From the IMG/VR virus record IMGVR_UViG_3300044856_000216, positions 64,001 through 128,000 of that record: a stretch of DNA of 64,000 nucleotides; one strand, 5' to 3'. This document shows, piece by piece, positions 1 through 64,000 of this stretch. This stretch comes from a virus. The notes beneath the pieces are model-generated. The model was not told where the DNA came from. It searched no databases and worked only from the letters and a program-made list of their open reading frames with translations. Positions within the stretch are counted from its first letter, which is position 1; each line of letters opens with the position of its first letter. The translations under genes and the position numbers were made by a program.

Positions 1-82
1 GATACAATGTGCTAAATAATAATCTTCTGGTACTGTAAATAAGTCTTTATTTTCTTCTCTATACTTCATTCTTCTACCTCGT

Positions 83-556
83 TTAGAATCCATCTCTTAT
101 GCTTTCTTTAAGACTTGCACGATTATATTCTTCCAAATATAAATCAATATTATGTTCTTTATTGAACTTTTCGCAAACCTCTTGAGCTTCCTCTTTTGTT
201 CCAAAATATGTATTACTACCATCATCACATCTATGGATTTGTAAACCACAACTCTCTGAACCAGTGGCATAATATTCATAAGCGTTTTTCTTATTTTGAA
301 GACTAATAATGCTGCCAATTCTTATATCATAATCATCAATAATTTTTTCAACTATCTCCTTATATATGTACTCACCTTTACAAGCAGGGCATATAAATTC
401 TTTTCCTTTTATCAATACACGTCCTGTACTTTCACAATATTCACATTTTTTATGAAATTTAAACCTGTGTTCCTTGTTCTCAATATGATATATTTTTTGA
501 CCAAGTTTAAATGTGCCAACTGGATATCCAATTTTATCTATGTCACTTAAAAACAT
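83..556 (-). CDS. hypothetical protein, zinc-ribbon-like
   Basis: 157-aa ORF; CEYC...CPAC cysteine pairs; abuts next leftward ORF. Confidence 0.55.
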   Translation of the reverse strand: MFLSDIDKIGYPVGTFKLGQKIYHIENKEHRFKFHKKCEYCESTGRVLIKGKEFICPACKGEYIYKEIVEKIIDDYDIRIGSIISLQNKKNAYEYYATGSESCGLQIHRCDDGSNTYFGTKEEAQEVCEKFNKEHNIDLYLEEYNRASLKESIRDGF

Positions 557-566
557 TCATTTCACC

Positions 567-824
567 TCACTCTATCATCTCAACTTTGATTCTGAATTTT
601 GTTGTTTCTATATGTTCGTTTTCTTGATAAGGACGATTATAATCAAAGTGCTGATGTTTAACAGTCGCAATCAAATGAGTATCATTACCCGATATAAATT
701 CCGTATCTGTTTCATAAGTATCTTCTGAACCATCACCAAGTTTAGAGTCTGTACAATATATCTGATTTGCGTCTAATGCATCTTGAATAATTCTGTAAAT
801 GTCTCCTGTATTATACATAGTCAC
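567..824 (-). CDS. hypothetical protein
   Basis: 85-aa ORF in leftward array, abuts neighbours. Confidence 0.5.
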   Translation of the reverse strand: MTMYNTGDIYRIIQDALDANQIYCTDSKLGDGSEDTYETDTEFISGNDTHLIATVKHQHFDYNRPYQENEHIETTKFRIKVEMIE

Positions 825-835
825 TCTCCATCCTA

Positions 836-1705
836 CTATTCAAAGATTTCCTCAATAACTTTCAACTTAATACTCTGACTAAATTCTGAACCAGCAGCCT
901 TTGGATGACCACCGCCACCAAATAAACTTGCTACATCTTTACCAAGATCAATATCTTCTTTAACTGTTCTATAAGATACCGTACAACCATCAATATCAAT
1001 CATTGCCACAAAATCAATTTCAGGATGCATTTTACAAAGTCTATTACCTAATTCACTAACAAACCTATCTGCAAATACAAAACCACAAACCTTACCACAC
1101 ATAGGACTGGTAAACATAGTTTCGTTCTTTTCTTCGATATATCTATCAATTTCATCCTGCTTAATCTTCAGAACAACCTCATCTTTAGCAGATAATCTTG
1201 GGAATACCTCATCATGGATTTCTGAAATACACCAATGAATAAAATCATCTCGACCATACAGATAAAGTAAATCGTTCACCTGCTTACAAATAACTCCATC
1301 TTCGCCAAGTTCTGACCATCTCCAAGTGTCGTAATCTCTCACTAATTCAGTAAATCTTCTTAATGTCTCTGAATCTTTTAAATACCCATTCTCGATTAAC
1401 CAATAATAAAACATCTCTGTTCCACTGGTTTTAATAGTTCCAAGTTTCATATCTTCATACTCGATAGTCACAGAACACCAAAGATACTTATTAAGTCCTA
1501 GAGCTGTTGGATGGTGATCTAATAAATAAAAATTATCAAATCTGTCATCAATAATTTTCGCTGTATCTTCATTTACTCTAATATCTGTAATAATACACAT
1601 ATCAAATTTTGTTTCACTATCAATAAACTCCTTGACACTTAAATCAATGTTATCATAATCACAATATGAAATATCTACATCATCTCCAAATGCAAGTTTT
1701 GCCAA
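836..1705 (-). CDS. DHH/DHHA1-family phosphoesterase (NrnA-like); N-terminal motif displaced into another frame
   Basis: LLDHHPTA (DHH motif) and GGGGHPKAAG (DHHA1 motif). Motif I (HTDLDGIGCG) is only recovered by joining ATG 1757 through a +1 shift near 1727. Confidence 0.8.
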   Translation of the reverse strand: MAKLAFGDDVDISYCDYDNIDLSVKEFIDSETKFDMCIITDIRVNEDTAKIIDDRFDNFYLLDHHPTALGLNKYLWCSVTIEYEDMKLGTIKTSGTEMFYYWLIENGYLKDSETLRRFTELVRDYDTWRWSELGEDGVICKQVNDLLYLYGRDDFIHWCISEIHDEVFPRLSAKDEVVLKIKQDEIDRYIEEKNETMFTSPMCGKVCGFVFADRFVSELGNRLCKMHPEIDFVAMIDIDGCTVSYRTVKEDIDLGKDVASLFGGGGHPKAAGSEFSQSIKLKVIEEIFE

Positions 1706-1822
1706 AATACCACAACCGATTCCATCAAAGATCGGTATGAGTAAATAATTTTATCATACCTTACATATCTCCCTTCACTTGAATATATTGAATCATATCA
1801 ATATATCTGCTATATTTTATTG

Positions 1823-3211
1823 TTAATACTCTATCCAACCATCTGTAATACCAGTCATCCAATAAATAAGATCTTCTCTATCATTTTTTAATCTTCCATC
1901 TATTACACGAGTTAAGATTTCATTGAGCCAGTAGCCAACTTCTTTTCCACTTTTAATAAGCATTGTATCCATTACATCTTTTCCATTAACTGCTAAATCC
2001 TTTAGAGAAAAACATTCATCATCTTGTAAGACTTCTTCTAAAATATATTCAATTTTATCAATCTTTTGCAATCTAGTTTCCTGATTCATGTCTGCTTGTG
2101 CTTTAATGTCAGCTCTGCGAACATTTAGTAATCTTCTGAACTGTTCTTCTCCGATTTTATTAAGCCATCTCTTGATATATTTCTTTCCCACCTCAAAAGT
2201 AGCATCATGATAATAAACTAATTCAACGACCTTTTCTCTTGTATCATTGTCAAAACGAAGTCTTTTCATAATTGTATCAGTTATATCAGCACTGACTTTT
2301 CCATGCCCTTTAAAATGTCTAATACCATCTTCGCCATCTTGATAACAATGTGGCTTTCCAATATCATGAAAAAATACAGCCAATGACGTAATCAAATCTC
2401 TTGGATTCAAGTCGGGTTCACAATCACATTCATAAGCTTGTACTGCATGTACTGTATGATTCCATACATCATAGATGTGATATGGATTATTCTGTGGAAA
2501 ATCAAACATATCTTTTATTTCAGGGATAAATAACGAGAATACTTCACGGAATAATCCTATCTGTATATAAAACTCACTTGATAATGCAATTTTACAGAAC
2601 TCACTGTTAATTCTCTCAATAGATATATTCTCTAAATTCTTATACATTTTATGAATATTCAAACTTACATCAGAATCAACCACAAATCCCAGTTGTGAAG
2701 CAAATCGAATAGCACGTAAAATCCTTAAAGCATCTTCTGAAAATCTATCCTCTGCTTTACCAACACATCTGATTTTATAATGCTCAATATCTTCCATGCC
2801 ATTAAACGGATCTACAAAACCAACTTCATCATTGTATGCCATCGCATTGATTGTAAAATCTCTACGCTTTAAATCTTCTTTAAGATTTCGTGTAAATGTT
2901 ACACTATCAGGTCTACGGCTATCTGAGTAATTACCGTCAATTCTGTAAGTGGTACATTCATATCCCTCACCGTCAATTACAATGGTAATAGTTCCATGCT
3001 GCAATCCAGTTTCAATAATCCTCTTGTCCTTGAATACTTCCATCATTTCATCTGGTGTAGCAGATGTTGTAATATCATAGTCATGGATTGGTCTGCCAAG
3101 AATACTATCTCTCACTGCACCACCACATAAAAATGCCTCATATCCATTACTATGCAGAATATGGATAATTTCATTTGCACCAGATGGAATTTCAATTTTC
3201 AATCTTTTCAT
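1823..3211 (-). CDS. cca: CCA-adding enzyme / tRNA nucleotidyltransferase with HD domain
   Basis: GGAVRDSILGRPIHDYDITT head motif, RDFTINAMA, EDALRILRAIRFASQLGF, downstream FFHDIGKP HD motif; 462 aa. Confidence 0.9.
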   Translation of the reverse strand: MKRLKIEIPSGANEIIHILHSNGYEAFLCGGAVRDSILGRPIHDYDITTSATPDEMMEVFKDKRIIETGLQHGTITIVIDGEGYECTTYRIDGNYSDSRRPDSVTFTRNLKEDLKRRDFTINAMAYNDEVGFVDPFNGMEDIEHYKIRCVGKAEDRFSEDALRILRAIRFASQLGFVVDSDVSLNIHKMYKNLENISIERINSEFCKIALSSEFYIQIGLFREVFSLFIPEIKDMFDFPQNNPYHIYDVWNHTVHAVQAYECDCEPDLNPRDLITSLAVFFHDIGKPHCYQDGEDGIRHFKGHGKVSADITDTIMKRLRFDNDTREKVVELVYYHDATFEVGKKYIKRWLNKIGEEQFRRLLNVRRADIKAQADMNQETRLQKIDKIEYILEEVLQDDECFSLKDLAVNGKDVMDTMLIKSGKEVGYWLNEILTRVIDGRLKNDREDLIYWMTGITDGWIEY

Positions 3212-4154
3212 CCAAATTCACCTCAATTTTCGGTTCGTCAATAAACTTTGCCAATAGTCCTTCATGGTAGAATACCTTGTCACTTTCAGTAATTTCTTCT
3301 CCTAAAAAATATCTAAGTACGAATGGCATCATATAATTATCCAAACACTTAAATTCAATATTATATTCTTCATTTTCTTTATAGATTTTCTTACAGTATC
3401 CGTCAGTACCATTGATTTTGTGGAGTGAAAATAATTCTACTCTGAATGGAATATTAGATTTTATACTTAATCTTTCTTCAACACAATTTCTCACAAGACT
3501 TAACATGCGCAAATTACTTGCCGTTGTCATATCGTAAACAATCTCATCATTTGAAAAGAATACAATTCTCTCTTCACCAATGATGTCATATAATAACGAT
3601 AATGTCTGATCCATAAGGTACTTTTCATATGTGATGTGTCTTTTGGGATTGCAATTACCCAAAATTACCTGACGAATATATTTACTATTTATAATATGTT
3701 CATTATCTGTGAATTGAGAAATAAAATCTTCCCATGTATCAGTCCCACGAAATATATTCCTATCATATTCGTGTAAAGATGAAAAATTAGCCTTTCTCAT
3801 ATCAATACTGATAAAAACTCTTCCAGTATTAGTTGGCTTAAATATATCTTTATTAGGTAAATCTTTATGAGTCGTAGTAAATTTATTCATATCTTCCGCA
3901 TTAAATCTCTGATATGCTTCTGAATTTTTGATGCTTGTAATAGCTGCATCCTTTACACGATTATATTCCTCAAAGTAATCCTGTTCACAATTGTATTGCT
4001 GTAATTCACTTGCAAATCTAATCCATTTATTAACTGTTCCATAAAAATTATCAAAGAGTTTAATTCTGTCTGAAAAATATGGTTCTTGGAACAATCTAAT
4101 TGGTATATTGCAATCCTTACAGAATCTTTCTTTTGCTCTATTTGATATTTCCAT
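3192..4154 (-). CDS. hypothetical protein (unknown function, between two nucleotidyltransferases)
   Basis: 320-aa ORF overlapping cca start by 20 nt and sharing a boundary nt with the upstream gene. Confidence 0.6.
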   Translation of the reverse strand: MEISNRAKERFCKDCNIPIRLFQEPYFSDRIKLFDNFYGTVNKWIRFASELQQYNCEQDYFEEYNRVKDAAITSIKNSEAYQRFNAEDMNKFTTTHKDLPNKDIFKPTNTGRVFISIDMRKANFSSLHEYDRNIFRGTDTWEDFISQFTDNEHIINSKYIRQVILGNCNPKRHITYEKYLMDQTLSLLYDIIGEERIVFFSNDEIVYDMTTASNLRMLSLVRNCVEERLSIKSNIPFRVELFSLHKINGTDGYCKKIYKENEEYNIEFKCLDNYMMPFVLRYFLGEEITESDKVFYHEGLLAKFIDEPKIEVNLDEKIEN

Positions 4155-5197
4155 CAGATATCTCCTTTCACAATTCTCTCATTTACATACATCTTAAATT
4201 CATTGATTTTCTTATGATCTGGTTTATCAGGTAAAGATGTATTTGCTTTTGCATATTCAAAACGTTTTTCATATTCATTCAATAAATCATAGAATTCAGA
4301 AATAGGCTGTCTATTCTCGTCTAAATATTCTCCGTTTCTAATACTCATAAGCAAATCGTATTCATCTGATCTATAAGTGATAATCTCTTCCTTTTCCAGA
4401 ATATCAATACACATCATATATAATCGAATCAAATGAGCCATATGTTTTCCTAATTTATCATGGGCTACAGCCTTTTCATTTCTTTTACCAAATTTGCTGT
4501 AACTACTAACAATGGACTTCATTTCGTTCCACATGCCAGCCCAATCTCTTAACGGATAATGTTGCAAGTTTACATCCATAAAAATCTCACTATCATATCC
4601 TTCTTGAACAGCCTTATCAATATATAGTTTCACATCACTATTTTCATGAGGGTAATATCTGTTTTTAAATTCATATCTTGCATTGTTGATGCTTTTTAAA
4701 ATGTTAGCTTCATTTTCTGCCTGACCAACCAATCTTGCAGCCTTGTTCTCCATACGTCTGAGCTGAGAACCCGCATATCCTCCAAAGGTGTGAACACAAA
4801 TCTGCGAAAGAAACATTTTTCTATTATCCAATAATTCTTTACCAATTTTAGATAAATGTAAATAATGTTCAGGCAAGCAGCCAAGTTGTTCAATTGTATT
4901 AGGATTACTTGATGCTAAAAGCTGTATCATTTTATTAAACGAATACATAGTTGTATCTGTATCAACATCTACGACCTGTTCAAAGTCTGTTCCAAGTAAA
5001 ATATCTGATTTGCTGTTGAGTGCAATACCTCTCACATCTAAATCAGATCCTTCTTTATCCATTCCATATGCATGACTTCCACCAAGAGTTAAGATAATGA
5101 TATTGTTACCCAAATTCTTATCTGTTCTCAGAAAGTCATACTCTTTTGATTTTAATTTGTCCTTAATCTGTTCAATTGTCATTGTCTTAACCTCCAA
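4154..5197 (-). CDS. Pol-beta-superfamily nucleotidyltransferase (GS-x-YG...SD-x-D type)
   Basis: LGGSHAYGMDKEGSDLDVRGI motif. The likely true start is ATG 5182, after a GGAGG. Confidence 0.7.
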   Translation of the reverse strand: MEVKTMTIEQIKDKLKSKEYDFLRTDKNLGNNIIILTLGGSHAYGMDKEGSDLDVRGIALNSKSDILLGTDFEQVVDVDTDTTMYSFNKMIQLLASSNPNTIEQLGCLPEHYLHLSKIGKELLDNRKMFLSQICVHTFGGYAGSQLRRMENKAARLVGQAENEANILKSINNARYEFKNRYYPHENSDVKLYIDKAVQEGYDSEIFMDVNLQHYPLRDWAGMWNEMKSIVSSYSKFGKRNEKAVAHDKLGKHMAHLIRLYMMCIDILEKEEIITYRSDEYDLLMSIRNGEYLDENRQPISEFYDLLNEYEKRFEYAKANTSLPDKPDHKKINEFKMYVNERIVKGDI

Positions 5198-5308
5198 AAT
5201 TTTATATATCTATTTTTACTCGCCCTTTAAAGTTTGGGATATCCTTGTTGTCCTTGTTTCGAGAACGCATTAGATATACATATAAGTTTGACATTATATT
5301 TATTCTCC

Positions 5309-5488
5309 TTACTTATTTAAAACAATCAAAATATTACTTAGATATAAAGCATAGAATACTAAATAGCTACCACCTGCCAAGAACAGCAATTTGAATACAA
5401 AGTCAATAACACCATTTTTCGTCCATGCTATCCCAACAATAAGGTTAAAAATTCCCATAATCAATAAAATAATGTTTAAAATATTCAT
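5309..5488 (-). CDS. small membrane protein (59 aa, below ORF-track cutoff)
   Basis: Own translation MNILNIILLIMGIFNLIVGIAWTKNGVIDFVFKLLFLAGGSYLVFYALYLSNILIVLNK; GGAGGTG 8 nt upstream of the ATG. Confidence 0.5.
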   Translation of the reverse strand: MNILNIILLIMGIFNLIVGIAWTKNGVIDFVFKLLFLAGGSYLVFYALYLSNILIVLNK

Positions 5489-5542
5489 ATTTCACCTCCA
5501 AATTTCCGCAAGAAATGTGCGTTTCTTTCTAATGTAAAATAT

Positions 5543-5590
5543 ATACCATATATAGTATATACCGCTTATTTTTAATACTATATATGGTAT
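5543..5590. repeat. perfect 16-bp inverted repeat (ATACCATATATAGTAT / ATACTATATATGGTAT), 16-nt spacer
   Basis: Read directly; intergenic between 5602..5991 and the small membrane ORF. Confidence 0.85.
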
Positions 5591-5601
5591 ATTTGTAACA
5601 A

Positions 5602-5991
5602 TTACTCACTTAATTCTGCAAGTGCCTTATCCAGATCCTCATCAGACATATTTTCAAGTGCTGCGTCCTGTCTTTTAGCCTTGATTTCAAGCAATCTCTG
5701 TCTCATCTCAGCATTTTTCTTAGCGTCTTCTCTCTTCTTCTTCTCATCTAGCTTCACACTAACAATATACTTGACAATTTCAATCTTATTAGAAATCTCC
5801 TCATCTTCCTTTGACTTGGTATTCAGAAGACTTTCTTCCTCAGACTTCTTTGCTTCCGCATTGAGTGTCTTAAATACTGAGTCCAGATTTGTGAGAGATA
5901 AATCCCACAAATCAATTACGTTAATCATTCCTCTGAATGGGAACTGATAGTTTGCTCTTGTTGCATTAATAAATAATTCGTTGTTTGTCAT
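5602..5991 (-). CDS. hypothetical protein, K/E-rich coiled-coil-like
   Basis: 129-aa ORF. Confidence 0.6.
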   Translation of the reverse strand: MTNNELFINATRANYQFPFRGMINVIDLWDLSLTNLDSVFKTLNAEAKKSEEESLLNTKSKEDEEISNKIEIVKYIVSVKLDEKKKREDAKKNAEMRQRLLEIKAKRQDAALENMSDEDLDKALAELSE

Positions 5992-6018
5992 AATAATAAT
6001 CTCCTTTTCTAATTCTAA

Positions 6019-8076
6019 TTAAAACTTAATCTTCATTACACGCTCTGTTGCACCCTTAACCTTAACAACTAAATCTGCTCTCTTAGTCATAGAGAATCCA
6101 ATTCCCGAAAGCTGATCATCAGTATCTTCTACATGGCACTTAGCACCTAAAGCCTCAAATACTCTCTTGTGCTTTTCAAGGTCACTCTTTAAGAACTCAT
6201 TGTAATAGCCATTAGGCTCTTCGTTGTTCACACAATCCTTCAGGAAAAAGAATAAATGTCTATGACCAATTCCATCCTGTTCATCAAAATAGTTTGGACT
6301 ATAACTAATTACTGATACAGGAACAAACTGATTTGTATTTACACCCCAAATCTCACGACTTGAAATAGATGAACTTCCAGACAGTTTTTCCTTAATTGAG
6401 AAGTTGCCATTCTCGTCAAGTGTAACTTCTGCCACCTGAACATTCTCACCAGTTCTCATAGGATTGCTATAATCAAATGAGTAAATCTCACCATTAAACT
6501 CAACTTCTGCTCTGAACCCATGTCTTACTGCACCTGAATACTGATGTACAAAAAATCTATATGTTCCTGGTTTCATTCTTGATAAATCCTGCCAAGTAAT
6601 ATTCTCTACTGCAACTTTTCTACATGGATTTACAATATCTACATCTAACTGACCACCCATTCTTGATGACTCAGGTTTTCTACAATTGCTAAAATAAATC
6701 TCATTTCCACTAGGCTCAACGCAATGAGCATCAAGATCGTAATTATCATGTCCGTCTTCATTCCACTGAATTGAAAATCTGAGTACACCGTCAACATTAC
6801 CGCCAGCAGCTTTTACATTCTGTTTCATATCAGAATCAGTAATGTTTCCTGAATAAGCCCAAGACAATCCATTGTTCCACTTGAACATTGTCTTAGCGTC
6901 TGGATTAACAGGTGCAATCATAGAAACAAAATTCTTCTCATGTTTATTCTCTACAAAAGCTTCAATCTCCTTTGCAGTTGGAAGTACCTTATCAATGAAA
7001 TCCTGTGCTGAAATCTCTTCAACTTTAGAAAACTTCTTAGGACTTACAGCAACATCCTTTTCCATCTGCCCAAAAATATCATCTGCACCAACCATTCTTC
7101 TTGCAGCACTTTTATTTGAGAACAGTACATTATTTACAGTAATATCATTCAGATTAGCAAATCTTCTCTGTAATGAATCCATATATCCAAGTTCTGTAAT
7201 GGTCTTCTTTGCATCCTCAAGCATCTTCTTTGTGAAAATAGCCTTTGGTCTTTTATAGTTGCTTGGAGCGACAATCTGCTCATACTTCTTAACTGCTGTG
7301 TCAAGATCCATATCCTCACTTACATTAATAAGAAGTGTTCCGATAGAATGATTTCTAATTCTTCCGATAGCCATACCTGCTGTTACCGACTTCTCCCAAG
7401 CATATAAATCCTTTTCAGTATCAGAAGTCAGCTTATCGTATTCCTTCTTATACTTCTTGAACTCTGTGAGTACACCTTTCCACTCTTCACCCTTGTAAAG
7501 TGTATTTGAGTTGATAAGTTCAAGAATTGTATCAAGTGCTTCCATAGTAATCTCATCGAGAGAACGCTTAAATACATTTCTTGTATCTCTGAACTGTCCT
7601 TTAACTTCCTCGTTAGAACGACTACTTCTATTTACGAATTTGCTTGGAAGCTCTAAGAAGAAGTGATCCCACTGATGAGACTTTCCATTGATTTCCTCAA
7701 AGTTAAAATCTGTACCAATCTTAGGGAACTTAGTTGTATAAATATCTGTAACTGTATGAGCTTTTACAAAAGCATCAAGTGCATCACATACTGGCTGATA
7801 TGTTGTATCACCAAGATTCAGCTCCCAAATCGTATGAATCTGATTATCCTTGATAGTGACAGCAGAACCAATATTCTTAATAAACTGTCTACAACAACTA
7901 CAATCATGTTCTCTACGCTCTCTGAAAATCTCATTTGTACCAGCAGGGAAGCTATCAAGATATGTATTCCATAATTCATCTTTGTCTACATTTACCTCAA
8001 ATAAATGTGTAGTCTCTTTCTGCATTTCATCGAAGTGCTTCTGTAAAGCCTTTTTAAACATCATAAATCCATCCAT
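6019..8076 (-). CDS. large hypothetical protein (685 aa)
   Basis: Long uninterrupted ORF; N-terminal HDCSCCRQF cysteine cluster; C-terminal DLDAHC...GGQLDVDIVNP motif block. Confidence 0.7.
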   Translation of the reverse strand: MDGFMMFKKALQKHFDEMQKETTHLFEVNVDKDELWNTYLDSFPAGTNEIFRERREHDCSCCRQFIKNIGSAVTIKDNQIHTIWELNLGDTTYQPVCDALDAFVKAHTVTDIYTTKFPKIGTDFNFEEINGKSHQWDHFFLELPSKFVNRSSRSNEEVKGQFRDTRNVFKRSLDEITMEALDTILELINSNTLYKGEEWKGVLTEFKKYKKEYDKLTSDTEKDLYAWEKSVTAGMAIGRIRNHSIGTLLINVSEDMDLDTAVKKYEQIVAPSNYKRPKAIFTKKMLEDAKKTITELGYMDSLQRRFANLNDITVNNVLFSNKSAARRMVGADDIFGQMEKDVAVSPKKFSKVEEISAQDFIDKVLPTAKEIEAFVENKHEKNFVSMIAPVNPDAKTMFKWNNGLSWAYSGNITDSDMKQNVKAAGGNVDGVLRFSIQWNEDGHDNYDLDAHCVEPSGNEIYFSNCRKPESSRMGGQLDVDIVNPCRKVAVENITWQDLSRMKPGTYRFFVHQYSGAVRHGFRAEVEFNGEIYSFDYSNPMRTGENVQVAEVTLDENGNFSIKEKLSGSSSISSREIWGVNTNQFVPVSVISYSPNYFDEQDGIGHRHLFFFLKDCVNNEEPNGYYNEFLKSDLEKHKRVFEALGAKCHVEDTDDQLSGIGFSMTKRADLVVKVKGATERVMKIKF

Positions 8077-8169
8077 ATTTTGTACCTCTTCTTTCTTATA
8101 TTTATTTTTGTTAATTGTTTCTATTATTATATTCTCCGTTTATAATCCAAAGGAAACGAAGTTTTCTTG

Positions 8170-8457
8170 TCACTTATTGTAGATATAGTCAGCACTCCTA
8201 AACAATATATTTGGAAACATATTTACAGCAACATTACGAAGTGCTACAAACAAATCCCCTCTCTCATCTACACATGAATCATGTCCATCAACTGTCTTAA
8301 ATACATTTAACTCATCATCGGAATTTTTATATACAAAATAATCAGTATCCTCATCAAGAACAAAACCCATATGTAAAGTTTCACATAAAATTCTAAATGC
8401 TTCTGCTGAATCAATATCTATAGTACATATTGCTTTTGTATTAACAGTTATTTCCAT
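8170..8457 (-). CDS. hypothetical protein
   Basis: 95-aa ORF. Confidence 0.5.
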   Translation of the reverse strand: MEITVNTKAICTIDIDSAEAFRILCETLHMGFVLDEDTDYFVYKNSDDELNVFKTVDGHDSCVDERGDLFVALRNVAVNMFPNILFRSADYIYNK

Positions 8458-8498
8458 TTGTTTCCTTCCATTGCTTTTTCTTTATCTGCATAATCAAT

Positions 8499-8705
8499 TT
8501 ACCAAATTCCATTTACCGTCTCATCAATAGCTTCTCTCATTGCTCCACCTGTCATTTTGTTCATTGTATCTGCAACAAGACCTTTGAATTCTGCTCTTAT
8601 TCGCCTATTATGATGAGTACATGGCGTTGAACAATAATTATTTCTTCTACATTTTTCACAATTGCCACTTAACTTCCACTGTTCATTTTCCTGAATCTGT
8701 TCCAT
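8499..8705 (-). CDS. hypothetical Cys-rich protein
   Basis: 68-aa ORF, CEKC...CSTPC. Confidence 0.5.
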   Translation of the reverse strand: MEQIQENEQWKLSGNCEKCRRNNYCSTPCTHHNRRIRAEFKGLVADTMNKMTGGAMREAIDETVNGIW

Positions 8706-8708
8706 AAC

Positions 8709-8864
8709 TTAGCCTCCTCTTCTATCTAAAATCTTCTGAATAGTTTTCTTATCTTTCTCAGATAAACTATCCCAATCCAACTTAAAACTTTCACAATTCT
8801 TATGGCAATTCCAACCATCACCACAATCATAAGAATAACGGTACGCACAATAATCACACGCCAT
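8709..8864 (-). CDS. small Cys-rich protein (51 aa)
   Basis: Own translation MACDYCAYRYSYDCGDGWNCHKNCESF...; GAGGTG upstream. Confidence 0.4.
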   Translation of the reverse strand: MACDYCAYRYSYDCGDGWNCHKNCESFKLDWDSLSEKDKKTIQKILDRRGG

Positions 8865-8904
8865 TTATATTCACCTCGCTTCCATATGAAATCGAACATT
8901 CTTA

Positions 8905-9381
8905 TTACAATAGTTTGTCAAACAAATCATTCGCATCAATTTTTACATACAAACTATTTGTCCTGATTCCAAGTTCATCGGATGTTTTTAATTCTTCTAT
9001 TGATTTTCCAAATAAAAAATTATGTGAAATTTTCTTTAGCTTTTTAGCTACAACATCAATATCATCTTCAGTTTTTAATACTTTTGTAATATGTACAGAG
9101 TCGTTAAATGTATATGCATTATTACATTTAGATTCCGTTGTTAATAATGTATTTGTTATAATTTTCTTATATGTGGTTTCTCCACTAGCACGATATACAA
9201 AATCAATATAAATAATTGGTTTTATATTATTCAAATCAATCATATTAACTTTTTCATATTGGATTTCTCTATCATCTGATATATTTTCAAATTTTTTTAA
9301 ATCCAGATTGTCCTTTAATATTCCAATTGGTTCAATATAAGACTGACCGCAATCTTCATCAATTTTATATGTTAAATACAT
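8905..9381 (-). CDS. hypothetical protein
   Basis: 158-aa ORF. Confidence 0.6.
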   Translation of the reverse strand: MYLTYKIDEDCGQSYIEPIGILKDNLDLKKFENISDDREIQYEKVNMIDLNNIKPIIYIDFVYRASGETTYKKIITNTLLTTESKCNNAYTFNDSVHITKVLKTEDDIDVVAKKLKKISHNFLFGKSIEELKTSDELGIRTNSLYVKIDANDLFDKLL

Positions 9382-9391
9382 AATTTACCTC

Positions 9392-9553
9392 CTAATCTAA
9401 AGAAAGAGAATTTTCAAGTTCAATCACGATTGTCTTCTTTTCTCTTCTTAACCATTTCTCAAATTCTTCGCCAGTTGCACAATCATTTTTGACAGGAATT
9501 TTATCACTGTTATCTATTTCTTTTATAAGCTCTTTTGCAAATTTAACTGACAT
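9392..9553 (-). CDS. small hypothetical protein (53 aa)
   Basis: Own translation MSVKFAKELIKEID...; fills the gap in the array. Confidence 0.4.
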   Translation of the reverse strand: MSVKFAKELIKEIDNSDKIPVKNDCATGEEFEKWLRREKKTIVIELENSLSLD

Positions 9554-9561
9554 AGTTCACT

Positions 9562-9681
9562 TTACTTCCTTGTTAATCTAATTATTATCTCTACAAGTCT
9601 CTCTTTACTCATAGCATGTAAATGCTCTCTCTTCTCATCATCTGAGCAGTTTTCAATAATTTTTAAATCACTCTCTGGCAT
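9562..9681 (-). CDS. small hypothetical protein (39 aa)
   Basis: Own translation MPESDLKIIENCSDDEK...; TAGGAGG upstream. Confidence 0.35.
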   Translation of the reverse strand: MPESDLKIIENCSDDEKREHLHAMSKERLVEIIIRLTRK

Positions 9682-9693
9682 TTTTTAATCCTC

Positions 9694-9828
9694 CTATCTC
9701 AACAATAAATATTTTAACCAATCAGGTATATCAGCATTTACGACCATGCTAAATATCCCAATGTTTACCAATATAGCGAGTATCGCAATTACTATAAACA
9801 TTCCTATAATGAACAACTTATCTTTCAT
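9694..9828 (-). CDS. small single-TM protein (44 aa)
   Basis: Own translation MKDKLFIIGMFIVIAILAILVNIGIFSMVV... Confidence 0.35.
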   Translation of the reverse strand: MKDKLFIIGMFIVIAILAILVNIGIFSMVVNADIPDWLKYLLLR

Positions 9829-10109
9829 ATTGACACATTCTCTCCTTGCCAACTCATATATCCAAGTATTAACAGTTTCTGTAAATCATTACCATGAAAA
9901 CCTGTTACATCACAAAATGCGCCAAGTATTTCTGTATCTTCATGTGTTATTGCATGATAATTTACACTATTACATTCTTCTAAGTGATTCATATTTCCGT
10001 TTTGGAAAAATGTATTATACAATATTTCATATCCAGTATTCGTCATTTTACCACTCTTTGAAATCTCGTAACTTTTTTCAATCAACTTGTCATCGTCAAT
10101 CAGTCCCAT
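9825..10109 (-). CDS. hypothetical protein
   Basis: 94-aa ORF. Confidence 0.5.
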   Translation of the reverse strand: MGLIDDDKLIEKSYEISKSGKMTNTGYEILYNTFFQNGNMNHLEECNSVNYHAITHEDTEILGAFCDVTGFHGNDLQKLLILGYMSWQGENVSI

Positions 10110-10392
10110 CGCCTAACTCCTTTAACATTTCACTCTGTATATCAGCAATCAATTTATTAACTCTTAAGACATCAGTATAGCTCGTCAATGTGTCAAGCAA
10201 TCTCTTTTCAAGTCTGTTTCTAAAATCGAAAATACCACTTTTTATAAGCATAATCTGCTCATCTGTAGCACGTTCCCATTTGTTAGTGTAATTACTACTG
10301 CAAATTGCACAAGGTTGCTCGGAATCTTTGTAAGCATATCTGCAACTACTACATATTTTTTCCATACTTTGCTCCTCTCTGATTTTTAGCAA
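10096..10392 (-). CDS. hypothetical zinc-ribbon-like protein
   Basis: 98-aa ORF, CSSC...CAIC. Confidence 0.5.
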   Translation of the reverse strand: MLKIREEQSMEKICSSCRYAYKDSEQPCAICSSNYTNKWERATDEQIMLIKSGIFDFRNRLEKRLLDTLTSYTDVLRVNKLIADIQSEMLKELGDGTD

Positions 10393-10849
10393 TTCTTTTA
10401 ATCTTTATATTCTCTGGAATATCCATTGGTCTGAAGTCAGATCTGACAATTCTAGTTATAATAACTGGCTTAACACCCCATTTTGTGTAGCACATGACTA
10501 TATCTCCTACAGATATATTCTCTACAAACATTCTCCATTTTTCGGATGTCGGCACTCTCCAAACGTATTCTTTATCACTCTGCTGATTCGGGTGTTTTCC
10601 ATATATGTATGTAACTACTTTATTTTCCCTTTCATATTCATATCTATATTGTTTGACATCTTCGACATCAAACTCTTTGAGCACTAAATATCTTATGTAT
10701 CCATCTACCAATTCTTTTTTATGGTTGATAATAATTGGCTTGTCCAGCTCCCCATGCTCTATAAAATATCTTTTTGCTCTATTCATCTTCGCCTCATTTG
10801 GTACAGATTCTGCAAGGTAATCTGGAATTATAATACTTGTTAGTTTCAT
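10349..10849 (-). CDS. possible ParB/Srx-like N-terminal-domain protein
   Basis: KPIIINHKKELVDGYIRYLVLKE resembles the ParB-N xDGxHR segment, but degenerate. Confidence 0.4.
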   Translation of the reverse strand: MKLTSIIIPDYLAESVPNEAKMNRAKRYFIEHGELDKPIIINHKKELVDGYIRYLVLKEFDVEDVKQYRYEYERENKVVTYIYGKHPNQQSDKEYVWRVPTSEKWRMFVENISVGDIVMCYTKWGVKPVIITRIVRSDFRPMDIPENIKIKRIAKNQRGAKYGKNM

Positions 10850-10875
10850 GTTTTATTTTGTTCTCCTTTATGTAT

Positions 10876-12297
10876 TTATGCGTTTGCCATCTTATCAAAA
10901 CTTCTCTTCATGAAGTCATAATTTACTTTCTGAGATGGACTAAACTTTTTTGTATTCTTATATTTATTAATCCATTCCTCAAACTTGTCCTCATTTTCAT
11001 TCTCACAAGCATATGCCATTAATGCGATTAAAGCTGTTTGGCATTGCTGATATATTGGAGCATTGACTTCAATTCCATTATGATCAAGGCAATAATCAAC
11101 AAGGTCAGAGTAAGTATCAATGTCCTCATCTGTCGCTTCTGGATTTGCGTTTTCCTGTACAAATGAGAGTGTTGATTCATTGGAGTTTTCGCCCTCTAAA
11201 ACTCTTGATTTTATTTGGTTTTTAAGGTCAAACATTTCCAACATAAGCGAAATATATGTATTTATCTTGTTTTGTATCAATTTTTTATCAGATGTACCAG
11301 GTTCTTTGTCAAGTATGTCATAGCTCCATCCATCAACCACTTTGTCATGTAAATTATTTACCAATTCATCTAAAAACTCGACAAATTTGCTATCTTCTAA
11401 TCCCAACTTAATGAATCTATGGAACACGGCAAACCAAACTGGGATATCTTTGAATACAAACAAGTTTTGGAATTTCTCTCCACAAACCTTTGCAATTCGA
11501 TTTCCGTATATATTAATTGTGTTAAATTCTTCATCAGAAGAGCTATTTTCGATAAATTCATTTCTGTCTTTCGGATTCTTTTTCCAATCATCCATATGAA
11601 ATACAGTCATTACAGAATTTGCAACTGTCTGCTCGTAAGTTCCATTCTTCCTCTTTGCACTTGAATATGTAACACAATTTTTGTAAAACTCATTGTTTGC
11701 AATGTTTTTAATTTTTCTTGCATATGTAGGAATCCATGTAAGAGCTTTCTGGTTTGAACCCATGCTCTTATTGCGGTTATACCTTCTTACTAACTTACTG
11801 ATTTCCATCATATTGCAGTTCTGATGAATAACAATTCTGATCTGATAATCATCAAATTTCTTTTTTAATTCATCAGGTAACTGCTCGTAAGTTTTATTCT
11901 TTATGTCAAACTCACAATTGTCCCAAAGAATGCTTCCGTTCTCATCTTTAATAAGATGTCCCTTTTCATCTCTTCGCTTCTTCTGATACTGAATAACGCT
12001 ATTCTCAAAAGATTTAGTTGTTTTCCAGTTCATATGCCTGAATTTATTCAGAGCTGTTGTTCTCTGAATACCATCAACTATATACTGCTGAGTTAAATTA
12101 TCTCCAAGCTCTTCCTCTCCAAGAATTATAGGAGGAATATAATCTTCATTAAGCACCGTATAGATTAGCTCATTTATTGCTCCATTATCCCAACAGAACA
12201 TTCTCTGAACGTCCTGATTTTCTGAAATATCTTCACTATTTACACTCTTTAAATATGAAGATAATGCTATTGCTTGTTCTCTTACCTTTTTTGCCAT
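10876..12297 (-). CDS. DUF262 (GmrSD N-terminal-type, ParB-like) domain protein
   Basis: VQRMFCWDN...IPPIILGEE...YIVDGIQRTTAL matches the DUF262 QR / DGQQR signature; no His-Me C-terminal domain recognised. Confidence 0.85.
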   Translation of the reverse strand: MAKKVREQAIALSSYLKSVNSEDISENQDVQRMFCWDNGAINELIYTVLNEDYIPPIILGEEELGDNLTQQYIVDGIQRTTALNKFRHMNWKTTKSFENSVIQYQKKRRDEKGHLIKDENGSILWDNCEFDIKNKTYEQLPDELKKKFDDYQIRIVIHQNCNMMEISKLVRRYNRNKSMGSNQKALTWIPTYARKIKNIANNEFYKNCVTYSSAKRKNGTYEQTVANSVMTVFHMDDWKKNPKDRNEFIENSSSDEEFNTINIYGNRIAKVCGEKFQNLFVFKDIPVWFAVFHRFIKLGLEDSKFVEFLDELVNNLHDKVVDGWSYDILDKEPGTSDKKLIQNKINTYISLMLEMFDLKNQIKSRVLEGENSNESTLSFVQENANPEATDEDIDTYSDLVDYCLDHNGIEVNAPIYQQCQTALIALMAYACENENEDKFEEWINKYKNTKKFSPSQKVNYDFMKRSFDKMANA

Positions 12298-12326
12298 TGA
12301 TTAATTCCTCCTATATATATTGCCCA

Positions 12327-12911
12327 TTAGTATCTCTGGGTTAAGACTCTTGTGTTTTCATAAGACTGTATTGCTTGTATATTATTTGAATACTCTTTTG
12401 CACTCATATGTAAATATTCTCTGATTTCCATTGGTTTATATCCTTCAGAAAGCAACGCAACAATTTTCCTTTGTGTATGTGATAACTGATTTAAATATCT
12501 CTGTATTCTTGTACCGCCCATCATACTTTGTGCTGCTATTTCAAAAGTATCAAAATCAGAAGGTATCATCTCACTGATTTCCATTCCATCTTCACCTATT
12601 AAAGCATTCATACTTTCAATATTTTTCTGAGGGATTTTTTTTAATCTGTTTCTGTCTCGTATTTCAGTTTTGAACTTGCGTTTAATGTTACTTGCTAAGA
12701 AACAATCAAAATTACATTTATTGTTCTCATCATACCTAAATACTGAATCGGTTAAAACTCCAAGTGCAATTGAATAGAAATCATCAATATCCATTCCATA
12801 TAAACCACCGATTTTATTTAGCATTGGATTACACATTTTTTTAAGCTTTGCCATTTCGTTATTACAATACTTTTCGAGTATTTCTTTTTGTTGAATTTCC
12901 ATTTTTACCAC
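12327..12911 (-). CDS. sigma-70-family RNA polymerase sigma factor
   Basis: Region-2-like FYSIALGVLTDSVFRYD...FLASNIKRKFKTEIRDRNR and a region-4 HTH (LSHTQRKIVALLSEGYKPMEIREYLHMS). The likely start is ATG 12902. Confidence 0.7.
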   Translation of the reverse strand: MVKMEIQQKEILEKYCNNEMAKLKKMCNPMLNKIGGLYGMDIDDFYSIALGVLTDSVFRYDENNKCNFDCFLASNIKRKFKTEIRDRNRLKKIPQKNIESMNALIGEDGMEISEMIPSDFDTFEIAAQSMMGGTRIQRYLNQLSHTQRKIVALLSEGYKPMEIREYLHMSAKEYSNNIQAIQSYENTRVLTQRY

Positions 12912-12933
12912 TCTCCTTATGTTTGATATATAA

Positions 12934-13554
12934 TTATTCTCCGTTTTCTATCTCAACTATTCGGTATCTATATTTACGACTAAATAATCCATTTATCGCT
13001 TTTTGTGTTCTTTCTTTGCTGACTTTAGTGGTATCTACCTCAGCTATTACATTATGTATAATGACCATCTCATCCTTAAGATTTCGTCTATTTTTTCGAT
13101 TGGTACGAATTCTCTTATAGAATATCCAACCTCTGTAAAGATCAACTGGCTTTTCCAACTCTACCTCATGCAAAATATCTATCAATTCTTCGTCAGCTCG
13201 CTTCAACTCAATTTCAAGTTCTTTATATCTTTTTGCTGCATCATTAAGAATTCGCTCACATTCACCAAATTTATCAATCCAAGACCTAACAGATTCAGAG
13301 ACTTCATATCCATCATTACCTTTGATTGATGTTTTCGTTGCTTCAACAATTCTCTCAACTGGTGTCTGTATCTTAATATCAGGAATACATTCCAACTTAA
13401 AATGCAAACGTCTCATGGATTTTGGTAGATGCTCCAAGATATTTTCTGCCTTTTGTTTTGGAAATGTATCTCTAATTTTCCTTGAACAAGCGACTGGTTG
13501 TCCATTATTGAGCCTTATGTATACACCATTGTTGTTTACAATTGCGTATTCCAA
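12934..13554 (-). CDS. hypothetical protein
   Basis: 206-aa ORF. Confidence 0.6.
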   Translation of the reverse strand: MEYAIVNNNGVYIRLNNGQPVACSRKIRDTFPKQKAENILEHLPKSMRRLHFKLECIPDIKIQTPVERIVEATKTSIKGNDGYEVSESVRSWIDKFGECERILNDAAKRYKELEIELKRADEELIDILHEVELEKPVDLYRGWIFYKRIRTNRKNRRNLKDEMVIIHNVIAEVDTTKVSKERTQKAINGLFSRKYRYRIVEIENGE

Positions 13555-13586
13555 TTTCTATCACCCTTTCTTCTTATTTATAATAA

Positions 13587-13643
13587 GAGGCATCAAGGAG
13601 TTGAACCTTACATGATTTGGCTTTCCTGCAAAGCTGATGCCTC
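13587..13643 (-). ncRNA. truncated tRNA-like element (acceptor stem + one hairpin + T arm, 57 nt)
   Basis: GAGGCAU/AUGCCUC 7-bp stem, GCUUU-GCAGG-AAAGC hairpin, UAAGG-UUCAACU-CCUUG T arm. Confidence 0.45.
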
Positions 13644-13773
13644 ATCCGTTAGTGGATTAAACTATGGTAGAACTATAGCAGCTACACATTCTGCTCTTAC
13701 AAGGCAATATGTATGTACAAAGAAACAAGTGCCTTGCGTTATGCACTTACATCGGGTGTGATTCAGTGCATAG

Positions 13774-13845
13774 CAGGGCTAGTTGGATTCGAACCAACGA
13801 ATGCGAGAATCAAAATCTCGTGCCTTACCGCTTGGCGATAGCCCT
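13774..13845 (-). tRNA. tRNA-Gln (UUG)
   Basis: Hand-folded cloverleaf: acceptor AGGGCUA/UAGCCCU; anticodon arm CGAGA-UUUUGAU-UCUCG; T arm GUUGG-UUCGAAU-CCAAC. No encoded CCA. Confidence 0.85.
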
Positions 13846-14113
13846 ATAATTTATTAAATTAAAATTAAATAACGTGAAAATGTGCTGAATTGCCTGAATT
13901 TAATTGACAGAATGCCAATTTATATGTATTATAACTATGAGCGTATTCCAGTACGCTCATGAACAACAATTCAATAAACAATGTTATTAGAGGAAGTCGA
14001 GCGAGTGTTCCAGCACTATGATGCTCGACTTTCTCTTTTTGTATCTCACATTTAATATAATAGAACGTTCGTTCGGCTTTGTCAATACTTTTATCGAACA
14101 TTCATTCTGTTTT

Positions 14114-14392
14114 TTATATGATATCACGTTGCGAGTCCCAAATTCTGCCCTCGCAACTACAAAATTTAATATTGTGTATCATTTCTGTATGAGACAAGCT
14201 AATTCGATTGAACACATTATTAGATAACCAATCAATCTCATCATCAGCTTTATTAATTATTCTCTTTCCTTCATCGGGTGTAATCTGTTTTGGCTTTGTA
14301 TGAATAAACGTAATTCCATTAAAGGAATCCAACCAGATTTTACCAGGAGCTTCGTCTATTAGTTGTTTTGCTTCTTCTTTGCTTATATACAT
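14114..14392 (-). CDS. hypothetical protein (overlaps the MazF-like gene end by 10 nt)
   Basis: 92-aa ORF. Confidence 0.55.
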   Translation of the reverse strand: MYISKEEAKQLIDEAPGKIWLDSFNGITFIHTKPKQITPDEGKRIINKADDEIDWLSNNVFNRISLSHTEMIHNIKFCSCEGRIWDSQRDII

Positions 14393-14772
14393 GTCGTTCC
14401 CTCCTCTAATCTATATCCAGTTCCAAAGAACAAACCATTAAAACACGTCTGGTCAATCATTCTTCTATCTTCCTTACATATGATTGTACCAAGTTTTTCC
14501 ATTACCTCCGTTTTAGAGATAGTTATTATCTGCTCGCCCATTACCATTGAATAAAGCTGCAATCCATTTTCTCCATTGGCTTCAAGACATCCATGCACTG
14601 GCATATTTGTCTTTTTAATTTTACTTGTCAAAGGCATCACTGTAATTATCGTAGCATGTTTTGTCCCAATTGGGTTTGATACGATCACATATGGACGTTC
14701 TTTAGTCTGGACTGATCCTTCGCCTTGATATTTGATTTTCGCTTTTATAACATCATATCTCTGTAAATCCAT
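14383..14772 (-). CDS. MazF/PemK-family toxin-like endoribonuclease
   Basis: ERPYVIVSN...VMPLTSKIKKTNMPVH...MGEQIITISK pattern. Confidence 0.8.
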   Translation of the reverse strand: MDLQRYDVIKAKIKYQGEGSVQTKERPYVIVSNPIGTKHATIITVMPLTSKIKKTNMPVHGCLEANGENGLQLYSMVMGEQIITISKTEVMEKLGTIICKEDRRMIDQTCFNGLFFGTGYRLEEGTTCI

Positions 14773-14934
14773 ATGTACGTTCCTCCTCTCTTTTGTATTT
14801 ATGTACCTTGGATTACCTTTGATATTTCATACTATACGCCCTTAACAATATAATGTCAATAGTTATTCTTAAGATTATATTTATTTTTTTAACAATATAT
14901 GCTAAAGTATATATTATCAAGGAGGTAATATATA

Positions 14935-15143
14935 TGAAACTTAATATAAAACCATTAGTTGACGCAAAAGGACTAAATAGAAATCAGCTTTCAAAAGAAC
15001 TAAAAATAGGATATCAAGCAACATGTAATTTGTATGATGGTAATGCACAACGCATATACTTTGATACATTGCAAAGATTATGTGACGTTCTCGAATGTAC
15101 TCCTAATGATATTTTAATATCTGAACACGACACTAAAAATTAG
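14935..15143 (+). CDS. XRE-family HTH regulator
   Basis: MKLNIKPLVDAKGLNRNQLSKELKIGYQATCNLYDG...; AAGGAGG before ATG 14935 (the track ORF starts earlier, at 14853). Confidence 0.75.
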
Positions 15144-15156
15144 TGTCGTATACATA

Positions 15157-15357
15157 TCACACAAATTTAACTAGATCAAATGGTTGCACTTTCATAGCTT
15201 TGGCAACCAAATCTAATACAGCCAAATCAGGAACAGCACTTCCATTTTCCCACTTACTAATTGTACTTGGTGCAATGTCAGCCATTTTCGCAAGTCCTCT
15301 TACTGTTATTCTCTTTTCAATTCTGATTTTCTTTCCGATATATTTAACCATAATCAC
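15157..15357 (-). CDS. XRE-family HTH regulator
   Basis: ITVRGLAKMADIAPSTISKWENGSAVPDL. Confidence 0.75.
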   Translation of the reverse strand: MIMVKYIGKKIRIEKRITVRGLAKMADIAPSTISKWENGSAVPDLAVLDLVAKAMKVQPFDLVKFV

Positions 15358-16343
15358 ATCTCCATCAATTTCTCTTTCATTCCAACAGCTCCATTGGCAT
15401 AATTATTAACTGTTGTATTTACACTACTATGTCCAAGCTGCTGCTGAACAAATGCAAGATTTCCATTTCTGTTCATTATACTAGCATAATAATGTCGCAT
15501 CATATGTGGAGTAATACCATTTCCATAATTCTCAAATATCTGTTTGATATTTCTCTCTGTTGTACGTGTACCGTTTTTATTTACAAACACAGCTTCCGTA
15601 TCTACAATATTGTCTAAGGTACTTCTGTATTCTAACCATTCTCTTATAGCTTTTAAAGCAGATCCACTAAGATATACCGTTCTATTTTGCATTTCTCTAT
15701 ACACGCCCTTACCAAGAATAGTAATATATGGCATTTCTTCGTCCAAATGTAAATCAGATAAATCCAAACCAGCAAGTTCAGATTCTCTTATTCCAGTTCC
15801 TCTTAACACACGAAAGATAGCAATATTCCTATTTCTTACTGGAATATCCTTTTTCCACATTATTTTCTGTTCCATATCATTAAGCTGTTTTTCTGTTGGG
15901 AGTTTTTTAGTTAAGTTGTTCCCAGATGGAATTCCTTTATATGTTACATCTTTAAAGAATTTATCTTTAATTTCAGTTCCTTTTACTCTGCTCATATAAT
16001 CCCAAAAGCTACTTATTATATGTTTCCTAGTTTCTAATGTTGTAGGTGACATTCCATTCTGCTCTTTTGTCTTTAAATATAACGTGATATCTTCTGCCAT
16101 AATGTCAGTAAAATCCGATGGCTCAATATCTGAAATATTTGTTTTATCAATAAGTTTCTCTTTAATAAACCAATTGAGTAAATCTACAATAACCCCAAGA
16201 TAATTCAATGCGCCTGCTTTACTCTCTATCTTTACAGTAAAATATTTTCTCATATATATAGGAAGATTTAACTCATCCAACTTTCTATTAAGCTTTTCAG
16301 CATTTTTATTTTGTATTTTTATTTTGTAACACATAATTATCAC
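15354..16343 (-). CDS. tyrosine recombinase / phage integrase
   Basis: RGTGIRESEL...HMMRHYYAS...LGHSSVNTTVNNY catalytic signature. Confidence 0.9.
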   Translation of the reverse strand: MIIMCYKIKIQNKNAEKLNRKLDELNLPIYMRKYFTVKIESKAGALNYLGVIVDLLNWFIKEKLIDKTNISDIEPSDFTDIMAEDITLYLKTKEQNGMSPTTLETRKHIISSFWDYMSRVKGTEIKDKFFKDVTYKGIPSGNNLTKKLPTEKQLNDMEQKIMWKKDIPVRNRNIAIFRVLRGTGIRESELAGLDLSDLHLDEEMPYITILGKGVYREMQNRTVYLSGSALKAIREWLEYRSTLDNIVDTEAVFVNKNGTRTTERNIKQIFENYGNGITPHMMRHYYASIMNRNGNLAFVQQQLGHSSVNTTVNNYANGAVGMKEKLMEM

Positions 16344-16654
16344 TCCCTTGTGTAATCTGCTATCGCTTTTGCAATAGCTTTAGCTGCTCTTTTACTTTTT
16401 AATGATCTCTGAATAGATTCTGTATTCCAAGGGACATCACTAAACTCAGCTAACTCACCACCACAATTCCAATTCGGAATACTAAAGAACCCTCCATTTA
16501 CATATTCTCCGAAAATCACACTATAATAATTTCCATTATATTCAACACCTATATGGTGAATATTTTCAACATAAGCATCACCATTATAACCGATTTTATA
16601 ATTTTCCATATTAATCAACCTCACTTTCCTACATACATATTCTCTGTTTTCCAT
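16340..16654 (-). CDS. hypothetical protein
   Basis: 104-aa ORF; a probable internal start. Confidence 0.5.
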   Translation of the reverse strand: MENREYVCRKVRLINMENYKIGYNGDAYVENIHHIGVEYNGNYYSVIFGEYVNGGFFSIPNWNCGGELAEFSDVPWNTESIQRSLKSKRAAKAIAKAIADYTRE

Positions 16655-16926
16655 TCAGGTAGCAGCTCATTATTCTCATCATAATATTTTGACTTAATTT
16701 TCTTTGCATATTCCATTCGCTCATCAAAATCATCGCACCACCTAACTTCAAGATTTTTAGTTCTCATTTGTAACTTTGTACATAGACAACACAAGTTTTT
16801 TACATGATCCTTTTCTCTCATATTCGGTCTGCGTATTTTATCACCAACTTGATTTTTGCTAAGACATCTTAAGCAGATAAACTCACTTGCTCTGCTCGTA
16901 TTGTCGTGTCGTTTACTCATATTCAT
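16621..16926 (-). CDS. hypothetical Cys-rich protein
   Basis: 101-aa ORF, CLRC...CCLC. Confidence 0.5.
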   Translation of the reverse strand: MNMSKRHDNTSRASEFICLRCLSKNQVGDKIRRPNMREKDHVKNLCCLCTKLQMRTKNLEVRWCDDFDERMEYAKKIKSKYYDENNELLPEWKTENMYVGK

Positions 16927-16943
16927 TACCTCATTTTCTGTAC

Positions 16944-16972
16944 TAAAAAAGAAGCAGATGATTTCTGCTTCT
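16944..16972 (-). terminator. rho-independent terminator
   Basis: AGAAGCAG-N7-CUGCUUCU followed by a U-run on the leftward strand, downstream of 17020..17397. Confidence 0.7.
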
Positions 16973-17019
16973 ATTGCTTATTTCTATATTTAATTTGCTT
17001 TCAATAAGAAAGTATTTTT

Positions 17020-17397
17020 TCATTTAATTAATACATCTACATCAATATCTGTTTTAAAAATAACGAACGATCCTAGTTCAATTAATTCTTCCGTTTTCTT
17101 AGCGGCTTCTCTCCAATCTAATCCTTCGTAATCTCTCTTTGAAATTTCAATAAAATCAGTTTCGTAAATTTTCTTATGAGTCTTTTTTATATCAACACAT
17201 CCGCTACTATTCAGTTCAGGTCTTCGTATTTTTACAACATATGAATCATATTTTGTGTCGATTATAAGTACACTTGCCATTTCACAGATTCTTTTATCTG
17301 GTAATCTACTTATAAGTTTTGTTCTAATATCTCCAATATCCTCTTTATATAAATGTGGCTCATAAACACAATCTACAAGGCTTCCAAGTATCTTCAT
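17020..17397 (-). CDS. hypothetical protein
   Basis: 125-aa ORF. Confidence 0.6.
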   Translation of the reverse strand: MKILGSLVDCVYEPHLYKEDIGDIRTKLISRLPDKRICEMASVLIIDTKYDSYVVKIRRPELNSSGCVDIKKTHKKIYETDFIEISKRDYEGLDWREAAKKTEELIELGSFVIFKTDIDVDVLIK

Positions 17398-17427
17398 ATT
17401 ATTACCTCCAAATTTACCAAGAAATCG

Positions 17428-17706
17428 TCAATTCTTTACTTCTTCTCTTTGCCAACCATCAATATACCAGTTTGCATTTTTCTTATCTTTAATACCGCTA
17501 TTATATCTCGCAATCAATCTGCCAATTTCTTCATTACTCGGTTGTTTCTGTAACTGATTCACAGATACATGTCTACAATCATCAGGATTATCACAATTAT
17601 CAAACTTTACGATGCACTCTTCATCGCTGTTCCAAGTGTACTCCATAAAAGTTCCCACAAGCCTCAATCCCAAATGAACTACTCTATCACCTTTTTTAAA
17701 TTCCAT
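17428..17706 (-). CDS. hypothetical protein
   Basis: 92-aa ORF. Confidence 0.5.
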   Translation of the reverse strand: MEFKKGDRVVHLGLRLVGTFMEYTWNSDEECIVKFDNCDNPDDCRHVSVNQLQKQPSNEEIGRLIARYNSGIKDKKNANWYIDGWQREEVKN

Positions 17707-17739
17707 CTATACCACCTCTTCCAATCTTCCAACAAATTC

Positions 17740-17892
17740 TTAATACCCATTACACATACAATAATACTTAACATCAGGTTCTCCTCTAACATGGCGATAC
17801 CCCATTTCTCTTATTAGCCTTAAACCTGAATTATACTGCTTGTCATTTGTAAAATTATCTTTTCTTGCCAATTCATTTATAATTGATTCCAT
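17740..17892 (-). CDS. small hypothetical protein (50 aa)
   Basis: Own translation MESIINELARKDNF...; GGAGAATACAA before the ATG. Confidence 0.4.
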   Translation of the reverse strand: MESIINELARKDNFTNDKQYNSGLRLIREMGYRHVRGEPDVKYYCMCNGY

Positions 17893-17935
17893 TTGTATTC
17901 TCCATTAATTCGGCTTTTATGCTGCTAGTTTAATA

Positions 17936-18199
17936 TTAAATTTTGTGTCTTTTGACATAATCCCAGGAATATGATTCCAATAGCCTTTGTCCAAATTGAA
18001 ATGGAATTACTTTCTTATACCCCATTTTAATTAATTCTGTTACTCTTATTTTACATTTTTTAATATCATCTCCAAATTCAGCTAAGATCCACGGCTCATT
18101 TTCAGAAAAACTTGTGCCATCTTTATCTGCGTATGCTATAGCGTAACTTCCTTGAATTCCATCCATCATTTTTCTCCTTCTTTTTCTAAAAAAAATCAT
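17936..18199 (-). CDS. hypothetical protein
   Basis: 87-aa ORF. Confidence 0.5.
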   Translation of the reverse strand: MIFFRKRRRKMMDGIQGSYAIAYADKDGTSFSENEPWILAEFGDDIKKCKIRVTELIKMGYKKVIPFQFGQRLLESYSWDYVKRHKI

Positions 18200-18463
18200 T
18201 TACAGTGAAATTTTACCACTTCTATAGTCATTTATTTTAGCGGTTCTTTGTGTACCATCAGCATTAAACATCAATTCTTCAACTTCCTGCTTCATTATAC
18301 TGATTTCCGACAAATCGTACTGCTCAACCATTCTCTTTAATTCATCAGATAATCCAGTCATTTGTGATAAATCTTCAATAGCTCTTTCCATATATTCATA
18401 AGCTAAATCTAAATTGTTCCACACGGTATCTAAATTATTTTGCGTTTTATTAATTCGGCTCAT
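18200..18463 (-). CDS. hypothetical protein
   Basis: 87-aa ORF. Confidence 0.5.
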   Translation of the reverse strand: MSRINKTQNNLDTVWNNLDLAYEYMERAIEDLSQMTGLSDELKRMVEQYDLSEISIMKQEVEELMFNADGTQRTAKINDYRSGKISL

Positions 18464-18473
18464 TTATATCACC

Positions 18474-18641
18474 TCATTTCATCACAGACACATCAATAAC
18501 ATTTAATCCTGCATCTTCCAAATCCTGTTCAACACAATATCTCAATGTTTCTTCTGATGACTCATCATCATAGAATTCTCCTTCAACTTCTACAATAAGT
18601 TTTGCTTTTACCTTATTTGGTTTATCCATTGTTTTTGACAT
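18474..18641 (-). CDS. small acidic protein (55 aa)
   Basis: Own translation MSKTMDKPNKVKAKLIVEVEGEFYDDESSEE...; AGAGGTG upstream. Confidence 0.4.
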   Translation of the reverse strand: MSKTMDKPNKVKAKLIVEVEGEFYDDESSEETLRYCVEQDLEDAGLNVIDVSVMK

Positions 18642-18653
18642 TTATATCACCTC

Positions 18654-18842
18654 TTATCTCTCAGTTACAATTAAATTCTCTATATCGTACCTGCAATCAA
18701 TCCAATGTTCATATAATCCAATATTTTCATCTGTCGGCTTCCTTGTTGCTGATGAAATATAATTATCAAATTTAGCAATTGCATTATACATTTTCTCAAG
18801 GTCTTCTTTTGTGATCTCATCAGTACTTCTAAATTCTTTCAT
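18654..18842 (-). CDS. hypothetical protein
   Basis: 62-aa ORF. Confidence 0.5.
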   Translation of the reverse strand: MKEFRSTDEITKEDLEKMYNAIAKFDNYISSATRKPTDENIGLYEHWIDCRYDIENLIVTER

Positions 18843-18885
18843 TATACCACCTCTTCCATTCTTCCAAGTAAATCATTCTTTCTTT

Positions 18886-19128
18886 TTATCTTTGTAAAAA
18901 GTAAATATAAAACCATTTTGGATATCCGTCTTGCCAAAATTCACAATAATGCCTATATCTGCTTACTTTATTCTCTTTGTATAATTCTGCGAGCAGCCTA
19001 CCAATTTCAGGAACTTTCGGTGCTCCATATAGATACCATTCTATTACTTTCGGATTAAATTCATTTATATATGCGTTTACAAAATTCTCTGATACAACAT
19101 CAATAAACCCATCTTTGTGTTGTAACAT
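18886..19128 (-). CDS. hypothetical protein
   Basis: 80-aa ORF. Confidence 0.5.
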   Translation of the reverse strand: MLQHKDGFIDVVSENFVNAYINEFNPKVIEWYLYGAPKVPEIGRLLAELYKENKVSRYRHYCEFWQDGYPKWFYIYFLQR

Positions 19129-19186
19129 ATAATTGAGTATCCATTGCTTTTTGCGTTCTTTTATAGCATATCACCTCCAAGGAAAG

Positions 19187-19420
19187 TTAAATTTCTTTGC
19201 CTCTATGTTCTATGAACCATCTATCAGCTATAGTATGTGTGAGTTCTATTTGCGTCATAATTACAGTATTCGCACCAAAATCTTTTTCATATTCTGTTTT
19301 AATCTTCCCAAGCTCTGTATTTTCGTCAAATCCACCATTCTTTTCTGCGTCAAGAAATTCAGAATAAAGAGCCGTTAATTCTAAGTCTGTTTTTGTTTCA
19401 AAAATATTTATATGGTTCAT
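19187..19420 (-). CDS. hypothetical protein
   Basis: 77-aa ORF. Confidence 0.5.
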   Translation of the reverse strand: MNHINIFETKTDLELTALYSEFLDAEKNGGFDENTELGKIKTEYEKDFGANTVIMTQIELTHTIADRWFIEHRGKEI

Positions 19421-19440
19421 ATTTAGTTATCTCCCCTTTT

Positions 19441-19462
19441 ATATATATATATATATATATAT
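19441..19462. repeat. (AT)11 microsatellite inside a ~70-bp nearly pure A/T tract
   Basis: Read directly. Confidence 0.9.
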
Positions 19463-19513
19463 TTATTTATATATATTTATTAATACTTAATATATTGATT
19501 AAATTTCTTTGCC

Positions 19514-20209
19514 TTATTCTGATTCAATATCAACTGGATTTTCCAATTTTAATATCTCATCTCTATGCTCTACCAACGCAGCACTTGCAATAGCATTTAT
19601 TTTATTCTGGCAAAATGACTCAATTTCTCCTTTTGCCTCCATAACCGTTTTGTCCATCTGTTCATTGAACTGGTCTGCAATAAAATCCAAGTTACATCCA
19701 AGATCCATACTTAATTTTCTAAGTTTAGATATTACAGCTTCTTTGTCTGCCTTTGTTAGTGCTTTCTTCTGTGAAAACAAATCAGTTACATCCTGAATTA
19801 ACTGCTGTGACTCATTCATTGCATTTTTTGTTTTACCTTTGAATTCATCAGTAAACTGTTCTCTTTTGCTAACAAAATCACACGGAGGTATTTTACCATC
19901 TTTTTCGGTATAGCGAATTGTTACTGGAATTCCTGTACCCTGTCCAAAAGATGTAATCGCTTCAGCGAATTGTGAATAACTCATCTCTATTTCTGCAATA
20001 GGAGCTTTGCCATAAACCCAATCTCTATTTAAGCCACGCTCTATTTCTGCATGTCTTAACTCCATTATTATTACATTACTATGTTCAATACTGCTTCCGA
20101 ATAATGGTGTCTTTCCACCATAAGCTCTATTAAACATAATAGTTCCATATGACGGATGGGAAGTTCTAGTCCCAAGATCTGTTTCTTCTACCTTATATTC
20201 ATTCTCCAT
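19514..20209 (-). CDS. hypothetical protein
   Basis: 231-aa ORF. Confidence 0.65.
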   Translation of the reverse strand: MENEYKVEETDLGTRTSHPSYGTIMFNRAYGGKTPLFGSSIEHSNVIIMELRHAEIERGLNRDWVYGKAPIAEIEMSYSQFAEAITSFGQGTGIPVTIRYTEKDGKIPPCDFVSKREQFTDEFKGKTKNAMNESQQLIQDVTDLFSQKKALTKADKEAVISKLRKLSMDLGCNLDFIADQFNEQMDKTVMEAKGEIESFCQNKINAIASAALVEHRDEILKLENPVDIESE

Positions 20210-20242
20210 ATGTTCTATTTTCCTTTCAAACTAACAGTAAGC

Positions 20243-20551
20243 TTAGATTCCCAAAATGTTTAATTCTTTTGAATTACGAAATAACATTAAGTCATCTTCT
20301 ATATCATTATGGTATCCATGATTATAAGCATATTTTCCAATATCTCTAATTGTTTTTAATCTTGTTTGTAAGTATATGTCTATGTCCATTTTTCTTACGT
20401 CTTTACGTTGTTCTGACGTTACAGATCCATTTCTAGTAAAGATACAGACCTGATCATTATTTACTTTGATTACATTACATGGATACCAATTTTCTCCAAT
20501 TCTGAATTCATACATAAAATTCCAATTTCCGTTACACTCTTCTAACGTCAT
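20243..20551 (-). CDS. hypothetical protein
   Basis: 102-aa ORF. Confidence 0.5.
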   Translation of the reverse strand: MTLEECNGNWNFMYEFRIGENWYPCNVIKVNNDQVCIFTRNGSVTSEQRKDVRKMDIDIYLQTRLKTIRDIGKYAYNHGYHNDIEDDLMLFRNSKELNILGI

Positions 20552-20586
20552 ATATCACCTCTCGGAACTTAGTTTCTTAGTAACAT

Positions 20587-20805
20587 TCAATATTCAATTG
20601 TATTGGCAATCTCTTTTATCTTATCTGCATTTAATGGTGCAACTGCATCTACTAATCTACCTTTAATTTCTTTATATTCTTTCGAATATGGATCAAATCC
20701 AGATAATTGACACCAATTTTCAATTTCTACTTCTAATTTACTTGCTTTTTTACAAGCTTCATTTTGCTGCCTGATCTTATTCTGTATATATTTAGGTATC
20801 TCCAT
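20587..20805 (-). CDS. hypothetical protein
   Basis: 72-aa ORF. Confidence 0.5.
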   Translation of the reverse strand: MEIPKYIQNKIRQQNEACKKASKLEVEIENWCQLSGFDPYSKEYKEIKGRLVDAVAPLNADKIKEIANTIEY

Positions 20806-20839
20806 ACAAATTTATTCTTCTTTCTACACATAAGTAAGC

Positions 20840-21232
20840 TTAGATTTCAAGTCCATTTTCCATACATTTTTCTGCAAATTCACTTGAATTATTTCCGACA
20901 ATTTTTCTATAAATATGATTCCAGTCGGTATTTCCAAATGCTATTTTCACATCACCTTCAAGATATGCGTTAAATGTATCAGATTCATCTTTGCTTAAAA
21001 CACAAGTTTTGTCCTTACAAACGCTGTCAAATTGTAACAATAATTCTAGCTCTGCAATTTCTGTTTTCAGTTTTTTCATATACAACAACGCATTGATAGC
21101 ATTGTCTTCATAATTTGATTGTTCAATGTTTTTCATATCAATTCTGAAATATTCTTGTTGATTTTTCAAATCTCGCTTTTTAGCAGCTAATCGCTGTTCC
21201 AATACATCATTCATATTATTCACTCCTTCCAC
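20840..21232 (-). CDS. hypothetical protein
   Basis: 130-aa ORF. Confidence 0.55.
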   Translation of the reverse strand: MEGVNNMNDVLEQRLAAKKRDLKNQQEYFRIDMKNIEQSNYEDNAINALLYMKKLKTEIAELELLLQFDSVCKDKTCVLSKDESDTFNAYLEGDVKIAFGNTDWNHIYRKIVGNNSSEFAEKCMENGLEI

Positions 21233-21255
21233 AAGAAAACTTGGTTTACTTGGCT

Positions 21256-21945
21256 TTAATATTTAATATTAGTCTCATCGGTTATTTTTCTTACAAGCTC
21301 ATCCAATTCTTCATATTTTTCAAGTAAATATTTTAATTCTTCAATAGTAATGTCTCTTTTTTTACTACTATCATTAGTATCATATACAAAGATACTTCCA
21401 TCACTGCAAGAACCAATATTCACCCCAAATGTCGTACCATAGTTTCTGTTTCTGTCTCTGAATTTCTGTTTTAATATAGAATATTCATCATGTTCTAAAA
21501 AATATTTATGTTCTAAATTTTCACATTCTTTTAACTGGCGATGAAAGACTTCATCAACATAATCTTTATAGGTATCATATCCACCTTTTCTATTAATATA
21601 TTGAATATTTCTTTCGCCCATAAAATAAATGCTTCCGTATTGGTATGAATTATCAATTAAATTTCTCTTATCATTTCTTTTGATCCATGCTTTGAGTGAT
21701 ACTGTTTTTACATCTCCCCAATTATCGGTCGGCATATCTTCTTTATCTTTTTCGAATTTCTCTGACAGCTCTAAGATATAGCTTAACTTGTTATCTTGTA
21801 TTTTATCAACAAATGCAATTTTATCTTCTCTTGTTATATCATGCTCACAGTTATATATTTTTTCTTTTCCAATTATTATACTGCTTCTCTGATTTAGCAA
21901 TTTCATGTCTTCCACGTTCCACTTAAACATATTTTCACTCTCCAA
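21256..21945 (-). CDS. hypothetical protein
   Basis: 229-aa ORF. Confidence 0.65.
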   Translation of the reverse strand: MESENMFKWNVEDMKLLNQRSSIIIGKEKIYNCEHDITREDKIAFVDKIQDNKLSYILELSEKFEKDKEDMPTDNWGDVKTVSLKAWIKRNDKRNLIDNSYQYGSIYFMGERNIQYINRKGGYDTYKDYVDEVFHRQLKECENLEHKYFLEHDEYSILKQKFRDRNRNYGTTFGVNIGSCSDGSIFVYDTNDSSKKRDITIEELKYLLEKYEELDELVRKITDETNIKY

Positions 21946-22090
21946 TCTTTTTATTATTCTTCATCGTCATCTGTGTCATTAATAATTTCTATAATATCAT
22001 CAAGCGAAGTACAATCATCACAAGTCATAGTAAACTTGAATTCCTTGTTACTTTAATATTCTCTGTTTTAATAAGTAATGGTGCTATAAT

Positions 22091-22426
22091 TTATACAGCA
22101 CCATTATCTTCTAAAAATTTTCTATACATGTTTTCAATTCTATTCAAATCATCTTTGTGCAAATCACCGATTTTAAATATAAAGCTATCTTTTGTAAGTA
22201 GTGTTACTTTTGATACTCTCGCAGTTGAAGCTAATCTCAAACTCGCTTCTTCCCAATAGATAATAGGAGTATCATAAGGATCTTCTTTTCTTACCTTATG
22301 CTTTGTTATCTTGACAGATAATACACCAAGTAAATTTTCATCAAGCACCACAACAGGTCTATTCAGTATTCTACTTGGATCTTCTTCTAATGGAAATTCG
22401 ACAAACCATACTTCTCCTTTGTTCAT
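22091..22426 (-). CDS. PemK/MazF-family toxin
   Basis: GEVWFVEFP...NRPVVVL...ARVSKVTLLTKDSF...IGDL pattern; start shares nt 22426 with the stop of the upstream antitoxin gene. Confidence 0.75.
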   Translation of the reverse strand: MNKGEVWFVEFPLEEDPSRILNRPVVVLDENLLGVLSVKITKHKVRKEDPYDTPIIYWEEASLRLASTARVSKVTLLTKDSFIFKIGDLHKDDLNRIENMYRKFLEDNGAV

Positions 22427-22743
22427 TATTCAATACCTCTTTCTTTTTTCATTTTCTCAAACATATCATCCCATTCTGATTCAGTTGCCCAATCGTCAAC
22501 AGAAGATATTGTCGCTTTCCCTTCTTTATTGTAATTTGTATTTTTCATTGCTAACTGATATGATTTCAAGCCATATATTCCCGTATTCATATCAGGATGA
22601 AATGGTAAAGCCTGCTCTCTTACAGCTTGTTTAGCAGCCATTGTAAAGAAAGTAGTCATATCCATTCCAAGATTAGACATAAGCTCCTGTAATTGAGCTT
22701 TCAGTGTTTCATCAATTCTCATTGTTACATTTGTATTTGCCAT
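22426..22743 (-). CDS. RelB/DinJ-family antitoxin
   Basis: NVTMRIDETLKAQLQELMSNLGMDMTTFFTMAAKQAVREQALPF, an RHH-type N-terminus. Confidence 0.75.
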   Translation of the reverse strand: MANTNVTMRIDETLKAQLQELMSNLGMDMTTFFTMAAKQAVREQALPFHPDMNTGIYGLKSYQLAMKNTNYNKEGKATISSVDDWATESEWDDMFEKMKKERGIE

Positions 22744-22829
22744 ATATATATCACTCCTTTCTTTAATATTATTATATTCTCCATTTGCATCACTGTCAAT
22801 ACATTGTTATAACATTGCACATGAAACTA

Positions 22830-23450
22830 TTAATTCCTTCCCCATAAGTCATTTAATACTTTCTGATCACTTGGTAGATTCGAATAACTAATTCCAATAG
22901 TCTGCAACTTATAATATTCTTCTTTTGTAATGTCGATTCCATAATCTCCTTTAACAGTTTCTCTATAACCGAATTTATCTTGGCATTCAGGTCTGAAGTA
23001 CCATTTCTTATAAATTGGTTTATCTCCATGTTCCCATTTAAAAAGACAAGTAATTGTTCTTCCAGTAGCAATCTCCGTTGTAACCGATCTTCCAAAATAA
23101 GGATTATACTGCATATAAGCTAATTTACCACGTTCAATTGCATCTTGTTTGTCACGCTCACTCATTTCGAATAACTGCTGTGTACCTCTTCCATAAGAAG
23201 TGTCATACACTTTACTACTATTCACACCAACTGTAGAATATAATTTAACTCCATTTTTATCAGTTGTTTCAACTCTCTTTACTCGCTCTCCGTTGATGTA
23301 ATCATTGCAAAGTCTATCCATATAATGAACATTTCCTTTTTCATCAACTCTACGAGATACTTTTTTCATATCATAGTTATCTTTAGCTGCCTTTGCAGCA
23401 CTTCCTGCATAAATTCCTAAAAATGCCAACAATCCACCGAACATATTCAT
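22830..23450 (-). CDS. membrane-anchored hypothetical protein
   Basis: 206-aa ORF with a hydrophobic N-terminus, MNMFGGLLAFLGIYAGSAA. Confidence 0.6.
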   Translation of the reverse strand: MNMFGGLLAFLGIYAGSAAKAAKDNYDMKKVSRRVDEKGNVHYMDRLCNDYINGERVKRVETTDKNGVKLYSTVGVNSSKVYDTSYGRGTQQLFEMSERDKQDAIERGKLAYMQYNPYFGRSVTTEIATGRTITCLFKWEHGDKPIYKKWYFRPECQDKFGYRETVKGDYGIDITKEEYYKLQTIGISYSNLPSDQKVLNDLWGRN

Positions 23451-23467
23451 CAGCCACCTTTCTTATA

Positions 23468-23620
23468 TTATCTTCTCCATTTATCCATTTCGTCTACAGA
23501 CTTCTTGTTTAAGTTATTATACATATCTCTTCTCTTTTTTGCCTCATCTTTCTCATTAGCTTTCCAAGGAAGATAAATACATAAATATCCTGCAATCAAA
23601 CATCCAATTAACTGTGCCAT
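23468..23620 (-). CDS. small membrane protein (50 aa)
   Basis: Own translation MAQLIGCLIAGYLCIYLPWKANEKDEAKKRR... Confidence 0.4.
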   Translation of the reverse strand: MAQLIGCLIAGYLCIYLPWKANEKDEAKKRRDMYNNLNKKSVDEMDKWRR

Positions 23621-23665
23621 AATAACTACCTCCGTCATCTTATTTCCGTTACCATATTACTATTA

Positions 23666-23839
23666 TTATATCACTACTATTTCATTATTAATAGTATCAA
23701 ATATCTCGTAGAAATTCTCTTCATAGATATTATCCAATTTATCGGTTTCCTCATACTCATTAAGGGCATATGTCGCAGCTTCCAATGACTCAAAACTGTC
23801 GATGACATTTCCACCTTGTCTGTCTCTGACCTCAAACAT
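23666..23839 (-). CDS. small acidic protein (57 aa) immediately 3' of the intron
   Basis: Own translation MFEVRDRQGGNVIDSFESLEAATYALNEYEETDKLDNIYEENFYEIFDTINNEIVVI; GGAGGTG 7 nt before the ATG. Confidence 0.45.
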   Translation of the reverse strand: MFEVRDRQGGNVIDSFESLEAATYALNEYEETDKLDNIYEENFYEIFDTINNEIVVI

Positions 23840-23867
23840 ATAATCACCTCCATTATATTATTCTCCA

Positions 23868-25725
23868 ATCGAGTAGGAGGGAAATTTAACGAAATTTCCC
23901 GACCTCTCACACCACCGTGCGTACCGTTCGGTACACGGCGGTTCAATCAACTTAACAAGTAACGCACCTTTCGGTGTAGTAATCTAACATTGAGACTAAT
24001 CCAAATGAGGTTAGTCTCTTTGTACTTATAGCCTTTTGTATCCATCCATTGTGGGCGAGTCTTGCATATCTGTCTCCGCAATACGCTATTTTAAATGCTG
24101 CCCATCTTGGTACATCAAGTTTCATAAGGTTCTTTGCTCTGTTTTGTGGAGTTTTCCAATGTTTCCAAATGCACATACGAAGTCTGTATCTGATGCTACC
24201 ATCTAGTTCTCGACAAAGTGTTTTCATACTTCCAATTTTAAAGTAATTTATCCAACCTCTGATGAGTTGATTTAATTTCTCCACCTTGTAGCTGTTGCTA
24301 ACGCCCCAGCTACGGCATGTGAGTTCTTTCATTCTTTTCTTAAACTTCGCTACTGATTTTGCATGTGGTTTTGCCTTAAACTGATGTGCTCTTGTGTCAA
24401 AGTAGAACCCAAACCCAAGGTATTTAAGTCCGCTTGGTCTGTCTACTTTACTCTTTGTCATGTTGACCTTGAGACCTAGTTTCTCCTCAATAAATCGAGA
24501 TATGTTTCTCATTACCCGATTTGCAGACATTTCACTTCCAACCATGATAATACAGTCATCTGCATATCGCACAAAGTTAAGCCCTCGCTTTTCCATTTCC
24601 TTATCAAGTTCATTGAGCATGATGTTTGCCAATAACGGCGAAAGATTTCCTCCTTGCGGTGTTCCCACAATAGAATCCTCATATTCATCGTCTATCATGA
24701 TTCCGCTGACAAGGTATTTCCTTATGATAGAGATAACATCTCCATCTTTTATAGTTCTGCCTATGATAGTCATAAGCTTGTCATGGTTTACCGTGTCAAA
24801 GAACTTTTCCAAGTCAATGTCTACAATCCAATCGTTACCATCATTCATCATGTCAAGTGCTGTTAGGATTGCTTGCTGTGCACATCTATTCGGTCTGAAT
24901 CCATAACTATGTTCATGGAATTGTTCCTCGTAGATTGGTGTTAATACCTGTGCAATGGCTTGCTGTATGAATCTGTCTGTTACTGTTGGTACTCCTAGGT
25001 TTCTGACACCGCCATCGGGCTTTGGTATCTCCACTCTTCGTACTGGTTGAGGTTTATACTTTCTTGTCCCCAACTGTTCCTTGATGATTTCGCCGTTCTT
25101 TTCAAGATGTTCTTTGAGTTCCGTGTACTTCATTCCGTCCACTCCCTCTGCACCTTTATTTCGTACGACTTGCAGATATGCTCTGTTGAGATTATCGCTA
25201 GATAAAATCTGCTCCATTAGACTACTTGTGTCCATGCGTTCTTTCCTTTCCGTCTCGCTTGATTTGACCATCTTTTACCCGATTGGTTACGGCAGATGTT
25301 GCCATTTCTGCAATACGAGACATACTCAAACTTATTGATTGTTCGCCCCTTCGCTCCATTTCCATTACAGAAACTTCTTCACTACTATGGGCTCGGCTGA
25401 CTTCTCACAGTTCGTTGTTACTAGGCTAATAGAACCTCTGTGAGACCTCCACGCTTAAGGTGCACGCTCTTTCTCTCCATACATCCGCCACATTTACTCT
25501 GCTACTACAAAAAGTGATAATTATTAGACTTCGTTGCTTTTAGCCAACTTATCTCTCATAGCCTAGCCTTATATGTGATTTCTATCCGTCGGACCAGAGA
25601 TTTGCTTACAGCTTCCTTCAGATTCCATCTCACGATGAACACCCTTGCTGTTCAGCTATACACTTCCCACTATCTGGGCGTGTTCGGGACTTTCACCCGT
25701 TAGAGCGCGCCCATGGCGCGCAAAC
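23868..25725 (-). mobile_element. group II intron, class C (IIC)-like, 1858 nt
   Basis: 5' end GUUUGCGCGCCAUGGGCGCGC...GGGUGAAAGUCCCGAAC. Domain V GAACCGCCGUGUACCGAACGGUACGCACGGUGGU at 23911-23944. Domain VI has a bulged A (23874) 7 nt from the 3' end ...CCUACUCGAU. RT/maturase ORF inside; sits 7 nt after a terminator stem. Confidence 0.85.
23952..25271 (-). CDS. group II intron reverse transcriptase/maturase (no endonuclease domain)
   Basis: RT motifs incl. PQGGNLSPLLANI and VRYADDCIIM (YADD), plus a C-terminal maturase X region; 439 aa. Confidence 0.9.
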   Translation of the reverse strand: MVKSSETERKERMDTSSLMEQILSSDNLNRAYLQVVRNKGAEGVDGMKYTELKEHLEKNGEIIKEQLGTRKYKPQPVRRVEIPKPDGGVRNLGVPTVTDRFIQQAIAQVLTPIYEEQFHEHSYGFRPNRCAQQAILTALDMMNDGNDWIVDIDLEKFFDTVNHDKLMTIIGRTIKDGDVISIIRKYLVSGIMIDDEYEDSIVGTPQGGNLSPLLANIMLNELDKEMEKRGLNFVRYADDCIIMVGSEMSANRVMRNISRFIEEKLGLKVNMTKSKVDRPSGLKYLGFGFYFDTRAHQFKAKPHAKSVAKFKKRMKELTCRSWGVSNSYKVEKLNQLIRGWINYFKIGSMKTLCRELDGSIRYRLRMCIWKHWKTPQNRAKNLMKLDVPRWAAFKIAYCGDRYARLAHNGWIQKAISTKRLTSFGLVSMLDYYTERCVTC

Positions 25726-25726
25726 T

Positions 25727-25756
25727 AAAAAAACAGACAACCTTTCGATTGCCTGT
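25727..25756 (-). terminator. rho-independent terminator directly upstream of the intron 5' end
   Basis: ACAGGCAA-N8-UUGUCUGU followed by UUUUUU, after the stop of 25784..26266. Confidence 0.7.
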
Positions 25757-25783
25757 TTCAAGTCATATATTTATTTTACAGTA

Positions 25784-26266
25784 CTACAACACATACATTA
25801 TATAGTACCATTTTCCTTCAATTTCCACACATCCCCAATCAGTGCAAGGTTTATGTGTTCTAACCATCTCTCTTACCATGTCAGAATATCCATCATCTGC
25901 ACAACAGCTATCCCATTCTTCACAGTATCCTTCAAGACCTTCCTCTAAATCTCGGTATATAGTTGTGCCAGTTTCCAAGTATTTCTTTGCTTCTGCTTTT
26001 GTACAATTATCTTCAAGAAGAATATCTATATCATCAGGGATAACCTCTATTCGATCTTCAACTCTCATTCCGTCTGCTTTATACTCTAAATACTCTCTAA
26101 GATCATCGACATCATTTACTTCTTCCCATTTATCATGCATTTCTTCACCAAATATTTCAATGTCTGGTTCAAAGAAATCTTTAAGTTCATCGAAGCTCAT
26201 TTCCTTAGTATATTCAGCCTTATTGTCTATGTCAAACACTCTATACTTCATAATACATACCTCCAA
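25784..26266 (-). CDS. hypothetical acidic protein
   Basis: 160-aa ORF, D/E-rich. Confidence 0.6.
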   Translation of the reverse strand: MEVCIMKYRVFDIDNKAEYTKEMSFDELKDFFEPDIEIFGEEMHDKWEEVNDVDDLREYLEYKADGMRVEDRIEVIPDDIDILLEDNCTKAEAKKYLETGTTIYRDLEEGLEGYCEEWDSCCADDGYSDMVREMVRTHKPCTDWGCVEIEGKWYYIMYVL

Positions 26267-26494
26267 TCATAAATCCATTATATCAATTCCAAACTCTGAT
26301 TTCAAGACATTCTCAAAATCTGGATCAATCTCACAGTATCTCTTAATGAATTCATTGTTACTACATGGTGCAAGTTCTTGATGCACCTGTTCTCTTACAT
26401 CGCCATTCATAAATATTGCAATTGCTGGCATCGCATATTTACTTATTTCCATTTTATCAAACTCCTTTACAAACACTGTGCAAATAGTATACAC
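26267..26494 (-). CDS. hypothetical protein
   Basis: 75-aa ORF; probable start at ATG 26452 after AAAGGAG. Confidence 0.5.
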   Translation of the reverse strand: MYTICTVFVKEFDKMEISKYAMPAIAIFMNGDVREQVHQELAPCSNNEFIKRYCEIDPDFENVLKSEFGIDIMDL

Positions 26495-26631
26495 ATTCTC
26501 TTAGGATTTGTGTACGTTATTTTTTTCTTCGTTATTTTGTTATACACAGTAATACTCAATTGCTTTGTGAGCAGATTTTGATTTAGTATTATCTGTTTCT
26601 CTTTTGTGTCTTTCAATAACATATCATTCAT
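26467..26631 (-). CDS. possible small protein (54 aa)
   Basis: Own translation MNDMLLKDTKEKQIILNQ...; GAGGTG upstream. Confidence 0.3.
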   Translation of the reverse strand: MNDMLLKDTKEKQIILNQNLLTKQLSITVYNKITKKKITYTNPKRMCILFAQCL

Positions 26632-26668
26632 TGACACCTCACTTTCTCCAAGAAATTTCCGTTTCTTC

Positions 26669-26857
26669 CTAATCGCTAATCGGTAGCCAATTTACAACCG
26701 CTGGCATTTGAATTAAGCTTTCTGTTTTCTGTATATCTTTTTGCATTTCTTTTATGTCTTCTGTAGTTGGTGGAATATTTTTAAAATTATATACCGCACT
26801 ATATATTCCGTTTTCCGTATAAAATATTACTAAATGTTTCATACTTGTTTTCCTCAC
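26669..26857 (-). CDS. hypothetical protein
   Basis: leftward small-ORF array; probable start at 26839. Confidence 0.5.
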   Translation of the reverse strand: MRKTSMKHLVIFYTENGIYSAVYNFKNIPPTTEDIKEMQKDIQKTESLIQMPAVVNWLPISD

Positions 26858-26878
26858 TTTCCGCAGTAAATCATCGTT

Positions 26879-27121
26879 TCATTCACTCTTACTATTTAAA
26901 GCATCTATAAGACCTTTCCCATTCTCTATACTAGATAATTTTAATTCTACATCAGCTATCGTACTAGCAGAAACCATTTTAACAAACTCAAATGATACTT
27001 GCCCGTTATTATTCTCTGCTACTACTTCAAGTCCATGAATTAATGCTTCTAATCCAGCTTTCATGCCACCTAAGAAAGCTAATTGAATATTATTATCAAT
27101 TTTTTCCATGTCTGCCTCCAT
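26879..27121 (-). CDS. hypothetical protein
   Basis: 80 aa; leftward small-ORF array, no domain recognised. Confidence 0.5.
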   Translation of the reverse strand: MEADMEKIDNNIQLAFLGGMKAGLEALIHGLEVVAENNNGQVSFEFVKMVSASTIADVELKLSSIENGKGLIDALNSKSE

Positions 27122-27142
27122 TCTTCAAAGGAAACTCTTGAT

Positions 27143-27373
27143 TCATAGTGACGTATATTCCGTCATTTCTGAATCTCCACGTTCTATTGTAATTCCTGTC
27201 CTATAATATTTTTTATTTGTTGTCTTACTCCATTCAACGATTTCATTCTGCATTCCGTCAACGAAGTTAAATCCACGATTAACGAGGGCAATAATCAAAT
27301 TCTCTATATTGTCTGCAATACAAATTTGATTTCCATAACCATTCCTTGTGGAAAAATCTGCTGTAAATTTCAT
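27143..27373 (-). CDS. hypothetical protein
   Basis: 76 aa; leftward small-ORF array. Confidence 0.5.
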   Translation of the reverse strand: MKFTADFSTRNGYGNQICIADNIENLIIALVNRGFNFVDGMQNEIVEWSKTTNKKYYRTGITIERGDSEMTEYTSL

Positions 27374-27388
27374 ACTTATACCTCCATT

Positions 27389-27601
27389 CTATCCCATACA
27401 TCCTAATTCAAGAACATCAGGATTATCAGCAAACCAATGATTATCAATATTTTCAATTTCAATCATATCTTTGGTTATCACTGACTCGTATCCTCCATGC
27501 TCTGTATATGCTTTTAATACTTTCTGTTTGGCTTCCTCTTCTGTATCAGCTTTTACAATTCCATAAGTGTCATCGTCAAATGTGTATATCCAAAACTTCA
27601 T
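27389..27601 (-). CDS. hypothetical protein
   Basis: 70 aa; leftward small-ORF array. Confidence 0.5.
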   Translation of the reverse strand: MKFWIYTFDDDTYGIVKADTEEEAKQKVLKAYTEHGGYESVITKDMIEIENIDNHWFADNPDVLELGCMG

Positions 27602-27607
27602 AGATCA

Positions 27608-27796
27608 TCACTCCTTATCATCTTCCCAATAAGCATTTACATCATCTTTGTTATCCTTGTCATCATCCCAACAATTAAATCCACATTTTACTTTTGCTTT
27701 ACAATCCCATTTCTTATCACAATAATAACAACATCTATCATCTTTGTAACTGCAATCGTCTGTTTCAGGCTTTACATAATTTCCACATTTGTACAT
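27608..27796 (-). CDS. hypothetical Cys-rich acidic protein
   Basis: 62 aa with about 10 Cys (CCYYCDKKWDCKAKVKCGFNC). Confidence 0.5.
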   Translation of the reverse strand: MYKCGNYVKPETDDCSYKDDRCCYYCDKKWDCKAKVKCGFNCWDDDKDNKDDVNAYWEDDKE

Positions 27797-27802
27797 ATAT
27801 CA

Positions 27803-28009
27803 TCACTCCATTTCTAACTCTCTTCTAATTACAGTATCAACAAACCATTCAACTTCTTCTGGAATTTCCTTTTCGCACTCATATAATTTGTTATGAAATT
27901 TTCCATCATTATATGTTTTAATCACAAATGATTCTTGATTATATATCAACCAATACTCATTATCTCCTGTTTGTCTAAAGTGAATATCAATATCTTGCAT
28001 AATTATCAC
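27803..28009 (-). CDS. hypothetical protein
   Basis: 68 aa; overlaps the upstream stop by 4 nt. Confidence 0.5.
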   Translation of the reverse strand: MIIMQDIDIHFRQTGDNEYWLIYNQESFVIKTYNDGKFHNKLYECEKEIPEEVEWFVDTVIRRELEME

Positions 28010-28215
28010 CTCTCTCCAATCTCAAATAATTCATTACCTGAAAAATCAGTCATATCTTGTAATACTGCATGAGCAAATTCTTTTGCGTATTCTGACCATA
28101 TTTTATCTTGCAATTCTTCTACACTTAATCTTTCAAGCTCATAATCCTTAACGAATTTCCGAACTATATTTTTCATTCTGTATTCATAATCTTCTTCTAT
28201 TATTGGAATATGCAT
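28006..28215 (-). CDS. hypothetical protein
   Basis: 69 aa; leftward small-ORF array. Confidence 0.5.
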   Translation of the reverse strand: MHIPIIEEDYEYRMKNIVRKFVKDYELERLSVEELQDKIWSEYAKEFAHAVLQDMTDFSGNELFEIGER

Positions 28216-28232
28216 ATCTTATACCTCCAATC

Positions 28233-28562
28233 TTATAATTTTATCTTTCCATAATCAGGAATCATCTGAATAAATTCATCTGCATTTGTAAACTGTTTAT
28301 TGATTTCAATCCAATATTGTTCGTTATTTGTATCTGTACAACAAGCTTCTAATTTAAAATCATGCTGTGCGTAAATCGTTAAACATAATTCCGCTTTCTG
28401 AATAGATACACCCTCTGGAACTTCTTCAACAGTTGCATATTCTTCTAAAAAGTCATCAATTTCGCTTTCTTTTAAATCATAATTGTAAAATGCCTGTAAT
28501 GGTTTGTCTGTGTCATCTAACTCATTAAATGTAATTTTTGTATAATCTAACATATTAAGCAA
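28233..28562 (-). CDS. hypothetical protein
   Basis: 109 aa; leftward small-ORF array. Confidence 0.5.
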   Translation of the reverse strand: MLNMLDYTKITFNELDDTDKPLQAFYNYDLKESEIDDFLEEYATVEEVPEGVSIQKAELCLTIYAQHDFKLEACCTDTNNEQYWIEINKQFTNADEFIQMIPDYGKIKL

Positions 28563-28791
28563 TCCTTTCTACACTACAGAAGAAATCATCTTCTGTAAAA
28601 CTATATCCATCATAGTGTTCATAAATAAATTCATCACTAACATATTCATCAATACTTGCAATCATTTCATATGATGGTTCATTGATATTAACTCCCATCA
28701 CTTCTGCAAAAGTGCCTTCATTTACAAGTTCTGAATAATATGCCTGTTTCAATTCGTGTAACTGATCTCTATTTAATTCTCTCGCTGTCAT
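28555..28791 (-). CDS. hypothetical acidic protein
   Basis: 78 aa; overlaps the neighbour by 8 nt. Confidence 0.5.
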   Translation of the reverse strand: MTARELNRDQLHELKQAYYSELVNEGTFAEVMGVNINEPSYEMIASIDEYVSDEFIYEHYDGYSFTEDDFFCSVERIA

Positions 28792-28804
28792 AATTTATCA
28801 CTCC

Positions 28805-29290
28805 TTATGCAACTTTTGTTATTTCCATGTAGCAACCATTCATAGCTTTATCATACTGTCTAATATCATAGAGCCAACTAAACGGAACTTTAACAGTTCC
28901 TTCTTTTTTCAATTTTTCCATTACTTCCCCAATAGAAAAATAGCCCTGCATCCAACCATAGCCTGATAAATACTGTTGTCTATCCAAATTACACAGTCTG
29001 TCATGATATTTGATTGTATTTTTCTTTAGAAATTTAATATATCTATCAGATAATCCATAATTTTCTTCTGGGTTGTCATCACTGTATTCCGACATAACAA
29101 ATGAATTTCCGTGGAATAATTCAAGCTGCCACATTACTTCTCTCATATTATAAAGAGTTCTCGTTATTCCGTTTATTGCAATCATATAATCATTTCGTGT
29201 GCCAGGTTCCCAATTCTTTTTACTACATCTTCCGCATTTATATGTATCTGTATTAATTATCATTTTATATCTCGCCATACAATCAACCAT
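28805..29290 (-). CDS. hypothetical protein
   Basis: 161 aa. Confidence 0.55.
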   Translation of the reverse strand: MVDCMARYKMIINTDTYKCGRCSKKNWEPGTRNDYMIAINGITRTLYNMREVMWQLELFHGNSFVMSEYSDDNPEENYGLSDRYIKFLKKNTIKYHDRLCNLDRQQYLSGYGWMQGYFSIGEVMEKLKKEGTVKVPFSWLYDIRQYDKAMNGCYMEITKVA

Positions 29291-29295
29291 CCTTT

Positions 29296-29598
29296 CTATA
29301 ATTCAAATTCCACGATTCTTCCAGAACTTAACACTACATATTCATCTCCATTTTCTGCAATATGATTTCCAAGCTCTGTATAATCAAGAACCGCCTCAAT
29401 ATGATGATCTAATTCTCCAATTACGTTATCAATATAATTACTTGCCAAGTCATAAGCGGAATCAAATATTGCTACAATATGTAAATCATCTTCTGTTACA
29501 TTGTCGTTAAAATTTCCAAGAAGTTCATCAACTTCCCTTTCCCATATATCCTGATCTAATAAGTATTCTCTTAATTCTTCCATGATTTTATCCTCCAA
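29296..29598 (-). CDS. hypothetical acidic protein
   Basis: 100 aa, D/E-rich. Confidence 0.5.
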   Translation of the reverse strand: MEDKIMEELREYLLDQDIWEREVDELLGNFNDNVTEDDLHIVAIFDSAYDLASNYIDNVIGELDHHIEAVLDYTELGNHIAENGDEYVVLSSGRIVEFEL

Positions 29599-29614
29599 TC
29601 TTAAAATGAAATTG

Positions 29615-30070
29615 CTATTTCTTCACTCTTCCATCCCAGTTTTCTTCGTTGATCCATTTCATAAAATACTCTGTATCAACGTCTCCGTATTCATCAGTAG
29701 TTCTTTCAACAAATTCATCATAGATTTCCTCTGTAACTGAATCCAAACAATCAAATATCTTTAAATCATCATCACATTCCAAAACTGCTGAATATCCGTT
29801 ATTCCAAGCATATATTAAACAAGCCAAGAAATAATACTGTTCTACGCTTATTCCATTTCCATCGCAATCATAAAATGGTTCATCCAATTCTAAGTCCGAA
29901 ATAAGAAATCTGACATAATCTGCAAATTGTCTTTTATATTCTGCCGACATTCCTTTTGGCAACCATCTATTTGCTAAATCAACAAGCCTTTTTTCATCAA
30001 CTACCATCCGTTTACCTTCTAATGTATATGTTGTCATTTCCATCACTCCAATCTTATAAAAAATCTCCAC
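29615..30070 (-). CDS. hypothetical protein
   Basis: 151 aa. Confidence 0.55.
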   Translation of the reverse strand: MEIFYKIGVMEMTTYTLEGKRMVVDEKRLVDLANRWLPKGMSAEYKRQFADYVRFLISDLELDEPFYDCDGNGISVEQYYFLACLIYAWNNGYSAVLECDDDLKIFDCLDSVTEEIYDEFVERTTDEYGDVDTEYFMKWINEENWDGRVKK

Positions 30071-30275
30071 ACGCTAACAATTCACCATAACTCATATCTG
30101 AATATGGTCGTTCAAAATAGAATCGTTGAGCTTCAGGATAATTTTCTCTTGCCTTTTCTATTTTCCTATCTTTCCATAATTCCATATAATCTTCATCAAG
30201 ATCGTTTCCAACATTGAATGTTTCGACCTTGACTTCATCTCCACATTCATCAACCATAATTAAATCTAATTTCAT
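30054..30275 (-). CDS. hypothetical protein
   Basis: 73 aa. Confidence 0.5.
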   Translation of the reverse strand: MKLDLIMVDECGDEVKVETFNVGNDLDEDYMELWKDRKIEKARENYPEAQRFYFERPYSDMSYGELLACGDFL

Positions 30276-30290
30276 TTACATCACTCCAAT

Positions 30291-30632
30291 CTATGCTTCA
30301 TAATCAAATTCACTCAATCCACCTTGTTCTTTAACCCACCAGATAATATCTTGTGGATCTTCTTTTATGATGTCCGTTCCATCTTCAATTGCATTATCTA
30401 CTGCAAGAAGGATAATCGTTATCAAATTTTCCATTGATGTCTTTGGTTTATACATTTCTCTACGAATTAACACCGCAAGATAATCATACATACACCATTT
30501 CTCTTTTGGATATATGTTATAATCTTTTTCCTCCGTCCATTCGCCAGTCCACTGATTTACCATATAATCACTCTCTAATCTCTTCTGAAATTTCTTTTCG
30601 TGTTCCTCTAATAGAACAACCTTCTGTATCAT
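30291..30632 (-). CDS. hypothetical protein
   Basis: 113 aa; a probable internal start near 30563 would abut the upstream stop. Confidence 0.5.
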   Translation of the reverse strand: MIQKVVLLEEHEKKFQKRLESDYMVNQWTGEWTEEKDYNIYPKEKWCMYDYLAVLIRREMYKPKTSMENLITIILLAVDNAIEDGTDIIKEDPQDIIWWVKEQGGLSEFDYEA

Positions 30633-30801
30633 GTTTGTTTAGAATGTTCCAAATTGCATTTTCTTCAGCTTCGGTAAGACTAAATCCTTCCCAATAACCG
30701 AAATCATCTTTACCATGCTCGATTACAATTCCTGAAACTTTGCACATACTCATACCTCCTTGTAATCTTCCAGCAGCTCGTTTAGATTTCCTTTTCTCCA
30801 C
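30568..30801 (-). CDS. hypothetical protein
   Basis: 77 aa; probable internal start near 30753. Confidence 0.5.
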   Translation of the reverse strand: MEKRKSKRAAGRLQGGMSMCKVSGIVIEHGKDDFGYWEGFSLTEAEENAIWNILNKHDTEGCSIRGTRKEISEEIRE

Positions 30802-30968
30802 CGATGAAGTTTCCCATCACCAGTATAATTTCTAACAACTCCAACCTTACGACTTGCAACTTTCTGGTCATACTCTATGTATTGACGAACAGAATTGTGA
30901 TAATGTCCGTCATTATGAACTTCAATATATTTCCGTTTGTTTCTCTTGTTCTGATATGTTTTAATCAT
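30750..30968 (-). CDS. hypothetical protein
   Basis: 72 aa. Confidence 0.5.
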   Translation of the reverse strand: MIKTYQNKRNKRKYIEVHNDGHYHNSVRQYIEYDQKVASRKVGVVRNYTGDGKLHRWRKGNLNELLEDYKEV

Positions 30969-31198
30969 TCTCGCACCTCCACAATTTCAATCTCGAAATC
31001 ATCAGGATCATATTCACTGCCCTCAATGTCCCAATCTCTCATATATTCTTCTTTTGCAAGTTCGCTCTCTTCTCTTGCTTCTTCTTCGGTTTCATAGAGA
31101 TAACCCAAATCTGAACTATCTCTAAGCCATCCGCCATCATGCCAAATTATATATTTAAACATATTAATATCCCTCCAATCGCTTCCATTCATTGTCAA
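30965..31198 (-). CDS. hypothetical strongly acidic protein
   Basis: 77 aa; probable internal start near 31162. Confidence 0.5.
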   Translation of the reverse strand: MTMNGSDWRDINMFKYIIWHDGGWLRDSSDLGYLYETEEEAREESELAKEEYMRDWDIEGSEYDPDDFEIEIVEVRE

Positions 31199-31373
31199 TC
31201 TGTTCCCATGCTGTAGGATTTAAGCCATACAAATCCTTTTTGAACAATTCATCATATCTTTTGTCCATCTGCTCTTTTGTATTGAAAAATTCTTCGTGGT
31301 CTAAATTGCCTTTATCTATACCAGACAGTTTGTAAATTCGCAGCTTATACATGGTTACACCTCCTAACACCAT
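31164..31373 (-). CDS. hypothetical protein
   Basis: 69 aa. Confidence 0.5.
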   Translation of the reverse strand: MVLGGVTMYKLRIYKLSGIDKGNLDHEEFFNTKEQMDKRYDELFKKDLYGLNPTAWEQIDNEWKRLEGY

Positions 31374-31549
31374 AAGCCTAACTCATTCATTACTTGGTAA
31401 ATTCCCTTTTGTAATGAAGTACCTGCATATTTATCTACATCATCTTCAGTAAAGTTATCATTTTCCTCAAAAATATCATTAATTTTTTGGCATAGGTTAC
31501 TTAATTCCATTTTTTGTTCTTCTGTTAATTTATTTAGTAATTCTTCCAT
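31364..31549 (-). CDS. hypothetical protein
   Basis: 61 aa. Confidence 0.5.
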   Translation of the reverse strand: MEELLNKLTEEQKMELSNLCQKINDIFEENDNFTEDDVDKYAGTSLQKGIYQVMNELGLWC

Positions 31550-31553
31550 TTAA

Positions 31554-31748
31554 TCACTCTCCCTTACAATTTTTTAAATAATCAGCTTTCTGTTTTTTAT
31601 ATTCTGCTTCAATTTTATCTAGTCTTTTCTGTTCTTCATCGCACTCTTCTTGTGATTCAAATACATCATAATAATGTGTATCTCCATTCCAACGACATCG
31701 CACAATTTTATCTTTCTCTTCGTCTGTTAATTGATAAACTCTGTACAT
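31554..31748 (-). CDS. hypothetical protein
   Basis: 64 aa. Confidence 0.5.
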   Translation of the reverse strand: MYRVYQLTDEEKDKIVRCRWNGDTHYYDVFESQEECDEEQKRLDKIEAEYKKQKADYLKNCKGE

Positions 31749-31751
31749 TTT

Positions 31752-31928
31752 TCATCTCTCTCCTTTCAAATTAGGACATAAACCAAGACCACCATCAATT
31801 TCAGGTACTCTTCTATACGCTCCTCTGTGTGGACATTCTTCTTTTTTACATTCGGTACAATCGCATTTTTGATATTCCTCATAACTCATTTTCCAGTTTG
31901 TCTCTGCAAATCTTTCTCTTGTCATCAT
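31752..31928 (-). CDS. small Cys-rich protein (58 aa)
   Basis: Own translation MMTRERFAETNWKMSYEEYQKCDCTECKKEECPH...; ATGA overlap with the upstream stop. Confidence 0.4.
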   Translation of the reverse strand: MMTRERFAETNWKMSYEEYQKCDCTECKKEECPHRGAYRRVPEIDGGLGLCPNLKGER

Positions 31929-32257
31929 AATTCCTGCACCTCCAATGCTTTCTGTACTTTTTCATTAAATTCCCCATACATTGATTCCCATTCCTTAATA
32001 ATCTCTTCTGTTGGTTCACCAATAAGATTGTATCTTTCCTGTCTGTAATGCTCTGGATTATCAGTATGAACCTCTTCTACATATACTGCATTTCCCATTT
32101 TACTTGCATCACATCCAAACCCACTTAATGCAAGTACAATCTGATACTTTGCTTCTCTAAATTCTAGTTTGAAAAAATCTGGTTTAATTACTACCAACTT
32201 ACCTTCAATATTGTCACTTAATGGTTTACATTCGCTTCTATCAATTATTGTTTTCAT
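31925..32257 (-). CDS. hypothetical protein
   Basis: 110 aa. Confidence 0.55.
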   Translation of the reverse strand: MKTIIDRSECKPLSDNIEGKLVVIKPDFFKLEFREAKYQIVLALSGFGCDASKMGNAVYVEEVHTDNPEHYRQERYNLIGEPTEEIIKEWESMYGEFNEKVQKALEVQEL

Positions 32258-32303
32258 ATTTTGTACCTCACTTTCTTTTCAAGAAACAGTTCTTTCCTTT
32301 GGT

Positions 32304-33197
32304 TTATGCTACTGCCCCAACGCTGTCATACAATGTTTCGCTTACTCCAAAATCAAGTGCAACATCCTTAATAAGTTCATCGCCCCACTTATCATTAAAA
32401 AATCCCCAACAATTGTCTTTTTCTTCCCAATCATCGGTATCTGCATCATATTCTTCTGTAATAATTCCGTACACTTCGCCAGTCAGATACTGATCATATA
32501 CCTCAACTTCTCCTTCCATCCACTGATAAGCTGCTTTCTTCCAATTTCTATCAGTAATTTTTACATAATTTCCATTTTCATTTTGCAACATTCCACCAGT
32601 TTCCATAATTGTCTTTTTATCTGTATAAATATATCCGACTTGACCAGAATCCCATCTATCACTAAATCCACCAGTATTCATTGTGATTCCGCTATGGTCA
32701 TACAGATAAAGTGGAAGATATACAATGTTTGCGTGTTTCTCTAACAAATACCATTTATCTTTCTGTGGTAAAGCTTCAATCATATCATCGACTAACCAAT
32801 CAAGTGATTCATATTCTTCTATTACATCAAATTTTGCTTCTCTGCTTGTGCCAAGTGGAAACCAATAATATGTTCCCCATAACTGCCACATCTGTTCATG
32901 TCTGTCATATCTCAACTCAAGTCCATTAGATGCTTTCTTTGCCTTGATATAATTGATGATTGATTTATCTTCTACATTTTCCCTTATGAGATTATTTAAA
33001 AAGTCCTCATTGTCGTTGTAATCATTATCCTTATAATCTCCCAGTCTATAATCTCTATGCCAACACATCATTTTGCCTATTTGACCATCCCAATCGTACC
33101 GTGGATCAAGTGGTTCATTATCCTGTTCAATATGTAGTCTCATAAGCTTTCCGTTATCTTTATAGTATCTGTATTCTTTATCTGCCATATCAATCAA
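32304..33197 (-). CDS. hypothetical protein
   Basis: 297 aa; W/D/Y-rich, LYLYDHSGITMN segment. Confidence 0.65.
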   Translation of the reverse strand: MIDMADKEYRYYKDNGKLMRLHIEQDNEPLDPRYDWDGQIGKMMCWHRDYRLGDYKDNDYNDNEDFLNNLIRENVEDKSIINYIKAKKASNGLELRYDRHEQMWQLWGTYYWFPLGTSREAKFDVIEEYESLDWLVDDMIEALPQKDKWYLLEKHANIVYLPLYLYDHSGITMNTGGFSDRWDSGQVGYIYTDKKTIMETGGMLQNENGNYVKITDRNWKKAAYQWMEGEVEVYDQYLTGEVYGIITEEYDADTDDWEEKDNCWGFFNDKWGDELIKDVALDFGVSETLYDSVGAVA

Positions 33198-33206
33198 CCT
33201 CGCTTT

Positions 33207-33878
33207 CTATGCTATCTGCCTTACTATATCTTCAATGTTTCCATTCATTACAATCACAGCATCTTTGTTATCAGGATGTTCATTCATAAAATCTCTTAAT
33301 CCTTCAAACTTCTTATTGTCTGCATTTTCAATCATCTGCCTTACATCTTTATTGTGCAGCTTAATCAGATAAACCTTTTCATAATACTGTTTGAATAATA
33401 GATTTTTCTTTTCACAATACTGCTTAATCAAGTCAATCTGTTTCTGTTCCTCTTCTCTGATTGCTTCAACCCTTGCTTTCTCATTGGCTTCTGCTTGTTC
33501 TTTTCGCTTACGATTTCCAATCAGATGATTAAATAATGAGTTTGTTTCACACAGATTCTTAATAACTGCATTGTCAATGTCATATGCATCAGGATTATCT
33601 TTGTCAATCCACCATAAGAAATTATCAATCGTCCTGTTGAAATTCTCTTCAAAGATACATCTGTTACCAAGATTTCTGTTGTAAATTTCCTCTCCGTTTC
33701 GCTCAATCCGTAATGATATATATACATTTTCATCTGGTTTATTGTTATAGATAGTCCATTCATATCTATCCTGTCTGCCATATACGGTTAATCCGTATGC
33801 ACTGCATAGCTGCTTCTCTTCATTCTTTAAATATAAAAGTCCCATTCTGTTCTCCTTCCTAATAAATAAGACAGACAC
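33207..33878 (-). CDS. hypothetical protein
   Basis: 223 aa; probable start at 33842. Confidence 0.6.
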   Translation of the reverse strand: MSVLFIRKENRMGLLYLKNEEKQLCSAYGLTVYGRQDRYEWTIYNNKPDENVYISLRIERNGEEIYNRNLGNRCIFEENFNRTIDNFLWWIDKDNPDAYDIDNAVIKNLCETNSLFNHLIGNRKRKEQAEANEKARVEAIREEEQKQIDLIKQYCEKKNLLFKQYYEKVYLIKLHNKDVRQMIENADNKKFEGLRDFMNEHPDNKDAVIVMNGNIEDIVRQIA

Positions 33879-33911
33879 ATTTTGTTTGCGTCTGCCTTAT
33901 TATTCTCTGTA

Positions 33912-34166
33912 TTAGTCTTCATCTTCTTCAAAATCAATATCATCTCTTTCAAATTCATCCGAATCAAAAAGATATTCTGCATTGGTTGCAACTGGAATTT
34001 CATCAATATGATCTTGTGCATAAGCAAATGCAATATCATACTGTTCTTCTTCTGTTTTACCTTCTAATAATTCTACAGGAATATCAATACCTGTATCTCC
34101 AACAAATGTATAAGCCATACTAATATGCAATCTTTTTGTTTTCTTTGTATCTGCCATAATTATCAC
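33912..34166 (-). CDS. hypothetical strongly acidic protein
   Basis: 84 aa ending DSDEFERDDIDFEEDED. Confidence 0.5.
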   Translation of the reverse strand: MIIMADTKKTKRLHISMAYTFVGDTGIDIPVELLEGKTEEEQYDIAFAYAQDHIDEIPVATNAEYLFDSDEFERDDIDFEEDED

Positions 34167-34202
34167 CTTTTACCTTTCTAAAATTTCACTGTAAATTACA
34201 AT

Positions 34203-34439
34203 TTACTTTGCTTTTTCGTTCTGAAATACAACGTCTGATATTTGTTTTATTAATCTTTCAGCATCATTAACTCTCCTTGCTAAAACATCATCTGTACAAA
34301 AATCCCATTGCTCATCTTCATTTACCTTTTTTATTATCTGTAACGACTGAGATAATAACGTGTTAATGCTTCCTAATGTTTTTAATGTATTATCTTTATC
34401 AATAATATGTTTTGCCATATAATCACGCTCCTTTACCAC
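34203..34439 (-). CDS. hypothetical protein
   Basis: 78 aa. Confidence 0.5.
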   Translation of the reverse strand: MVKERDYMAKHIIDKDNTLKTLGSINTLLSQSLQIIKKVNEDEQWDFCTDDVLARRVNDAERLIKQISDVVFQNEKAK

Positions 34440-34780
34440 TCAGGCTCTTTATCAATCAAGCCCAAGTAAAATTCATGCTTTGCTCCATCATTAAAATATT
34501 CTCGCAAATCAGCAAGTGTTTTAGCTCCATTTTTCAACGCTTTATAATCTGCAAGTACCATATCATCTGTATATTTTGTATACTCGTTCCTACCAATGCT
34601 TAATCTAAAAGTTTCACCTGTTCTAACCCAACCCCATTTCCCTGTATTTTTTGCTTTCGGATAAGCACCTATCATATACCCATATAAATCTGGATATTTT
34701 TCTGAATTTTCGCTATGCCAATCTTCAAGCTGTATTTTCGTTCCGTCTGATAAAACAGTCTTGTCAATTATTTTCTGCAT
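34433..34780 (-). CDS. hypothetical protein
   Basis: 115 aa. Confidence 0.55.
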   Translation of the reverse strand: MQKIIDKTVLSDGTKIQLEDWHSENSEKYPDLYGYMIGAYPKAKNTGKWGWVRTGETFRLSIGRNEYTKYTDDMVLADYKALKNGAKTLADLREYFNDGAKHEFYLGLIDKEPEW

Positions 34781-35045
34781 AACACTCTACCTTCCTTTCA
34801 ATTCTAAACCTCGTATTTTCTGGATATGCTTCATAAATTCGTTTACACCAATTTTCATCCTTAATACATTCAGTTAGATATTTGTTATCAGGTGTGAAAT
34901 AATATGCCTTGCGTCCTTCTTCTGGTGAATCATCTATTGTATCTTTCCATTTTGTGATAATCACCATTTCATATTTTTTGTTTCCGTCATATGAAGTACC
35001 AGCTAAATGAGCTGTGTATAATTTGCATTTACTCATATCAGTCAC
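34764..35045 (-). CDS. hypothetical protein
   Basis: 93 aa. Confidence 0.5.
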   Translation of the reverse strand: MTDMSKCKLYTAHLAGTSYDGNKKYEMVIITKWKDTIDDSPEEGRKAYYFTPDNKYLTECIKDENWCKRIYEAYPENTRFRIERKVECYAENN

Positions 35046-35217
35046 TAATCCTTTCTCTCCACGTCTTAATTCGTACAGGATAATTTACATTTTCTTCATA
35101 TGTTTTTAACTGTGCTTTTGCATCTGCATAATCTTCACAATTACATTCAATATCCCATCCATAACCACAATTTCCTTCAATTGCATAACAATCCTTTGTT
35201 TTTCTTTTATATGCCAT
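35038..35217 (-). CDS. small Cys-containing protein (59 aa)
   Basis: Own translation MAYKRKTKDCYAIEGNCGYGWDIECNCEDYADAK... Confidence 0.4.
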   Translation of the reverse strand: MAYKRKTKDCYAIEGNCGYGWDIECNCEDYADAKAQLKTYEENVNYPVRIKTWRERISD

Positions 35218-35219
35218 AA

Positions 35220-35531
35220 TTATTTTTCCTCCTTAATATCATCAGTAAAATAAATGTATTTAAACCATGCACCGCCCCATTCAAGAGCAAGTTTTCCGTT
35301 TGATTTATTCACTAAATCTGAAATTATATATTGTGTGTTTCTATCCATACCACCAGTTGAACCAGACCAATTGATACATAGCTTAACCCCATCTTTATCC
35401 CAATATGTTGTTGTATATGGATCAGTTCCGTTGCCATCTCTATAATCATTTAAATCAATATTTGTTTGTGTTTTGACAAATTCGATTATTGCATCATGGT
35501 TCTTTTTATAAGTTGAATTATCAATCATCAA
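35220..35531 (-). CDS. hypothetical protein
   Basis: 103 aa. Confidence 0.5.
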   Translation of the reverse strand: MMIDNSTYKKNHDAIIEFVKTQTNIDLNDYRDGNGTDPYTTTYWDKDGVKLCINWSGSTGGMDRNTQYIISDLVNKSNGKLALEWGGAWFKYIYFTDDIKEEK

Positions 35532-35941
35532 TATTCCTCCTCATAAAATTTAATTGTTCTTTCCTTTTCAGCTTCATATTTAACTTTATCAGTGAATAAT
35601 GTAAGATAAATATCACCCTCTGTATATGTAAACACTGCCATCTGTTCATCTGAATAAGCATAAGAACTATATCCGTCTACCTGAACCAAGTCGAATTTGC
35701 ATTTCTTTGCGAACTGGTAACTTAAATCAGACATCCAATGTCCACCTAACATGTAATTACCATTTCTATCTTTTGTCTCTTCCATGAAGTTTACATTTGC
35801 AATTCGTTTTGTATCTTCATTTAGTGAATATGAAGATAAATCTAGGTCTGCAATTTCATATTCGCTTTCTACTTTCTTTACTCCAAGTTTTCCAATTAAT
35901 TCAAAATATTCATTTCTCGGAACATATTTCATACTAATCAA
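35528..35941 (-). CDS. hypothetical protein
   Basis: 137 aa. Confidence 0.55.
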   Translation of the reverse strand: MISMKYVPRNEYFELIGKLGVKKVESEYEIADLDLSSYSLNEDTKRIANVNFMEETKDRNGNYMLGGHWMSDLSYQFAKKCKFDLVQVDGYSSYAYSDEQMAVFTYTEGDIYLTLFTDKVKYEAEKERTIKFYEEEY

Positions 35942-35950
35942 CCTGCCTTT

Positions 35951-36376
35951 CTAATTAATCCAACTTTTTGTAACTGTGTCATATGTAGCTCCATTTGCAT
36001 CCTGATACTCAATATCATCTGAATATGTAAACACATAGCACTTGTGATTACTAATTGTTTTTATTTCTCTTTCACCATGCATAATTGCATATCTTTCTCT
36101 GAATCCTGCGTTATCACACATTGTACGCATTTCTTCATCTCGCTTTGGATTTCCACAAGCTGTCTGAACACATCCATATAGCCAACCATTCAAATAATCA
36201 ATGTTGTAACAATACTGTCTCCATGAATCTGAATCATCAGTGAATACATAGAAACTCTCTCCATCGTCTCCTCTTGTAATCCGTGGATAACCAAAGTTTG
36301 CAATAAATGCCCGTAAATTGTCTTTAATCATTTCCATTTCATTTTTTGTGAAATCATACATAATCGTTTCCTCCAT
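35951..36376 (-). CDS. hypothetical protein
   Basis: 141 aa. Confidence 0.55.
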   Translation of the reverse strand: MEETIMYDFTKNEMEMIKDNLRAFIANFGYPRITRGDDGESFYVFTDDSDSWRQYCYNIDYLNGWLYGCVQTACGNPKRDEEMRTMCDNAGFRERYAIMHGEREIKTISNHKCYVFTYSDDIEYQDANGATYDTVTKSWIN

Positions 36377-36384
36377 TTCCTGTA

Positions 36385-36424
36385 ATAAAAATAGGCAGCT
36401 AGGTATTTATTCTCCTAACTGCCT
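36385..36424 (-). terminator. rho-independent terminator
   Basis: AGGCAGUUAGG-N10-CCUAGCUGCCU followed by AUUUUUAUU on the leftward strand. Confidence 0.6.
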
Positions 36425-36428
36425 TTGA

Positions 36429-36569
36429 TTAATTACTAGATAATGAATTGCACAGTTTCCGTACTGGACAATTCTCACATACACTATTATCATTAAGTGT
36501 ATCTTCTACACAATTTAAGCATACAACGTCTACTGCATCCAATATTGCATTTTCTTTTTCTTTATCCAT
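36429..36569 (-). CDS. small zinc-ribbon-like protein (46 aa)
   Basis: Own translation MDKEKENAILDAVDVVCLNCVEDTLNDNSVCENCPVRKLC...; AAGGAG upstream. Confidence 0.4.
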   Translation of the reverse strand: MDKEKENAILDAVDVVCLNCVEDTLNDNSVCENCPVRKLCNSLSSN

Positions 36570-36613
36570 TCTGTATTACTCCTTATCTTGAAATTTTAGT
36601 TTCAAAGCTAAAT

Positions 36614-37150
36614 TTAACTCAATGCTGCAAATCTTTCAGATACGATTTTAAAGCCATTTGCCTTTAAAACTTCCACTGCTTTTTCCGTATCTTTTTTAAC
36701 TTTACGATTATGTTTAAGAATTAAGTTTTCCATTTTATCGTAATCTTTTGAGTCATAATATGTATGCTTAAATCTAAATCTAAGTTTCGCTATTTCTATT
36801 GCCTTTTCTAATCCTTTATTTGTCCATATCTGCTCAAAATGATAATTTGCTGGATTTTTCACTAAGAATACATAGCATTTATCTGCTACAGGTAACAGTT
36901 TTTCTCTTACCAATTTATCAAAAGCATCATCATATGTTGCAATTTTATTTAATTCTTTATGCGAGTTTATATCTTCTATATCGACATTCTCTGATAAAAT
37001 AATATATTCTATTCTGTTTACCCAATGAATCCCTTTATGATAATAATATATTCCATTACCATCACATTCTGTAAAAATACACCATCCATTTTTGTTGATC
37101 AATTCTATCTGATCATTATTCACATCAGAAATTTCTGTATATTTTACCAT
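36614..37150 (-). CDS. hypothetical protein
   Basis: 178 aa. Confidence 0.6.
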   Translation of the reverse strand: MVKYTEISDVNNDQIELINKNGWCIFTECDGNGIYYYHKGIHWVNRIEYIILSENVDIEDINSHKELNKIATYDDAFDKLVREKLLPVADKCYVFLVKNPANYHFEQIWTNKGLEKAIEIAKLRFRFKHTYYDSKDYDKMENLILKHNRKVKKDTEKAVEVLKANGFKIVSERFAALS

Positions 37151-37192
37151 CTTTATTCCTCCAATTTCTTAGTAAATCTTAGTTTCATTCGG

Positions 37193-37477
37193 CTAATACG
37201 CTAATACAGATGTATAATAATCTAACTCAGCTTCATCTAATCCATATTCTTCAGCAGATTCAACGTCTTTCAGTATATTAAAAATCATATCTATTGTCAT
37301 ATCTAACGTATATGATTCCCAATATTCTTCTTTTGTTAAATCATCATCTTCTGAACCGAGAAAATAAAATGCGTTATCACCAATTCTACAGCAAATGCCA
37401 ATACATCCTGCATATTCTTCTTCGATTGAAACAGTTCCAGATTCAAAACCATTTCTAATCATTTCTCTTGTAATCAT
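37193..37477 (-). CDS. hypothetical acidic protein
   Basis: 94 aa. Confidence 0.5.
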   Translation of the reverse strand: MITREMIRNGFESGTVSIEEEYAGCIGICCRIGDNAFYFLGSEDDDLTKEEYWESYTLDMTIDMIFNILKDVESAEEYGLDEAELDYYTSVLAY

Positions 37478-37520
37478 GTCCTATCCTCCAATCTTCTAAA
37501 GAAATGCGAATTTATTTGCC

Positions 37521-37706
37521 TTATCTAAATACATCAATACAAGATAATGGTACATTTAATTCACTTGCTAATTTCTTTCGTGCATTAAATTCACTTTCGG
37601 CTTCTACTTCATAGCTTTTCATTGTTACTGTACAAAATAATTTCCATTTCATCATAATTACCTTCCTTTCTAAAGAAACACGCATATTTAGTGCCAACTT
37701 TCGCAA
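37521..37706 (-). CDS. hypothetical protein
   Basis: 61 aa; probable start near 37655. Confidence 0.45.
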   Translation of the reverse strand: MRKLALNMRVSLERKVIMMKWKLFCTVTMKSYEVEAESEFNARKKLASELNVPLSCIDVFR

Positions 37707-37909
37707 GTAGAATTTCTGTCAACTAATCCTTCTACTTCTGTACAATATCCTTCATAAGTTGTACAAGGATTATACGCACTGCATCCGTCACAACGCTTGC
37801 ACTTTCGCTTTGAACTGCTTACAATATGATACATATTCGGTTCTACATATTTCTCTTTAATGTCTTCCCATTGTTTTTGAGTTACTTTTAAATAAGCATT
37901 TACAATCAT
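37688..37909 (-). CDS. hypothetical Cys-rich protein
   Basis: 73 aa, CKRCDGCSAYNPC. Confidence 0.5.
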   Translation of the reverse strand: MIVNAYLKVTQKQWEDIKEKYVEPNMYHIVSSSKRKCKRCDGCSAYNPCTTYEGYCTEVEGLVDRNSTCESWH

Positions 37910-37949
37910 TTTCTCTTACCTCCATTTTTAATGAGATACACAAATTTCT

Positions 37950-38198
37950 TTACTCTGTATCGCATAATGTATATCCCATTCCTGCTAATACATCTGGTGC
38001 ATTATCATAATTGATTTCCTCAAAATCTTCTTCCATCCATGATAAAGTGCCCTTACAATCACATTCAGGACAAGTATCATTTCCGTGATTTATCAGCATT
38101 ACTCTTCCGCAGTTACTGCACACCACAAAATCGCAATATTCACTTTTATTTTCATTTGTAACTCTGTCTAATACAATATTTACAATATTTTCATCCAT
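37950..38198 (-). CDS. hypothetical zinc-ribbon protein
   Basis: 82 aa, CSNCGRV...CPECDC. Confidence 0.5.
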   Translation of the reverse strand: MDENIVNIVLDRVTNENKSEYCDFVVCSNCGRVMLINHGNDTCPECDCKGTLSWMEEDFEEINYDNAPDVLAGMGYTLCDTE

Positions 38199-38244
38199 TT
38201 TTAATCACTATTTACCTTCCTTAAAATCCATAGGAAACACGCAT

Positions 38245-38574
38245 TTACTCAGTTACTCCCAGCTCTACCATACAGATATAAAAATATCCATCTCCGTTTC
38301 TCTCTTTAAAACATAATGAATCTTCATAACTTTCATCTTTTACATAGCGAAAATCATTATCATCAATATATTCTTCTTTTCTCTTTTTCATATCTACAAG
38401 AGCTTTCTCTTTATTTGTGAATAATTTCATATCACATCCTTCTACACAATCAACATCTCCGTCCATATTGTAATTCTTTTCATATACTAAAAACATATAA
38501 TCACCTCTACCTTTCCGAAGAAACCATTTACTACCAGCTAATCTCACAAGTTTCCTTATTAAAGAAATAAGCAT
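38245..38574 (-). CDS. hypothetical protein
   Basis: 109 aa; probable start near 38496. Confidence 0.5.
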   Translation of the reverse strand: MLISLIRKLVRLAGSKWFLRKGRGDYMFLVYEKNYNMDGDVDCVEGCDMKLFTNKEKALVDMKKRKEEYIDDNDFRYVKDESYEDSLCFKERNGDGYFYICMVELGVTE

Positions 38575-39313
38575 GATTACTTAATACCTCTTCGGGTTCA
38601 ACTTGTGTTTTATTTACCTCACGAACCATATTTGAATACATTTCCATATCTGGATTATTGTCAATGTGAATAATACATTCGTGAATACTTGATGGAAGAA
38701 TTACAAGGTTACTATTATATTCCCTTGCAATATTGCTTAATAACTCCTTGTCACAAATTGCAACTGCTCCATTTACCTTTTCCTTATTTGTAACAATAAT
38801 CATTTTTGCTTCATTCAAATTAAGAAGTTCGTCACACCCTATCATATCGGCAATCATCTTTGCCATATCTTCAACAAGAATATTTTCTTTTGCATTTAAC
38901 AATGCTCTTGCAAAAATCTCATCTTCGCTTACTTCTTTAAACATCCCTGGCTTTACCTTGTATGTAGCATCTTCTGCGACTTTTACCCTGACATACATTT
39001 CCATATCAAGATAATCCCTCTTTAAAATATTTTCATTTGTTTTTCTCTGTAAACAAAGTTGCAAGTTATTTTTTGCATAATCCCACTTTACGATCTTATC
39101 CGTATTTATATCCATTTTTGGAATGTTTTCATAAATATTAATAATTTCACTTACACACTCATCTACTGTATAATTTAAGTCGGGATAAATAGTAGGTCTT
39201 ATTGTACCTTCACCTATAATTATTCCGACTTTTTCAATTCCATTTTTTACCACTGTTGTACTTTCTGCCTTGTATCCTCTGTTATTTAACTCTGCAATAA
39301 TTTTATTCATCAT
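38531..39313 (-). CDS. hypothetical protein
   Basis: 260 aa. From memory, the N-terminus resembles uncharacterised proteins of Firmicute mobile elements; unverified. Confidence 0.6.
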   Translation of the reverse strand: MMNKIIAELNNRGYKAESTTVVKNGIEKVGIIIGEGTIRPTIYPDLNYTVDECVSEIINIYENIPKMDINTDKIVKWDYAKNNLQLCLQRKTNENILKRDYLDMEMYVRVKVAEDATYKVKPGMFKEVSEDEIFARALLNAKENILVEDMAKMIADMIGCDELLNLNEAKMIIVTNKEKVNGAVAICDKELLSNIAREYNSNLVILPSSIHECIIHIDNNPDMEMYSNMVREVNKTQVEPEEVLSNHAYFFNKETCEISW

Positions 39314-39357
39314 AATTTTTTACCTGCCTTTCTTCTAATGAAATATCCATTTACTCT

Positions 39358-39576
39358 TTACTCTAAATCCAAATCATCTTCATCACAAACAGATCCGCAC
39401 TGTCCATCTGATGTAAGAATTAAGGCTCTATAATCATTTCCTCTAAATGATGCTATGCCTTTACCTTCTTCAATATATCCAATGTATTCTCCATACATAT
39501 CACCTGATGGTTGAAATACAATTTTCATATCTTCATCATAGTCATCCAACATTCTTTTTAATTCACCAACTGTCAT
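39358..39576 (-). CDS. hypothetical acidic protein
   Basis: 72 aa. Confidence 0.5.
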   Translation of the reverse strand: MTVGELKRMLDDYDEDMKIVFQPSGDMYGEYIGYIEEGKGIASFRGNDYRALILTSDGQCGSVCDEDDLDLE

Positions 39577-39582
39577 ATTTAA

Positions 39583-39918
39583 TCACTCACTTTCATTTTC
39601 AAACTCGTCAATAAACTTTTGTGTAAACCTACCTACTTTGTAAGTTCCATAGTTTACCTTTACCTCATCCGTAATTTCCAGATATCCGTTCTCAACCATT
39701 GCATCAATCAGATCAGGGCAATCTGTGCTTAAAAATGATTCTCCCTCATCAAGTGAATACTGTGGAATATTGATTGTTACATCTCCATACAATTCGCCTT
39801 TTTCATCACCACTTGCAACAAACGCAAGAACTGCTTTTCTATGGAACATATCTGCGTATGTATCTACTACAAAAGATACTTCGCAATCATTTACTTTTAT
39901 TGTTTTCATTTTCATCAC
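39583..39918 (-). CDS. hypothetical protein
   Basis: 111 aa. Confidence 0.5.
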   Translation of the reverse strand: MMKMKTIKVNDCEVSFVVDTYADMFHRKAVLAFVASGDEKGELYGDVTINIPQYSLDEGESFLSTDCPDLIDAMVENGYLEITDEVKVNYGTYKVGRFTQKFIDEFENESE

Positions 39919-40367
39919 TCCTTACTATTTGCGCCATCTGCAAATCCATCATCGTAACCCTTGTTATACATAGGATTCTCAAACTTTGTATTCGCTATTG
40001 GTGAATCTTCTTCAATGCCAAAGAAAGATTTCTCTTCCTCTGACATTTCACAGATTTCGTCAAAATATTCAAGAGCACTTTCTCTGTCGTCAGAGATAAG
40101 TCCATCTTTGAAGAGTGTTGCAAGTTCTTCAAGTCTGCATCGTGGGATATATCCCTCTTCAGTTTTGTATCTAAAAGCATCAATCGCTTTTGCTAATGCT
40201 TCTGCTTTTGATATTGGTGAAAATTCACCAAAGTTGTAATAGACATATGTCCATACCCATTCACCTTTTGCCTTGTCAAGCCTATTGACTACCGCATATT
40301 CATCCATCCGTGTTTTACGGAGAATTAATGCATAATCACCTTTTTCCATTATTACTTCATATTTCAT
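39915..40367 (-). CDS. hypothetical protein
   Basis: 150 aa; immediately downstream of the HicA-like gene. Confidence 0.55.
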   Translation of the reverse strand: MKYEVIMEKGDYALILRKTRMDEYAVVNRLDKAKGEWVWTYVYYNFGEFSPISKAEALAKAIDAFRYKTEEGYIPRCRLEELATLFKDGLISDDRESALEYFDEICEMSEEEKSFFGIEEDSPIANTKFENPMYNKGYDDGFADGANSKE

Positions 40368-40372
40368 TTTTA

Positions 40373-40600
40373 TTACCTCCTACTACTAATTTTTGACAAT
40401 AACTCTCTGCCACCCTTTAGCGAATGCCTTTTACATTCACCAAGCCATAGCATTCTATTTAACGACTCTGGAAGACTTATTACATCTCCCTTTTCATTCT
40501 CATATATGTAATGAGAACCTGATTTCCGTTTGATATGGTATCCGTTCATCTCCATTACTGGATTGACGACACGGATATCACTATGCCATCTTTTGCTCAT
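40373..40600 (-). CDS. HicA-like toxin (YcfA/HicA mRNA interferase family)
   Basis: NGYHIKRKSGSHYIYENEKGDVISLP matches the G-S-H ... P core. Confidence 0.6.
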   Translation of the reverse strand: MSKRWHSDIRVVNPVMEMNGYHIKRKSGSHYIYENEKGDVISLPESLNRMLWLGECKRHSLKGGRELLSKISSRR

Positions 40601-40709
40601 TTGTTTTCTCTCCTTTTATTTATTTGACCGTATAGCCGTTATCCCAGCTATTATGCATTATTTATGCATATACCATAACTATGCACTTCCTTTGCATATA
40701 GTTATTCTC

Positions 40710-41630
40710 TTAAATTGCCTTCTTTCTTGTTACTTTTTTCTTTGTTGCTGTAAATGGGCTTTCCATTTCGTATCGAACAATTTCAGACAGATAATCAAAA
40801 ATCTGTGCCTGTGTTTTGTCCATGATATTTTCAACAAAGTATTCAGTTCCTTTACAATGCTTAATCAATGCTTGTTCCATCTCATCTGTTCTGCCTTCGC
40901 AGTAAGCATATAATGCTTTCAAGGCACGAATAATTTTTGCAGTATATGCTTTTCCGTTGTAAGAATCTGCATAACCATTCCAACCAAGCTTTCCAAGCAG
41001 AGTAAGCATTGAATCAAGAAGTTCAGGATTTGTCTTTGACAACTTTACTCCATCAGAAATAGATGTAAGCGTTCCTACTGTGTTTTCATTATCATCATCT
41101 CCTTTTACTGCAACATTATTTTTGTGACAAATTTCCTGTAATTTCACATAATCTCCCTTACCGCCTGCAATAGCAGCCTTGTAAATATCCATAGGTTGCA
41201 TTTTCGCTCTATCCTGTGACTGGTTAATAAACAAATCAATCGCTTCCTCAAGAGAACATTCCATAATTTCAACAACTACAGAATCCATTTTCGCTTTGAA
41301 AGCTCCATAAATTCTGTGCTGACCATCAATAACCCATAATCTTCCTTTGTAAAATAATACCTTCGGAACATCCCATTTGTACTTGTTATATGCATTACCA
41401 ATTGTATATGCTCTTGTAAGTTTTAATCTTCTCTGCCATTCAGGAATATGGATATACATTGGATCTACTACAAGCTGAAGCTTATCTCCAACCATACTGT
41501 TTCGTTTTGCGTCCTTAATCATCCGTGAAATATAATCAGTTTCCATTTTGCCGGTAAATCCTTCTGCGTTCCGTGCTTCCTGCATTTCCATTTCTGCTTC
41601 TTTTGCTGTTAAATAAACTCTCTTACACAT
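40710..41630 (-). CDS. DGQHR / ParB-N-like domain protein
   Basis: PEWQRRL...LFYKGRLWVIDGQHRIYGAF. Confidence 0.7.
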   Translation of the reverse strand: MCKRVYLTAKEAEMEMQEARNAEGFTGKMETDYISRMIKDAKRNSMVGDKLQLVVDPMYIHIPEWQRRLKLTRAYTIGNAYNKYKWDVPKVLFYKGRLWVIDGQHRIYGAFKAKMDSVVVEIMECSLEEAIDLFINQSQDRAKMQPMDIYKAAIAGGKGDYVKLQEICHKNNVAVKGDDDNENTVGTLTSISDGVKLSKTNPELLDSMLTLLGKLGWNGYADSYNGKAYTAKIIRALKALYAYCEGRTDEMEQALIKHCKGTEYFVENIMDKTQAQIFDYLSEIVRYEMESPFTATKKKVTRKKAI

Positions 41631-41701
41631 AATTGTGCCTCCTTGATTAATAATTTTTGGTATAAAAATAACGGCTTGCCTTTTGACAAACCGTTTAGTA
41701 A

Positions 41702-41980
41702 CTAAATTAAAGGCTCATTCAACCCTAACTCTTTGCGGATTTCCGTTGTCCAGTACTTAACATCCTCAAGCTCTTCTCCGTTCTCTATATCTGCGTCAAG
41801 ATTAGTGAGCAAGTACTTGATTGTATTATTTGGCTCACCTTTCTCTTTACTTGACTGGAATTCACACAAGTAATTATATGCATTCTCTGCAATCTCAATT
41901 GGTGCGAAACCGCCTTTCCAATGAGCGTTTGCATAATCAGCTATACAATAGAAATCTTTATAATCTAACATATTAATCAA
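41702..41980 (-). CDS. hypothetical protein
   Basis: 92 aa; probable ATG start at 41971. Confidence 0.5.
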   Translation of the reverse strand: MINMLDYKDFYCIADYANAHWKGGFAPIEIAENAYNYLCEFQSSKEKGEPNNTIKYLLTNLDADIENGEELEDVKYWTTEIRKELGLNEPLI

Positions 41981-42116
41981 CCTCCCTTCTACCTGTAATA
42001 GTCAAAGTAAAATTCTGTCTTGCTACTACAGTAATTTTTGTGTAACCTTTTCTTTTCAATGAACGGATTGCCTTCCGCTCGTTGTACATTGGAACGTTGA
42101 ATAGTGTGTAACTCAT
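41973..42116 (-). CDS. small basic protein (47 aa)
   Basis: Own translation MSYTLFNVPMYNERKAIRSLKRKGYTK...; AAAGGAGG upstream. Confidence 0.4.
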   Translation of the reverse strand: MSYTLFNVPMYNERKAIRSLKRKGYTKITVVARQNFTLTITGRREVD

Positions 42117-42238
42117 GCTGCATCCTCCTTTAATAATACATATTCAAGATAATCAGTTTCCGTTGCGAATAACTGATATCTACTTTCGCTTTTCAGCCAT
42201 CCCATATAGCCGTTGGGTACAGTGTATCCTTTAATCAT
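42113..42238 (-). CDS. small protein (41 aa)
   Basis: Own translation MIKGYTVPNGYMGWLKSESRYQLF...; TAGGAGG upstream. Confidence 0.35.
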   Translation of the reverse strand: MIKGYTVPNGYMGWLKSESRYQLFATETDYLEYVLLKEDAA

Positions 42239-42247
42239 TTTTTCCTC

Positions 42248-42427
42248 CTACAGTAATGCGGATAATATCTCCGCAAAGCTCTTGTGTGGTTTAGTTTTGT
42301 TTCTCTGTTTGCGTTTTGACGCAAGCTCTTCTGCATACTTCATATTTGAGTACGCAATTTCTGCCTCTGGTCTTGTGTCTATAATCTCTGCTCCGTTGTA
42401 AGCACGGTACATAATTGCTTTCTGCAT
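42248..42427 (-). CDS. hypothetical protein (59 aa)
   Basis: MQKAIMYRAYNGAEIID...; GAGGAGG upstream. This is the C-terminal part of the 100-aa track ORF. Confidence 0.45.
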   Translation of the reverse strand: MQKAIMYRAYNGAEIIDTRPEAEIAYSNMKYAEELASKRKQRNKTKPHKSFAEILSALL

Positions 42428-42428
42428 T

Positions 42429-42569
42429 TTACAGTTCCTCCTCTCTTGCTGTGCGTAAAATCCGTGTGATTTCACTTTCAGTTGTTGCGTTTTTGATTTT
42501 GTTAATTGTTGTTTCGCTATAGCAAAGCTGTTTAGCAATGCGGATAGCATTATATTTTATTGCGCCCAT
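42429..42569 (-). CDS. small HTH-like protein (46 aa)
   Basis: Own translation MGAIKYNAIRIAKQLCYSETTINKIKNATTESEITRILRTAREEEL; GGGAGAATAAATA before the ATG. Confidence 0.4.
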   Translation of the reverse strand: MGAIKYNAIRIAKQLCYSETTINKIKNATTESEITRILRTAREEEL

Positions 42570-42573
42570 TTAT

Positions 42574-43113
42574 TTATTCTCCCTTCTGTACGTAATCAAA
42601 TCTTTCAATTACATCATCTGTGTAATTTGTCTCTGGATTGTAAATTAGATATGTTATTATTGTGTTTCCCTTCGTGCAGTCAACACTTTCATATGAGATA
42701 TAGCTTTCGTCCTCAAGACTTCCGTTTTTCTCATCGTCTATGACTGTTCCAATGCATTTTTCTATGATTAATTTGCCTTGTCTATTAGCAAGGATATCTT
42801 CTGTAAGTTCAGAAGAGTCATAGACTTGGCAGATATTATTCTGTGTTTCTGTTTTGCTTGGGATTACATTTGGCTCAAAATCGTAACTATCAGTTGATGT
42901 GTTGATAGTCAGTTTATTTTTGCTTGTATAGTAATCAATTGATTTGATATCAGCGAGTGACATATATTGTTTTGCGTTTGGCTCAACTATTTTCTGTGTA
43001 GACATTGTTTTGCCTATTAAAAAAGCACTCATTACGAGTGCTGATGTGATAAATGTGTATGCTATTTTGCGTTTCATTTTGCGTTTACCTCCTTTTGGGC
43101 ATAAAAATAGCAC
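42574..43113 (-). CDS. secreted/membrane-anchored hypothetical protein
   Basis: 179 aa; signal-like MKRKIAYTFITSALVMSAFLIG. Confidence 0.6.
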   Translation of the reverse strand: MLFLCPKGGKRKMKRKIAYTFITSALVMSAFLIGKTMSTQKIVEPNAKQYMSLADIKSIDYYTSKNKLTINTSTDSYDFEPNVIPSKTETQNNICQVYDSSELTEDILANRQGKLIIEKCIGTVIDDEKNGSLEDESYISYESVDCTKGNTIITYLIYNPETNYTDDVIERFDYVQKGE

Positions 43114-43159
43114 CCGGAAATTGGGTGCTTGGTGGGTGCGTTGGTTATATTTGACGCAG

Positions 43160-43462
43160 TTACATTGTTTTTAATTTCGCTTGAAGTTCTGCTATTTGGG
43201 CCTGGACTTCTTGCTTTGCCTGCTGCTTCTCTATATAATTACTATCTGGGATGAATTCCATTATCTCATCAGGCATACATTGAAAATAATCGCAAATACG
43301 ACAAATAATTTCTAATGTTACAGATTCATTATTAATTAATTTTTGCATAGTACCACCACCAATATTGGCAGCTATTTTAAATTCTTTTTGTGTTAAATTA
43401 TTTTCTTTTAGCTTATTAAAAAGCCTAGTATATTCAATACGCATTTTCTTATATGCCTCCAT
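43160..43462 (-). CDS. XRE-family HTH protein with coiled-coil tail
   Basis: NLTQKEFKIAANIGGGTMQKLINNESVTLEIICRICDYF. Confidence 0.65.
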   Translation of the reverse strand: MEAYKKMRIEYTRLFNKLKENNLTQKEFKIAANIGGGTMQKLINNESVTLEIICRICDYFQCMPDEIMEFIPDSNYIEKQQAKQEVQAQIAELQAKLKTM

Positions 43463-43506
43463 CAGTTATTCACCTCCTATAATAGCATATAATTTCGCTT
43501 TTGTAA

Positions 43507-43531
43507 AAGGGCAAAGTTGTCCCTTGCCCTT
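43507..43531 (-). terminator. possible terminator hairpin
   Basis: AAGGGCAA-N9-UUGCCCUU after the stop of 43544..43834; the U-tract is weak. Confidence 0.4.
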
Positions 43532-43543
43532 AATTTCCGTAGA

Positions 43544-43834
43544 CTATTTAACCCCAAAACTTTTTAATGTCTGAGGTTCAAGAGTGGCAACCATATAATA
43601 AAACAATGCATTCAGATATAATTCATCATCTTTTGCTATATGTTCCCAATTTTCCCTTGTTTCTTCTGCGGTTGCTTTCAGACCACCGCCATATTTTTGC
43701 CAAATAGTATCTCTGCTACCTACAGACATATCACGCAAATGGTTATCCATTTGACGCAAAGACTCCATCCGTTGAGCGGTGTTCCAATCGTTAATTTTGA
43801 GCATAGTAATGCCCTCCTTTTGTTTTTTAGGCAC
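43544..43834 (-). CDS. hypothetical protein
   Basis: 96 aa. Confidence 0.5.
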   Translation of the reverse strand: MPKKQKEGITMLKINDWNTAQRMESLRQMDNHLRDMSVGSRDTIWQKYGGGLKATAEETRENWEHIAKDDELYLNALFYYMVATLEPQTLKSFGVK

Positions 43835-43958
43835 ACTGTACCTATCTACAATGTTACCATAAAATCAGCCTCCTTTTCAATTTCCGTTTCGCTACTGCTC
43901 ATCGGTTACGGACTCACACCGTAAGACGGAAGGCAGAACTTAATCTGCCTTTATATAA

Positions 43959-44204
43959 TTATCCAAAACATAATGTTATTTTGCGTTCTGTATAAGTACG
44001 CAACTCATTATTCCAGACTGTGCCTTCTGTATGCGAATATGTGCATGGCAAACCCTCATATTTTAAATCCGCAAGACATATATCTTTTAATTTTTTATTA
44101 GGCAATTCTATTCCTAGATCTGCCTTTATAAGTTGAGATATTATATCTTTTGCCTTATAGTTACCTTCTGCATCTGAATGAATTGTTGTTTGCATATTAA
44201 GCAT
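43959..44204 (-). CDS. hypothetical protein
   Basis: 81 aa. Confidence 0.5.
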   Translation of the reverse strand: MLNMQTTIHSDAEGNYKAKDIISQLIKADLGIELPNKKLKDICLADLKYEGLPCTYSHTEGTVWNNELRTYTERKITLCFG

Positions 44205-44206
44205 GA

Positions 44207-44398
44207 TTATACCTCCTGCAAATCTAATTTAATCATGTCTATAACTACAGTTCCCTTATATTTCAAAGGTTCATTATAAAAGGCATTCCAACCCTCTTTG
44301 ATTTTTTCAAGCTGTTTTTGAGACAGCCACATGTCAAGCATGTTTTCTATTAAAGCCTGATTATTCATGACGTAAGTCCTCCTTAATCTCTGAAACAC
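44207..44398 (-). CDS. hypothetical protein
   Basis: 63 aa. Confidence 0.5.
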   Translation of the reverse strand: MFQRLRRTYVMNNQALIENMLDMWLSQKQLEKIKEGWNAFYNEPLKYKGTVVIDMIKLDLQEV

Positions 44399-44565
44399 TC
44401 TTCAAAGTCGCAAAGTGCCATTTCCCTATAAATTCCAGACGCACCGCCAAAAGTTCGTGCATATAAAAGCGCAAACTTATTTCGTGCATACTCTTTTGAA
44501 AATACGCCTATATTATAGGCAAGTCGAATAGAATATAATTCTTGTGAAAATTTGTCTTTCATCAT
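44383..44565 (-). CDS. hypothetical protein
   Basis: 60 aa. Confidence 0.45.
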   Translation of the reverse strand: MMKDKFSQELYSIRLAYNIGVFSKEYARNKFALLYARTFGGASGIYREMALCDFEECFRD

Positions 44566-44576
44566 ACTATTTCCCC

Positions 44577-45062
44577 TTAATCTCTAATATTTGAGGCAGT
44601 CCAGCCAGCGTTGCCTTTTCCGTACCAATGAGCCTCTTCAGTTACCTCGTTCCACTCAAGCGGATTATTAATCTGATGTGTGTTAATCCGTGAGCCAGTT
44701 CCTTTTTTATGCAAAGCATATGTTTTCATCATGCTTTTACAACTATCAAAGGACAGATTTTCCCTTTGAACCGTAGGAATATAGCCTAGCTTTTCACACG
44801 CAGACTTTACCCACTTATAAATCGGATGGTCTGCATTTACAAGCACATCTTGCCAATATCCGCAGAAAATATGGACTGGCAATTTACCATTGAAAAGCGC
44901 AAAATCATCGCATACCCAGAAAACACGCTTTTCGTTTTCGTTGGTGTATCTACCGTAGATTGCACCTGGTAACACCTTAAAATCGCAAGGCAGATTTGTA
45001 ACAGTTCCCTTACATAAACGCACATAAAATTTTGGTGCGTGTACGTGGTTATTTTTTGGCAT
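44577..45062 (-). CDS. hypothetical protein
   Basis: 161 aa; AGGGGGG upstream. Confidence 0.6.
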   Translation of the reverse strand: MPKNNHVHAPKFYVRLCKGTVTNLPCDFKVLPGAIYGRYTNENEKRVFWVCDDFALFNGKLPVHIFCGYWQDVLVNADHPIYKWVKSACEKLGYIPTVQRENLSFDSCKSMMKTYALHKKGTGSRINTHQINNPLEWNEVTEEAHWYGKGNAGWTASNIRD

Positions 45063-45110
45063 GGTTTCACCCCCCTAAAATTAGGCGCACTTGTAGTGCG
45101 ATTTTTGAAA

Positions 45111-45164
45111 TAGGCAGGCAGGGAATCGAACCCTGCTCACCTAGCACTTGCGTACTACTACCTA
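45111..45164 (-). ncRNA. truncated tRNA-like element (acceptor stem + GCAA-capped hairpin + T arm, 54 nt)
   Basis: UAGGUAG/CUGCCUA stem, AGUAC-GCAA-GUGCU hairpin, CAGGG-UUCGAUU-CCCUG T arm; starts 3 nt after the stop of 45167..46003. Confidence 0.45.
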
Positions 45165-45166
45165 GA

Positions 45167-46003
45167 TTATTTTGCAGCCTTTTTGTCCTCAGACTTTACT
45201 TCAGGCTTGATAACCTCATGGTATTTCTCATTCGCAAGGACAACCGAACACAAGTCGGTAATACTTGCTACTTGCTGAGCTTTAGTCAGATTAAGGTTGT
45301 AGTTATACGGCTCATAATTCACCGTTTTATTACCTAAATCATCCTTGCCAGTCTTAATCTTTCTACTAGCGTTACCGCCAAAAGAAGCGACAAAATGATG
45401 TAATAACCACTCATCAATAAATGAACGCTTGCAAGTAACTGGATAGAAATACTTACAATCCTCATTGTTAAAAATCTCAACAATCAACGGACGGAGATAC
45501 TCTTTGAATTGTTTAAGCCCTGAACCTTTTGTGTAAAATGTTTTGATAGCATCAGCAATTTTCTTTGCTCTTTCATCTGAAAGAAAATCAGAATTAAAAG
45601 CTATAATATCAATAGATTTATAAATCTGGTGCGCTAATAAATTGATGTGAATACGGTCTGTCAGTGGTAAAGCGGTCACTGTATCAAGTGACATGCAAGC
45701 CTCTACTTCCTTGCGGAGATCTACGACATTGTCCCGCTTAGAGATAAAGTCCCCTGCATCTACTCCGAGCTTCTCAACGACAACCCCAACCTCAGCGGTC
45801 AAAGCATCTACACCGACAGCTACGCTCTCAAACTTTTCGCGTAAGTCTTTAAAAGCCTTCTCAGCCTTTGCAAGCTCAGCATGACGAACGACAGTTTTTA
45901 CTGCATCCATAACCAAAAAGTTGTTCTTTTTGCAAGCATCGAGATTGATTGCATCGCTTGTGATTGTAAATAATTCAGATTTTAACATAAATAGTCCTTC
46001 CAT
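45167..46003 (-). CDS. hypothetical protein
   Basis: 278 aa; probable start at ATG 45988 after GGAAGGA. Confidence 0.65.
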   Translation of the reverse strand: MEGLFMLKSELFTITSDAINLDACKKNNFLVMDAVKTVVRHAELAKAEKAFKDLREKFESVAVGVDALTAEVGVVVEKLGVDAGDFISKRDNVVDLRKEVEACMSLDTVTALPLTDRIHINLLAHQIYKSIDIIAFNSDFLSDERAKKIADAIKTFYTKGSGLKQFKEYLRPLIVEIFNNEDCKYFYPVTCKRSFIDEWLLHHFVASFGGNASRKIKTGKDDLGNKTVNYEPYNYNLNLTKAQQVASITDLCSVVLANEKYHEVIKPEVKSEDKKAAK

Positions 46004-46078
46004 CCTAGTTTTAACGTGGGGACATCCACGAAAATTTAATAGTTTTCAATGATTTTTTGCTGGAATAATTCCAGCGAC

Positions 46079-46144
46079 TGCGCTATAATGGAATTGAACC
46101 ACTACAAAAGATTTTATAAAAATCCAATGGTGCCAACTAGCGCA
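46079..46144 (-). ncRNA. irregular tRNA-like gene with reduced D region and UAU anticodon loop (possible tRNA-Ile-like or pseudo-tRNA)
   Basis: Acceptor UGCGCUA/UAGCGCA; anticodon arm GGAUU-UUUAUAA-AAUCU; T arm AGUGG-UUCAAUU-CCAUU. Only 12 nt where the D arm should be. Confidence 0.35.
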
Positions 46145-46529
46145 CTATTCACCGACTAAGGTTACTTATATTTTTTTAAACCGATTGAAGTAAAACAAGT
46201 TTTCGGAGCTTTTAAAACTTGAGTTTTTCGCACTAGCTCATACGGATATAAGCTATTTTGTAAACCAGTATAAAACCAAAACCTAACAACTAAATGTTTT
46301 TTACTGGCTTGTATGTAAAATCTATACGAATACAGATTATAGAAAAGTTGTGCTATGTATTGGTACTTGCTAACGGATATATGCTATATATACATTAGCT
46401 TGCACCCCGTCAAATATGTTTAGGTAAAATTAGTTCATGCCCCTGAACTTGCTAACTACATCTCATGCAATAGCTGTCTGCAATGTTATTATATAGGTTT
46501 ACCAAGGTTTACACCTACAATTCTATTAG

Positions 46530-46545
46530 TACCATTCTACCATTC
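46530..46545. repeat. tandem 8-mer TACCATTC x2
   Basis: Read directly, in the non-coding region. Confidence 0.8.
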
Positions 46546-46900
46546 TACGGTGGTACTAAGACAGTTAAGTTCGCTGTCGTGGCTTTAGTCTATATAACCG
46601 TTTTGACATACGTTTTAAATACGTCTATTCCGTCATCTGCTGTGCGGTGCTTTGCTCGTGTGGTCTATGACCTTTTTATTATAGCTAAGCAAATAGCTAT
46701 CTTGCTATCATGTAGCAAGTGGTACTTTATTAACTTGTCAATCACTACTGAATGAAGTAGTAATTAGGTTTCCGACACCCTTAACGTATGGACTTATAAA
46801 AGGGGTTTTGCCCCTTGCCCTTTCGGACAAGTCAATAATAATACAAATTTTGGGATTTTGCAATACATTTTTTAGGATTTTTATTATTTTGTTAAAATTG

Positions 46901-46922
46901 TATAGTTTTGGTATAGTTTTGG
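46901..46922. repeat. tandem 11-mer TATAGTTTTGG x2
   Basis: Read directly; flanks the DnaA-box cluster. Confidence 0.85.
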
Positions 46923-46930
46923 TGTGTGTT

Positions 46931-46949
46931 ATTGTGAATTATTCACAAT
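46931..46949. promoter_or_regulatory. 19-bp palindrome ATTGTGAAT-T-ATTCACAAT (operator-like)
   Basis: Read directly. Confidence 0.7.
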
Positions 46950-46950
46950 T

Positions 46951-47011
46951 TGTTGATAACTATGTGGATAAGTTTTAGTTGATTGTTGATAACTTATAAA
47001 AATGTGGATAA
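46951..47011 (+). promoter_or_regulatory. cluster of four co-oriented DnaA-box-like 9-mers (candidate replication origin)
   Basis: TGTGGATAA at 46963-46971 and 47003-47011 (perfect). TGTTGATAA at 46951-46959 and 46984-46992 (1 mismatch). Located at the divergent strand switch. Confidence 0.6.
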
Positions 47012-47200
47012 CTAACGATAACGAAACTATACCAGATAATAATATCAATATTATCTAACATAGTTTTTAAAACTATATATAATGGTTTTATAGTTCTAAA
47101 AAAATGACTAATATATATCTATTAACCATTCTTTTTTGCCTAACCGGGGGTAGTTAAAACTAACTAATAAGGTTGGAAATGCAGCAAGCCCTATAGCTGA

Positions 47201-47520
47201 TTCATCTACACACCAACTCAAAAATCCATCCTTTCCAATCCTCAAAATCCCCAACAAAATCAAGCAAAATCCCAATCCCCCTCCCTCAAACCACTTATCG
47301 CACCTCATATCGTCAAATCCCACTAAAATCAAGCATTTTCCCAGCTTCACAACTCAAAAATCAAACCCTCATCCCACCAAAAATCCACCCACAATTCCAA
47401 AATCTTCCTTATTTATAGGCACTTTTACCGATAACGTTTTTTCACCTCAAAATCGCCCAAATCATCTCTCACCACACTCCCTATACAGGGGGTACTCAAA
47501 AACTACACACAAAATCACTC
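47201..47520 (+). repeat. G-depleted tract with about 12 degenerate CAAAATC repeats
   Basis: I count 5 G in 47201-47400; the motif recurs every 10-40 nt. Confidence 0.75.
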
Positions 47521-47581
47521 CAATAAGAGAATAACTATATAACCAATACAAAAAATAATTATTCAACTTAAAGGAGAAAAC

Positions 47582-48565
47582 ATGAATACATATTTAATAC
47601 CAACAACAGCAGCTTATTGCTATGAACCTTATGATCATATCTATCTTGTATATGCCAACACCTCACTAGAAGCATATAGAAAAGCACAAACAGAATTACA
47701 AGGTAAATACATACCACTAAAATTGCCATTTTATATTTATGAATCATACCCATTTGAATTATATAAACCAGATGACACTGCTACTTTCCCATTTCCAGAA
47801 TCTCAAAAATATGATATACTTACAGAGGCGTTTAAAAATACAAAAGGAGCTGAGCATATGGGACATTTTAATGTAAACTGGAATGAATATACTGAACTTT
47901 TATCTAAAAAAGCAGATAAAGAAATTTGGTCAAATCCGACTTATCCTAATAATGGTATATTAACTAATTATCTAGTTCATACCTATAAACGTCTTAGAAC
48001 AGAAAGACAAATTATAAGAAAAGATAATTATGCTTTATTTAATACAGGACTCTTTACCAAATATTATGAATCAATATATGCATATTCTGACCAGGAGTAT
48101 AATGTATCATTTCTTACTGGACATGAATTAAATCAACATGGAATATCTGAACGTCCACAAAAAGCCAATTATTTTGAAGATCCTTCTCTTCTATTGTTTG
48201 ATTGGCATTACCCAATAGATATACATTTCAAGCATATTTTGGAAGATGAAAAGAATAAAGAAAGATTACCAAAAGGATTTTTAGAAAAAGAAAATAAAAT
48301 GTGTATCTTAACAGGCGCAGTTGAATTAATGAAACGTAGAGTCTCAGCAAATTATAAATTAGCAATTCCACAATGTTACGAAGATAAAATCCAATTATTA
48401 CTTCCATTATGTTTAGATACAGATGAAGGTAAACCAGATCTTGCATTGGCGGTTACAAAATTAGATAATTGTTATCAAGGATATACTTGTTTAACGCTTG
48501 ATATGGCATATAACAATGCTCGTCTCATAGCTAAACCAGAATCAAGTTGGCTATATTCTAAATAA
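47582..48565 (+). CDS. hypothetical protein (C-terminal half possibly DUF3825-like, from memory)
   Basis: 327 aa; AAAGGAG before the ATG; ...YALFNTGLFTKYYESIYAY...TCLTLDMAYNNARLIAKPE. Confidence 0.65.
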   Translation: MNTYLIPTTAAYCYEPYDHIYLVYANTSLEAYRKAQTELQGKYIPLKLPFYIYESYPFELYKPDDTATFPFPESQKYDILTEAFKNTKGAEHMGHFNVNWNEYTELLSKKADKEIWSNPTYPNNGILTNYLVHTYKRLRTERQIIRKDNYALFNTGLFTKYYESIYAYSDQEYNVSFLTGHELNQHGISERPQKANYFEDPSLLLFDWHYPIDIHFKHILEDEKNKERLPKGFLEKENKMCILTGAVELMKRRVSANYKLAIPQCYEDKIQLLLPLCLDTDEGKPDLALAVTKLDNCYQGYTCLTLDMAYNNARLIAKPESSWLYSK

Positions 48566-48577
48566 AAATTAACATTT

Positions 48578-48612
48578 AAGACAGATTAATTACTTAGTCT
48601 GTCTTATTTTTA
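48578..48612 (+). terminator. rho-independent terminator
   Basis: AAGACAGA-N12-TCTGTCTT followed by ATTTTTAT. Confidence 0.7.
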
Positions 48613-48852
48613 TGCCCAAAATACACCAACACTCTCTAACGTTCGTATTGCCTCAAATAAGCCATTTTAATTTTTAGTCAACAATCTCTCCACACACTTT
48701 CTTTTACATACCTTAAAAGCCAAAATACAAGATTATATTTTTTAACTTCAAATCCCAAACCATACAATATAGCCAAATATATCATCAATAATGCAACGTA
48801 TTTTATACAAAATGTATAACATTCATTCTCATAATACCCTCTACAAGCTGAA

Positions 48853-48934
48853 AATCTACTGTCCTGACAGTGTGTAGAAAATTCTAACCTACTACCCTTA
48901 CACTTTATTGGCTAAACAATATATTTTTCAAATC
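48853..48934 (+). promoter_or_regulatory. conserved intergenic element, copy A
   Basis: ACTGTCCTGACAGT - N4 - AGAAAATTCTA - N36 - ATTTTTCAAAT, with the same internal spacing as copy B. Confidence 0.6.
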
Positions 48935-49123
48935 TACTATTCCAATAAGAAAAAATAACAATATATGTAATATGTGCGTATATGCGTATATGCGCCAGCA
49001 TAGATATAGTCCCTTGATAGGGACGGTCTTTTCGCAGCGTTAGCAAGAAAAGAATATCTTTAGGGTAGACAACTGATAACAAGCCAATATCAAAATAGAG
49101 AATAATATGTCAAGGAGGCAAAC

Positions 49124-49558
49124 ATGATCAAATTACAAAAATATTCATATCTTTCTCATAAATATTTAATATTAGATACAATTGAAGATTGCTTTTCTAA
49201 AAAAGATCTTAATTTTATGCATATACCACGAGAAGAAATAGGATATATAGAATTTATTCGCAAGGATAAAATCATAATCATTTCATATCTACACATTTAC
49301 ACTTCATATAGACATAAACATTATGGTTATCAGGTAATAGATTATTTATTTTCTCATTATAAGTTCAAATGTATCGTAGGTGAAACTTTAAAAGAATCAA
49401 GAGGATTTTGGAACAAGTGCATACGTAAATATAATGGCATGAGAAGAAATATCTATTACAGTGACAATTGCACTTCATTATTTGTTATTCCAAGACAAAA
49501 AATAAGCTATAAGCAGATATGGGATCTATTGGATTACTCATATAACATAATTTATTAA
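49124..49558 (+). CDS. hypothetical protein (weak GNAT-like motif)
   Basis: 144 aa; AAGGAGG upstream; YRHKHYGYQVIDYL is loosely like GNAT motif A. Confidence 0.55.
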   Translation: MIKLQKYSYLSHKYLILDTIEDCFSKKDLNFMHIPREEIGYIEFIRKDKIIIISYLHIYTSYRHKHYGYQVIDYLFSHYKFKCIVGETLKESRGFWNKCIRKYNGMRRNIYYSDNCTSLFVIPRQKISYKQIWDLLDYSYNIIY

Positions 49559-49621
49559 GAAATATATTGGAATGAATTATGATCAAAAGAGAAAATAATG
49601 TATTAAAAAAGGAGGAATTGT

Positions 49622-49999
49622 ATGATTACAGAAAACGAAATACCAAAATATCTCAAGCAGAAAGAAAGTAATATCTCAAAGAGTAATCGTAAATCAAAGC
49701 ACAAACATCATTATGAAGAATGTCTGATTCAATACAGAACCACATTTATAGGAAAAACTTGTCTTAATACAGGTTTATATACCTACTGTACTATTTGTGG
49801 AAAAATAAATGAGCGATTCAAGGAAAATAAATCTATTGTAAAAGATTATATCAGAACAGTAGATACTCCAATAGGTAAATGTTACTCTCATATTCCTGGC
49901 GAGGAATTATATGAAAAATATCATGACAAATTACCAGTATTCTTTGTAGAGGATATTTTTAAAGAGAAGTATGTTGATTTGGAGCAAAATAATAATTAA
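49622..49999 (+). CDS. hypothetical protein
   Basis: 125 aa; AAGGAGG upstream. Confidence 0.6.
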   Translation: MITENEIPKYLKQKESNISKSNRKSKHKHHYEECLIQYRTTFIGKTCLNTGLYTYCTICGKINERFKENKSIVKDYIRTVDTPIGKCYSHIPGEELYEKYHDKLPVFFVEDIFKEKYVDLEQNNN

Positions 50000-50114
50000 A
50001 AAGAGAATAGAATTATAGGTACGTCATATATGTACCCAAATGAAACCATCAATCCAAAACACCATGTACCTAAATCAATCAATAACAATCAAATAAAAGA
50101 AAGAAGGAATTATT

Positions 50115-51119
50115 ATAATTGGGGTATATTCTATAACAAATTTGAAAACTAAAAAATTATATATTGGAGAAAGTCTTGATATTGATAAAAGATGGATTAA
50201 TCATAAAAATGATCTTTTAAATAACCAACACGCTAATTATTATCTTCAACAAGATTTTAATAAGTTTGGGAAGGCATTTTTTAAATTTGAAGTTCTGCAA
50301 GAAGTTGAAAGAGATAGTATCACTATTACTCAATCCAAATTATTGATGTTAGAAAATGCTTATATAGAAAAATATAAAAATGAAGATTATGAATTATATA
50401 ACATAGAAAATACACTAGAAGATGTTCTTTCAAATAAAAGGAAATTATTGGTTTGCGAAGAAATTGCAAATTATGTTGTAGTGTCTCAATTTTTAAAAAA
50501 TAAATATGTATATGATTATACAAATAAAAGATTTAATTATTGTCAAAGAGATACAATTGAAAATTTAATATTATCTAATTCTTCCATCAAAGGGAAAGAA
50601 AAAGCAAAGCAAGTTGCAAACATAATATTAAAAGAGTTAATTGATCAGAATCTATATGAAAACTTTATAATAGAAAACACTTACTCTATTTATCTATATC
50701 ATAAAATTCAAGAACGTAAAATTATAGAAATTAATTCTAAAGGTCGAGAATATATATTAAGTCATTATGACTTTAATTCGTTTTTATTAAGAAAAAGAAC
50801 TTCTGAAGCCAAATTTTATATACAACAATATCCCTCTGAAAAGAAAATTAAACCAGAAGATCAAAATAGAATACAAGATGTTTGGCATAAACTTAAAGAT
50901 AAATGCATTCTACCACCAGAAAATAAATACAATGATTTTCGAGATATGCTTATAAAATTAAATTTAATTATTATTGATAATAATAAGAGAACACGAGCAA
51001 CTGAATTTGCAATGAAAAATAAATATTTTTTAGTTGTTAAATATAATAAAGCTAAAGATATTTATCAATATGTTATATCTCAAGATGGTTTAAGGTATAT
51101 TTTAGCAAATATAAAATAA
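50115..51119 (+). CDS. GIY-YIG homing-endonuclease-like protein
   Basis: GVYSITNLKTKKLYIGESLDIDKRWINHKNDL...NKFG closely parallels I-TevI-type N-termini. The GIY motif lies upstream of the first canonical start (TTG 50142), so the start is placed at ATA/ATT 50112-50118. Confidence 0.8.
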   Translation: MIGVYSITNLKTKKLYIGESLDIDKRWINHKNDLLNNQHANYYLQQDFNKFGKAFFKFEVLQEVERDSITITQSKLLMLENAYIEKYKNEDYELYNIENTLEDVLSNKRKLLVCEEIANYVVVSQFLKNKYVYDYTNKRFNYCQRDTIENLILSNSSIKGKEKAKQVANIILKELIDQNLYENFIIENTYSIYLYHKIQERKIIEINSKGREYILSHYDFNSFLLRKRTSEAKFYIQQYPSEKKIKPEDQNRIQDVWHKLKDKCILPPENKYNDFRDMLIKLNLIIIDNNKRTRATEFAMKNKYFLVVKYNKAKDIYQYVISQDGLRYILANIK

Positions 51120-51215
51120 AATTTTTAAATTTACAGAGTAATTTGTGAAACAAATTGCGCTGTAAATAGTCTGTCTTATTAAATAAGTTATATATCTTCT
51201 TTCAGTTCAGTTGAC

Positions 51216-51275
51216 CTACACAAAAGTGTAGTCAAAATTCTCATATTTTAAAATTGGACGTACACAAAAGTGTAG
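51216..51275 (+). promoter_or_regulatory. two copies of the palindromic 15-mer TACACAAAAGTGTAG (operator-like)
   Basis: Copies at 51217-51231 and 51261-51275, 44 bp apart, upstream of 51358. Confidence 0.65.
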
Positions 51276-51357
51276 TTTACTGAACGCTCGTAAAGGCGTT
51301 TCTCTTTAAATAGAAACAGAGAATAAATAAATATCACATATAAAGGAGTATTTTTAA

Positions 51358-52164
51358 TTGCAACAAAAAATAGAATATTTTACACGTTTCCCTAATGGCT
51401 ATATCCAAGGGAATATCAAAACAAAATATGGAGTTAGTAGGAAATTTTATATCACATACATACTTATAGATAAATACAGATCGTATGAAGACTATAGTTG
51501 GATTACTATTCGTAAAGTAATGGAATTCTATGGCTATAAAACAACCAAACATAAACCAAAAGCATTTCACGAAATTCTCGATGTATTAGAATATATGGTT
51601 AATAATAAAATGATTGAAGTAAAACAAGACCTTGATTCTATAGGATATGATACTGGAATTGAGATTAAGATAATTCCTGAAAATTTTGATCCGTGTAAAG
51701 ATTTTTCAAAACTCACATCATCTCAATATGATTTTATAATGATGAATGAATCTTCTATAAATAGAGAGAATATATTAGTAGCCTTTCTATATATTAATTC
51801 TTATATTTATCTACGACAAAGAGATAAAAATGGCAATGAGCTATCATCAAAACCACAAGACAAGCCAGAAGCCTTTTGGCGAAGTATAGATTCTATGTCG
51901 AAAGAACTTTCTATGTCAAAAGACACAATTAATCAATGTATTCAATATCTCACATCTTCTATTGGCGACAAAGAACCACTTCTAATCAAAAAAGAAGTCG
52001 GTAGTGTTCAGCCTGATCCCAAAAAACCACCACAAAATGTACCAAATATATATGTACTTAATAAAGAAGGATATGAGCAAGAAATTGAATGGGCTATTGC
52101 TAAGATGTTAGAAATCTATAATGTAGACTCATTTGGAGAAATCAAAAACGGCAATAAGTCGTAA
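51358..52164 (+). CDS. hypothetical protein
   Basis: 268 aa; TTG start after AAAGGAG. Confidence 0.6.
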   Translation: MQQKIEYFTRFPNGYIQGNIKTKYGVSRKFYITYILIDKYRSYEDYSWITIRKVMEFYGYKTTKHKPKAFHEILDVLEYMVNNKMIEVKQDLDSIGYDTGIEIKIIPENFDPCKDFSKLTSSQYDFIMMNESSINRENILVAFLYINSYIYLRQRDKNGNELSSKPQDKPEAFWRSIDSMSKELSMSKDTINQCIQYLTSSIGDKEPLLIKKEVGSVQPDPKKPPQNVPNIYVLNKEGYEQEIEWAIAKMLEIYNVDSFGEIKNGNKS

Positions 52165-52261
52165 CTAAAACAGAGAATAAACATATGTAACAAATTAACG
52201 CAGCACTCAAAGGAGCTGATCGCAATGAATAATAATTTTAAAACAAAAGGAGAACTAATTA

Positions 52262-52462
52262 ATGAACAGAACTGTAACTATCGAGTCAAAGAACCATAAA
52301 TATGCAAATACATATGGGGGAAATATTTGTATATCAGATTTTTGCACTAATTATGAAGGCAGTCGAAATATTGCAGAACGTATTGAATCTAATTGGCGAT
52401 TTGATAAGGAACATGCAAGAAACAGAGCTATATTAGATGATTATAAGGAGAGACAAAAATAA
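52262..52462 (+). CDS. hypothetical protein
   Basis: 66 aa. Confidence 0.5.
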   Translation: MNRTVTIESKNHKYANTYGGNICISDFCTNYEGSRNIAERIESNWRFDKEHARNRAILDDYKERQK

Positions 52463-52770
52463 TGGCAGATATAAATATGAGTGTATCAATTGAGGAGCAG
52501 GAAATTTGTATTAATGCAATGCGTGATGAAAAGTTTGCAACAATATATGCTTCCGATTCTACATATATTACGAAATTGGACAAGTTATGTAAGGAAAGCC
52601 CTGATATGTACTCTCTTATCGAAGATACAGGTAGAGGTAAAAAATATTTATTAAAGGATAAAACGCTTATCAGCTTTAGGGCAAAGAAAACAACAAGAGT
52701 TATGACAGATGAACAAAAGAAAGCTTCTGCTGAAAGACTCCGCAAGGCTCGTGAGAATAAAAGTGTCTGA
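52462..52770 (+). CDS. hypothetical protein
   Basis: 102 aa; start shares nt 52462 with the upstream stop. Confidence 0.55.
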   Translation: MADINMSVSIEEQEICINAMRDEKFATIYASDSTYITKLDKLCKESPDMYSLIEDTGRGKKYLLKDKTLISFRAKKTTRVMTDEQKKASAERLRKARENKSV

Positions 52771-52789
52771 GATACCCTTTCTAGCCAGA

Positions 52790-52870
52790 AATTTACTGTT
52801 CTGACAGTACACAGAAAATTCTACCATTACTCTTGAAGAAATACTCGTCTAAGAATTACATTTTTCAAAT
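52790..52870 (+). promoter_or_regulatory. conserved intergenic element, copy B
   Basis: ACTGTTCTGACAGT - N4 - AGAAAATTCTA - N36 - ATTTTTCAAAT. Confidence 0.6.
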
Positions 52871-52908
52871 TACAATAAACAACAATAAATAGAAAGAAGG
52901 ATTACATT

Positions 52909-53262
52909 ATGCTGAGAAATTATTATCAAGGAACAATGATTACAGTTGAGTTACCAAAGAATCAATATAAAGGTTATGTGGTTGATTGCGTATACAGATA
53001 TGTCAAGGATATGAATAAGTACGCATTGAGCATGTGGCTTCGTAATACTGAAGTTGACGACAGAATGCAGATTTGCTCACAGGAAATTAATACTCAATAC
53101 ATTACAAGCACAAGAGAGAATATAAAGAAAGATGTGTGTGCAATCGTTGAGCAAGCTGCCAATAGTTCATATTTTGACAAGTCGATTGAGACTTATGAGT
53201 ATACACAGAAATGTTTTGAGCGTGGCAATGCTGAATTTGAGAATGAGGAGAACAGACCATGA
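52909..53262 (+). CDS. hypothetical protein
   Basis: 117 aa. Confidence 0.55.
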   Translation: MLRNYYQGTMITVELPKNQYKGYVVDCVYRYVKDMNKYALSMWLRNTEVDDRMQICSQEINTQYITSTRENIKKDVCAIVEQAANSSYFDKSIETYEYTQKCFERGNAEFENEENRP

Positions 53263-53489
53263 GCTGTCCATATTGTAGAGGAATAGGTGAACATGATTAC
53301 AGATGTCCTCTTTGGCAGCCAAGTAAAAAGGCAAAAGTTAAATGTGGTTATTGTGATGAGTATATTCTTGAAGGTGACGATTACGTTGAGATTAATGGAT
53401 GGGCTTATCACAAAGACTGCTTAACTGTTAATAGGTTGCTTGATTTAATGGGAGTTATTACAAAGGAGATGTCGTATGAGTTGGATTAA
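53259..53489 (+). CDS. hypothetical zinc-finger protein
   Basis: 76 aa, CPYC...CPLW...CGYC. Confidence 0.55.
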   Translation: MSCPYCRGIGEHDYRCPLWQPSKKAKVKCGYCDEYILEGDDYVEINGWAYHKDCLTVNRLLDLMGVITKEMSYELD

Positions 53490-53607
53490 GAAAAAGATAA
53501 AATGGATTATTTATAAGCTTGATAGATTTGTACCTAAGATACATGACTTGCCTGACGTTGTGTATATTAAGTGGATGGGCGAAGAGTTCATTATTAAGAA
53601 GTATTAA
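53476..53607 (+). CDS. small protein (43 aa)
   Basis: Own translation MSWIKKKIKWIIYKLDRFVPKIHDLPDVVYIKWMGEEFIIKKY; AAAGGAG upstream. Confidence 0.35.
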   Translation: MSWIKKKIKWIIYKLDRFVPKIHDLPDVVYIKWMGEEFIIKKY

Positions 53608-53651
53608 ACGGAGAATATATAAATGTAAAGAAATTTAAAAGGAGGAATCAT

Positions 53652-55079
53652 ATGGTCAATTATGAACCAGAGTTAATGTACGCATTGGATTCTAAAGGTG
53701 AATATGCTGATTGGAAGAATGTTTACAATGTAAGTGGCAGTGACGTACTTTATTGTCCTATTTGTTTAGGAAGAGTCAAACTTTGGAATGGACAAGATCC
53801 AAATAAGACCTATCAAAAACAAAGATGTTTTCATCATATTGATGGAATGTGTTCACAAGAAAGTAGAATCCATTTTGCTTATAAAACATGGTTACTTAAG
53901 CAAGGAAGCAAATTTAAAGTAGGTGAAACTATATATGAAGTTACTAATTCAGAAATCGAAAAAACGTTTCATACTAAATTTGGTGGCTATCGCCCTGATA
54001 TTACTGTAGAAACTACAGAAGGAAAAAGCTTTTATATTGAAATAGCAGATACAAATAAGAAAACCAATGATTATATCGAAAAATGGGATGAGCTTGGATG
54101 TGATGTTTTGGAATTAGATGTAAATGAACAGCTAATAAAAGCTACAATCGCAGGAATTCCAGAATTTAACATCATCTACTCTTCTTCTACTGGCGAATGT
54201 TATATTAAACATTATACGAGACAAGATTATGATGATTTAATCACAGAAAGAAAAATTTATTGGAAACGAAAGGGTCTTATCAAATATAAAATCCAATGGG
54301 AACGATTAGATTGGTTTTGGAAAAAACTCCAAGATTTTTATTCTGGAAATTCTAAAATTAATGTTTTAATTGATGCATTTAGGCAAATGGATTCTGAAGA
54401 CCAACGTTTTATATGTAAAAGGATGCGAGGAAAACACTCATCATTAAAATATGAATTAGAGAATAATTATACTGATAAAAAAGATATTGAAAAAGCTCAT
54501 TTACAACATATTAGTACCACTATTAAAAAGCTTAACCAGGAATTTGGCTATAGTAGTTCTAATCCTTTAGATAGTACATATTTATTTAGAAAAGATAAAC
54601 ATGTTATTTTTAAAGACAGTCCAATATGGGAAAACCGTTCTTATTTATATATTTATAATTATATTACTGAAGAAGATGTTTATAACTATTTTCATCCAAT
54701 TATGGAAGAATATTACAAGGAGCACACAATTCCATTATTAGAGAGTATCCAAAAAAAGAAAATATGCTTTGAAGAAAATGAAAACTATATAAATAACTAT
54801 TTTATTCCTAAATTCAAAAAAATACAAAAACAAATTAATAGATGTTCTAACACTTGTTGGTATGTTAAAAGTTCTGTTACTGTTTATGGATATACTCATG
54901 AATTTAAAATAATTATTAAATTTTTAAATTGTTTTGAGGAACATATATATTTGAATTTTAATGAAAAATCTCAGAATAATATTGATATTAAAAATCTTAT
55001 ATCTTCTAAAATGAATAATATGATTGCTAAAGCAAAAGAAGGATTAAATAGTAATATTAGAATTATGGAGGAACGTTAG
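53652..55079 (+). CDS. hypothetical protein with CoiA-like N-terminal nuclease-type region (tentative)
   Basis: 475 aa; CPICLGRV...CFHHIDGMCSQESRIHFAYKTW and GYRPDITVET...FYIEIADT resemble CoiA-family layout. Confidence 0.6.
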   Translation: MVNYEPELMYALDSKGEYADWKNVYNVSGSDVLYCPICLGRVKLWNGQDPNKTYQKQRCFHHIDGMCSQESRIHFAYKTWLLKQGSKFKVGETIYEVTNSEIEKTFHTKFGGYRPDITVETTEGKSFYIEIADTNKKTNDYIEKWDELGCDVLELDVNEQLIKATIAGIPEFNIIYSSSTGECYIKHYTRQDYDDLITERKIYWKRKGLIKYKIQWERLDWFWKKLQDFYSGNSKINVLIDAFRQMDSEDQRFICKRMRGKHSSLKYELENNYTDKKDIEKAHLQHISTTIKKLNQEFGYSSSNPLDSTYLFRKDKHVIFKDSPIWENRSYLYIYNYITEEDVYNYFHPIMEEYYKEHTIPLLESIQKKKICFEENENYINNYFIPKFKKIQKQINRCSNTCWYVKSSVTVYGYTHEFKIIIKFLNCFEEHIYLNFNEKSQNNIDIKNLISSKMNNMIAKAKEGLNSNIRIMEER

Positions 55080-55080
55080 T

Positions 55081-57948
55081 ATGACAAACAATAACGGAGT
55101 TTACATACCATCTATTGATGCAAAGGATATTTATTTATCAGCACATTACATTGAGGAAAATCCAGAAGGATATAATTTAAAGCTTAAAGATGGACAATAT
55201 AATTTACGAAAATTTATTAACACACTTGATTATAGCTTGGATCTTATAGAACTAAAAGATATTTATTATAGAAAATTCAGGAAACATGATTTTTCATTTA
55301 GAATTAAAAAACACGATTATTCTGTAAATGTAATTAATCTCACATTTAAGTATTCTGTAAAAGAATGGAATCAGATGAACAAAAATACTTTTGTCAGACT
55401 TGGATACGATTATAGGAATCTCTCTTTCGAAGATGGTATTGCTAAAAATAGTGAAGGTGAAATTGTCGGAATTAAGACGAATGAAAAAATTGAAAACCCA
55501 ATTGATATACCAAAGCCATTTGTTAAAAAGCAGGTAAATATCTATGATAAAAAGGATAAAACTGTTATTAAAGAGATTCAAAAGCAGTACCATAAAAAAG
55601 GCGAACCTAAGACTATAAAGACAAATGCAGAACTTAGAACTGAGTTGTATAAAGATGGATTTATCTGCAATGGTACTAAATATTGTCGAATGAAACGCTC
55701 TACTGGTTCAGCAAGAGTTGGTAAATGTCTCTTTATCAGAGAAGATTTATATGAACCAATTTTAAAATTCAGTTCAGGCGGTCTTAAATACAGCCAAGGA
55801 GATCCGATTGATTTAGCTGCATATGAGGGATATATTGCTCTCCCATCTAGTAGCATTATTGATACCATTCCAATTAAACCAGAAAATATTCTTTTAATTG
55901 ATGATTATGACAGCGTGTTTAATGAGGACGTAATCGAGACTCATGATGAAGATGGATGGCTTAAAACTACTGAAAAGAATTGTGAAATTACAAATACAAT
56001 TTGGGATGGTCAGTCTCTTATGGATATATCTCTATTTGGTGATTATTCAGAATATGGTATGCTTCTACTTAGAAATCTAATGTTCAAGTCTTGTTGTTTC
56101 AACTGTAATATCCAACAATGGTTTAAAGATAATAATATAACAGATGTGTCTCAGCTTAATGGTAAAACAAGAGCTACACGCATTGAAGATGTAAAGTTAA
56201 TTACCACACCTAACAGTATTAAATATTTGAAATTTAGTACATGGGATGAATGGCTTGACCACTTATATCCTGATTTTGGTGTTGTAAAGCATGATAAGAA
56301 AACTCACTTCTTTGGCGGTCGTTTGGTACAGACTCATTATCAGTTGCTCAATACCCTTCAGATGTCAAAAGATGAAGTAAGAGAATTCTTGCAAGAATCA
56401 TTTGACTTCGCACAAATGCTTAGAGATAGACCAGAAGTTGTACGCTATTACATTAAATATCCTGATATTGATGAAATGTCACCTATGGATAAACCTATGA
56501 GTAGCAAGAATGATGTGGTTTATAATTTAATGTGTGTAAATGATAATTTTACCAAGACAAAATATTATCAAGACTTTTTACATGATTTATTGGCATCATA
56601 TTACAAGAATCTTAAAAATGGACATATTTATGTAAATGGCAATTATTCTACTCTTCTTGGTAATCCAATAGAGATGCTACAGCAATCAATCGGTAAGTTT
56701 GAAGGAAAAAGTCAAATTGGAATTGGTAATATACATAGTACACGCTTTGAATATAATAAAACTCTTCTTGCCAGTCGTTCACCTCATGTTACAATTGGAA
56801 ACATTTGGCTTCCATATAATACAGAGAATAAATTGATAGATTGCTATCTCAATCTTACAAATGAAATTGTGTGTATTAATTCCATTGGAGAAAATGTATT
56901 ACAGAGACTATCGGGTGCTGATTTTGACAGTGATACAGTAATGTTGACAGATAATGAAAAACTCATTCGTGCAGCAAAAAGAAACTATCAGTTGTTTAAA
57001 ACACCAACTGCGAATGTTGATTCTACGAAGAAAAAAAGATATTATACACCAGAACAGCAAGCAGATCTTGACATCAAAACATCTGTAAATAAAATCGGTG
57101 AGATTGTTAATCTATCTCAGGAATTAAATTCTTTACTTTGGGATAAGATGTATCATGGTGCTACTTATAATGATATTAGGGAGTTATATTATGATATATG
57201 TCAATTAGATGTAATGTCTGGAATTGAAATTGATAAGGCAAAGAAAGAATTTATTATCAACAACGGTAAAGAGTTAGATAAACTACGTGAAAAGTATGAT
57301 GAACTTTTGCGTGAGTATGAAGAGAATGAAGAAGGCGAATTAGTAAGAGGCAAAAAGCGTATGCCACACTTCTTTTCTCATATTTCTAAGCAAAAGGGAT
57401 ATTATAATCCTGATAAAAAACATTATTGTAAATGTCACACTTCAATGGACTATTTACAGACTATTATTAATGGATTCAAAATTAAGAATCCATATAAGAA
57501 GGATTGGCTTCCATTTGTATCTATATTAGACAACTCTTTATTTAGGACATCTAGCATAAATCAAAAACAGATAAATCGAATTTATAGTATTTTAAAGAAA
57601 TACATAAATGAAAGGAAAAATATATTTGCCATTGATTCTGACTCAAAAGAAGAACGAAATGATAAAGCAAATAAGCTTAAAGTTGATTTAATTGCAGATA
57701 TTGAATCAGAAACAATTGGTTTTTCAACATTATATCGTTTACTTTCTTCTCTTGAAGATAAAGAAAATTCTCAAATCAAAAATCTTTTATTAGAAGTTTT
57801 GTATCTTTGTGGTAATGATAGTTTTAATAAAGCTGTTATCCAATCTAAAAATGAAATTCTCCAATTAGAAGATAATGGATCTGACATTAAATTATTTAAT
57901 ATTGGGTTTAAAATTACAAAAAAACAAGTAAATTCGGAAATCGAGTAA
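55081..57948 (+). CDS. YonO / RdRP-like single-subunit two-barrel RNA polymerase
   Basis: 955 aa; LLASRSPHVTIGNIW...LSGADFDSDTVMLTD (DFDSD at 56920-56934). This parallels the RxP-x-H-x-GD...sGgDxDGD block of cellular RdRPs and the NADFDGD motif of the RNAP beta' subunit. Confidence 0.75.
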   Translation: MTNNNGVYIPSIDAKDIYLSAHYIEENPEGYNLKLKDGQYNLRKFINTLDYSLDLIELKDIYYRKFRKHDFSFRIKKHDYSVNVINLTFKYSVKEWNQMNKNTFVRLGYDYRNLSFEDGIAKNSEGEIVGIKTNEKIENPIDIPKPFVKKQVNIYDKKDKTVIKEIQKQYHKKGEPKTIKTNAELRTELYKDGFICNGTKYCRMKRSTGSARVGKCLFIREDLYEPILKFSSGGLKYSQGDPIDLAAYEGYIALPSSSIIDTIPIKPENILLIDDYDSVFNEDVIETHDEDGWLKTTEKNCEITNTIWDGQSLMDISLFGDYSEYGMLLLRNLMFKSCCFNCNIQQWFKDNNITDVSQLNGKTRATRIEDVKLITTPNSIKYLKFSTWDEWLDHLYPDFGVVKHDKKTHFFGGRLVQTHYQLLNTLQMSKDEVREFLQESFDFAQMLRDRPEVVRYYIKYPDIDEMSPMDKPMSSKNDVVYNLMCVNDNFTKTKYYQDFLHDLLASYYKNLKNGHIYVNGNYSTLLGNPIEMLQQSIGKFEGKSQIGIGNIHSTRFEYNKTLLASRSPHVTIGNIWLPYNTENKLIDCYLNLTNEIVCINSIGENVLQRLSGADFDSDTVMLTDNEKLIRAAKRNYQLFKTPTANVDSTKKKRYYTPEQQADLDIKTSVNKIGEIVNLSQELNSLLWDKMYHGATYNDIRELYYDICQLDVMSGIEIDKAKKEFIINNGKELDKLREKYDELLREYEENEEGELVRGKKRMPHFFSHISKQKGYYNPDKKHYCKCHTSMDYLQTIINGFKIKNPYKKDWLPFVSILDNSLFRTSSINQKQINRIYSILKKYINERKNIFAIDSDSKEERNDKANKLKVDLIADIESETIGFSTLYRLLSSLEDKENSQIKNLLLEVLYLCGNDSFNKAVIQSKNEILQLEDNGSDIKLFNIGFKITKKQVNSEIE

Positions 57949-58066
57949 GTCTCAGATAACGAATTTCGTGACCAAATTTATTTTACATAGGAGAGGGTAG
58001 TTTTCTGCTTATTATTTTTTTATGATTACTACCCTACTTCATTGTATTTCAAAGGAGTGATTTACA

Positions 58067-58390
58067 ATACAACAAGAAAAAAAATATTACAATCAACGAT
58101 TTATAATAAATCAAATTCAAAATGATACTGGCTGCTCTGAAAGAGATATTGGAAGAATATTATCGTCTTTGCGAGATTTGGTAAAGGATAAACTTAGTGA
58201 TAGTGAAGATAGTGAATTAAAAATATTCCCTGGACTAAAAGTAACTTCAAGATATATACCAACTGAGCAGTCTAATCTTAATTTCTGTAATAATGGAACA
58301 ATCAATTCTGATTTTCTATTATATCTTGATGGCGAATTCAGCCATAGATTCAAAGAAGAAATAAAACAATTACATAAAGTAAAACAATGA
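58067..58390 (+). CDS. HU/IHF-like DNA-binding protein (apparent non-canonical ATA start)
   Basis: In-frame extension ...NQRFIINQIQNDTGCSERDIGRILSSLRDLVKDKL...LKIFPGLKV follows the HU helix1-helix2-strand pattern. The first canonical start (TTG 58169) would delete helix 1. AAAGGAG at 58051-58057. Confidence 0.55.
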   Translation: MQQEKKYYNQRFIINQIQNDTGCSERDIGRILSSLRDLVKDKLSDSEDSELKIFPGLKVTSRYIPTEQSNLNFCNNGTINSDFLLYLDGEFSHRFKEEIKQLHKVKQ

Positions 58391-58533
58391 AATCAGCTTT
58401 TCTTGGCTGATAAAACAGAGAATAATAAAATGTAAACACCTTAAGTATATATTCATTGTACTTTACCTTTCTATAATCGGTGACTGTACTACAGTTCTTG
58501 TAGTATGGTCACTGATAATTCTTAAATATTATA

Positions 58534-58605
58534 GCGGAATGACGAGCAATGGAAGCTCACTTGGCTCATAACCAAGAGTATGCAGGTTCGAGTCCTGTTT
58601 CCGCA
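58534..58605 (+). tRNA. tRNA with CAU anticodon (Met or Ile2 type), slightly irregular
   Basis: D arm GAGC/GCTC; anticodon arm CTTGG-CTCATAA-CCAAG; T arm GCAGG-TTCGAGT-CCTGT. The acceptor is only 6 bp with a 4-nt connector. No encoded CCA. Confidence 0.6.
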
Positions 58606-59438
58606 ACTCTCCTACTTGTAGGCGGCAGGTTTCGTGTCGTTAAATAAACTTAGCAATAAGGATAAAGCAGGAATGTCTTTAGTTTGCATAAGACACTGCG
58701 ACTGCGCATAGTAGTTTGACGGAAAACACAGATAATCTATACCAAACCTAAAATCAGAGGGCTACTGCTAATGATATGGCTTGGTAGGGGTGATGAAAAA
58801 CGCCCTGTATTAACATGGAAACATGGGTATAATTACTGTCTTATTGGTGCGATTTCCGCAAGAAAAAGTGCTGATATTGATTGTTGTAATGTTTCTTAAT
58901 GCGAAAGCAAGGAACAGAACAATAAAGCAAGTCGATAGCAAGACGAACAGAATGGTGATGATTGGGCTGTACTCAAAAGGTACAGATGGTCAAATGTACA
59001 CCTCATCGTTCATATCATGCAAAAACAAATTACAACATACTTTTGAAATAAAAATATAATGCATATTTATATTAAAAGCAAATTAATATTTAAAGAATAA
59101 GCAAAAGTGTGTATGACCGCAAAGAGACAAACAACTTATTCATCTGCAATATGATGACATATAGCACTCGCAAGGTACTATATGAGAAAATACAAGTAGA
59201 CGCAACCGTAAGAGATTTGCACTCTCTGAACCCCGCAAGGGACGATGTATCGAAAGGAAATCTATAATGCTTTGTGGTAAGAGTTTGCCAATTTTCGCAA
59301 AATTGGTGTTGTTGTTACCTACAGTCTAATCGACTGTGTGATAAATTGTGTCCAACCACAATAGATGGTAACGTGTTAGGTCAATATCTCAGCCTAAAGA
59401 AATAAAGTCTCATACTTCGGTATGGGATTTTTTTATTT
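58606..59438 (+). ncRNA. ~830-nt non-coding, hairpin- and GNRA-rich region between two tRNAs (candidate large structured RNA, or two RNAs)
   Basis: No credible ORF. Many short helices capped by GAAA/GCAA/GUAA (e.g. CATG-GAAA-CATG, CCC-GCAA-GGG, CCAATTT-TCGCA-AAATTGG, CTGTAC-N7-GTACAG). Ends in a strong terminator. Confidence 0.5.
59407..59438 (+). terminator. rho-independent terminator (UUCG-capped)
   Basis: TCTCATAC-TTCG-GTATGGGA followed by TTTTTTTATTTT. Confidence 0.8.
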
Positions 59439-59514
59439 TGAGTGTGTAGCTCAGTTTGGCAGAGCACGTGACTTTTAATCACGGTGTCGATGGGTTCAAA
59501 TCCCTCCACGCTCA
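59439..59514 (+). tRNA. tRNA-Lys (UUU)
   Basis: Acceptor GAGTGTG/CACGCTC; D arm GCTC/GAGC; anticodon arm CGTGA-CTTTTAA-TCACG. The T arm has one bulged T. No encoded CCA. Confidence 0.7.
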
Positions 59515-59550
59515 CTACTATCCTACTTTGTAGGAAATAAATTAAAGGAT

Positions 59551-59721
59551 GTGAAAATTATTTTATTAATTAACAAAACAGAAGCTTTTGCAATGAGGGA
59601 GCTTATTGGGAAAGAGAATGTGAAAAAGACTTATAGTGGTCATGCAAAATACTATCTGGTTGAAGATGACCAGAATTTAAAAGCTTTGAGTGATTATAGA
59701 AAAAGTAAAATCGTTGGATAG
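59551..59721 (+). CDS. small hypothetical protein (56 aa, GTG start)
   Basis: Own translation VKIILLINKTEAFAMRELIGKENVKKTYSGHAKYYLVEDDQNLKALSDYRKSKIVG; AAAGGA upstream. Confidence 0.4.
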   Translation: MKIILLINKTEAFAMRELIGKENVKKTYSGHAKYYLVEDDQNLKALSDYRKSKIVG

Positions 59722-59755
59722 AGACGAAATCTAAAACGAAAGGTGGTCGGAAACC

Positions 59756-61195
59756 ATCGCAAAGAAAAAACATGAAGTAAAAGTAGAAATTATTGGAGGT
59801 AACGCTGAAGGTGTTACTGGTAGTTGTACTCGAATAAAAACTTCTGAACATTGCTATCTTTTTGAGTGTGGAATGATTCAAGGCAATCATACTGTGCTTG
59901 AAAATTATAGAGCCAATATGAAATATATTCAAAAAGTAAGACCACAAGAAGTCGAATTTATTATTGTTGGACATCTTCACGCAGATCATATAGCCATGAT
60001 TCCAACATTATATGCTCGTGGAAAATGTAATGCAAAAATAATTGTACCTAAAGGTTCAACTTCGATTCTAAAAGAAATGTGGCTTGATTCTTCATATATT
60101 AATTGTAGAGATATTGAAGTCATAAATCTTAAAAATGAAAGAAATTATGAGCCGTTTTATACTGAAGATATTGTATATAAAGCACTCGAATTTGTTCAAG
60201 AGATTGATTCTGATAAGATAGTAAATTTATCTGATGAACTTGCTATTAGATATACTGACGCAGGGCATGTTCTTCTATCTAAGCAATGTGAAGTATATAT
60301 AAACGGAGGTTCACATACTAGAAAAATTCTGTTTTCAAGTGATCTCGGTAATATTGCCACACAAGATACAAGAGTTTTTGTTGAAGATTTTAAACCTGTG
60401 TCATCGGCTAATATTGCAATAATGGAATGTACTTATTGCAGCAAGGAAAGACAATGTACTAAAGAAACATATAAAAAAGATATAGAAAAAATCAAATCTG
60501 TTATAGAACAATATTGTGTTGACAATAATGCAAGAGTTCTTATTCCGTCATTTTCACTTGACAGAACTCCATATATCTTATGGATTTTATATTCCTTATT
60601 TGGAAAAGATGCAAATTTCAAAGTACCAATTTTAATTGATAGTCCATTAGCAAATAGATTGTTAGACTGTTACTCTTCTATTCTTGAAGGTGATAAAAAA
60701 GAATTATTCGATGAAATGATGTCATGGAAGAATGTTCAAAGAATTATTCAACCAGAAAACAGTAAGGCAGCTATTGCAGACAAAGGTGCAAAAATCATTC
60801 TTAGTAGTTCAGGAATGTTGACAGCAGGGAGGTCAATTAAGTGGACTCAGAGTATTTTACCAAGAGAATCTGATTGTATCTTATTTATGGGATATTCTGG
60901 TGAAGATACATTAGCATGGAAAATAAAACATGGTAAAGATAACAAAACAATTAATATTAATGGCAAACCTTTTAAGAATAAGGCGCAGATTTACGATTTG
61001 AAGTCATTTTCTAGTCATATGCAGCGACAGGATATGATTAATTATTACAAATCTATAAATTGTGAAAAAATTTATTTAGTTCATGGTGATTCAAATAAAA
61101 TTGAGTTTAAACATGATTTAGAAGATGCAATATCTGATTGTCTTAAAACTACAAAAGTTATTGCTGTTAATAGCGGTACAAAAATCTCATTATAG
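59756..61195 (+). CDS. MBL-fold beta-CASP nuclease (RNase J / CPSF73-like), apparent ATC start
   Basis: GHLHADHIA (HxHxDH), SSGMLTAGRS, SFSSHM, LVHGD. The in-frame upstream KVEIIGGNAEGVTGSCTRIKTSEHCYLFECG is the conserved first strand/motif 1 and precedes the first ATG (59873). Confidence 0.8.
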   Translation: MAKKKHEVKVEIIGGNAEGVTGSCTRIKTSEHCYLFECGMIQGNHTVLENYRANMKYIQKVRPQEVEFIIVGHLHADHIAMIPTLYARGKCNAKIIVPKGSTSILKEMWLDSSYINCRDIEVINLKNERNYEPFYTEDIVYKALEFVQEIDSDKIVNLSDELAIRYTDAGHVLLSKQCEVYINGGSHTRKILFSSDLGNIATQDTRVFVEDFKPVSSANIAIMECTYCSKERQCTKETYKKDIEKIKSVIEQYCVDNNARVLIPSFSLDRTPYILWILYSLFGKDANFKVPILIDSPLANRLLDCYSSILEGDKKELFDEMMSWKNVQRIIQPENSKAAIADKGAKIILSSSGMLTAGRSIKWTQSILPRESDCILFMGYSGEDTLAWKIKHGKDNKTININGKPFKNKAQIYDLKSFSSHMQRQDMINYYKSINCEKIYLVHGDSNKIEFKHDLEDAISDCLKTTKVIAVNSGTKISL

Positions 61196-61221
61196 AGAAA
61201 TATTACGAAATTGGAGGCTAA

Positions 61222-61860
61222 ATGCCTATGAATAAAGATTATTTACAGTTAGAGTTTGATAATTTAGGAAGTGAAGCAAATTACAAACTTGCAGATCCGA
61301 CTCTTGTTGATTATTATAAGCGATTAAATAATCGTGAAATTCTTATTAATCAGGATATTGATGACGGAATTGTAGAATGGACTCAAGAAATAGTTGAATG
61401 GAATAGAGAAGACAAGGATATAGCGATTGCCGAAAGAAAGCCAATTAAGATTTGGATTAATTCAAATGGTGGTTCTCTTAATGCAATAAACGAGCTTATT
61501 AATATCTGTAATCTTTCTAAGACACCAGTTTATGCTATTGGAATGGGAAAATGTTACTCCGCAGGAGGGCTTTTGCTTATGGGTATTCCAAGGGGTAACA
61601 GATATATTTTGTCATCTACTGAAGCACTTATTCATGATGGCTCTACAGGCAGTTACGGAGACACTGGCAAGGTACTTGATGATTTAGAGAGAACTAAGAA
61701 AATTGAGGAAGATACAAAACAGTTTATTTTAAGTCATACAAAGATTACTGAGAGTGAATATGATAAAAATTATCGTAAAAATTGGTGGTTAGATGCTAAC
61801 GAAATTATTGAAAAAGGCGTGGCTGATCACATTATTACAAATATTGAGGAATTATTTTAA
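61222..61860 (+). CDS. ClpP-family (S14) serine protease-like protein
   Basis: IKIWINSNGGSLNAINELI...GMGKCYSAGGLLL...ALIHD parallels the ClpP Ser/His regions. Confidence 0.8.
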   Translation: MPMNKDYLQLEFDNLGSEANYKLADPTLVDYYKRLNNREILINQDIDDGIVEWTQEIVEWNREDKDIAIAERKPIKIWINSNGGSLNAINELINICNLSKTPVYAIGMGKCYSAGGLLLMGIPRGNRYILSSTEALIHDGSTGSYGDTGKVLDDLERTKKIEEDTKQFILSHTKITESEYDKNYRKNWWLDANEIIEKGVADHIITNIEELF

Positions 61861-61888
61861 GGAGAGCGCACTGCTCTCCTATTTTATT
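61861..61888 (+). terminator. rho-independent terminator
   Basis: GGAGAGC-GCACT-GCTCTCC followed by TATTTTATT. Confidence 0.75.
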
Positions 61889-61909
61889 GGAGAAAAAGGA
61901 GATTGAAAA

Positions 61910-62137
61910 ATGGCAGCTAGTAAATTAAAGTTCACAAGAACAACTACAGACAAATTAACAGTAAAGGCAGGTACACTCTCAGAGGATTGTACTACTATTA
62001 CATACACAGATGAGAATGATATGGAGCAGGAAGTAAAAGTAGCTGATCTGCTTACTTCATTTAAGAATCAGGTAATTGATTTTACTGTTGCATTAAAAAC
62101 AGATGAGGAGCTAGATGTTCCGTCTGATGAAGAGTAA
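61910..62137 (+). CDS. hypothetical acidic protein
   Basis: 75 aa; AAAGGAG upstream. Confidence 0.55.
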   Translation: MAASKLKFTRTTTDKLTVKAGTLSEDCTTITYTDENDMEQEVKVADLLTSFKNQVIDFTVALKTDEELDVPSDEE

Positions 62138-62145
62138 GAAGGGAT

Positions 62146-63360
62146 GTGATTACCATAACTTCTTATAAAAGATTTGAGGACGAAACAGATGAGGAGCTTA
62201 TATATAGAATCTGTAAAGAAAAAGATAAAATTGGTTCTTGGCAAAATGTAGCAGATGTGATTAATGAACTTACTGGTAATGATTATGGCGAAAGCACCTA
62301 TCGTAAAAAATACCAAGCGTTTAAGAAAATGTTGAATGCTAATCAATCAAAGTTTGTTGATTCTGACGCACAACTAAAAGAGATTGAAGTTCAGAAACGT
62401 GAATTAGAAAAAGAACGTAAGAAACTTCAAAGTGAAAAAATTGAATATAATAGATGGTTACGTGAAGACGCAAGAGATGAAATGATTGTAGAGAAAATTG
62501 AAAATGCTATATCTACTCTACCTCAGCTATCTACACCTACTCGTATTCCGTCAATGCCTGTATTCAATAAAAAATCTTGGATTCTTGCCATCAGCGATTG
62601 TCATTATGGATGTGAATTTGAGATAAAAGATTTTTATGGAAATATTATAAATGAATATTCACCTGAAATCTTTGAAGAAAGAATGACTTGTCTGTTTAAT
62701 CAAGTTATTGATAAAATAGATGAACTTGGAATTGATGAGTTATCAATTGTAGAACTTGGTGATGGTATAGATGGACTTCTCAGAATGTCACAACTTATGA
62801 GATTGAGATATGGTGTGATCGAATCAAGTATTCGTTATGCTGATTATTTAGCTAATTGGCTGAATAAATTAAGTGGTTATGTACGCATAAAATTTCAAAT
62901 GGTTTATGATTCTAATCATAATCAGTTGAGATTATTAGATGGAAAGAAAAATACATTTCCAGATGAGAATGTTAGTAAAATCATGATAGCTCTTATAAAA
63001 GAGAGATTAAGTGGTAATGAAAATATTATTATTCTTGAAAATCCTACTGGTATGACTTATTCTATGATGTCAACATATTGTGTTGTAGGTTTTCACGGAG
63101 AGAAAAAGAATCTGAAAAATAACCTATTAGAGATGTCTCGTACTTATGGAGTCCATATTGATTATACTATTTCTGGACATATTCATCATGACAACCTTAA
63201 AGAGATTGGAATGGATTCTGCTACTCTTTCAGTAGGTTCTGTAATTGGCATAGATCCATATGCTATGAGATTAAATGCAGCCTCAAATGCTTCATGCTCT
63301 ATGTTTGAGTTTAAAGAAGGTATGGGAAGAACTGCGGAATATGTTTTTAAATTGAACTAA
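62146..63360 (+). CDS. calcineurin-like metallophosphoesterase with N-terminal HTH-like/coiled-coil extension
   Basis: AISDCHYG, ELGDGIDG, DSNHNQ, GFHGEK, SGHIHH motif series; GTG start. Confidence 0.8.
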   Translation: MITITSYKRFEDETDEELIYRICKEKDKIGSWQNVADVINELTGNDYGESTYRKKYQAFKKMLNANQSKFVDSDAQLKEIEVQKRELEKERKKLQSEKIEYNRWLREDARDEMIVEKIENAISTLPQLSTPTRIPSMPVFNKKSWILAISDCHYGCEFEIKDFYGNIINEYSPEIFEERMTCLFNQVIDKIDELGIDELSIVELGDGIDGLLRMSQLMRLRYGVIESSIRYADYLANWLNKLSGYVRIKFQMVYDSNHNQLRLLDGKKNTFPDENVSKIMIALIKERLSGNENIIILENPTGMTYSMMSTYCVVGFHGEKKNLKNNLLEMSRTYGVHIDYTISGHIHHDNLKEIGMDSATLSVGSVIGIDPYAMRLNAASNASCSMFEFKEGMGRTAEYVFKLN

Positions 63361-63437
63361 ACAACAATTGTAGTCCACTGTTCGGCTCAGTTTGGAGCAA
63401 TTGTGAAAGCAGATATTCACAGCTACAATTAATATAC

Positions 63438-63493
63438 GACTAATATATTATTCATTTTTGCTTATTTTGGCGTTTTTAGGTAATATATTAGTC
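63438..63493. repeat. 13-bp perfect inverted repeat GACTAATATATTA / TAATATATTAGTC with 30-nt spacer
   Basis: Read directly; followed by TTTTT. Confidence 0.8.
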
Positions 63494-63645
63494 TTTTTGG
63501 TTAATGAAACCACTATCAGAGGGAGTGTACCTTATATGGACGCTACCCTCTTATTATTTTGGCAATAAATTAAAATATTGCCGAAAAAATATAAATAAAG
63601 CACTCAAAAAAATATAAATGAAGATTAAAAGGAGATTTTTGAACA

Positions 63646-63933
63646 ATGGTAAAAAATGACGTATTAAGAAATGTAGCAGGTAAGTTAGAAGGATGTTCTC
63701 AGAAAGACGTAGAAGCTGTTCTCTCAGCTTATGCAGAGGTTGTAATTGAGACTCTTACAAATGATAAGACAGAGAAAGTTCCTCTGATTGGAATTGGAAA
63801 CTTTACCGCAAAGCATGTAGATGAGAAATCTGGTATTGTTCAGCTTGGTGAAAACAAGGGTTCTACATGGCATAAAGATGCCGAGGATCAGTTAGCATTT
63901 AAGATTTCTAAGTCAGTAAAGACACTTGCATAA
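63646..63933 (+). CDS. HU-family DNA-binding protein
   Basis: VLRNVAGKLEGCSQKDVEAVLSAYAEVVIETL...VPLIGIGNFTAKHV follows the HU pattern; AAAGGAG upstream. Confidence 0.8.
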   Translation: MVKNDVLRNVAGKLEGCSQKDVEAVLSAYAEVVIETLTNDKTEKVPLIGIGNFTAKHVDEKSGIVQLGENKGSTWHKDAEDQLAFKISKSVKTLA

Positions 63934-64000
63934 TCTGAAAGGTCGTGAATTGTTTGAAGAAGAAAAATAAATATGAAGACATTCAGATGGTTGATCTTGA

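Follow-up and report, generated by a model that had tools for sequence, protein, structure and literature searches.

A conserved tRNA-shaped element without an anticodon arm upstream of a phage gene, and its possible role as transcript punctuation

Introduction

Plant mitochondrial t-elements, whose ends coincide with mRNA ends, were found by the same GGTTCRANYCC screen as the elements described here (Forner et al. 2007, PMC1920247). They have been proposed, and partly shown, to guide RNase P and RNase Z to the cuts by which mRNA ends are generated, and once excised they can gain a non-templated C or CCA (PMC1920247). Such elements are known also from wheat and from the Brassica orf138 locus. 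For hammerhead ribozymes that flank single prophage genes, a role in splitting long phage transcripts into mRNAs the length of a gene has been proposed (Perreault et al. 2011, PMC3088659). Like the elements E2 and E3 of this report, these hammerheads are small RNA modules bracketing individual phage genes, but they self-cleave, whereas tRNA-like elements would need tRNA-processing enzymes of host or phage, and the two kinds are unrelated in sequence and structure.

In animal mitochondria, tRNAs between genes serve as processing signals, and even strongly reduced mitochondrial tRNAs adopt a fold that suffices for RNase P, RNase Z and CCA addition. The mascRNA and menRNA of MALAT1 and NEAT1 are tRNA-like RNAs of about 60 nt with reduced arms, located at the transcript end, excised by RNase P and RNase Z, and then CCA-tailed. 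Acceptor/T-arm minihelices serve as substrates for RNase P, RNase Z and CCA-adding enzymes. In phages, RNase P-processed helices are found in the C4 antisense RNA precursor of P1/P7, the M3 RNA of phi80 and the stable RNAs of the T4 tRNA cluster; to our knowledge, none of these has a canonical T loop with a GG elbow, and we know of none that acts as gene punctuation or is interchangeable with tRNAs. Discussion of phage tRNA genes nearly always treats them as aids to decoding or as a counter to anticodon nucleases.

The elements described here lie in a 64,000-nt window, the whole stretch of phage DNA that was analysed. Like t-elements, E1 combines a non-cloverleaf tRNA-like fold, GGTTCRANYCC and an acceptor stem; E1, E2 and E3 also share with them a position inside longer putative transcripts, flanking protein genes, on the sense strand and beside real tRNAs that would be used likewise. 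T-elements sometimes overlap the end of a reading frame, as E2 does in many relatives of this phage. The present elements differ in belonging to a tailed phage of gut Firmicutes-type bacteria and not to an organelle; in the smaller size of E1, the complete absence of its anticodon arm and a parent tRNA gene traceable by synteny; and in that a putative self-cleaving ribozyme can replace an element and the phage brings a CCA-adding enzyme and an RNase of its own.

Anatomy and detection of E1

The element and its parts are as follows.

13587..13643, minus strand: E1, a 57-nt tRNA-like element lacking an anticodon arm, defined from sequence, T-arm statistics and 8 distinct variants in relatives
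13637..13643, minus strand: 5' strand of the acceptor-like stem, GAGGCAU, pairing with 13587-13593
13620..13634, minus strand: D-arm analogue GCUUU-GCAGG-AAAGC, with G18 and G19 in the loop GCAGG
13611..13619, minus strand: 9-nt linker CAAAUCAUG, the relic of the CAU anticodon loop
13594..13610, minus strand: T arm UAAGG-UUCAACU-CCUUG, canonical GGTTCRANYCC
13587..13593, minus strand: 3' strand of the acceptor-like stem, AUGCCUC, pairing with 13637-13643

The letters given for E1 in a preliminary description match the minus strand from 13643 to 13587 exactly. Its perfect 7-bp closing stem (GAGGCAU/AUGCCUC) was found as described and is extendable to 9 bp, and the T loop matching UUCRANY was read directly, abutting the 7-bp acceptor stem via a 5-bp T stem. 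After the 3' strand come U and a U/A-rich trailer that lacks CCA, and acceptor pair 3:70 is G-C in both E1 and E2. No anticodon arm (5-bp stem and 7-nt loop with U33) is present, an unpaired linker taking its place. The single hairpin had been described as replacing both the D and the anticodon arm; alignment with tRNA-Met instead identifies it as the retained D arm, only the anticodon stem having been lost. Armless mitochondrial tRNAs are the opposite case, since they keep the anticodon arm, decode, and lose the D and/or T arm. The tRNA-like domain of tmRNA (RF00023) resembles E1 in having an acceptor stem and a T arm with no anticodon arm. A tmRNA reading was rejected, as only the 17-nt T arm of E2 matched (8.7-15 vs 47 bits), ARAGORN found no tmRNA, and the alanine identity pair G3.U70, pseudoknots and a tag reading frame are all absent. 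An upstream reading frame of 10 codons starting at the AUG in the 3' strand of E1 was also rejected, its ATG being ATA in one relative (L089).

GGTTCRANYCC occurs six times in the window against 0.11 +/- 0.31 expected from shuffles, the sites being three tRNAs, E1, E2 and E3; all six read in the same sense as the genes, and a perfect 7-bp stem closes each of the three that lie outside tRNAs. A looser structural descriptor (any [TG]TCRANN loop, 5-bp stem, 7-bp closure, G-U allowed) gave by chance about 1.8 strict and 19 relaxed matches and was too noisy, so the significance is carried by the canonical T-arm motif. E1 is real, and a chance origin is excluded.

Standard tRNA searches, which had been suggested as a check, did not recover E1. 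It was not called by ARAGORN at default, 80% or 60% thresholds, Rfam RF00005 missed it even at E<=10 on 281 nt, and RF00005 gave no match to E1 of the relatives at E<=0.1. Rfam at gathering thresholds likewise left E1 uncalled, and the mascRNA-menRNA model (RF01684) gave nothing for it. E1 as a still-decoding tRNA was rejected on these negative RF00005 and ARAGORN results and on the missing anticodon arm, since an RNA that has lost the anticodon stem is unable to decode.

The predicted free energy of the tRNA-like fold of E1 was -15.3 kcal/mol, compared with a minimum of -20.8 kcal/mol for an extended hairpin with the same terminal stem, a competing structure that is 5.5 kcal/mol more stable. 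In every E1 variant the extended hairpin (-18 to -23 kcal/mol) was preferred to the tRNA-like fold (-12 to -15 kcal/mol), and the RNAalifold consensus for E1 is the extended hairpin. The variants fit both folds equally (100% paired each, identical statistics), and by these models the inner fold of E1 is ambiguous.

Sequence conservation and covariation of E1

Conservation and covariation in relatives, which the preliminary description also named as checks, were both observed. E1 differs by 5-7%, against 30-38% at the 4-fold sites of the adjacent gene, ORF206; this corresponds to 3-4 differences in 57 nt (binomial P ~3e-6 to 2e-5 vs 4-fold sites). No other block of the region is conserved as well as E1 and the UTR beside it; the leader further upstream and tRNA-Gln itself are far more divergent. 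E1 is under purifying selection; its anticodon arm is gone, yet its conservation exceeds that of the adjoining protein gene.

Two acceptor pairs carry compensatory changes among relatives, pair 4:54 being G-C, G.U or A-U, and pair 5:53 being C-G or U-A. G10-C24 becomes G.U in three relatives, and the other differences are confined to linker or loop. The 8 distinct E1 variants are paired in 136/136 pair cells, with no disrupted stem. The T arm is invariant across all relatives, and so are G18/G19 in the D-arm loop. The linker is the most variable part, having most of the substitutions and the sole indel, and measures 8 nt in most relatives.

On the energies given above, E1 might instead be an ordinary cis-acting 5'-UTR structure, a 17-19-bp extended hairpin serving, for example, as an mRNA stabiliser or as a translational or antitermination element, with the T-arm motif a historical residue. 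The hairpin is the minimum-free-energy fold of every variant as well as the RNAalifold consensus, all variation is compatible with it (G15A turning G.U into A-U), and both compensatory pairs lie in the terminal stem common to the two folds. However, this hairpin would not account for the invariance of the 9 nt that it leaves unpaired (UCAACUCCU, comprising the T loop and part of the T stem), for the loop position that G18/G19 share with their counterparts in the covarying D-like hairpin of E3, or for the real tRNAs at the E1 site elsewhere; E2 and E3 are moreover tRNA-like by both energy and covariation. A purely cis-acting hairpin is considered unlikely.

Descent of E1 and synteny at ORF206

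The surroundings of E1 contain the following features.

12934..13554, minus strand: ORF206, 206 aa, TTG start, no known domain, with a tRNA-shaped element upstream
13555..13586, minus strand: 32-nt 5' UTR with the ORF206 ribosome-binding site, 97-100% conserved
13644..13772, minus strand: 129-nt structured spacer RNA with three hairpins, between tRNA-Gln and E1
13773..13845, minus strand: tRNA-Gln(UUG), CCA not encoded (ARAGORN, Rfam)
58533-58607: a tRNA-Met elsewhere in the window (ARAGORN)

E1 had been placed 130 nt downstream of tRNA-Gln and just upstream of a gene start; the distance from tRNA-Gln 13773-13845 was measured as 129 nt, and E1 lies 32 nt before the TTG start of the ORF at 12934..13554. 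About 50 gut-metagenome loci were found in which an ORF206 homologue has a tRNA-shaped gene 25-50 nt upstream, the identity of which varies. E1 itself is found in a clade with 80-100% amino acid identity to ORF206, and tRNA-Met(CAU) precedes the homologue in a clade at 51-57% amino acid identity, in MT835469 and in locus L137. The same position is taken by tRNA-Gln in L108-L114, by tRNA-Leu in L120/L121, by tRNA-Lys in L125/L131, by a degenerate pseudo-tRNA-Met in L124, and by just a 5'-truncated tRNA-Leu remnant in L122. This variation in tRNA identity indicates that shape and position were kept and the anticodon was not. A cleavable tRNA shape before ORF206 is not obligatory, given the remnant in L122 and a terminator-like hairpin that separates the tRNA from the ORF206 homologue in L067, L073 and L137, and the gene could merely sit at the end of a tRNA cluster. 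No ribozymes were found at the E1-equivalent site in 20 relatives. A nucleotide search of GenBank phages with window positions 12500-15000 gave no match.

E1 aligns with a tRNA-Met lacking its anticodon stem, with G18/G19 in register and the linker aligned to CUCAUAA of tRNA-Met; the relic CAU in the linker is CGU or UAU in some relatives. The ORF206 5' UTR is homologous to the UTR that lies 3' of tRNA-Met in distant relatives. Synteny thus indicates descent of E1 from a tRNA-Met(CAU) gene.

Such an origin invites the reading that E1 is a slowly decaying, non-functional tRNA-Met pseudogene remaining in a tRNA cluster, the conservation of which is an artefact of close relatives. It does sit at the tRNA-Met site of the relatives, decay is clear at that site in L124 and L122, and the window has another tRNA-Met at 58533-58607. 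Against decay stand the divergence of E1 (5-7%, with 30-38% at neutral sites, P ~1e-5), the far greater divergence of the leader and tRNA-Gln, the compensatory nature of the stem changes and the fact that 0/8 haplotypes have a disrupted stem. A pseudogene is considered very unlikely.

E2, E3 and ORF278

A second gene of the window, ORF278, is bracketed by two further elements.

45111..45164, minus strand: E2, a 54-nt tRNA-like element, 3 nt past the ORF278 stop codon
45167..45988, minus strand: ORF278, conserved start MLKSE, bracketed by E3 and E2
46059..46075, minus strand: hairpin GCUGGAAU-U-AUUCCAGC, starting 3 nt past the E3 discriminator base
46079..46144, minus strand: E3, a 66-nt tRNA-like element absent from the preliminary description, upstream of ORF278

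ORF206 and ORF278 gave no match to Pfam, PHROGs, NCBIfam or PDB profiles, and the ORF278 protein gave none in deposited phages.

E2 consists of a 7-bp acceptor stem, a GNRA hairpin, a GGUGA linker and a 6-bp T arm. A second element at 45111-45164 with the same architecture as E1 had been described; the element is present, and its likeness to E1 is only approximate because the T stem of E2 has 6 bp and its hairpin follows the acceptor stem directly. Unlike that of E1, the tRNA-like fold of E2 is the predicted thermodynamic optimum. Pairing reaches 97% in the E2 family, where 8 pairs have both partners changed, a result as high being obtained in 0/500 shuffles, and E2 scores 71 bits against its own covariance model. 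When this E2-family model was run over the whole window with filters off, only E2 and weak matches to real tRNAs were recovered and E1 was missed; since the model misses the others, E1, E2 and E3 are regarded as three separate sequence families. At permissive E-values Rfam gave only weak matches for E2, to mascRNA, SpF41 and the tmRNA T arm, the best being mascRNA-menRNA (RF01684; 17.9 vs 42.5 bits, E 0.23). As this match is far under threshold, no homology is assigned; the RF01684 RNAs are eukaryotic and nuclear.

For the E3 family, RNAalifold independently recovered the tRNA-like fold, with 16 compensatory pairs. Its covarying D-like hairpin has a CAGG loop, the same as that of E1, and intermediate relatives have single-hairpin versions of E3. 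Across the sister elements the interior is plastic (one to three hairpins), and the acceptor stem, the GG-bearing loop and the T arm persist. The suggestion that E1 and E2 represent a functional class and not random decay agrees with the conservation of E1 far above neutral and with the strong covariation of its companions E2 and E3. A conserved motif upstream of E3, AAGTAACCT, was considered as a general promoter motif and rejected, as it is not enriched elsewhere in the window.

The acceptor stem of E2 begins within the UAG stop codon in many relatives, so RNase P cleavage there would leave a stop-less mRNA, a situation that occurs also at plant nad6/ccmC but is awkward in bacteria. A 4-nt deletion shortens the E2 acceptor stem in L021/L033. 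In four relatives (L046, L055, L057, L058) a hairpin and a hammerhead-like element replace E2 in the same intergenic gap. The features looked for in a type III hammerhead (RF00008) were three stems, the core CUGAUGA...GAAA with a GUC cleavage site, and a score that passes the gathering threshold. In the E2-replacing element the catalytic core is complete and the alignment to Rfam Hammerhead_3 spans the whole model, positions 1-54; in the search with RF00008 (181 nt) it scored 23.6 bits against the 48.5-bit gathering threshold (E 0.004), with a stem II of 2 bp. The window itself contains no hammerheads.

The covariation of the three elements also bears on the earlier suggestion that E1 is the remnant of an att site. 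The T-arm/acceptor end of tRNA genes is a frequent target of integrases, and a gene for a possible user of such a site lies nearby.

15354..16343: Phage_integrase-family gene (tyrosine recombinase), 1.7 kb from E1

E1 would then be an attP core or recombination target copying the 3' end of a host tRNA for this recombinase. For such a core the 3' part of a tRNA suffices; E1, however, has the two strands of the closing stem, which co-vary between phages, and its G.U pairs hold only for RNA read in the sense of the gene, while the covariation of E2 and E3 argues likewise. No GTDB bacterial genome has the locus as a prophage junction, the sole match being a metagenome-assembled contig (binned as Treponema) with the usual tRNA-Met arrangement. 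The att reading was rejected for E1 on the co-varying stem strands and strand-specific G-U pairs, and is given next to no weight.

Transcript context and proposed role of the elements

Three further features are relevant to transcription and processing.

14057..14085, minus strand: sigma-70-type promoter-like site TTGACA-17-TATTAT, upstream of tRNA-Gln, E1 and ORF206
1823..3211, minus strand: CCA tRNA nucleotidyltransferase (Pfam PolyA_pol 2e-37)
59873..61195, plus strand: metallo-beta-lactamase / beta-CASP ribonuclease (Pfam Beta-Casp 2e-20, RMMBL)

No terminator-like site was found between the promoter-like site and ORF206, and the arrangement of promoter-like site, tRNA or element, and ORF206 recurs in relatives. 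Each hairpin of the spacer RNA shows compensatory changes by RNAalifold, and the spacer core is conserved in the tRNA-Met clade. The tRNAs of the phage have no encoded CCA, and the product of 1823..3211 scores 314 bits against NCBIfam NF009814 (cut-off 290). The beta-CASP gene adjoins tRNA-Met and tRNA-Lys and scores under the NCBIfam equivalog cut-offs; an RlaP-type nucleotidyltransferase is also encoded by the phage. The anticodon stem of tRNA-Gln shows diversifying, fully compensated changes, which suggests a conflict with a host defence that targets tRNAs.

E1 is proposed to be tRNA-shaped transcript punctuation, cut by RNase P and RNase Z on the pattern of plant mitochondrial t-elements, a reading to which a probability of roughly one half is assigned. 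E1 keeps the parts by which tRNA ends would be recognised for processing, namely the 7-bp acceptor stem, the D-arm analogue with G18/G19, the T arm and a CCA-less U-rich trailer. A single precursor starting at about 14085 would comprise the leader, tRNA-Gln, spacer, E1, ORF206 and downstream genes. RNase P would cut at the 5' end of E1 and free the spacer RNA, and RNase Z or the phage beta-CASP RNase would cut 3' of the E1 discriminator base, fixing the 5' end of the ORF206 mRNA 32 nt before the start codon; the excised 57-mer would probably receive its CCA from the CCA-adding enzyme of the phage or of the host. Roles in processing are favoured by the interchangeable tRNAs at the E1 site, the hammerhead-like element at the E2 site and the phage CCA-adding enzyme. 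The anatomy, the tRNA origin by synteny, purifying selection and covariation are established by the comparisons above, and cleavage by RNase P and RNase Z, CCA addition and an effect on expression are inferred.

Alternatively, E1, E2 and E3 may be primarily genes for stable, CCA-tailed mini-tRNA-like RNAs acting in trans, with RNase P and RNase Z serving only their biogenesis. Such RNAs might lure away host factors that bind or attack tRNAs at the elbow or acceptor end, for example toxins that modify the acceptor end, or they might be substrates or regulators of the phage RNA-end enzymes. The strong selection on the entire tRNA 'top half' and elbow is consistent with this, as are the CCA-adding enzyme, RlaP-type nucleotidyltransferase and beta-CASP RNase of the phage, the anticodon-stem diversification of tRNA-Gln with the host tRNA-targeting defence that it suggests, and the stable excised t-element RNA in plants (PMC1920247). 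A specific trans-acting RNA, however, should not be so interchangeable as to have four tRNA identities at the E1 site and a hammerhead-like element at the E2 site; the elements vary extremely in their interiors and are not known to have a target, and without an anticodon arm a decoy for anticodon nucleases is impossible. A function in trans is judged rather unlikely.

A broader reading joins the two roles across a family of gut phages of roughly 180 kb and is speculative, with little probability assigned to it. Former tRNAs without an anticodon arm, real tRNAs and hammerheads would all be interchangeable cassettes that cut polycistronic transcripts, and the excised CCA-tailed mini-tRNAs, matured by the phage CCA-adding enzyme and beta-CASP RNase, would in addition be decoys for host defence enzymes that attack the tRNA acceptor end or elbow.

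That any tRNA, or a hammerhead-like ribozyme, can occupy such sites suggests that phage tRNA genes have a further, structural task, the marking of transcript cut sites. If punctuation by E1 is correct, bacterial viruses would join organelles and a few eukaryotic lncRNAs in the use of tRNA punctuation and t-elements. There would also be an explanation for some of the tRNA-like pseudogenes and 'orphan' T-arm motifs that annotation pipelines discard, and compact, portable 50-60-nt processing cassettes would be available for Firmicute-type hosts.

As punctuation, E3 and E2 would act likewise on the two sides of ORF278, and the hairpin at 46059..46075 would become the 5'-terminal hairpin of the cleaved mRNA. 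This hairpin covaries in relatives, where its stem occurs as GCUAGA/UCUAGC and as CGGAUGG/CCAUCCG.

E1 and the T-arm screen

The sequence reported for the 57-nt tRNA-like element E1 in the preliminary description was matched exactly on the minus strand, where it reads GAGGCAU-CA-GCUUU[GCAGG]AAAGC-CAAAUCAUG-UAAGG[UUCAACU]CCUUG-AUGCCUC. E1 lies 129 nt downstream of tRNA-Gln(UUG) and 32 nt upstream of the open reading frame ORF206; the second element described earlier (E2) was also found in the window, and a third (E3) was added here.

13773-13845 (-), tRNA-Gln(UUG)
13644-13772 (-), spacer, 129 nt
13643->13587 (-), E1
12934..13554 (-), ORF206, 206 aa, TTG start
46079-46144 (-), E3, 66 nt, acceptor stem UGCGCUA/UAGCGCA
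45167..45988 (-), ORF278, conserved start MLKSE, bracketed by E3 and E2
45111-45164 (-), E2

Against an expectation of 0.11, the window contains six copies of the canonical T-arm motif GGTTCRANYCC, three in the annotated tRNAs and one each in E1, E2 and E3. All three elements read in the same sense as the genes around them and are closed by a perfect, correctly registered 7-bp stem. Because a much looser structural descriptor yielded one or two chance matches per window, significance rests on the canonical motif together with the closing stem. tRNA searches do not call E1: the Rfam tRNA model gave no match to it at E<=10 (281-nt region), and ARAGORN did not call it even at 60% of its thresholds.

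Origin of E1 at the ORF206 site

ORF206 homologues were gathered from IMG/VR, Logan/ENA assemblies, JGI metagenomes, GenBank phages and GTDB genomes. A tRNA-shaped gene was found 25-50 nt before the homologue in every lineage, its identity differing between lineages as follows (L-numbers denote loci from relatives; aa identities are relative to ORF206).

80-100% aa-identity clade, including the window: E1
51-57% aa-identity clade, MT835469 and MAG contig L137: tRNA-Met(CAU)
L108-L114: tRNA-Gln
L120/L121: tRNA-Leu(CAA)
L125/L131: tRNA-Lys
L124, 606-674: degenerate pseudo-tRNA-Met
L122, about 600-670: 5'-truncated tRNA-Leu remnant

The commonest order, seen in several clades, is tRNA-Gln, spacer, tRNA-Met, ORF206, and the UTR following E1 is homologous to that following the tRNA in relatives. 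Alignment of E1 with tRNA-Met showed that the acceptor stem (three pairs changed on both sides), the D arm (G18 and G19 in register) and the T arm are kept, while the anticodon stem is absent, with a 9-nt linker opposite the CUCAUAA anticodon loop. The single hairpin, first taken to replace both the D and anticodon arms, is therefore the D arm, and the anticodon arm alone has been lost.

The L124 pseudo-tRNA-Met has a shortened anticodon arm without CAU (Rfam 47.5 bits, rejected by ARAGORN), and the L122 tRNA-Leu lost its 5' half via a deletion between two CAAAAU repeats; the tRNA preceding ORF206 degenerated independently in these two lineages as well.

Selection on E1

In the most diverged E1 carriers (L071, L072, L089, L091), ORF206 shows 80-87% protein identity and 30-38% of its 4-fold-degenerate sites differ, against 3-4 of the 57 positions of E1 (binomial P about 3e-6 to 2e-5). 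In L071 and L072, identity is 93-97% for E1 plus UTR, 83-84% for ORF206, 86% for the spacer, 64-80% for tRNA-Gln and 61-63% for the upstream leader. The covariation sought in related phages was observed, with compensatory stem changes and all pairs intact across 8 distinct haplotypes: pair 4:54 occurs as G-C, G.U or A-U, pair 5:53 changes from C-G to U-A, pair 10:24 changes from G-C to G.U, and other changes are confined to the linker or hairpin loop. Because of the low divergence relative to 4-fold sites and the retention of all pairs, neutral decay was ruled out; an att site acting at the DNA level, raised earlier as an att-site remnant, was excluded since pairing is maintained through these changes and the G.U pairs make sense on the minus-strand RNA only. 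Of the known classes considered, tmRNA, canonical tRNA, neutral pseudogene and att site each fail at least one defining test. We conclude with high confidence that E1 is a tRNA-like RNA that descends from tRNA-Met, lacks the anticodon arm and evolves under purifying selection, and, equally, that E1, E2 and E3 are tRNA-shaped elements which sit at gene borders and do not decode.

Inner fold of E1

A main rival explanation is that E1 is an ordinary 5'-UTR hairpin. The nearest-neighbour minimum is an extended hairpin (-20.8 kcal/mol, versus -15.3 kcal/mol for the tRNA-like fold), in which the terminal stem is shared and lengthened and GCUUUGCA pairs with UGUAAGGU; this hairpin was also preferred by RNAalifold, and E1 variants fit both folds equally, both compensatory pairs lying in the shared stem. 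We favour the tRNA-like fold, because the T loop and GG are invariant though unpaired in the rival fold, because the arrangement of acceptor, 2 nt and hairpin with CAGG loop covaries as a helix in the E3 family, because real tRNAs fill the same site in relatives, and because E2 and E3 are tRNA-like both by energy and by covariation.

E2 and E3 around ORF278

In E3, the hairpin GGAUU-UUUAUAA-AAUCU resembles an anticodon arm, and the T arm contains UUCAAUU. Its orthologues range from one-hairpin forms in intermediate relatives to 87-nt three-hairpin forms, with strong covariation, and RNAalifold on the family independently recovered an acceptor stem, a D-like hairpin (loop CAGG), two more hairpins and a T arm; 16 pairs in this fold are compensatory. 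The 'anticodons' assigned to them by relaxed ARAGORN are inconsistent, and the orthologues are therefore non-decoders. The E2 family comprises 14 distinct sequences, in which pairing holds for 97.3% of pair cells and 8 pairs are changed on both sides (0/500 shuffles as high), with an invariant 6-bp T arm and GG after the hairpin; E2 of L077 carries an extra compensatory change in the T stem, and that of one relative a 4-nt deletion. ORF278 homologues, from about 30 related contigs, are 35-39% identical, and both flanking elements are nonetheless kept. Common to the three families are a 7-bp covarying acceptor stem, the loop GG, the T arm and a U-rich trailer without CCA. Together these form the part of a tRNA that is read by RNase P, RNase Z and CCA-adding enzymes.

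In most relatives (L034-L063) the E2 acceptor stem starts with the AG of the upstream ORF's UAG stop codon, and in the window a UAA stop is separated from E2 by 2 nt; in the UAG-overlapping relatives RNase P cleavage would leave a stop-less mRNA, as at plant nad6/ccmC, which counts against a processing role, as does the 4-nt deletion. Hairpins directly follow E3 and E2, that after E3 covarying; cleavage would place them at the 5' ends of the resulting mRNAs.

A motif AAGUARCCU-N4-8-GGYGAA (46145-46175 (-)) has been kept in L042, L046 and L077-L079, which are otherwise diverged, at 3-40 nt before E3. The rest of the window shows no enrichment of this motif, which may be a local promoter or belong to the 5' leader structure.

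L046, L055, L057 and L058 lack E2; between the same orthologous gene pair they carry a hairpin followed by a hammerhead-like RNA instead. This type III candidate (L046 2333-2384, downstream of the ORF278 homologue, 2-bp stem II) reads GCGUC/UUACGG-loop-CCGUAA-CUGAUGA-GC-AGAA-GC-GAAA-CGC, has a complete hammerhead core, and aligns over the full length of Rfam Hammerhead_3; at 23.6 bits (local E 0.004) this match falls short of the gathering score of 48.5 bits. A self-cleaving RNA at the site of a tRNA-like element is a prediction of processing-site function; hammerheads flanking single prophage genes have been proposed to cut long transcripts into gene-length mRNAs (Perreault et al., PMC3088659).

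Putative processing signal

A strong sigma-70-like promoter (14085-14057 (-)) lies upstream of tRNA-Gln and no terminator-like site was found between it and ORF206, so a single precursor probably spans tRNA-Gln, spacer, E1 and ORF206. The spacer is a conserved structured RNA of three hairpins, each with compensatory changes, with invariant loops and repeated UGUAAG; its core also occurs between tRNA-Gln and tRNA-Met in the 51-57% clade, and Rfam gives no hit. Cuts at the two flanking tRNA shapes would release it as a candidate small RNA. The three real tRNAs of the phage lack encoded CCA. Genes for RNA processing in the window comprise:

1823-3211 (-), CCA tRNA nucleotidyltransferase, above the NCBIfam equivalog cut-off
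4154-5197 (-), RlaP-family (RNA-repair-pathway) nucleotidyltransferase
59873-61195 (+), metallo-beta-lactamase/beta-CASP RNase, directly after tRNA-Met and tRNA-Lys

We give a probability of roughly one half to the reading in which E1 marks where RNase P and RNase Z (or a phage RNase) process phage transcripts, as a form of tRNA punctuation. The other main rival is a trans-acting CCA-tailed mini-tRNA. A further point against the processing reading is that cleavable tRNA directly fused to mRNA is not universal, as seen from the L122 remnant and from terminator-like hairpins after the tRNA in L067, L073 and L137.

The closest match to E1 is the plant mitochondrial t-element, a tRNA-like signal at mRNA ends; t-elements were found with the same GGTTCRANYCC screen, their borders are mRNA 5' and 3' ends, and they occur beside real tRNAs used likewise (Forner et al., PMC1920247). 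mascRNA/menRNA are functional analogues, with an Rfam score far below threshold. In the full-text literature searched, which covers some but not all journals, no t-elements, tRNA punctuation or tRNA-like processing signals were described from phages.

Phage and neighbouring features

The window belongs to a large tailed phage of ~32% GC, whose proteins share ~60% identity with proteins from Bacillus Bastille-type phages and from Clostridioides phage pCD1602_4; close relatives are found among viral contigs of 140-186 kb in IMG/VR and among contigs from human-gut metagenomes. The tRNA-Gln anticodon stem is hypervariable among near-identical phages (L001-L016, L071, L076), with fully compensatory variants (CGAGA/UCUCG, CAGCA/UGCUG, AUCGG/CCGAU, CAUGG/CCAUG) and a constant loop and remainder, which looks like diversifying selection, perhaps for escape from a host tRNA-targeting nuclease. 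Near-identical hairpins (CCUAC-UUG-UAGG, CCUAC-UUUG-UAGG) within 10 nt after tRNA-Met and tRNA-Lys may be a shared 3'-processing or termination motif. At the strand switch, a divergent, non-coding stretch of 1.4 kb resembles a replication origin: DnaA-box-like TTATCCACA and TTATCAACA each occur twice around 46950-47010, and 47240-47480 holds many GATTTTGAG/GGGATTT repeats. Accessory genes around E1 are of MazF/PemK-type toxin, tyrosine recombinase, GmrSD-N-like and sigma-factor-like types, respectively, and a GIY-YIG nuclease gene lies further right; in L072 a GIY-YIG gene lies just upstream of the tRNA cluster.

14383-14772 (-), 15354-16343 (-), 10876-12297 (-), 12327-12911 (-), accessory genes
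23868-25639 (-), group II intron, Rfam domains D1-D4 and D5/6
23952..25271, reverse-transcriptase/maturase ORF of the intron
46150-47580, non-coding divergent region
50142-51119 (+), GIY-YIG nuclease gene
58608-58630 (+), hairpin after tRNA-Met
59516-59545 (+), hairpin after tRNA-Lys
61222-61860, ClpP-like protease gene, after the beta-CASP RNase gene

Follow-up and report, generated by a model that had tools for sequence, protein, structure and literature searches.

What does half a tRNA do between two protein-coding genes of a phage? The locus that raises this question lies in a window of 64,000 nucleotides (positions 64,001 to 128,000 of IMG/VR record IMGVR_UViG_3300044856_000216), the whole stretch of DNA that we analysed. 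It had been placed by the first-pass annotation between the stop codon of 45167..46003 and the Shine-Dalgarno sequence of 44577..45062, and the sequence is as described there. Reading along the transcript, the stop codon TAA (45169-45167) is followed by two bases (UC), by the element from 45164 to 45111, and then, in order, by a U, UUCAAAAAUC, a hairpin at 45086-45100, the Shine-Dalgarno sequence and the ATG at 45062.

The window has a low GC content (~32%) and belongs to a large tailed phage. Numerous small genes run leftward in it, and it also has a group II intron and three tRNA genes. A 685-aa protein of this phage is ~60% identical to proteins of Bacillus phages of the Herelleviridae type; the phage has a large, virulent, Herelleviridae-like type of genome, and the host is probably a member of the Firmicutes. 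Around the element lie small ORFs, a gene for an HTH protein and a DUF3825 gene that is transcribed divergently, and profile searches of the flanking proteins against Pfam, PHROGs and PDB returned nothing informative. Among 50,697 GenBank phages, neither a megablast search with positions 44000-47000 nor a tblastn search with the 278-aa protein gave a match, so the locus has no annotated relative there; all its relatives come from IMG/VR and from human-gut metagenome assemblies. We also considered the 1.6-kb gene-free stretch at 46004-47581 as a MALAT1-like long non-coding RNA with a tRNA-like end, and rejected it on account of its DnaA boxes and iteron-like repeats; the stretch looks like a replication origin.

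The element has a 7-bp acceptor-like stem stacked on a T arm, with a T-Psi-C-R-A-N-N loop and a G53-C61 pair, and thus a top half of the tRNA type. It is not a tRNA cloverleaf, because it has neither a D arm nor an anticodon arm with a 7-nt anticodon loop, and a single tetraloop hairpin stands in their place. This architecture (acceptor stem, one hairpin, textbook T arm, neither D nor anticodon arm) had been proposed from a first reading of the letters, and sequence, fold and covariation bear it out, with two corrections of detail. The hairpin is indeed capped by a GNRA loop, but its stem has 6 bp (UAGUAC/GUGCUA) and not 5. The T arm stands as it was read, except that the C taken for an unpaired spacer pairs with the G before the T stem, which gives a T stem of 6 bp and a linker of 5 nt (GGUGA). 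The stack of acceptor and T stems is 13 bp long, against 12 in the canonical form. The minimum free energy fold of the element is the structure described here (-23.1 kcal/mol, z = -2.8), and 4 of 200 shuffled sequences folded as well. The features are listed in Table 1.

Table 1. Coordinates of the element, of its parts and of the neighbouring features in the window.
Feature	Position	Strand	Remarks
Mini tRNA-like element	45111-45164	minus	54 nt; keeps the tRNA "top half"
Acceptor-like stem, 5' strand (UAGGUAG)	45158..45164	minus	pairs with 45111-45117; 100% paired, 6/7 pairs changed on two sides (21 distinct variants)
Central hairpin (UAGUAC-GCAA-GUGCUA)	45142..45157	minus	substitute for D and anticodon arms; no linker to the acceptor stem
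Linker (GGUGA)	45137..45141	minus	5 nt; GG at start invariant
T arm (GCAGGG-UUCGAUU-CCCUGC)	45118..45136	minus	equivalents of G53, U54, U55, C56, R57, A58 and C61; nearly invariant
Acceptor-like stem, 3' strand (CUGCCUA)	45111..45117	minus	partner of 45158-45164
Discriminator-like U and next U	45109..45110	minus	no encoded CCA
Hairpin (CGCACU-ACA-AGUGCG)	45086..45100	minus	10 nt past the element; then a weak U run and the Shine-Dalgarno sequence
Upstream (bracketed) gene, 273 aa	45167..45988	minus	listed ORF 278 aa from ATG 46003; conserved start MLKSE at 45988
Downstream gene, 161 aa	44577..45062	minus	no promoter-sized space between gene and element
Second tRNA-like element	46079..46144	minus	5' UTR of the bracketed gene; 7-bp acceptor stem, degenerate inner arms, T arm UAGUGG-UUCAAUU-CCAUUA
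Element 1	13587..13643	minus	between tRNA-Gln and the next ORF; architecture as 45111-45164, sequence unrelated

A descriptor of this architecture (a TTCRANN loop on a 5-bp stem, then within 0-1 nt a 7-mer complementary to an upstream 7-mer) matched the true tRNA-Gln, 45111-45164, element 1 and, as a third such element, 46079-46144; shuffled windows gave ~0.5 matches each. Standard tRNA searches pass the element over: ARAGORN called tRNA-Gln, tRNA-Met and tRNA-Lys in the window and left 45111-45164 uncalled, and the Rfam tRNA model (RF00005) did not match it even at E up to 10 (501-nt search). At gathering thresholds, only the three tRNAs and the group II intron are found by Rfam in the whole window. 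The best Rfam match of the element, to mascRNA-menRNA (RF01684), is sub-threshold (17.9 bits against a gathering score of 42.5, E 0.57), and none of its sub-threshold matches, to mascRNA, SpF41 and rli48, is significant.

The relatives were collected in three ways, by the T-arm pattern, by the flanking proteins (blind to the RNA) and by a covariance model of the element (R1). In ~50 related contigs of human-gut phages, the element is kept directly 3' of the stop codon that ends the homologous gene, at positions that range from a 2-nt overlap with the stop codon to 10 nt past it. Among the loci retrieved through their proteins, it follows the stop codon in 28 of 35 from IMG/VR and in 23 of 24 from metagenomes. 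Across the 21 distinct variants, 97.5% of the cells of the alignment form standard pairs, and 13 of the 19 pairs show two-sided compensatory changes (6/7 in the acceptor stem, 6/6 in the hairpin and 1/6 in the T stem, whose invariance is in part an ascertainment effect of the pattern-based retrieval). None of 500 column shuffles matched the observed pairing and covariation, and the signal was lost when the partners were slid by 1-3 columns, which left only 0-1 two-sided pairs. These counts refer to the covariance-model alignment, as MAFFT misplaced the variants with short hairpins; RNAalifold independently predicts the same three helices. The G-U pairs place the fold on the gene-sense strand. 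Judging by this pattern of substitutions, the structure of the element is evidently under selection.

The substitutions are unevenly spread over the element, whose stems UAGGUAG/CUGCCUA and GG-UUCGAUU-CC are conserved or co-varying. The acceptor sequence drifts freely, while the T loop UUCGAYU is nearly invariant (with single variants UUCAAUU and UUUGAUU), as is the G-C pair that closes it. Of the 21 variants, 20 have a GGU(G/U)N linker and one has GGGGU, and the first unpaired base after the acceptor stem is a U in all 21, followed by another U. The loop of the central hairpin is mostly GNRA, and its stem goes down to 4 bp in alleles of the L015/L051 type. One variant joins the acceptor strands AGGAUGA/UCAUCCU to the hairpin UACUGC-GCAA-GUAGUA and the linker GGUGU before the T arm, and another has UAGGCGG/CUGCCUA with UGGUAC-ACAA-GUACUA and GGUGU. 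A third has AGGAUAA/UUAUCCU with CGGC-UCAC-GCUG and GGUUA, and a fourth AGGAUAG/CUAUCCU with CGGA-UUCUU-UCCG, GGUUC and the T arm GCAAGG-UUCGAUU-CCUUGC. The compensatory T stem GCAAGG/CCUUGC of L051 comes from a locus retrieved through its protein and not through the RNA. The acceptor strand begins, in 18 of 21 variants, with two bases that are also the A and G of a UAG stop codon.

Some relatives have a damaged element or none. Two independent assemblies, UViG_3300045988_148040 (the same as L009/L014/L050/L058) and L092, have lost 4 nt (CTGC) by slippage, which leaves them with a shorter acceptor stem. The slot of the element, which we define as the stretch from the stop codon to the shared downstream hairpin AAAAAUCCAGGCU-NNA-AGUCUGCC, keeps only a hairpin in L076 and L083, holds another hairpin in L080 and nothing recognisable in L105. 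The deletion, the hairpin-only alleles and the empty slot suggest a module that is useful, yet dispensable. An equivalent of the downstream hairpin (CAGGCU-NNA-AGUCUG or GCAAAUUC...GAAGUUUGC) follows the slot in most relatives; L052 lacks it, and there the element directly joins the Shine-Dalgarno sequence.

The gene upstream of the element varies far more than its surroundings. All its homologues begin at MLKSE, and alleles only 36-38% identical occur where the 206-aa gene adjoining element 1 is 94-98% identical to the copy in the window. In L015 and L016, the two diverged contigs compared, the 161-aa downstream gene is 87% identical. By these comparisons, the gene at 45167-45988 is a hypervariable cassette. 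Its product matched nothing in Pfam, PHROG or PDB, and its AlphaFold2 model (273 aa) reached a pLDDT of only 57.

On its other side this gene is flanked by the element at 46079-46144. The latter scores 23.6 bits with the Rfam tRNA model, under the gathering score of 29. Nearly all relatives have a homologue of it in the corresponding position, 61-89 nt long, and the acceptor and T stems co-vary between these versions; a D-like hairpin with GG is seen in some, together with a long variable arm, all of them stay below the Rfam tRNA threshold, and two are labelled 'tRNA-???' with a 2-nt anticodon by ARAGORN. Element 1 is kept in 16 related contigs, with little variation. It had been likened to 45111-45164 as the same architecture with an unrelated sequence, which agrees with our results: the covariance model of 45111-45164 gives it only 9.6 bits. 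A scan of the window with this model (R1) found no second copy of 45111-45164, and element 1 and 46079-46144 are therefore separate sequence families and not its paralogues.

Sister phages carry something else in the same slot. In four loci (L070, L079, L081 and L082), which have a 38%-identical allele of the bracketed gene, the tRNA mimic is absent and the slot holds an 11-bp hairpin and a type III hammerhead ribozyme, GCGUC/UUACGG-UGUAAGU-CCGUAA-CUGAUGA-GC-AGAA-GC-GAAA-CGC. This sequence has the core CUGANGA ... GAAA, a GUH triplet, three helices with stem III open, and the A15.1-U16.1 and G10.1-C11.1 pairs; the cleavage site is GUC, stem I has 6 bp and stem II is minimal, with 2 bp. It scores 23.6 bits with Rfam Hammerhead_3 (RF00008), at E 0.004 in a 166-nt search and below the gathering score of 48.5, and its stem II is far shorter than that of the Rfam model. 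A hammerhead descriptor found only these four loci in the 1.38 Mb of sequence fetched, and none in 6.9 Mb of shuffles. An IMG/VR search for the hammerhead core, in which the stem II loop was left free, gave 116 loci with 83 unique sequences. Of the latter, 52 can be parsed into this architecture; their stem I loop is conserved (U-R-N-R-A-G-U), and their stems I and III co-vary extensively. The occupant of the slot thus belongs to a large family of phage hammerheads, and its presence at this position points to cutting rather than blocking.

The features of the element that are under selection are those read by the enzymes that process tRNA ends, and not those needed for decoding. We therefore propose that it is a t-element-like signal through which host RNase P and RNase Z would sever a polycistronic transcript, a reading towards which we lean on balance. 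That the element might punctuate mRNAs by such cuts was an idea of the first-pass annotation, and it now has strong circumstantial support; it is favoured by the bracketing of the gene with a second tRNA-like element and by the hammerhead that replaces the mimic in sister phages. The element would be part of a polycistronic early-type mRNA, between the hypervariable gene at 45167-45988 and the genes downstream. Its coaxial helix of acceptor and T stems, canonical T loop, unpaired U and lack of CCA (the phage's own genuine tRNA genes encode no CCA either) are what these enzymes would read. RNase P of the host would cut at the 5' edge, near 45164/45165, and RNase Z after the discriminator U, near 45110/45109. 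The two cuts would sever the transcript and free an RNA of ~55 nt, leaving a downstream mRNA that begins just before a protective hairpin. If 46079-46144 acts likewise in the 5' UTR, the variable gene would be insulated on both sides, and the hammerhead would give the same separation without host enzymes.

In Bacillus subtilis, precursors without CCA are substrates of RNase Z, which is inhibited by long 5' extensions, so that RNase P acts first (PMC1874595). The same order would be expected here. This inhibition also weakens a variant that we considered, in which RNase Z would act alone and the upstream mRNA would keep the mimic as its 3' cap. From the features above we infer which enzymes act, that they cut, and what this would mean for mRNA stability, and several observations count against processing. 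The stack has 13 bp and the T loop has no D loop as a partner, so that RNase P may act poorly on the element. In 18 of 21 variants RNase P is predicted to cut within the UAG stop codon, which would leave a non-stop mRNA. The 4-nt deletion that shortens the acceptor stem persists, the slot is lost or reduced to a hairpin in L076, L083, L080 and L105, and the hammerhead in the slot scores below the Rfam gathering threshold. The cut in the stop codon might instead be part of the function, in gut phages that insulate a hypervariable cassette with interchangeable RNA-cutting modules (mini-tRNA mimics that depend on the host, or hammerheads that cleave themselves), with RNase P cutting between the U and the AG (U/AG) in most alleles to produce a non-stop mRNA. 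We hold this fuller scheme to be rather unlikely. If true, it would couple mRNA processing to the shut-off or tagging of the variable protein, and the U/AG cut would be the bacterial-virus counterpart of the incomplete stops of mitochondria and of the plant t-elements of nad6 and ccmC.

Processing might merely free the mini-tRNA, which would then be the functional product and act in trans. It could for instance be a decoy or sponge for proteins that read the acceptor and T arm, such as a tRNA-targeting defence nuclease or nucleotidyltransferase, the CCA-adding enzyme or EF-Tu. Sequence conservation in the T arm, in the GG that starts the linker and in the discriminator U goes well beyond the needs of the helices, the phage has several such elements from unrelated sequence families, and similar tRNA-like elements that are not tRNAs occur in other phage contigs, all of which would suit such a product. 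It is nevertheless an unlikely one, because the hammerhead and hairpin of the sister phages yield no tRNA-like RNA, the free drift of the acceptor sequence leaves no conserved identity element there, and deletion and loss variants circulate.

A cis-acting structure that works without being cut is in our opinion quite unlikely. It might stabilise the 3' end against exonucleases or, with the hairpin at 45086-45100, form a leaky terminator or attenuator. The fold is indeed stable (-23 kcal/mol) and lies right after the stop codon, with a terminator-like hairpin behind it, and a plain hairpin alone occupies the slot in some lineages. Yet a generic stabiliser needs no canonical T loop, no invariant pair of the G53-C61 type and no fixed 7-bp stem with an unpaired U, and the hammerhead in the slot suggests cutting, not blocking.

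A decaying tRNA pseudogene, stripped of its D arm and anticodon loop and now without function, might leave a tRNA-like T arm and a linker like a tRNA variable loop (A-GGU-), in a phage with real tRNA genes and with a 4-nt deletion allele and loss alleles in circulation. We consider it very unlikely, because a neutral relic would lose its pairing: here 13 of 19 pairs are kept by two-sided changes and 97.5% of the cells pair, beside protein alleles that are 36-38% identical.

The alternative raised in the first-pass annotation, that the element is the 3' tRNA fragment of an attP site, has a negligible probability: its 3' half does resemble a T arm and acceptor strand, and unrelated IMG/VR contigs (the L018/L028 and L020/L034 groups) do contain true att-like tRNA fragments with this T arm, but the sequence upstream of those is variable, whereas the 5' complementary strand of the element is conserved and co-varies with the 3' strand, no integrase is encoded in its neighbourhood (no integrase domain was found in the flanking ORFs tested) and the genome is of a large virulent Herelleviridae-like type. 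It had been said that identity of the 3' half alone to a host tRNA would favour this origin and, with a 5' complementary strand that is not conserved in relatives, would refute the mini tRNA-like reading. What is seen is the reverse; among the representative genomes of 185,579 bacterial and archaeal species, none carries the 22-mer T-loop/acceptor string GGTTCGATTCCCTGCCTGCCTA or the 25-mer string of linker and T arm.

The proposed t-element-like processing signal is of a kind that has precedents, in tRNA-like processing signals and in ribozyme-flanked phage genes. Signals of tRNA shape for mRNA processing are established in organelles and in a few eukaryotic long non-coding RNAs. In the literature searched, we did not find them described as conserved punctuation of phage or bacterial mRNAs, and we found no account of the human-gut phage context, of a minimal three-way junction whose stack has 13 bp, of a hypervariable cassette bracketed in this way or of interchangeability with a hammerhead. 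The latter amounts to a natural swap, in which one intergenic slot is filled by a mini-tRNA mimic in some gut phages and by a hammerhead in others that are nearly identical to them. It offers a testable handle on why phages carry self-cleaving ribozymes, and on the role of the many phage tRNA-like sequences that fail tRNA detection. The 54-nt element could also serve as a compact transcript insulator dependent on host enzymes, a natural analogue of the engineered tRNA-gRNA arrays.

Other viruses have tRNA-like units that cannot be aminoacylated, such as the TMERs of murine gammaherpesvirus 68 (MHV68), in which cleavage by RNase Z liberates the downstream RNA. MHV68 is a eukaryotic virus, and its TMERs differ from the phage element in being transcribed by pol III, in having a full cloverleaf and in preceding pre-miRNA hairpins rather than mRNAs. 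The mascRNA and menRNA of MALAT1 and NEAT1 (RF01684) are, like the phage element, tRNA-like modules of ~55-60 nt that lie at the 3' end of a longer transcript. In human mascRNA and menRNA, RNase P makes the 3' end of the upstream RNA and RNase Z frees the small RNA. This family is vertebrate and nuclear and has a cloverleaf with a D arm, and the phage element is not homologous to it. In animal mitochondria, Ojala, Montoya and Attardi reportedly showed in 1981 that RNase P and RNase Z free the mRNAs by removing the tRNAs that separate the cistrons. The cuts can leave stop codons incomplete there. These punctuation marks are functional tRNAs, whereas the phage element has no anticodon loop and cannot decode.

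Among phages, hammerheads flank single genes of prophages, which implies the processing of long transcripts (Perreault et al. 2011, PMC3088659). Like them, the phage element is a module that brackets individual phage genes of varying identity, and for both it is proposed that long phage transcripts are cut into mRNAs the length of a gene. A hammerhead cleaves itself, whereas the tRNA-like element would depend on host enzymes.

The closest precedent in function is in plant mitochondria, whose t-elements Hanic-Joyce is said to have described in 1990. In the phage element, GGTTCGATTCC fits the motif GGTTCRANYCC, an acceptor-like stem closes the structure, and the position is in the UTR between the stop codon at 45167 and the next Shine-Dalgarno sequence, on the sense strand. 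Plant t-elements with this motif define the ends of mRNAs through RNase P and RNase Z, and some are cut within the reading frame, which removes the stop codon (nad6 and ccmC) (Forner et al. 2007, PMC1920247). Plant t-elements and the phage element thus share a non-canonical tRNA-like fold with a GGTTCRANYCC T arm and an acceptor stem, and a location in the UTRs of mRNAs. The former are organellar, face a protein-only RNase P and have mapped mRNA termini, whereas the latter is known from its sequence; it is also much smaller (54 nt) and is a strict three-way junction with a 13-bp stack. Finally, the removal of the stop codons of nad6 and ccmC in plants is paralleled by the overlap of the phage element with the stop codon in 18 of its 21 variants.

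The mini tRNA-like element at 13587-13643 (-), which shares its architecture with the element at 45111-45164 (-), is nearly unchanged in 16 related contigs, where its only stem change converts a G-C pair to G-U, and its place, after tRNA-Gln and before the TTG that begins the 206-aa ORF, is the same every time. A descriptor scan of assorted phage contigs totalling about 1 Mb found some 10 further elements that combine an acceptor with a T arm and have no ARAGORN tRNA call, against 0 matches in shuffled sequences. One of these, TCCGCTG-10 nt-CCGGG-TTCGATT-CCCGG-CAGCGGA, spans 41 nt and resembles a minihelix. Phages may thus commonly carry tRNA mimics that do not decode.

We also observed a third tRNA-like element, absent from the first-pass annotation, in the 5' UTR of the variable gene (the hypervariable 273-aa cassette gene). 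It has the acceptor UGCGCUA/UAGCGCA, the T arm UAGUGG-UUCAAUU-CCAUUA and a UUUAUAA that resembles an anticodon loop, and it scores 23.6 bits with the Rfam tRNA model, which is below threshold. Relatives carry counterparts of 61-89 nt at the same location, in very different versions. Closer to the start of the gene lies a hairpin that is nearly letter-identical in five retrieved loci (L052, L053, L070, L076, L079) with divergent coding sequence, and that may bind a protein or stabilise the 5' end.

The T arm of the 45111-45164 element, GCAGGGTTCGANTCCCTGC, also occurs as a tRNA 3' fragment in unrelated IMG/VR contigs, one group of which ends in ...TGGCTTGCCA. The sequence upstream of the fragment varies among these contigs, and the fragments look like those of att sites. 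At the equivalent of window positions 45111-45117, one allele has lost 4 nt by slippage (CTGC of CCCTGCCTGCCTA), which shortens the acceptor stem to 4 bp. This allele was found in two independent assemblies, UViG_3300045988_148040 (a single contig, L009/L014/L050/L058) and L092 (ULNR01016441.1).

The stretch of about 1.6 kb at 46004-47581, which has no called genes in any relative either, looks like a replication origin from its sequence motifs. Two consensus DnaA boxes, TTATCCACA, lie in it close to 46963-46971 and 47002-47010 and are accompanied by TTATCAACA variants. The stretch also has an AT-rich block and, at 47200-47480, short G/T-rich repeats (GGGATTTTG). Positions 46995-47452 are 80% identical to the retrieved locus L016, whereas the adjoining gene is only 36% identical.

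Coordinates of features in the window and in retrieved loci
Feature	Location	Strand	Remarks
Origin-like features	46800-47500		inside the gene-free stretch
Hairpin CGUGG-AUGUCC-CCACG	46015-46030	-	~20 nt upstream of variable gene's start
Third tRNA-like element	46079-46144	-	66 nt
Group II intron	23868-25639	-	Rfam domains D1-D4 and D5/6
Intron ORF	23952-25271		
ORF with weak GIY-YIG domain	50142-51119	+	
GmrSD-N-like ORF	10876-12297	-	
GCAGGGTTCGANTCCCTGC tRNA 3' fragments	L018, L021, L028, L029, L039; L020, L034, L044; L027, L040		
Acceptor and T-arm elements	L244 5097-5139	-	examples; others found
	L194 1739-1806		
	L219 3441-3509		
	L163 7276-7359		
Type III hammerhead	L070 3336-3381		same slot in L079, L081, L082
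Hammerhead family members	L133-L245		IMG/VR loci

In some relatives, the slot between the stop codon of the variable gene and the downstream hairpin holds a type III hammerhead. Its core was found at 116 loci in IMG/VR, representing 83 unique sequences, and the stems co-vary in the 52 of these that parse. Members of this large phage family score below the gathering threshold of Rfam RF00008. Their stem II is minimal (GC-NNNN-GC), and the 7-nt loop of stem I is conserved (U-R-N-R-A-G-U).

Follow-up and report, generated by a model that had tools for sequence, protein, structure and literature searches.

A GOLLD family RNA scoring below the Rfam threshold lies between two tRNA genes of a large gut phage

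The viral DNA analysed here (the window: 64,000 nt, positions 64,001 to 128,000 of IMG/VR record IMGVR_UViG_3300044856_000216) contains at 58623-59396, on the + strand, about 775 nt that very probably encode a full-length, divergent GOLLD RNA, carried by a large human-gut phage. GOLLD RNA (Rfam RF02032) was reportedly described by Weinberg et al. in 2009, and the region is a member of this already known family that scores under the Rfam threshold. The initial annotation had suspected a large ornate RNA of the GOLLD or ROOL kind, either a member of such a class or something new; a full-length match to RF02032, together with covariation, identifies it as a GOLLD member. A 0.8-kb "empty" stretch of a large gut phage is now annotated as GOLLD RNA.

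The locus and its transcription signals

The non-coding region of about 830 bases at 58606-59438 is bordered by two + strand genes, tRNA-Met(cat) (58533-58607) upstream and tRNA-Lys(ttt) (59440-59515) downstream, and is thus sandwiched by two tRNAs as first described. Both genes were identified with ARAGORN and Rfam (47.6 and 57.7 bits, respectively), and neither encodes CCA. The discriminator A of tRNA-Met at 58605 is followed by the bases ACTCTC, and tRNA-Lys is followed by a trailer hairpin at 59521-59535. In relatives, the position of tRNA-Lys is occupied by a Lys, Ile, Pro or Thr tRNA. A scheme in which the flanking tRNAs represent one scaffold with anticodon switching was rejected; their acceptor stems differ, and they are therefore distinct tRNA cassettes.

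The G+C content across the region is 0.38-0.415, falling to 0.275-0.305 in its A/T-rich middle, against 0.235-0.295 in the upstream flanks, in agreement with the elevated G+C that had been seen by eye. The predicted folding energy of the region as a whole is -214.2 kcal/mol (z = -3.0). When 58400-59600 was compared by blastn with the phages in GenBank, tRNA-Lys alone was matched, and no close relative of the RNA is deposited there. Pfam and PHROGs searches of the neighbouring genes left the 955-aa protein without an assigned function. Elsewhere in the window, the Rfam scan detects one further large RNA, a group II intron at 23868-25639.

Upstream of tRNA-Met, a candidate promoter region at 58403-58435 (+ strand) combines a sigma-70-like match, TTGGCT-17-TAAAAT (58403-58431), with an overlapping GAGAATA-N5-ATGTAA element at 58418-58435. 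The sigma-70-like match agrees at 9/12 positions, and such matches are no commoner here than in shuffles. The second element, which the initial annotation had placed near 58428, occurs three times on the + strand against 0.25 expected, with the shared flank TAAAAC(A/G)GAGAATA. Judged from these sequence patterns, 58403-58435 may act as a promoter. It is followed by an 18-bp leader hairpin at 58476-58516 (+ strand, -25.6 kcal/mol, z = -7.6), which is less stable on the - strand (-16.2 kcal/mol) because of G.U pairs; the folding model thus favours the + strand as the RNA. In relatives with or without a GOLLD, this hairpin appears to be kept upstream of the first tRNA with its stems changed (alignment A6).

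Immediately downstream of tRNA-Met, the trailer hairpin CTCCT-ACTT-GTAGG (58609-58622, + strand) is part of the tRNA cassette and not of the GOLLD. A CCTAC-TT(T)-GTAGG hairpin comes after each tRNA cassette of this phage group, including tRNA-Lys (59521-59535) and the downstream tRNAs of relatives (alignment A7), and three of the five pairs of the trailer hairpin covary in alignment A2. As 58606-58622 (about 17 nt) belong to this hairpin, the GOLLD proper probably starts near 58623; of the extent 58606-59438 originally proposed, the large RNA stands and these first nucleotides would fall away. At the other end, the strong terminator suspected at 59407 corresponds to a terminator-like hairpin with a T-run at 59404-59438 (+ strand; 12-bp hairpin at 59404-59431 with a UUCG loop). 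It was found by the terminator scan, has a fold z of -5.9 and, as helix 31, shows two-sided changes at four of its pairs in A2; its T-run abuts tRNA-Lys, ending 1 nt before it.

The match to the GOLLD model

The RF02032 covariance model matches 58950-59395 on the + strand (cmscan, 87.7 bits, E 4.5e-23) over its full length, positions 1-416 of 416. The Rfam gathering cut-off for GOLLD is 150 bits, an operational annotation threshold and not a structural feature. A scan at the gathering score makes no GOLLD call in the region (87.7 versus 150 bits); the default Rfam scan is therefore silent, and the region looked unannotated. Since each structural feature of GOLLD that was checked is present in the window RNA, the sub-threshold score is attributed here to the limited sensitivity of the seed alignment. 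Other members of the window subfamily are similarly sub-threshold (L012 with 100.2 bits and L079 with 89.0 bits; subfamily range 87-100). Compared with RF02032, one model hairpin is absent from the central multi-stem region, where several of the model's pairs are also non-canonical. The initial annotation had proposed an Infernal scan with a series of other Rfam models as well, and these were unmatched: ROOL (RF03087) was undetected in the window at the gathering score, and when E values as high as 10 were allowed, 58350-59600 showed no ROOL, HEARO, OLE, raiA, group I intron or RNase P match.

When the window RNA was aligned directly (MAFFT) to the GOLLD that MT835469 carries in the same slot, the result was near random; the GOLLD types are thus not relatable by sequence alone. 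The cryo-EM structure of the env-38 GOLLD (PDB 9MEE, PMC12286853) provides a reference for comparison. Among the loci, nhmmer profiles built from the 5' and 3' halves of the window family found the window family alone, and they had no significant match in env-38. A covariance model of the 3' core built here (R1, from alignment A4) detected only window-type RNAs with default filters; with filters off, it placed the 3' core of the L001 GOLLD correctly, though weakly (20.7 bits, E 6.6e-4). R1 was rejected for the census as too narrow.

Covariation and conserved structure

Covariation in homologous loci, which the initial annotation had also named as a check, is strong. The set consists of 17 distinct variants with 74-81% nucleotide identity to the window, and one at 67%. 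Across the 202 pairs predicted by RNAalifold, 98.5% of cells are paired and 86 pairs are changed on both sides, whereas slid-register controls leave 35-46% of cells paired and 11-16 pairs with two-sided changes; none of 500 shuffles reached the observed values. Compensatory changes occur in the 5' domain and the 3' domain alike. Helices 2-17 are each 95-100% paired, most of them with compensatory pairs, and helices 18-19 and 21-30 are 99-100% paired with one to five two-sided changed pairs each (17 sequences). Helix 20 of the RNAalifold prediction, which would pair 59033-59045 with 59102-59114 and so close off the linker, is invariant, competes with the pseudoknot PK1 described below and is absent from env-38. 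When A2 was searched all-versus-all for further covarying stacks, most candidates proved spurious, as the window family is shallow and mosaic; PK1 and the trailer hairpin alone were kept, being backed by a literature table or by independent loci.

The short hairpins that had been picked out by eye are all present, at most 1 nt from where they had been placed, and belong to the conserved structure. These are, on the + strand, CATG-GAAA-CATG (58814-58825), TGC-GAAA-GCA (58900-58909), CTGTAC...GTACAG (58967-58984), CCC-CGCAA-GGG (59231-59241), GCCAATT...AATTGGT (59287-59307), TACAGTC...GACTGTG (59320-59338) and ATTGTG...CACAAT (59345-59362).

The 3' domain, its linker and its pseudoknots

The 3' domain (58950-59396, + strand, helices H18-H30) corresponds to RF02032 model positions 1-416, and its hallmarks CUCAAAAGG, GCAAAAGU, CUCGCAAGG and AUCUCAGCCU follow each other in the same order as in relatives above the gathering score. 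Inside the domain lies an A/U-rich variable linker (59012-59101, + strand, G+C about 0.28), which aligns, with a 30-nt insertion, to an unpaired A/U-rich part of the Rfam model and varies in length and sequence among homologues (A2). The A/T-rich middle, which the initial annotation had considered a possible split of the region into two RNAs, is this GOLLD linker and not a boundary; the Rfam model spans it. The linker of env-38 is disordered and faces the cage interior (PMC12286853).

Two non-nested GOLLD pairings, pseudoknot or kissing, have been identified by covariation, env-38 467-471:555-559 and 576-580:743-747 (PMC12286853). The equivalent of the first (R-scape table, PMC12286853) is PK1, in which UGUACAC at 58995-59001 pairs with GUGUAUG at 59109-59115, immediately 3' of the conserved GCAAAAGU. 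All cells of PK1 are paired in A2 (100%), one pair varying between A-U, G-C and G-U, and the strands change in a compensatory manner across types (GGUGUAG/CUACACC in L039, GGUGUUG/CAACAUC in L004, GAUAGAC/GUCUAUC in env-38). The counterpart of env-38 576-580:743-747 is PK2, in which ACAAC at 59131-59135 pairs with GUUGU at 59308-59312. PK2 is invariant in the window family and compensatory at equal model positions elsewhere (GUGAC/GUCAC in the Rfam consensus, CAACC/GGUUG in L039, CGGUU/AAUCG in L004). All four strands are on the + strand; both pseudoknots are fully complementary, and both are compensatory relative to L001, L004, L039, the Rfam consensus and env-38.

The window RNA further contains an extra hairpin, AGAGA-UUUGCAC-UCUCU (59211-59227, + strand, helix 24), which cmscan reports as a 25-nt insertion relative to the Rfam model. 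Three of its five pairs covary, and its palindromic loop UGCA (59218-59221) is invariant in A2. By analogy with L21a/L21b of PMC12286853, this may be a self-complementary kissing loop.

The 5' domain

GOLLD RNAs have a separate, less conserved 5' domain of some 330-420 nt. RNAalifold and pair counts delimit such a domain of about 327 nt at 58623-58949 (+ strand, 15 helices, H2 and H4-H17). Within it, a conserved start motif, GUCGUUAAAUAAA-CUUAGCAAUAA-GGAUAAAG, occupies 58635-58666, and the GAAA loops at 58818 and 58903 are invariant. The start motif is also found at the equivalent position of the env-38 GOLLD and in at least 120 IMG/VR viral contigs, where the insert is always a 3-bp stem with a GNRA loop, in at least 11 compensatory stem variants (H4 covaries). 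Among the 96 start-motif contigs with enough downstream sequence, the YCAAAAG loop motif is present between +336 and +435 in 93, and CGCAAG between +480 and +680 in 90, these GOLLD 3' hallmarks being scored by motif and not by covariance model. The 5' domain of the window is about 63 nt shorter than that of most start-motif GOLLDs (+337 versus about +400). Taken alone, the local 5' alignment with env-38 is weak, its score being reached by 20/500 shuffles.

Alternative explanations

The composition of the region would also be consistent with two separate RNAs, one 5' and one 3', parted by the A/T-rich and poorly conserved middle (59012-59101), the more so as a weak promoter-like match lies at 59154-59181 and the two GOLLD domains form distinct structural units within the cage (PMC12286853). 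This is highly improbable, however, because the A/U stretch is inside the 3' domain, whose first hairpin (58950-59011) lies upstream of it, and because PK1 spans the linker (58995-59001 with 59109-59115). The terminator scan found none in the middle, the promoter-like match falls within conserved helices 22/23 and is of a kind no commoner than in shuffles, and env-38, which is one chain, contains the linker (PMC12286853). It is extremely unlikely, and already largely refuted, that the RNA instead represents a new large structured class which is GOLLD-like by chance or convergence. The GOLLD score under the gathering cut-off, the empty default Rfam scan, the failure of the nhmmer family profiles to find the sister-phage GOLLDs and env-38, and the departure of the central region from the model might all be taken to point that way. 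Against this stand an E value of 4.5e-23 across the entire 416-position model, both GOLLD pseudoknots at equivalent positions with compensatory changes, hallmark motifs that match in order and spacing, and a 5' start motif with a covarying GNRA hairpin that is common to env-38 and at least 120 contigs, as well as sister phages with a threshold-passing GOLLD at the slot.

A decaying, non-functional GOLLD remnant would account for the low score and the missing model hairpin, and some close relatives are without the RNA altogether, but this reading is very unlikely given that 98.5% of pairs are kept in the 17 variants (67-81% identity). The maintenance of pairs by compensatory change across these variants demands continuing selection on structure. 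Furthermore, the loop motifs and the pseudoknot strands (except for one varying PK1 pair) are invariant, and the subfamily is the commonest in the slot, at 20/79 loci. That the region encodes a small protein is scarcely conceivable. The ORFs between the two tRNAs measure only 32-78 aa, those of the + strand 42-78 aa, and the longest candidate, a 78-aa ORF at 58823-59059, is interrupted by stops or frameshifts in 16/16 homologues. Both this and a 42-aa ORF are broken in all 16, with stops at codons 5-25 and length changes indivisible by 3, and the substitutions are pairwise-compensatory, not codon-like. A search of the 16 homologues for a conserved small-protein ORF, which the initial annotation had regarded as a competing explanation, found none, two shorter ORFs being intact only in a few near-identical relatives; its view that the region holds no credible ORF is thus borne out. 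The preferred reading remains a single, full-length GOLLD RNA.

Occupants of the slot in related phages

The relatives compared are viral contigs of 60-176 kb, in which the left edge of the variable cassette falls at 58404-58443. The commonest occupant of the slot is the window-type GOLLD subfamily (20/79 loci). Sister phages carry a GOLLD at the corresponding slot with 172.6 bits (L001), 171.2 bits (L004) and 191.4 bits (L039). ROOL is found at precisely this slot in L029, L030, L031 and L046 (282-356 bits), and by similarity in six more relatives (L033, L056, L057, L064, L071 and L075); in L030, homology to the window ends at 58417, 22 nt before the start of ROOL. Among phages with a neighbouring gene that is 94-97% identical, the slot contains a window-type GOLLD, an L004-type GOLLD, ROOL, extra ORFs or a lone tRNA. 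Relatives that carry the L001/L039-type GOLLD have a neighbouring protein of about 80% identity. Overall, the slot contents recorded in near-identical phages are one of three GOLLD types, ROOL, HEARO, ORFs or a lone tRNA. A third large RNA was sought in L042, L035, L078 and L006, which have neither GOLLD nor ROOL; their gaps gave no Rfam match at E < 1e-3, have a background G+C of 0.25-0.34 and lack homologues.

The presence of GOLLD, ROOL or neither at one slot of near-identical phages, beside shuffled tRNA cassettes, shows that GOLLD is accessory. GOLLD and ROOL have earlier been suggested to do related jobs (PMC5737381), and the slot swaps of GOLLD, ROOL or neither support this idea. It is proposed tentatively, and with slightly more doubt than belief, that the slot is a recombination hot spot of this gut phage lineage at which GOLLD and ROOL cassettes can functionally replace one another.

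Comparison with known GOLLD and ROOL RNAs

The window RNA resembles known GOLLD RNAs in helix order and in its hallmarks (the UCAAAAG loop, GCAAAAGU, CUCGCAAGG and the AUCUCAGCCU 3' end), in both covariation-supported pseudoknots, the internal A/U-rich linker and the separate 5' domain, and in its phage location adjoining tRNA genes. At the start of the 5' domain it shares with env-38 the succession of a hairpin, UAAAUAAA, a GNRA hairpin, GGAUAAAG, a further hairpin and CUGCG. Unlike the Rfam GOLLD model, its central junction is without one model hairpin and has the extra UGCA-loop hairpin. It also differs in having tRNAs on both sides and a terminator hairpin before the downstream tRNA; in the wider GOLLD set, a tRNA lies 8-49 nt downstream in 30/56 cases, mostly at a distance of 8-20 nt, and an upstream tRNA is rare. 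The sister-phage GOLLDs (L001/L039 and L004 types) have the same slot, strand, tRNA neighbourhood, 3'-domain architecture and pseudoknots, yet their primary sequence is essentially unalignable to the window RNA, although the 955-aa neighbour is 80-97% identical. They differ further in scoring above the Rfam threshold and in having 5' regions without nhmmer similarity to the window-type 5' domain. ROOL (RF03087) is likewise large and ornate, occurs in phages near tRNAs and forms cages of RNA alone (PMC12286853), but it has another fold, an 8-mer assembly and a length of about 580-620 nt, and has no sequence or structure match in the window.

A model for maturation and assembly

Transcription of the + strand would start from the candidate promoter near 58403-58435 and include tRNA-Met. 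In Firmicutes, CCA-less tRNAs of this type are processed at the 3' end by RNase Z. Cleavage of the CCA-less tRNA-Met after its discriminator would free the GOLLD 5' end, and the 3' end may be set by the terminator at 59404-59438 or by an RNase P cut at tRNA-Lys (59439/59440). The tRNA-flanked layout thus suggests, in a form open to test, that the ends of the RNA are defined by enzymes of tRNA processing. The transcript is predicted to form a 5' "cap" and a 3' "ring" domain, its A/U-rich linker facing inward. By analogy with env-38, kissing loops and A-minor contacts would then join copies of the RNA into a closed cage made of RNA only. The env-38 cage is a 14-mer of a single chain that includes the linker (PMC12286853), the 3' domain of the S. 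agalactiae GOLLD is a 10-mer (PMC12286853, PMC12990946), and GOLLD and ROOL members differ in oligomer state (PMC12990946). As the oligomer state varies among members, a 14-mer is not to be assumed for the window RNA; the altered central junction and shorter 5' domain of its subfamily could possibly give a cage with a different subunit number. GOLLD expression is reported to rise in lytic growth (PMC12286853). One may speculate that the RNA serves as an accessory compartment or scaffold during infection, tied to the phage tRNA and translation supply, and that this role is dispensable, so that ROOL, which is unrelated but also cage-forming, can substitute at the locus.

Significance

A subfamily that accounts for 20/79 related loci scores 87-100 bits, under the 150-bit cut-off, and GOLLD is therefore probably under-counted in gut viromes. 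Phages that differ at the slot are natural, matched genotypes with which competition, swap and pull-down experiments could be carried out. If GOLLD and ROOL are equivalent, two unrelated cage-forming RNAs would serve the same dispensable, tRNA-linked role, and this phage lineage would constitute a natural allelic series for finding what that role is.

A Divergent GOLLD RNA between Two tRNA Genes

The sequence at 58606-59438 is a GOLLD RNA; the family is known, and this new member scores below its threshold. It lies, as the initial annotation had placed it, between tRNA-Met(cat) (58533-58607) and tRNA-Lys(ttt) (59440-59515), both on the + strand. The G+C content, already remarked on as elevated, is 0.38-0.415 versus 0.235-0.295 upstream and dips to 0.275-0.305 at ~59000-59100. 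The absence of a credible ORF also holds, as only ORFs of 32-78 aa are present, the 78-aa ORF is interrupted in 16 of 16 homologues, and no surviving ORF was found in homologues of the region. Folding of the full 832 nt yields -214.2 kcal/mol (z = -3.0), and all seven hairpins listed earlier are found in their places, as is the terminator (59404-59438), a hairpin at 59404-59431 with a T-run. A trailer hairpin (58609-58622) behind tRNA-Met is followed by the GOLLD 5' domain (58623-58949, helices 2-17) and 3' domain (58950-59396, helices 18-30); tRNA-Lys has its own trailer hairpin (59521-59535). An A/T-rich middle had been taken as a possible split into two RNAs, but it is an A/U-rich linker (59012-59101) within the 3' domain.

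At gathering thresholds, an Rfam scan of the window gave no match in 58606-59438. With E-value reporting on 58350-59600, GOLLD (RF02032) matches 58950-59395 over its whole model (1-416 of 416) at 87.7 bits (E 4.5e-23), under the curated cut-off of 150 bits; of the families named for comparison in the initial annotation, GOLLD alone matches, with no match to ROOL, HEARO, OLE, raiA, group I introns or RNase P at E up to 10. The low score is due to departures from the Rfam model: the linker is 30 nt longer, helix 22 is shortened, one model hairpin is missing, several model pairs of the central junction are non-canonical, and there is an extra hairpin at 59211-59227, with an invariant palindromic UGCA in its loop. 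Because the score falls under the cut-off, membership was tested independently by synteny, by structure conservation, and by tertiary and 5' features.

A relative of the upstream 955-aa ORF (55081-57948), 80% identical, is encoded by the 176-kb human faecal phage MT835469.1, where tRNA-Met, a GOLLD RNA (172.6 bits) and a tRNA follow at the equivalent position. Among 78 IMG/VR loci retrieved with this protein and classified by Rfam scans and BLAST, the equivalent slot holds above-threshold GOLLD RNAs in L004 (171.2 bits), L039 (191.4 bits) and close copies of these; the window RNA is not alignable in sequence with those of L004, L039 or MT835469.1. In twenty loci the RNA shares 74-82% identity with that of the window; two of these were scored and reach 89.0 and 100.2 bits against RF02032. 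The window RNA is thus part of a separate GOLLD subfamily that lies wholly under the Rfam threshold.

Covariation in homologous loci, which the initial annotation had called for, was examined in an alignment of the window RNA with 16 distinct homologues (975 columns). RNAalifold predicts 202 pairs, of which 86 have changed on both sides and still pair, versus 11-16 in controls with the 3' partners displaced by 1-3 columns; paired cells amount to 98.5% versus 35-46% in these controls, and none of 500 column shuffles reached any observed measure. Support spans helices 2-17, helices 18-30 and the terminator hairpin, and the 3'-domain helices agree with the Rfam consensus; a non-coding, two-domain GOLLD fold is conserved on the + strand.

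The covariation table of env-38, a GOLLD RNA solved by cryo-EM, contains two non-nested pairings, 467-471:555-559 (PK1) and 576-580:743-747 (PK2) (PMC12286853, supplement), and both are present in the window at equivalent model positions. PK1 joins 58995-59001 with 59109-59115 (UGUACAC/GUGUAUG), its 3' strand directly following the conserved GCAAAAGU; the counterparts are GGUGUAG/CUACACC in L039, GGUGUUG/CAACAUC in L004 and GAUAGAC/GUCUAUC in env-38. PK2 joins 59131-59135 with 59308-59312 (ACAAC/GUUGU), and reads CAACC/GGUUG in L039, CGGUU/AAUCG in L004 and GUGAC/GUCAC in the Rfam consensus. All these differences among GOLLD types are compensatory. In the window family itself, PK1 pairs in 100% of cells, one pair varying between A-U, G-C and G-U, and PK2 is invariant. 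RNAalifold also predicts a 13-bp helix closing the linker (59033-59045 with 59102-59114, CAACAUACUUUUG/CAAAAGUGUGUAU), which is invariant in the family, overlaps the PK1 3' strand and has no env-38 counterpart; it may represent an alternative pairing, adopted in the monomer state, that rivals the PK1 contact.

The 5' domain begins with a hairpin, UAAAUAAA, a 3-bp GNRA hairpin, GGAUAAAG, a hairpin and CUGCG, a series identical to that of env-38 and equally distant from the 5' end. The sequence-only score of this alignment, reached by 20 of 500 shuffles, is no more than suggestive, and IMG/VR was therefore searched for GTCGTYAAATAAA-N8-16-GGATAAAG, which at least 120 contigs match. Among the matches listed, 96 have at least 900 nt downstream, in which GOLLD 3' hallmarks were counted by motif rather than by covariance model: the YCAAAAG loop motif at +336 to +435 (93/96), CGCAAG at +480 to +680 (90/96) and the YCUCAGY end motif at +725 to +816 (62/96). 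The variable insert is, in the matches listed, always C followed by a 3-bp stem enclosing a GNRA loop, the stem occurring in at least 11 compensatory variants. The shared start, 3' hallmarks and compensatory stems identify the window 5' domain as of a common env-38-like type, ~63 nt shorter than in most of the listed contigs.

The initial annotation had left the choice between a member of the GOLLD/ROOL classes and something new. Model match, synteny, conserved structure and PK1/PK2 support GOLLD; a new RNA class is rejected on the match, the synteny, the covariation and the family-specific features.

Probable Transcription, Processing and Assembly

Sixteen nt ahead of tRNA-Met is a perfect 18-bp leader hairpin with G.U pairs (58476-58516, +; z = -7.6), far more stable as + than as - strand RNA (-25.6 versus -16.2 kcal/mol), which argues that transcription begins upstream of 58476. 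Ahead of the first tRNA it is apparently kept, with changed stem sequences, in GOLLD-bearing and GOLLD-less relatives alike, and it may serve in processing or stability. Further upstream, a candidate promoter region (58403-58435) includes the GAGAATA-ATGTAA element already noted (58418-58435). The full form, TAAAAC(A/G)GAGAATA-N5-ATGTAA, has three copies on the + strand (52173-52190, 53611-53628, 58418-58435; 0.25 expected), all of them preceding a gene or the tRNA-GOLLD unit, and may be a phage-specific promoter. Among relatives it is kept at the homologous position in L023 only.

Neither flanking tRNA encodes CCA. RNase Z in Firmicutes cleaves CCA-less tRNA precursors directly 3' of the discriminator, and the 5' end of the tRNA is generated by RNase P. 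GOLLD would thus be released from a tRNA-Met-GOLLD(-tRNA-Lys) precursor with its 5' end at ~58606 and its 3' end at the terminator or 59439. Among the listed start-motif contigs, 30 of 56 GOLLD RNAs are followed by a tRNA, mostly tRNA-Met, 8-49 nt past their 3' end. This agrees with a 3' end formed in connection with the tRNA and suggests that RNase P commonly sets it; an upstream tRNA is rare (9/89, all window-type). By analogy with solved structures (PMC12286853, PMC12990946), the RNA would self-assemble into a closed, RNA-only cage with the linker inside, in which PK1-type pairing and self-complementary loops may serve as inter-subunit contacts; the subunit number is not predictable.

The window also encodes a CCA-adding enzyme (1823-3211, -; PolyA_pol head, tRNA_NucTran2_2 and HD), fitting the CCA-less phage tRNAs. 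The 955-aa protein (+ strand; PHROG 8308, function unknown) had no match in a Pfam search, carries an ADFDSD motif and has distant relatives in Enterocloster and Thomasclavelia phages annotated "RNA-dependent RNA polymerase"; it may be a YonO-like single-subunit RNA polymerase. Immediately downstream of the tRNA/GOLLD island is a beta-CASP/RMMBL metallo-beta-lactamase ribonuclease-like gene (59873-61195, +), and a ClpP protease gene (61222-61860, +) is also near the island. A group II intron (23868-25639, -; Rfam D1-D4 and domain V/VI matches of 131, 47 and 42 bits) contains a 439-aa ORF (23952-25271).

A Slot for GOLLD, ROOL or Neither

Homology of the window to all relatives ends at 58404-58443, and the slot downstream of the 955-aa gene is a hot spot. 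Its occupants, counted over 79 loci (locus coordinates ~9300-10700, equivalent to window 58404-59440), are window-type GOLLD in 20, L001/L039-type GOLLD in 15, L004-type GOLLD in 2, ROOL in 10 (282-356 bits where scored) and HEARO in 1 (L034, 88.6 bits); the remaining ~30 have ORFs, or a lone tRNA followed directly by the beta-CASP gene (e.g., L011). ROOL was scored by Rfam in L029, L030, L031 and L046 and assigned by similarity in L033, L056, L057, L064, L071 and L075; in L030 it starts 22 nt past the homology break. The three GOLLD types are mutually unalignable. Among the relatives that carry neither GOLLD nor ROOL, L042 (~9933-10675), L078 (~9926-10990) and L035 (~9929-10462) have stretches of 0.5-1 kb in the slot that contain no ORF, with background G+C (0.29-0.34), no Rfam match at E below 1e-3 and no homologues among the fetched loci.

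Even phages that are nearly identical differ in their flanking tRNAs, which are Asn, Met or Thr on the upstream side and Lys, Ile, Pro or Thr on the downstream side; alignment of the cassettes shows distinct tRNAs, and anticodon switching is rejected as the source. None of these shuffled cassettes encodes CCA, and each is followed by a conserved trailer hairpin of the CCTAC-TT(T)-GTAGG type.

Even where the 955-aa protein shares 94-97% identity with that of the window, several slot states are represented, indicating that GOLLD here is an accessory module, replaceable by an unrelated cage-forming RNA. No description of a GOLLD/ROOL exchange at a single locus was found in the literature searched, and an earlier report may exist. 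The replacement of one RNA by the other at one slot supports the earlier, context-based suggestion that their functions are related (PMC5737381), and, as a lead, the occurrence of GOLLD, ROOL or neither at one defined slot is more valuable than the RNA itself (of modest interest).
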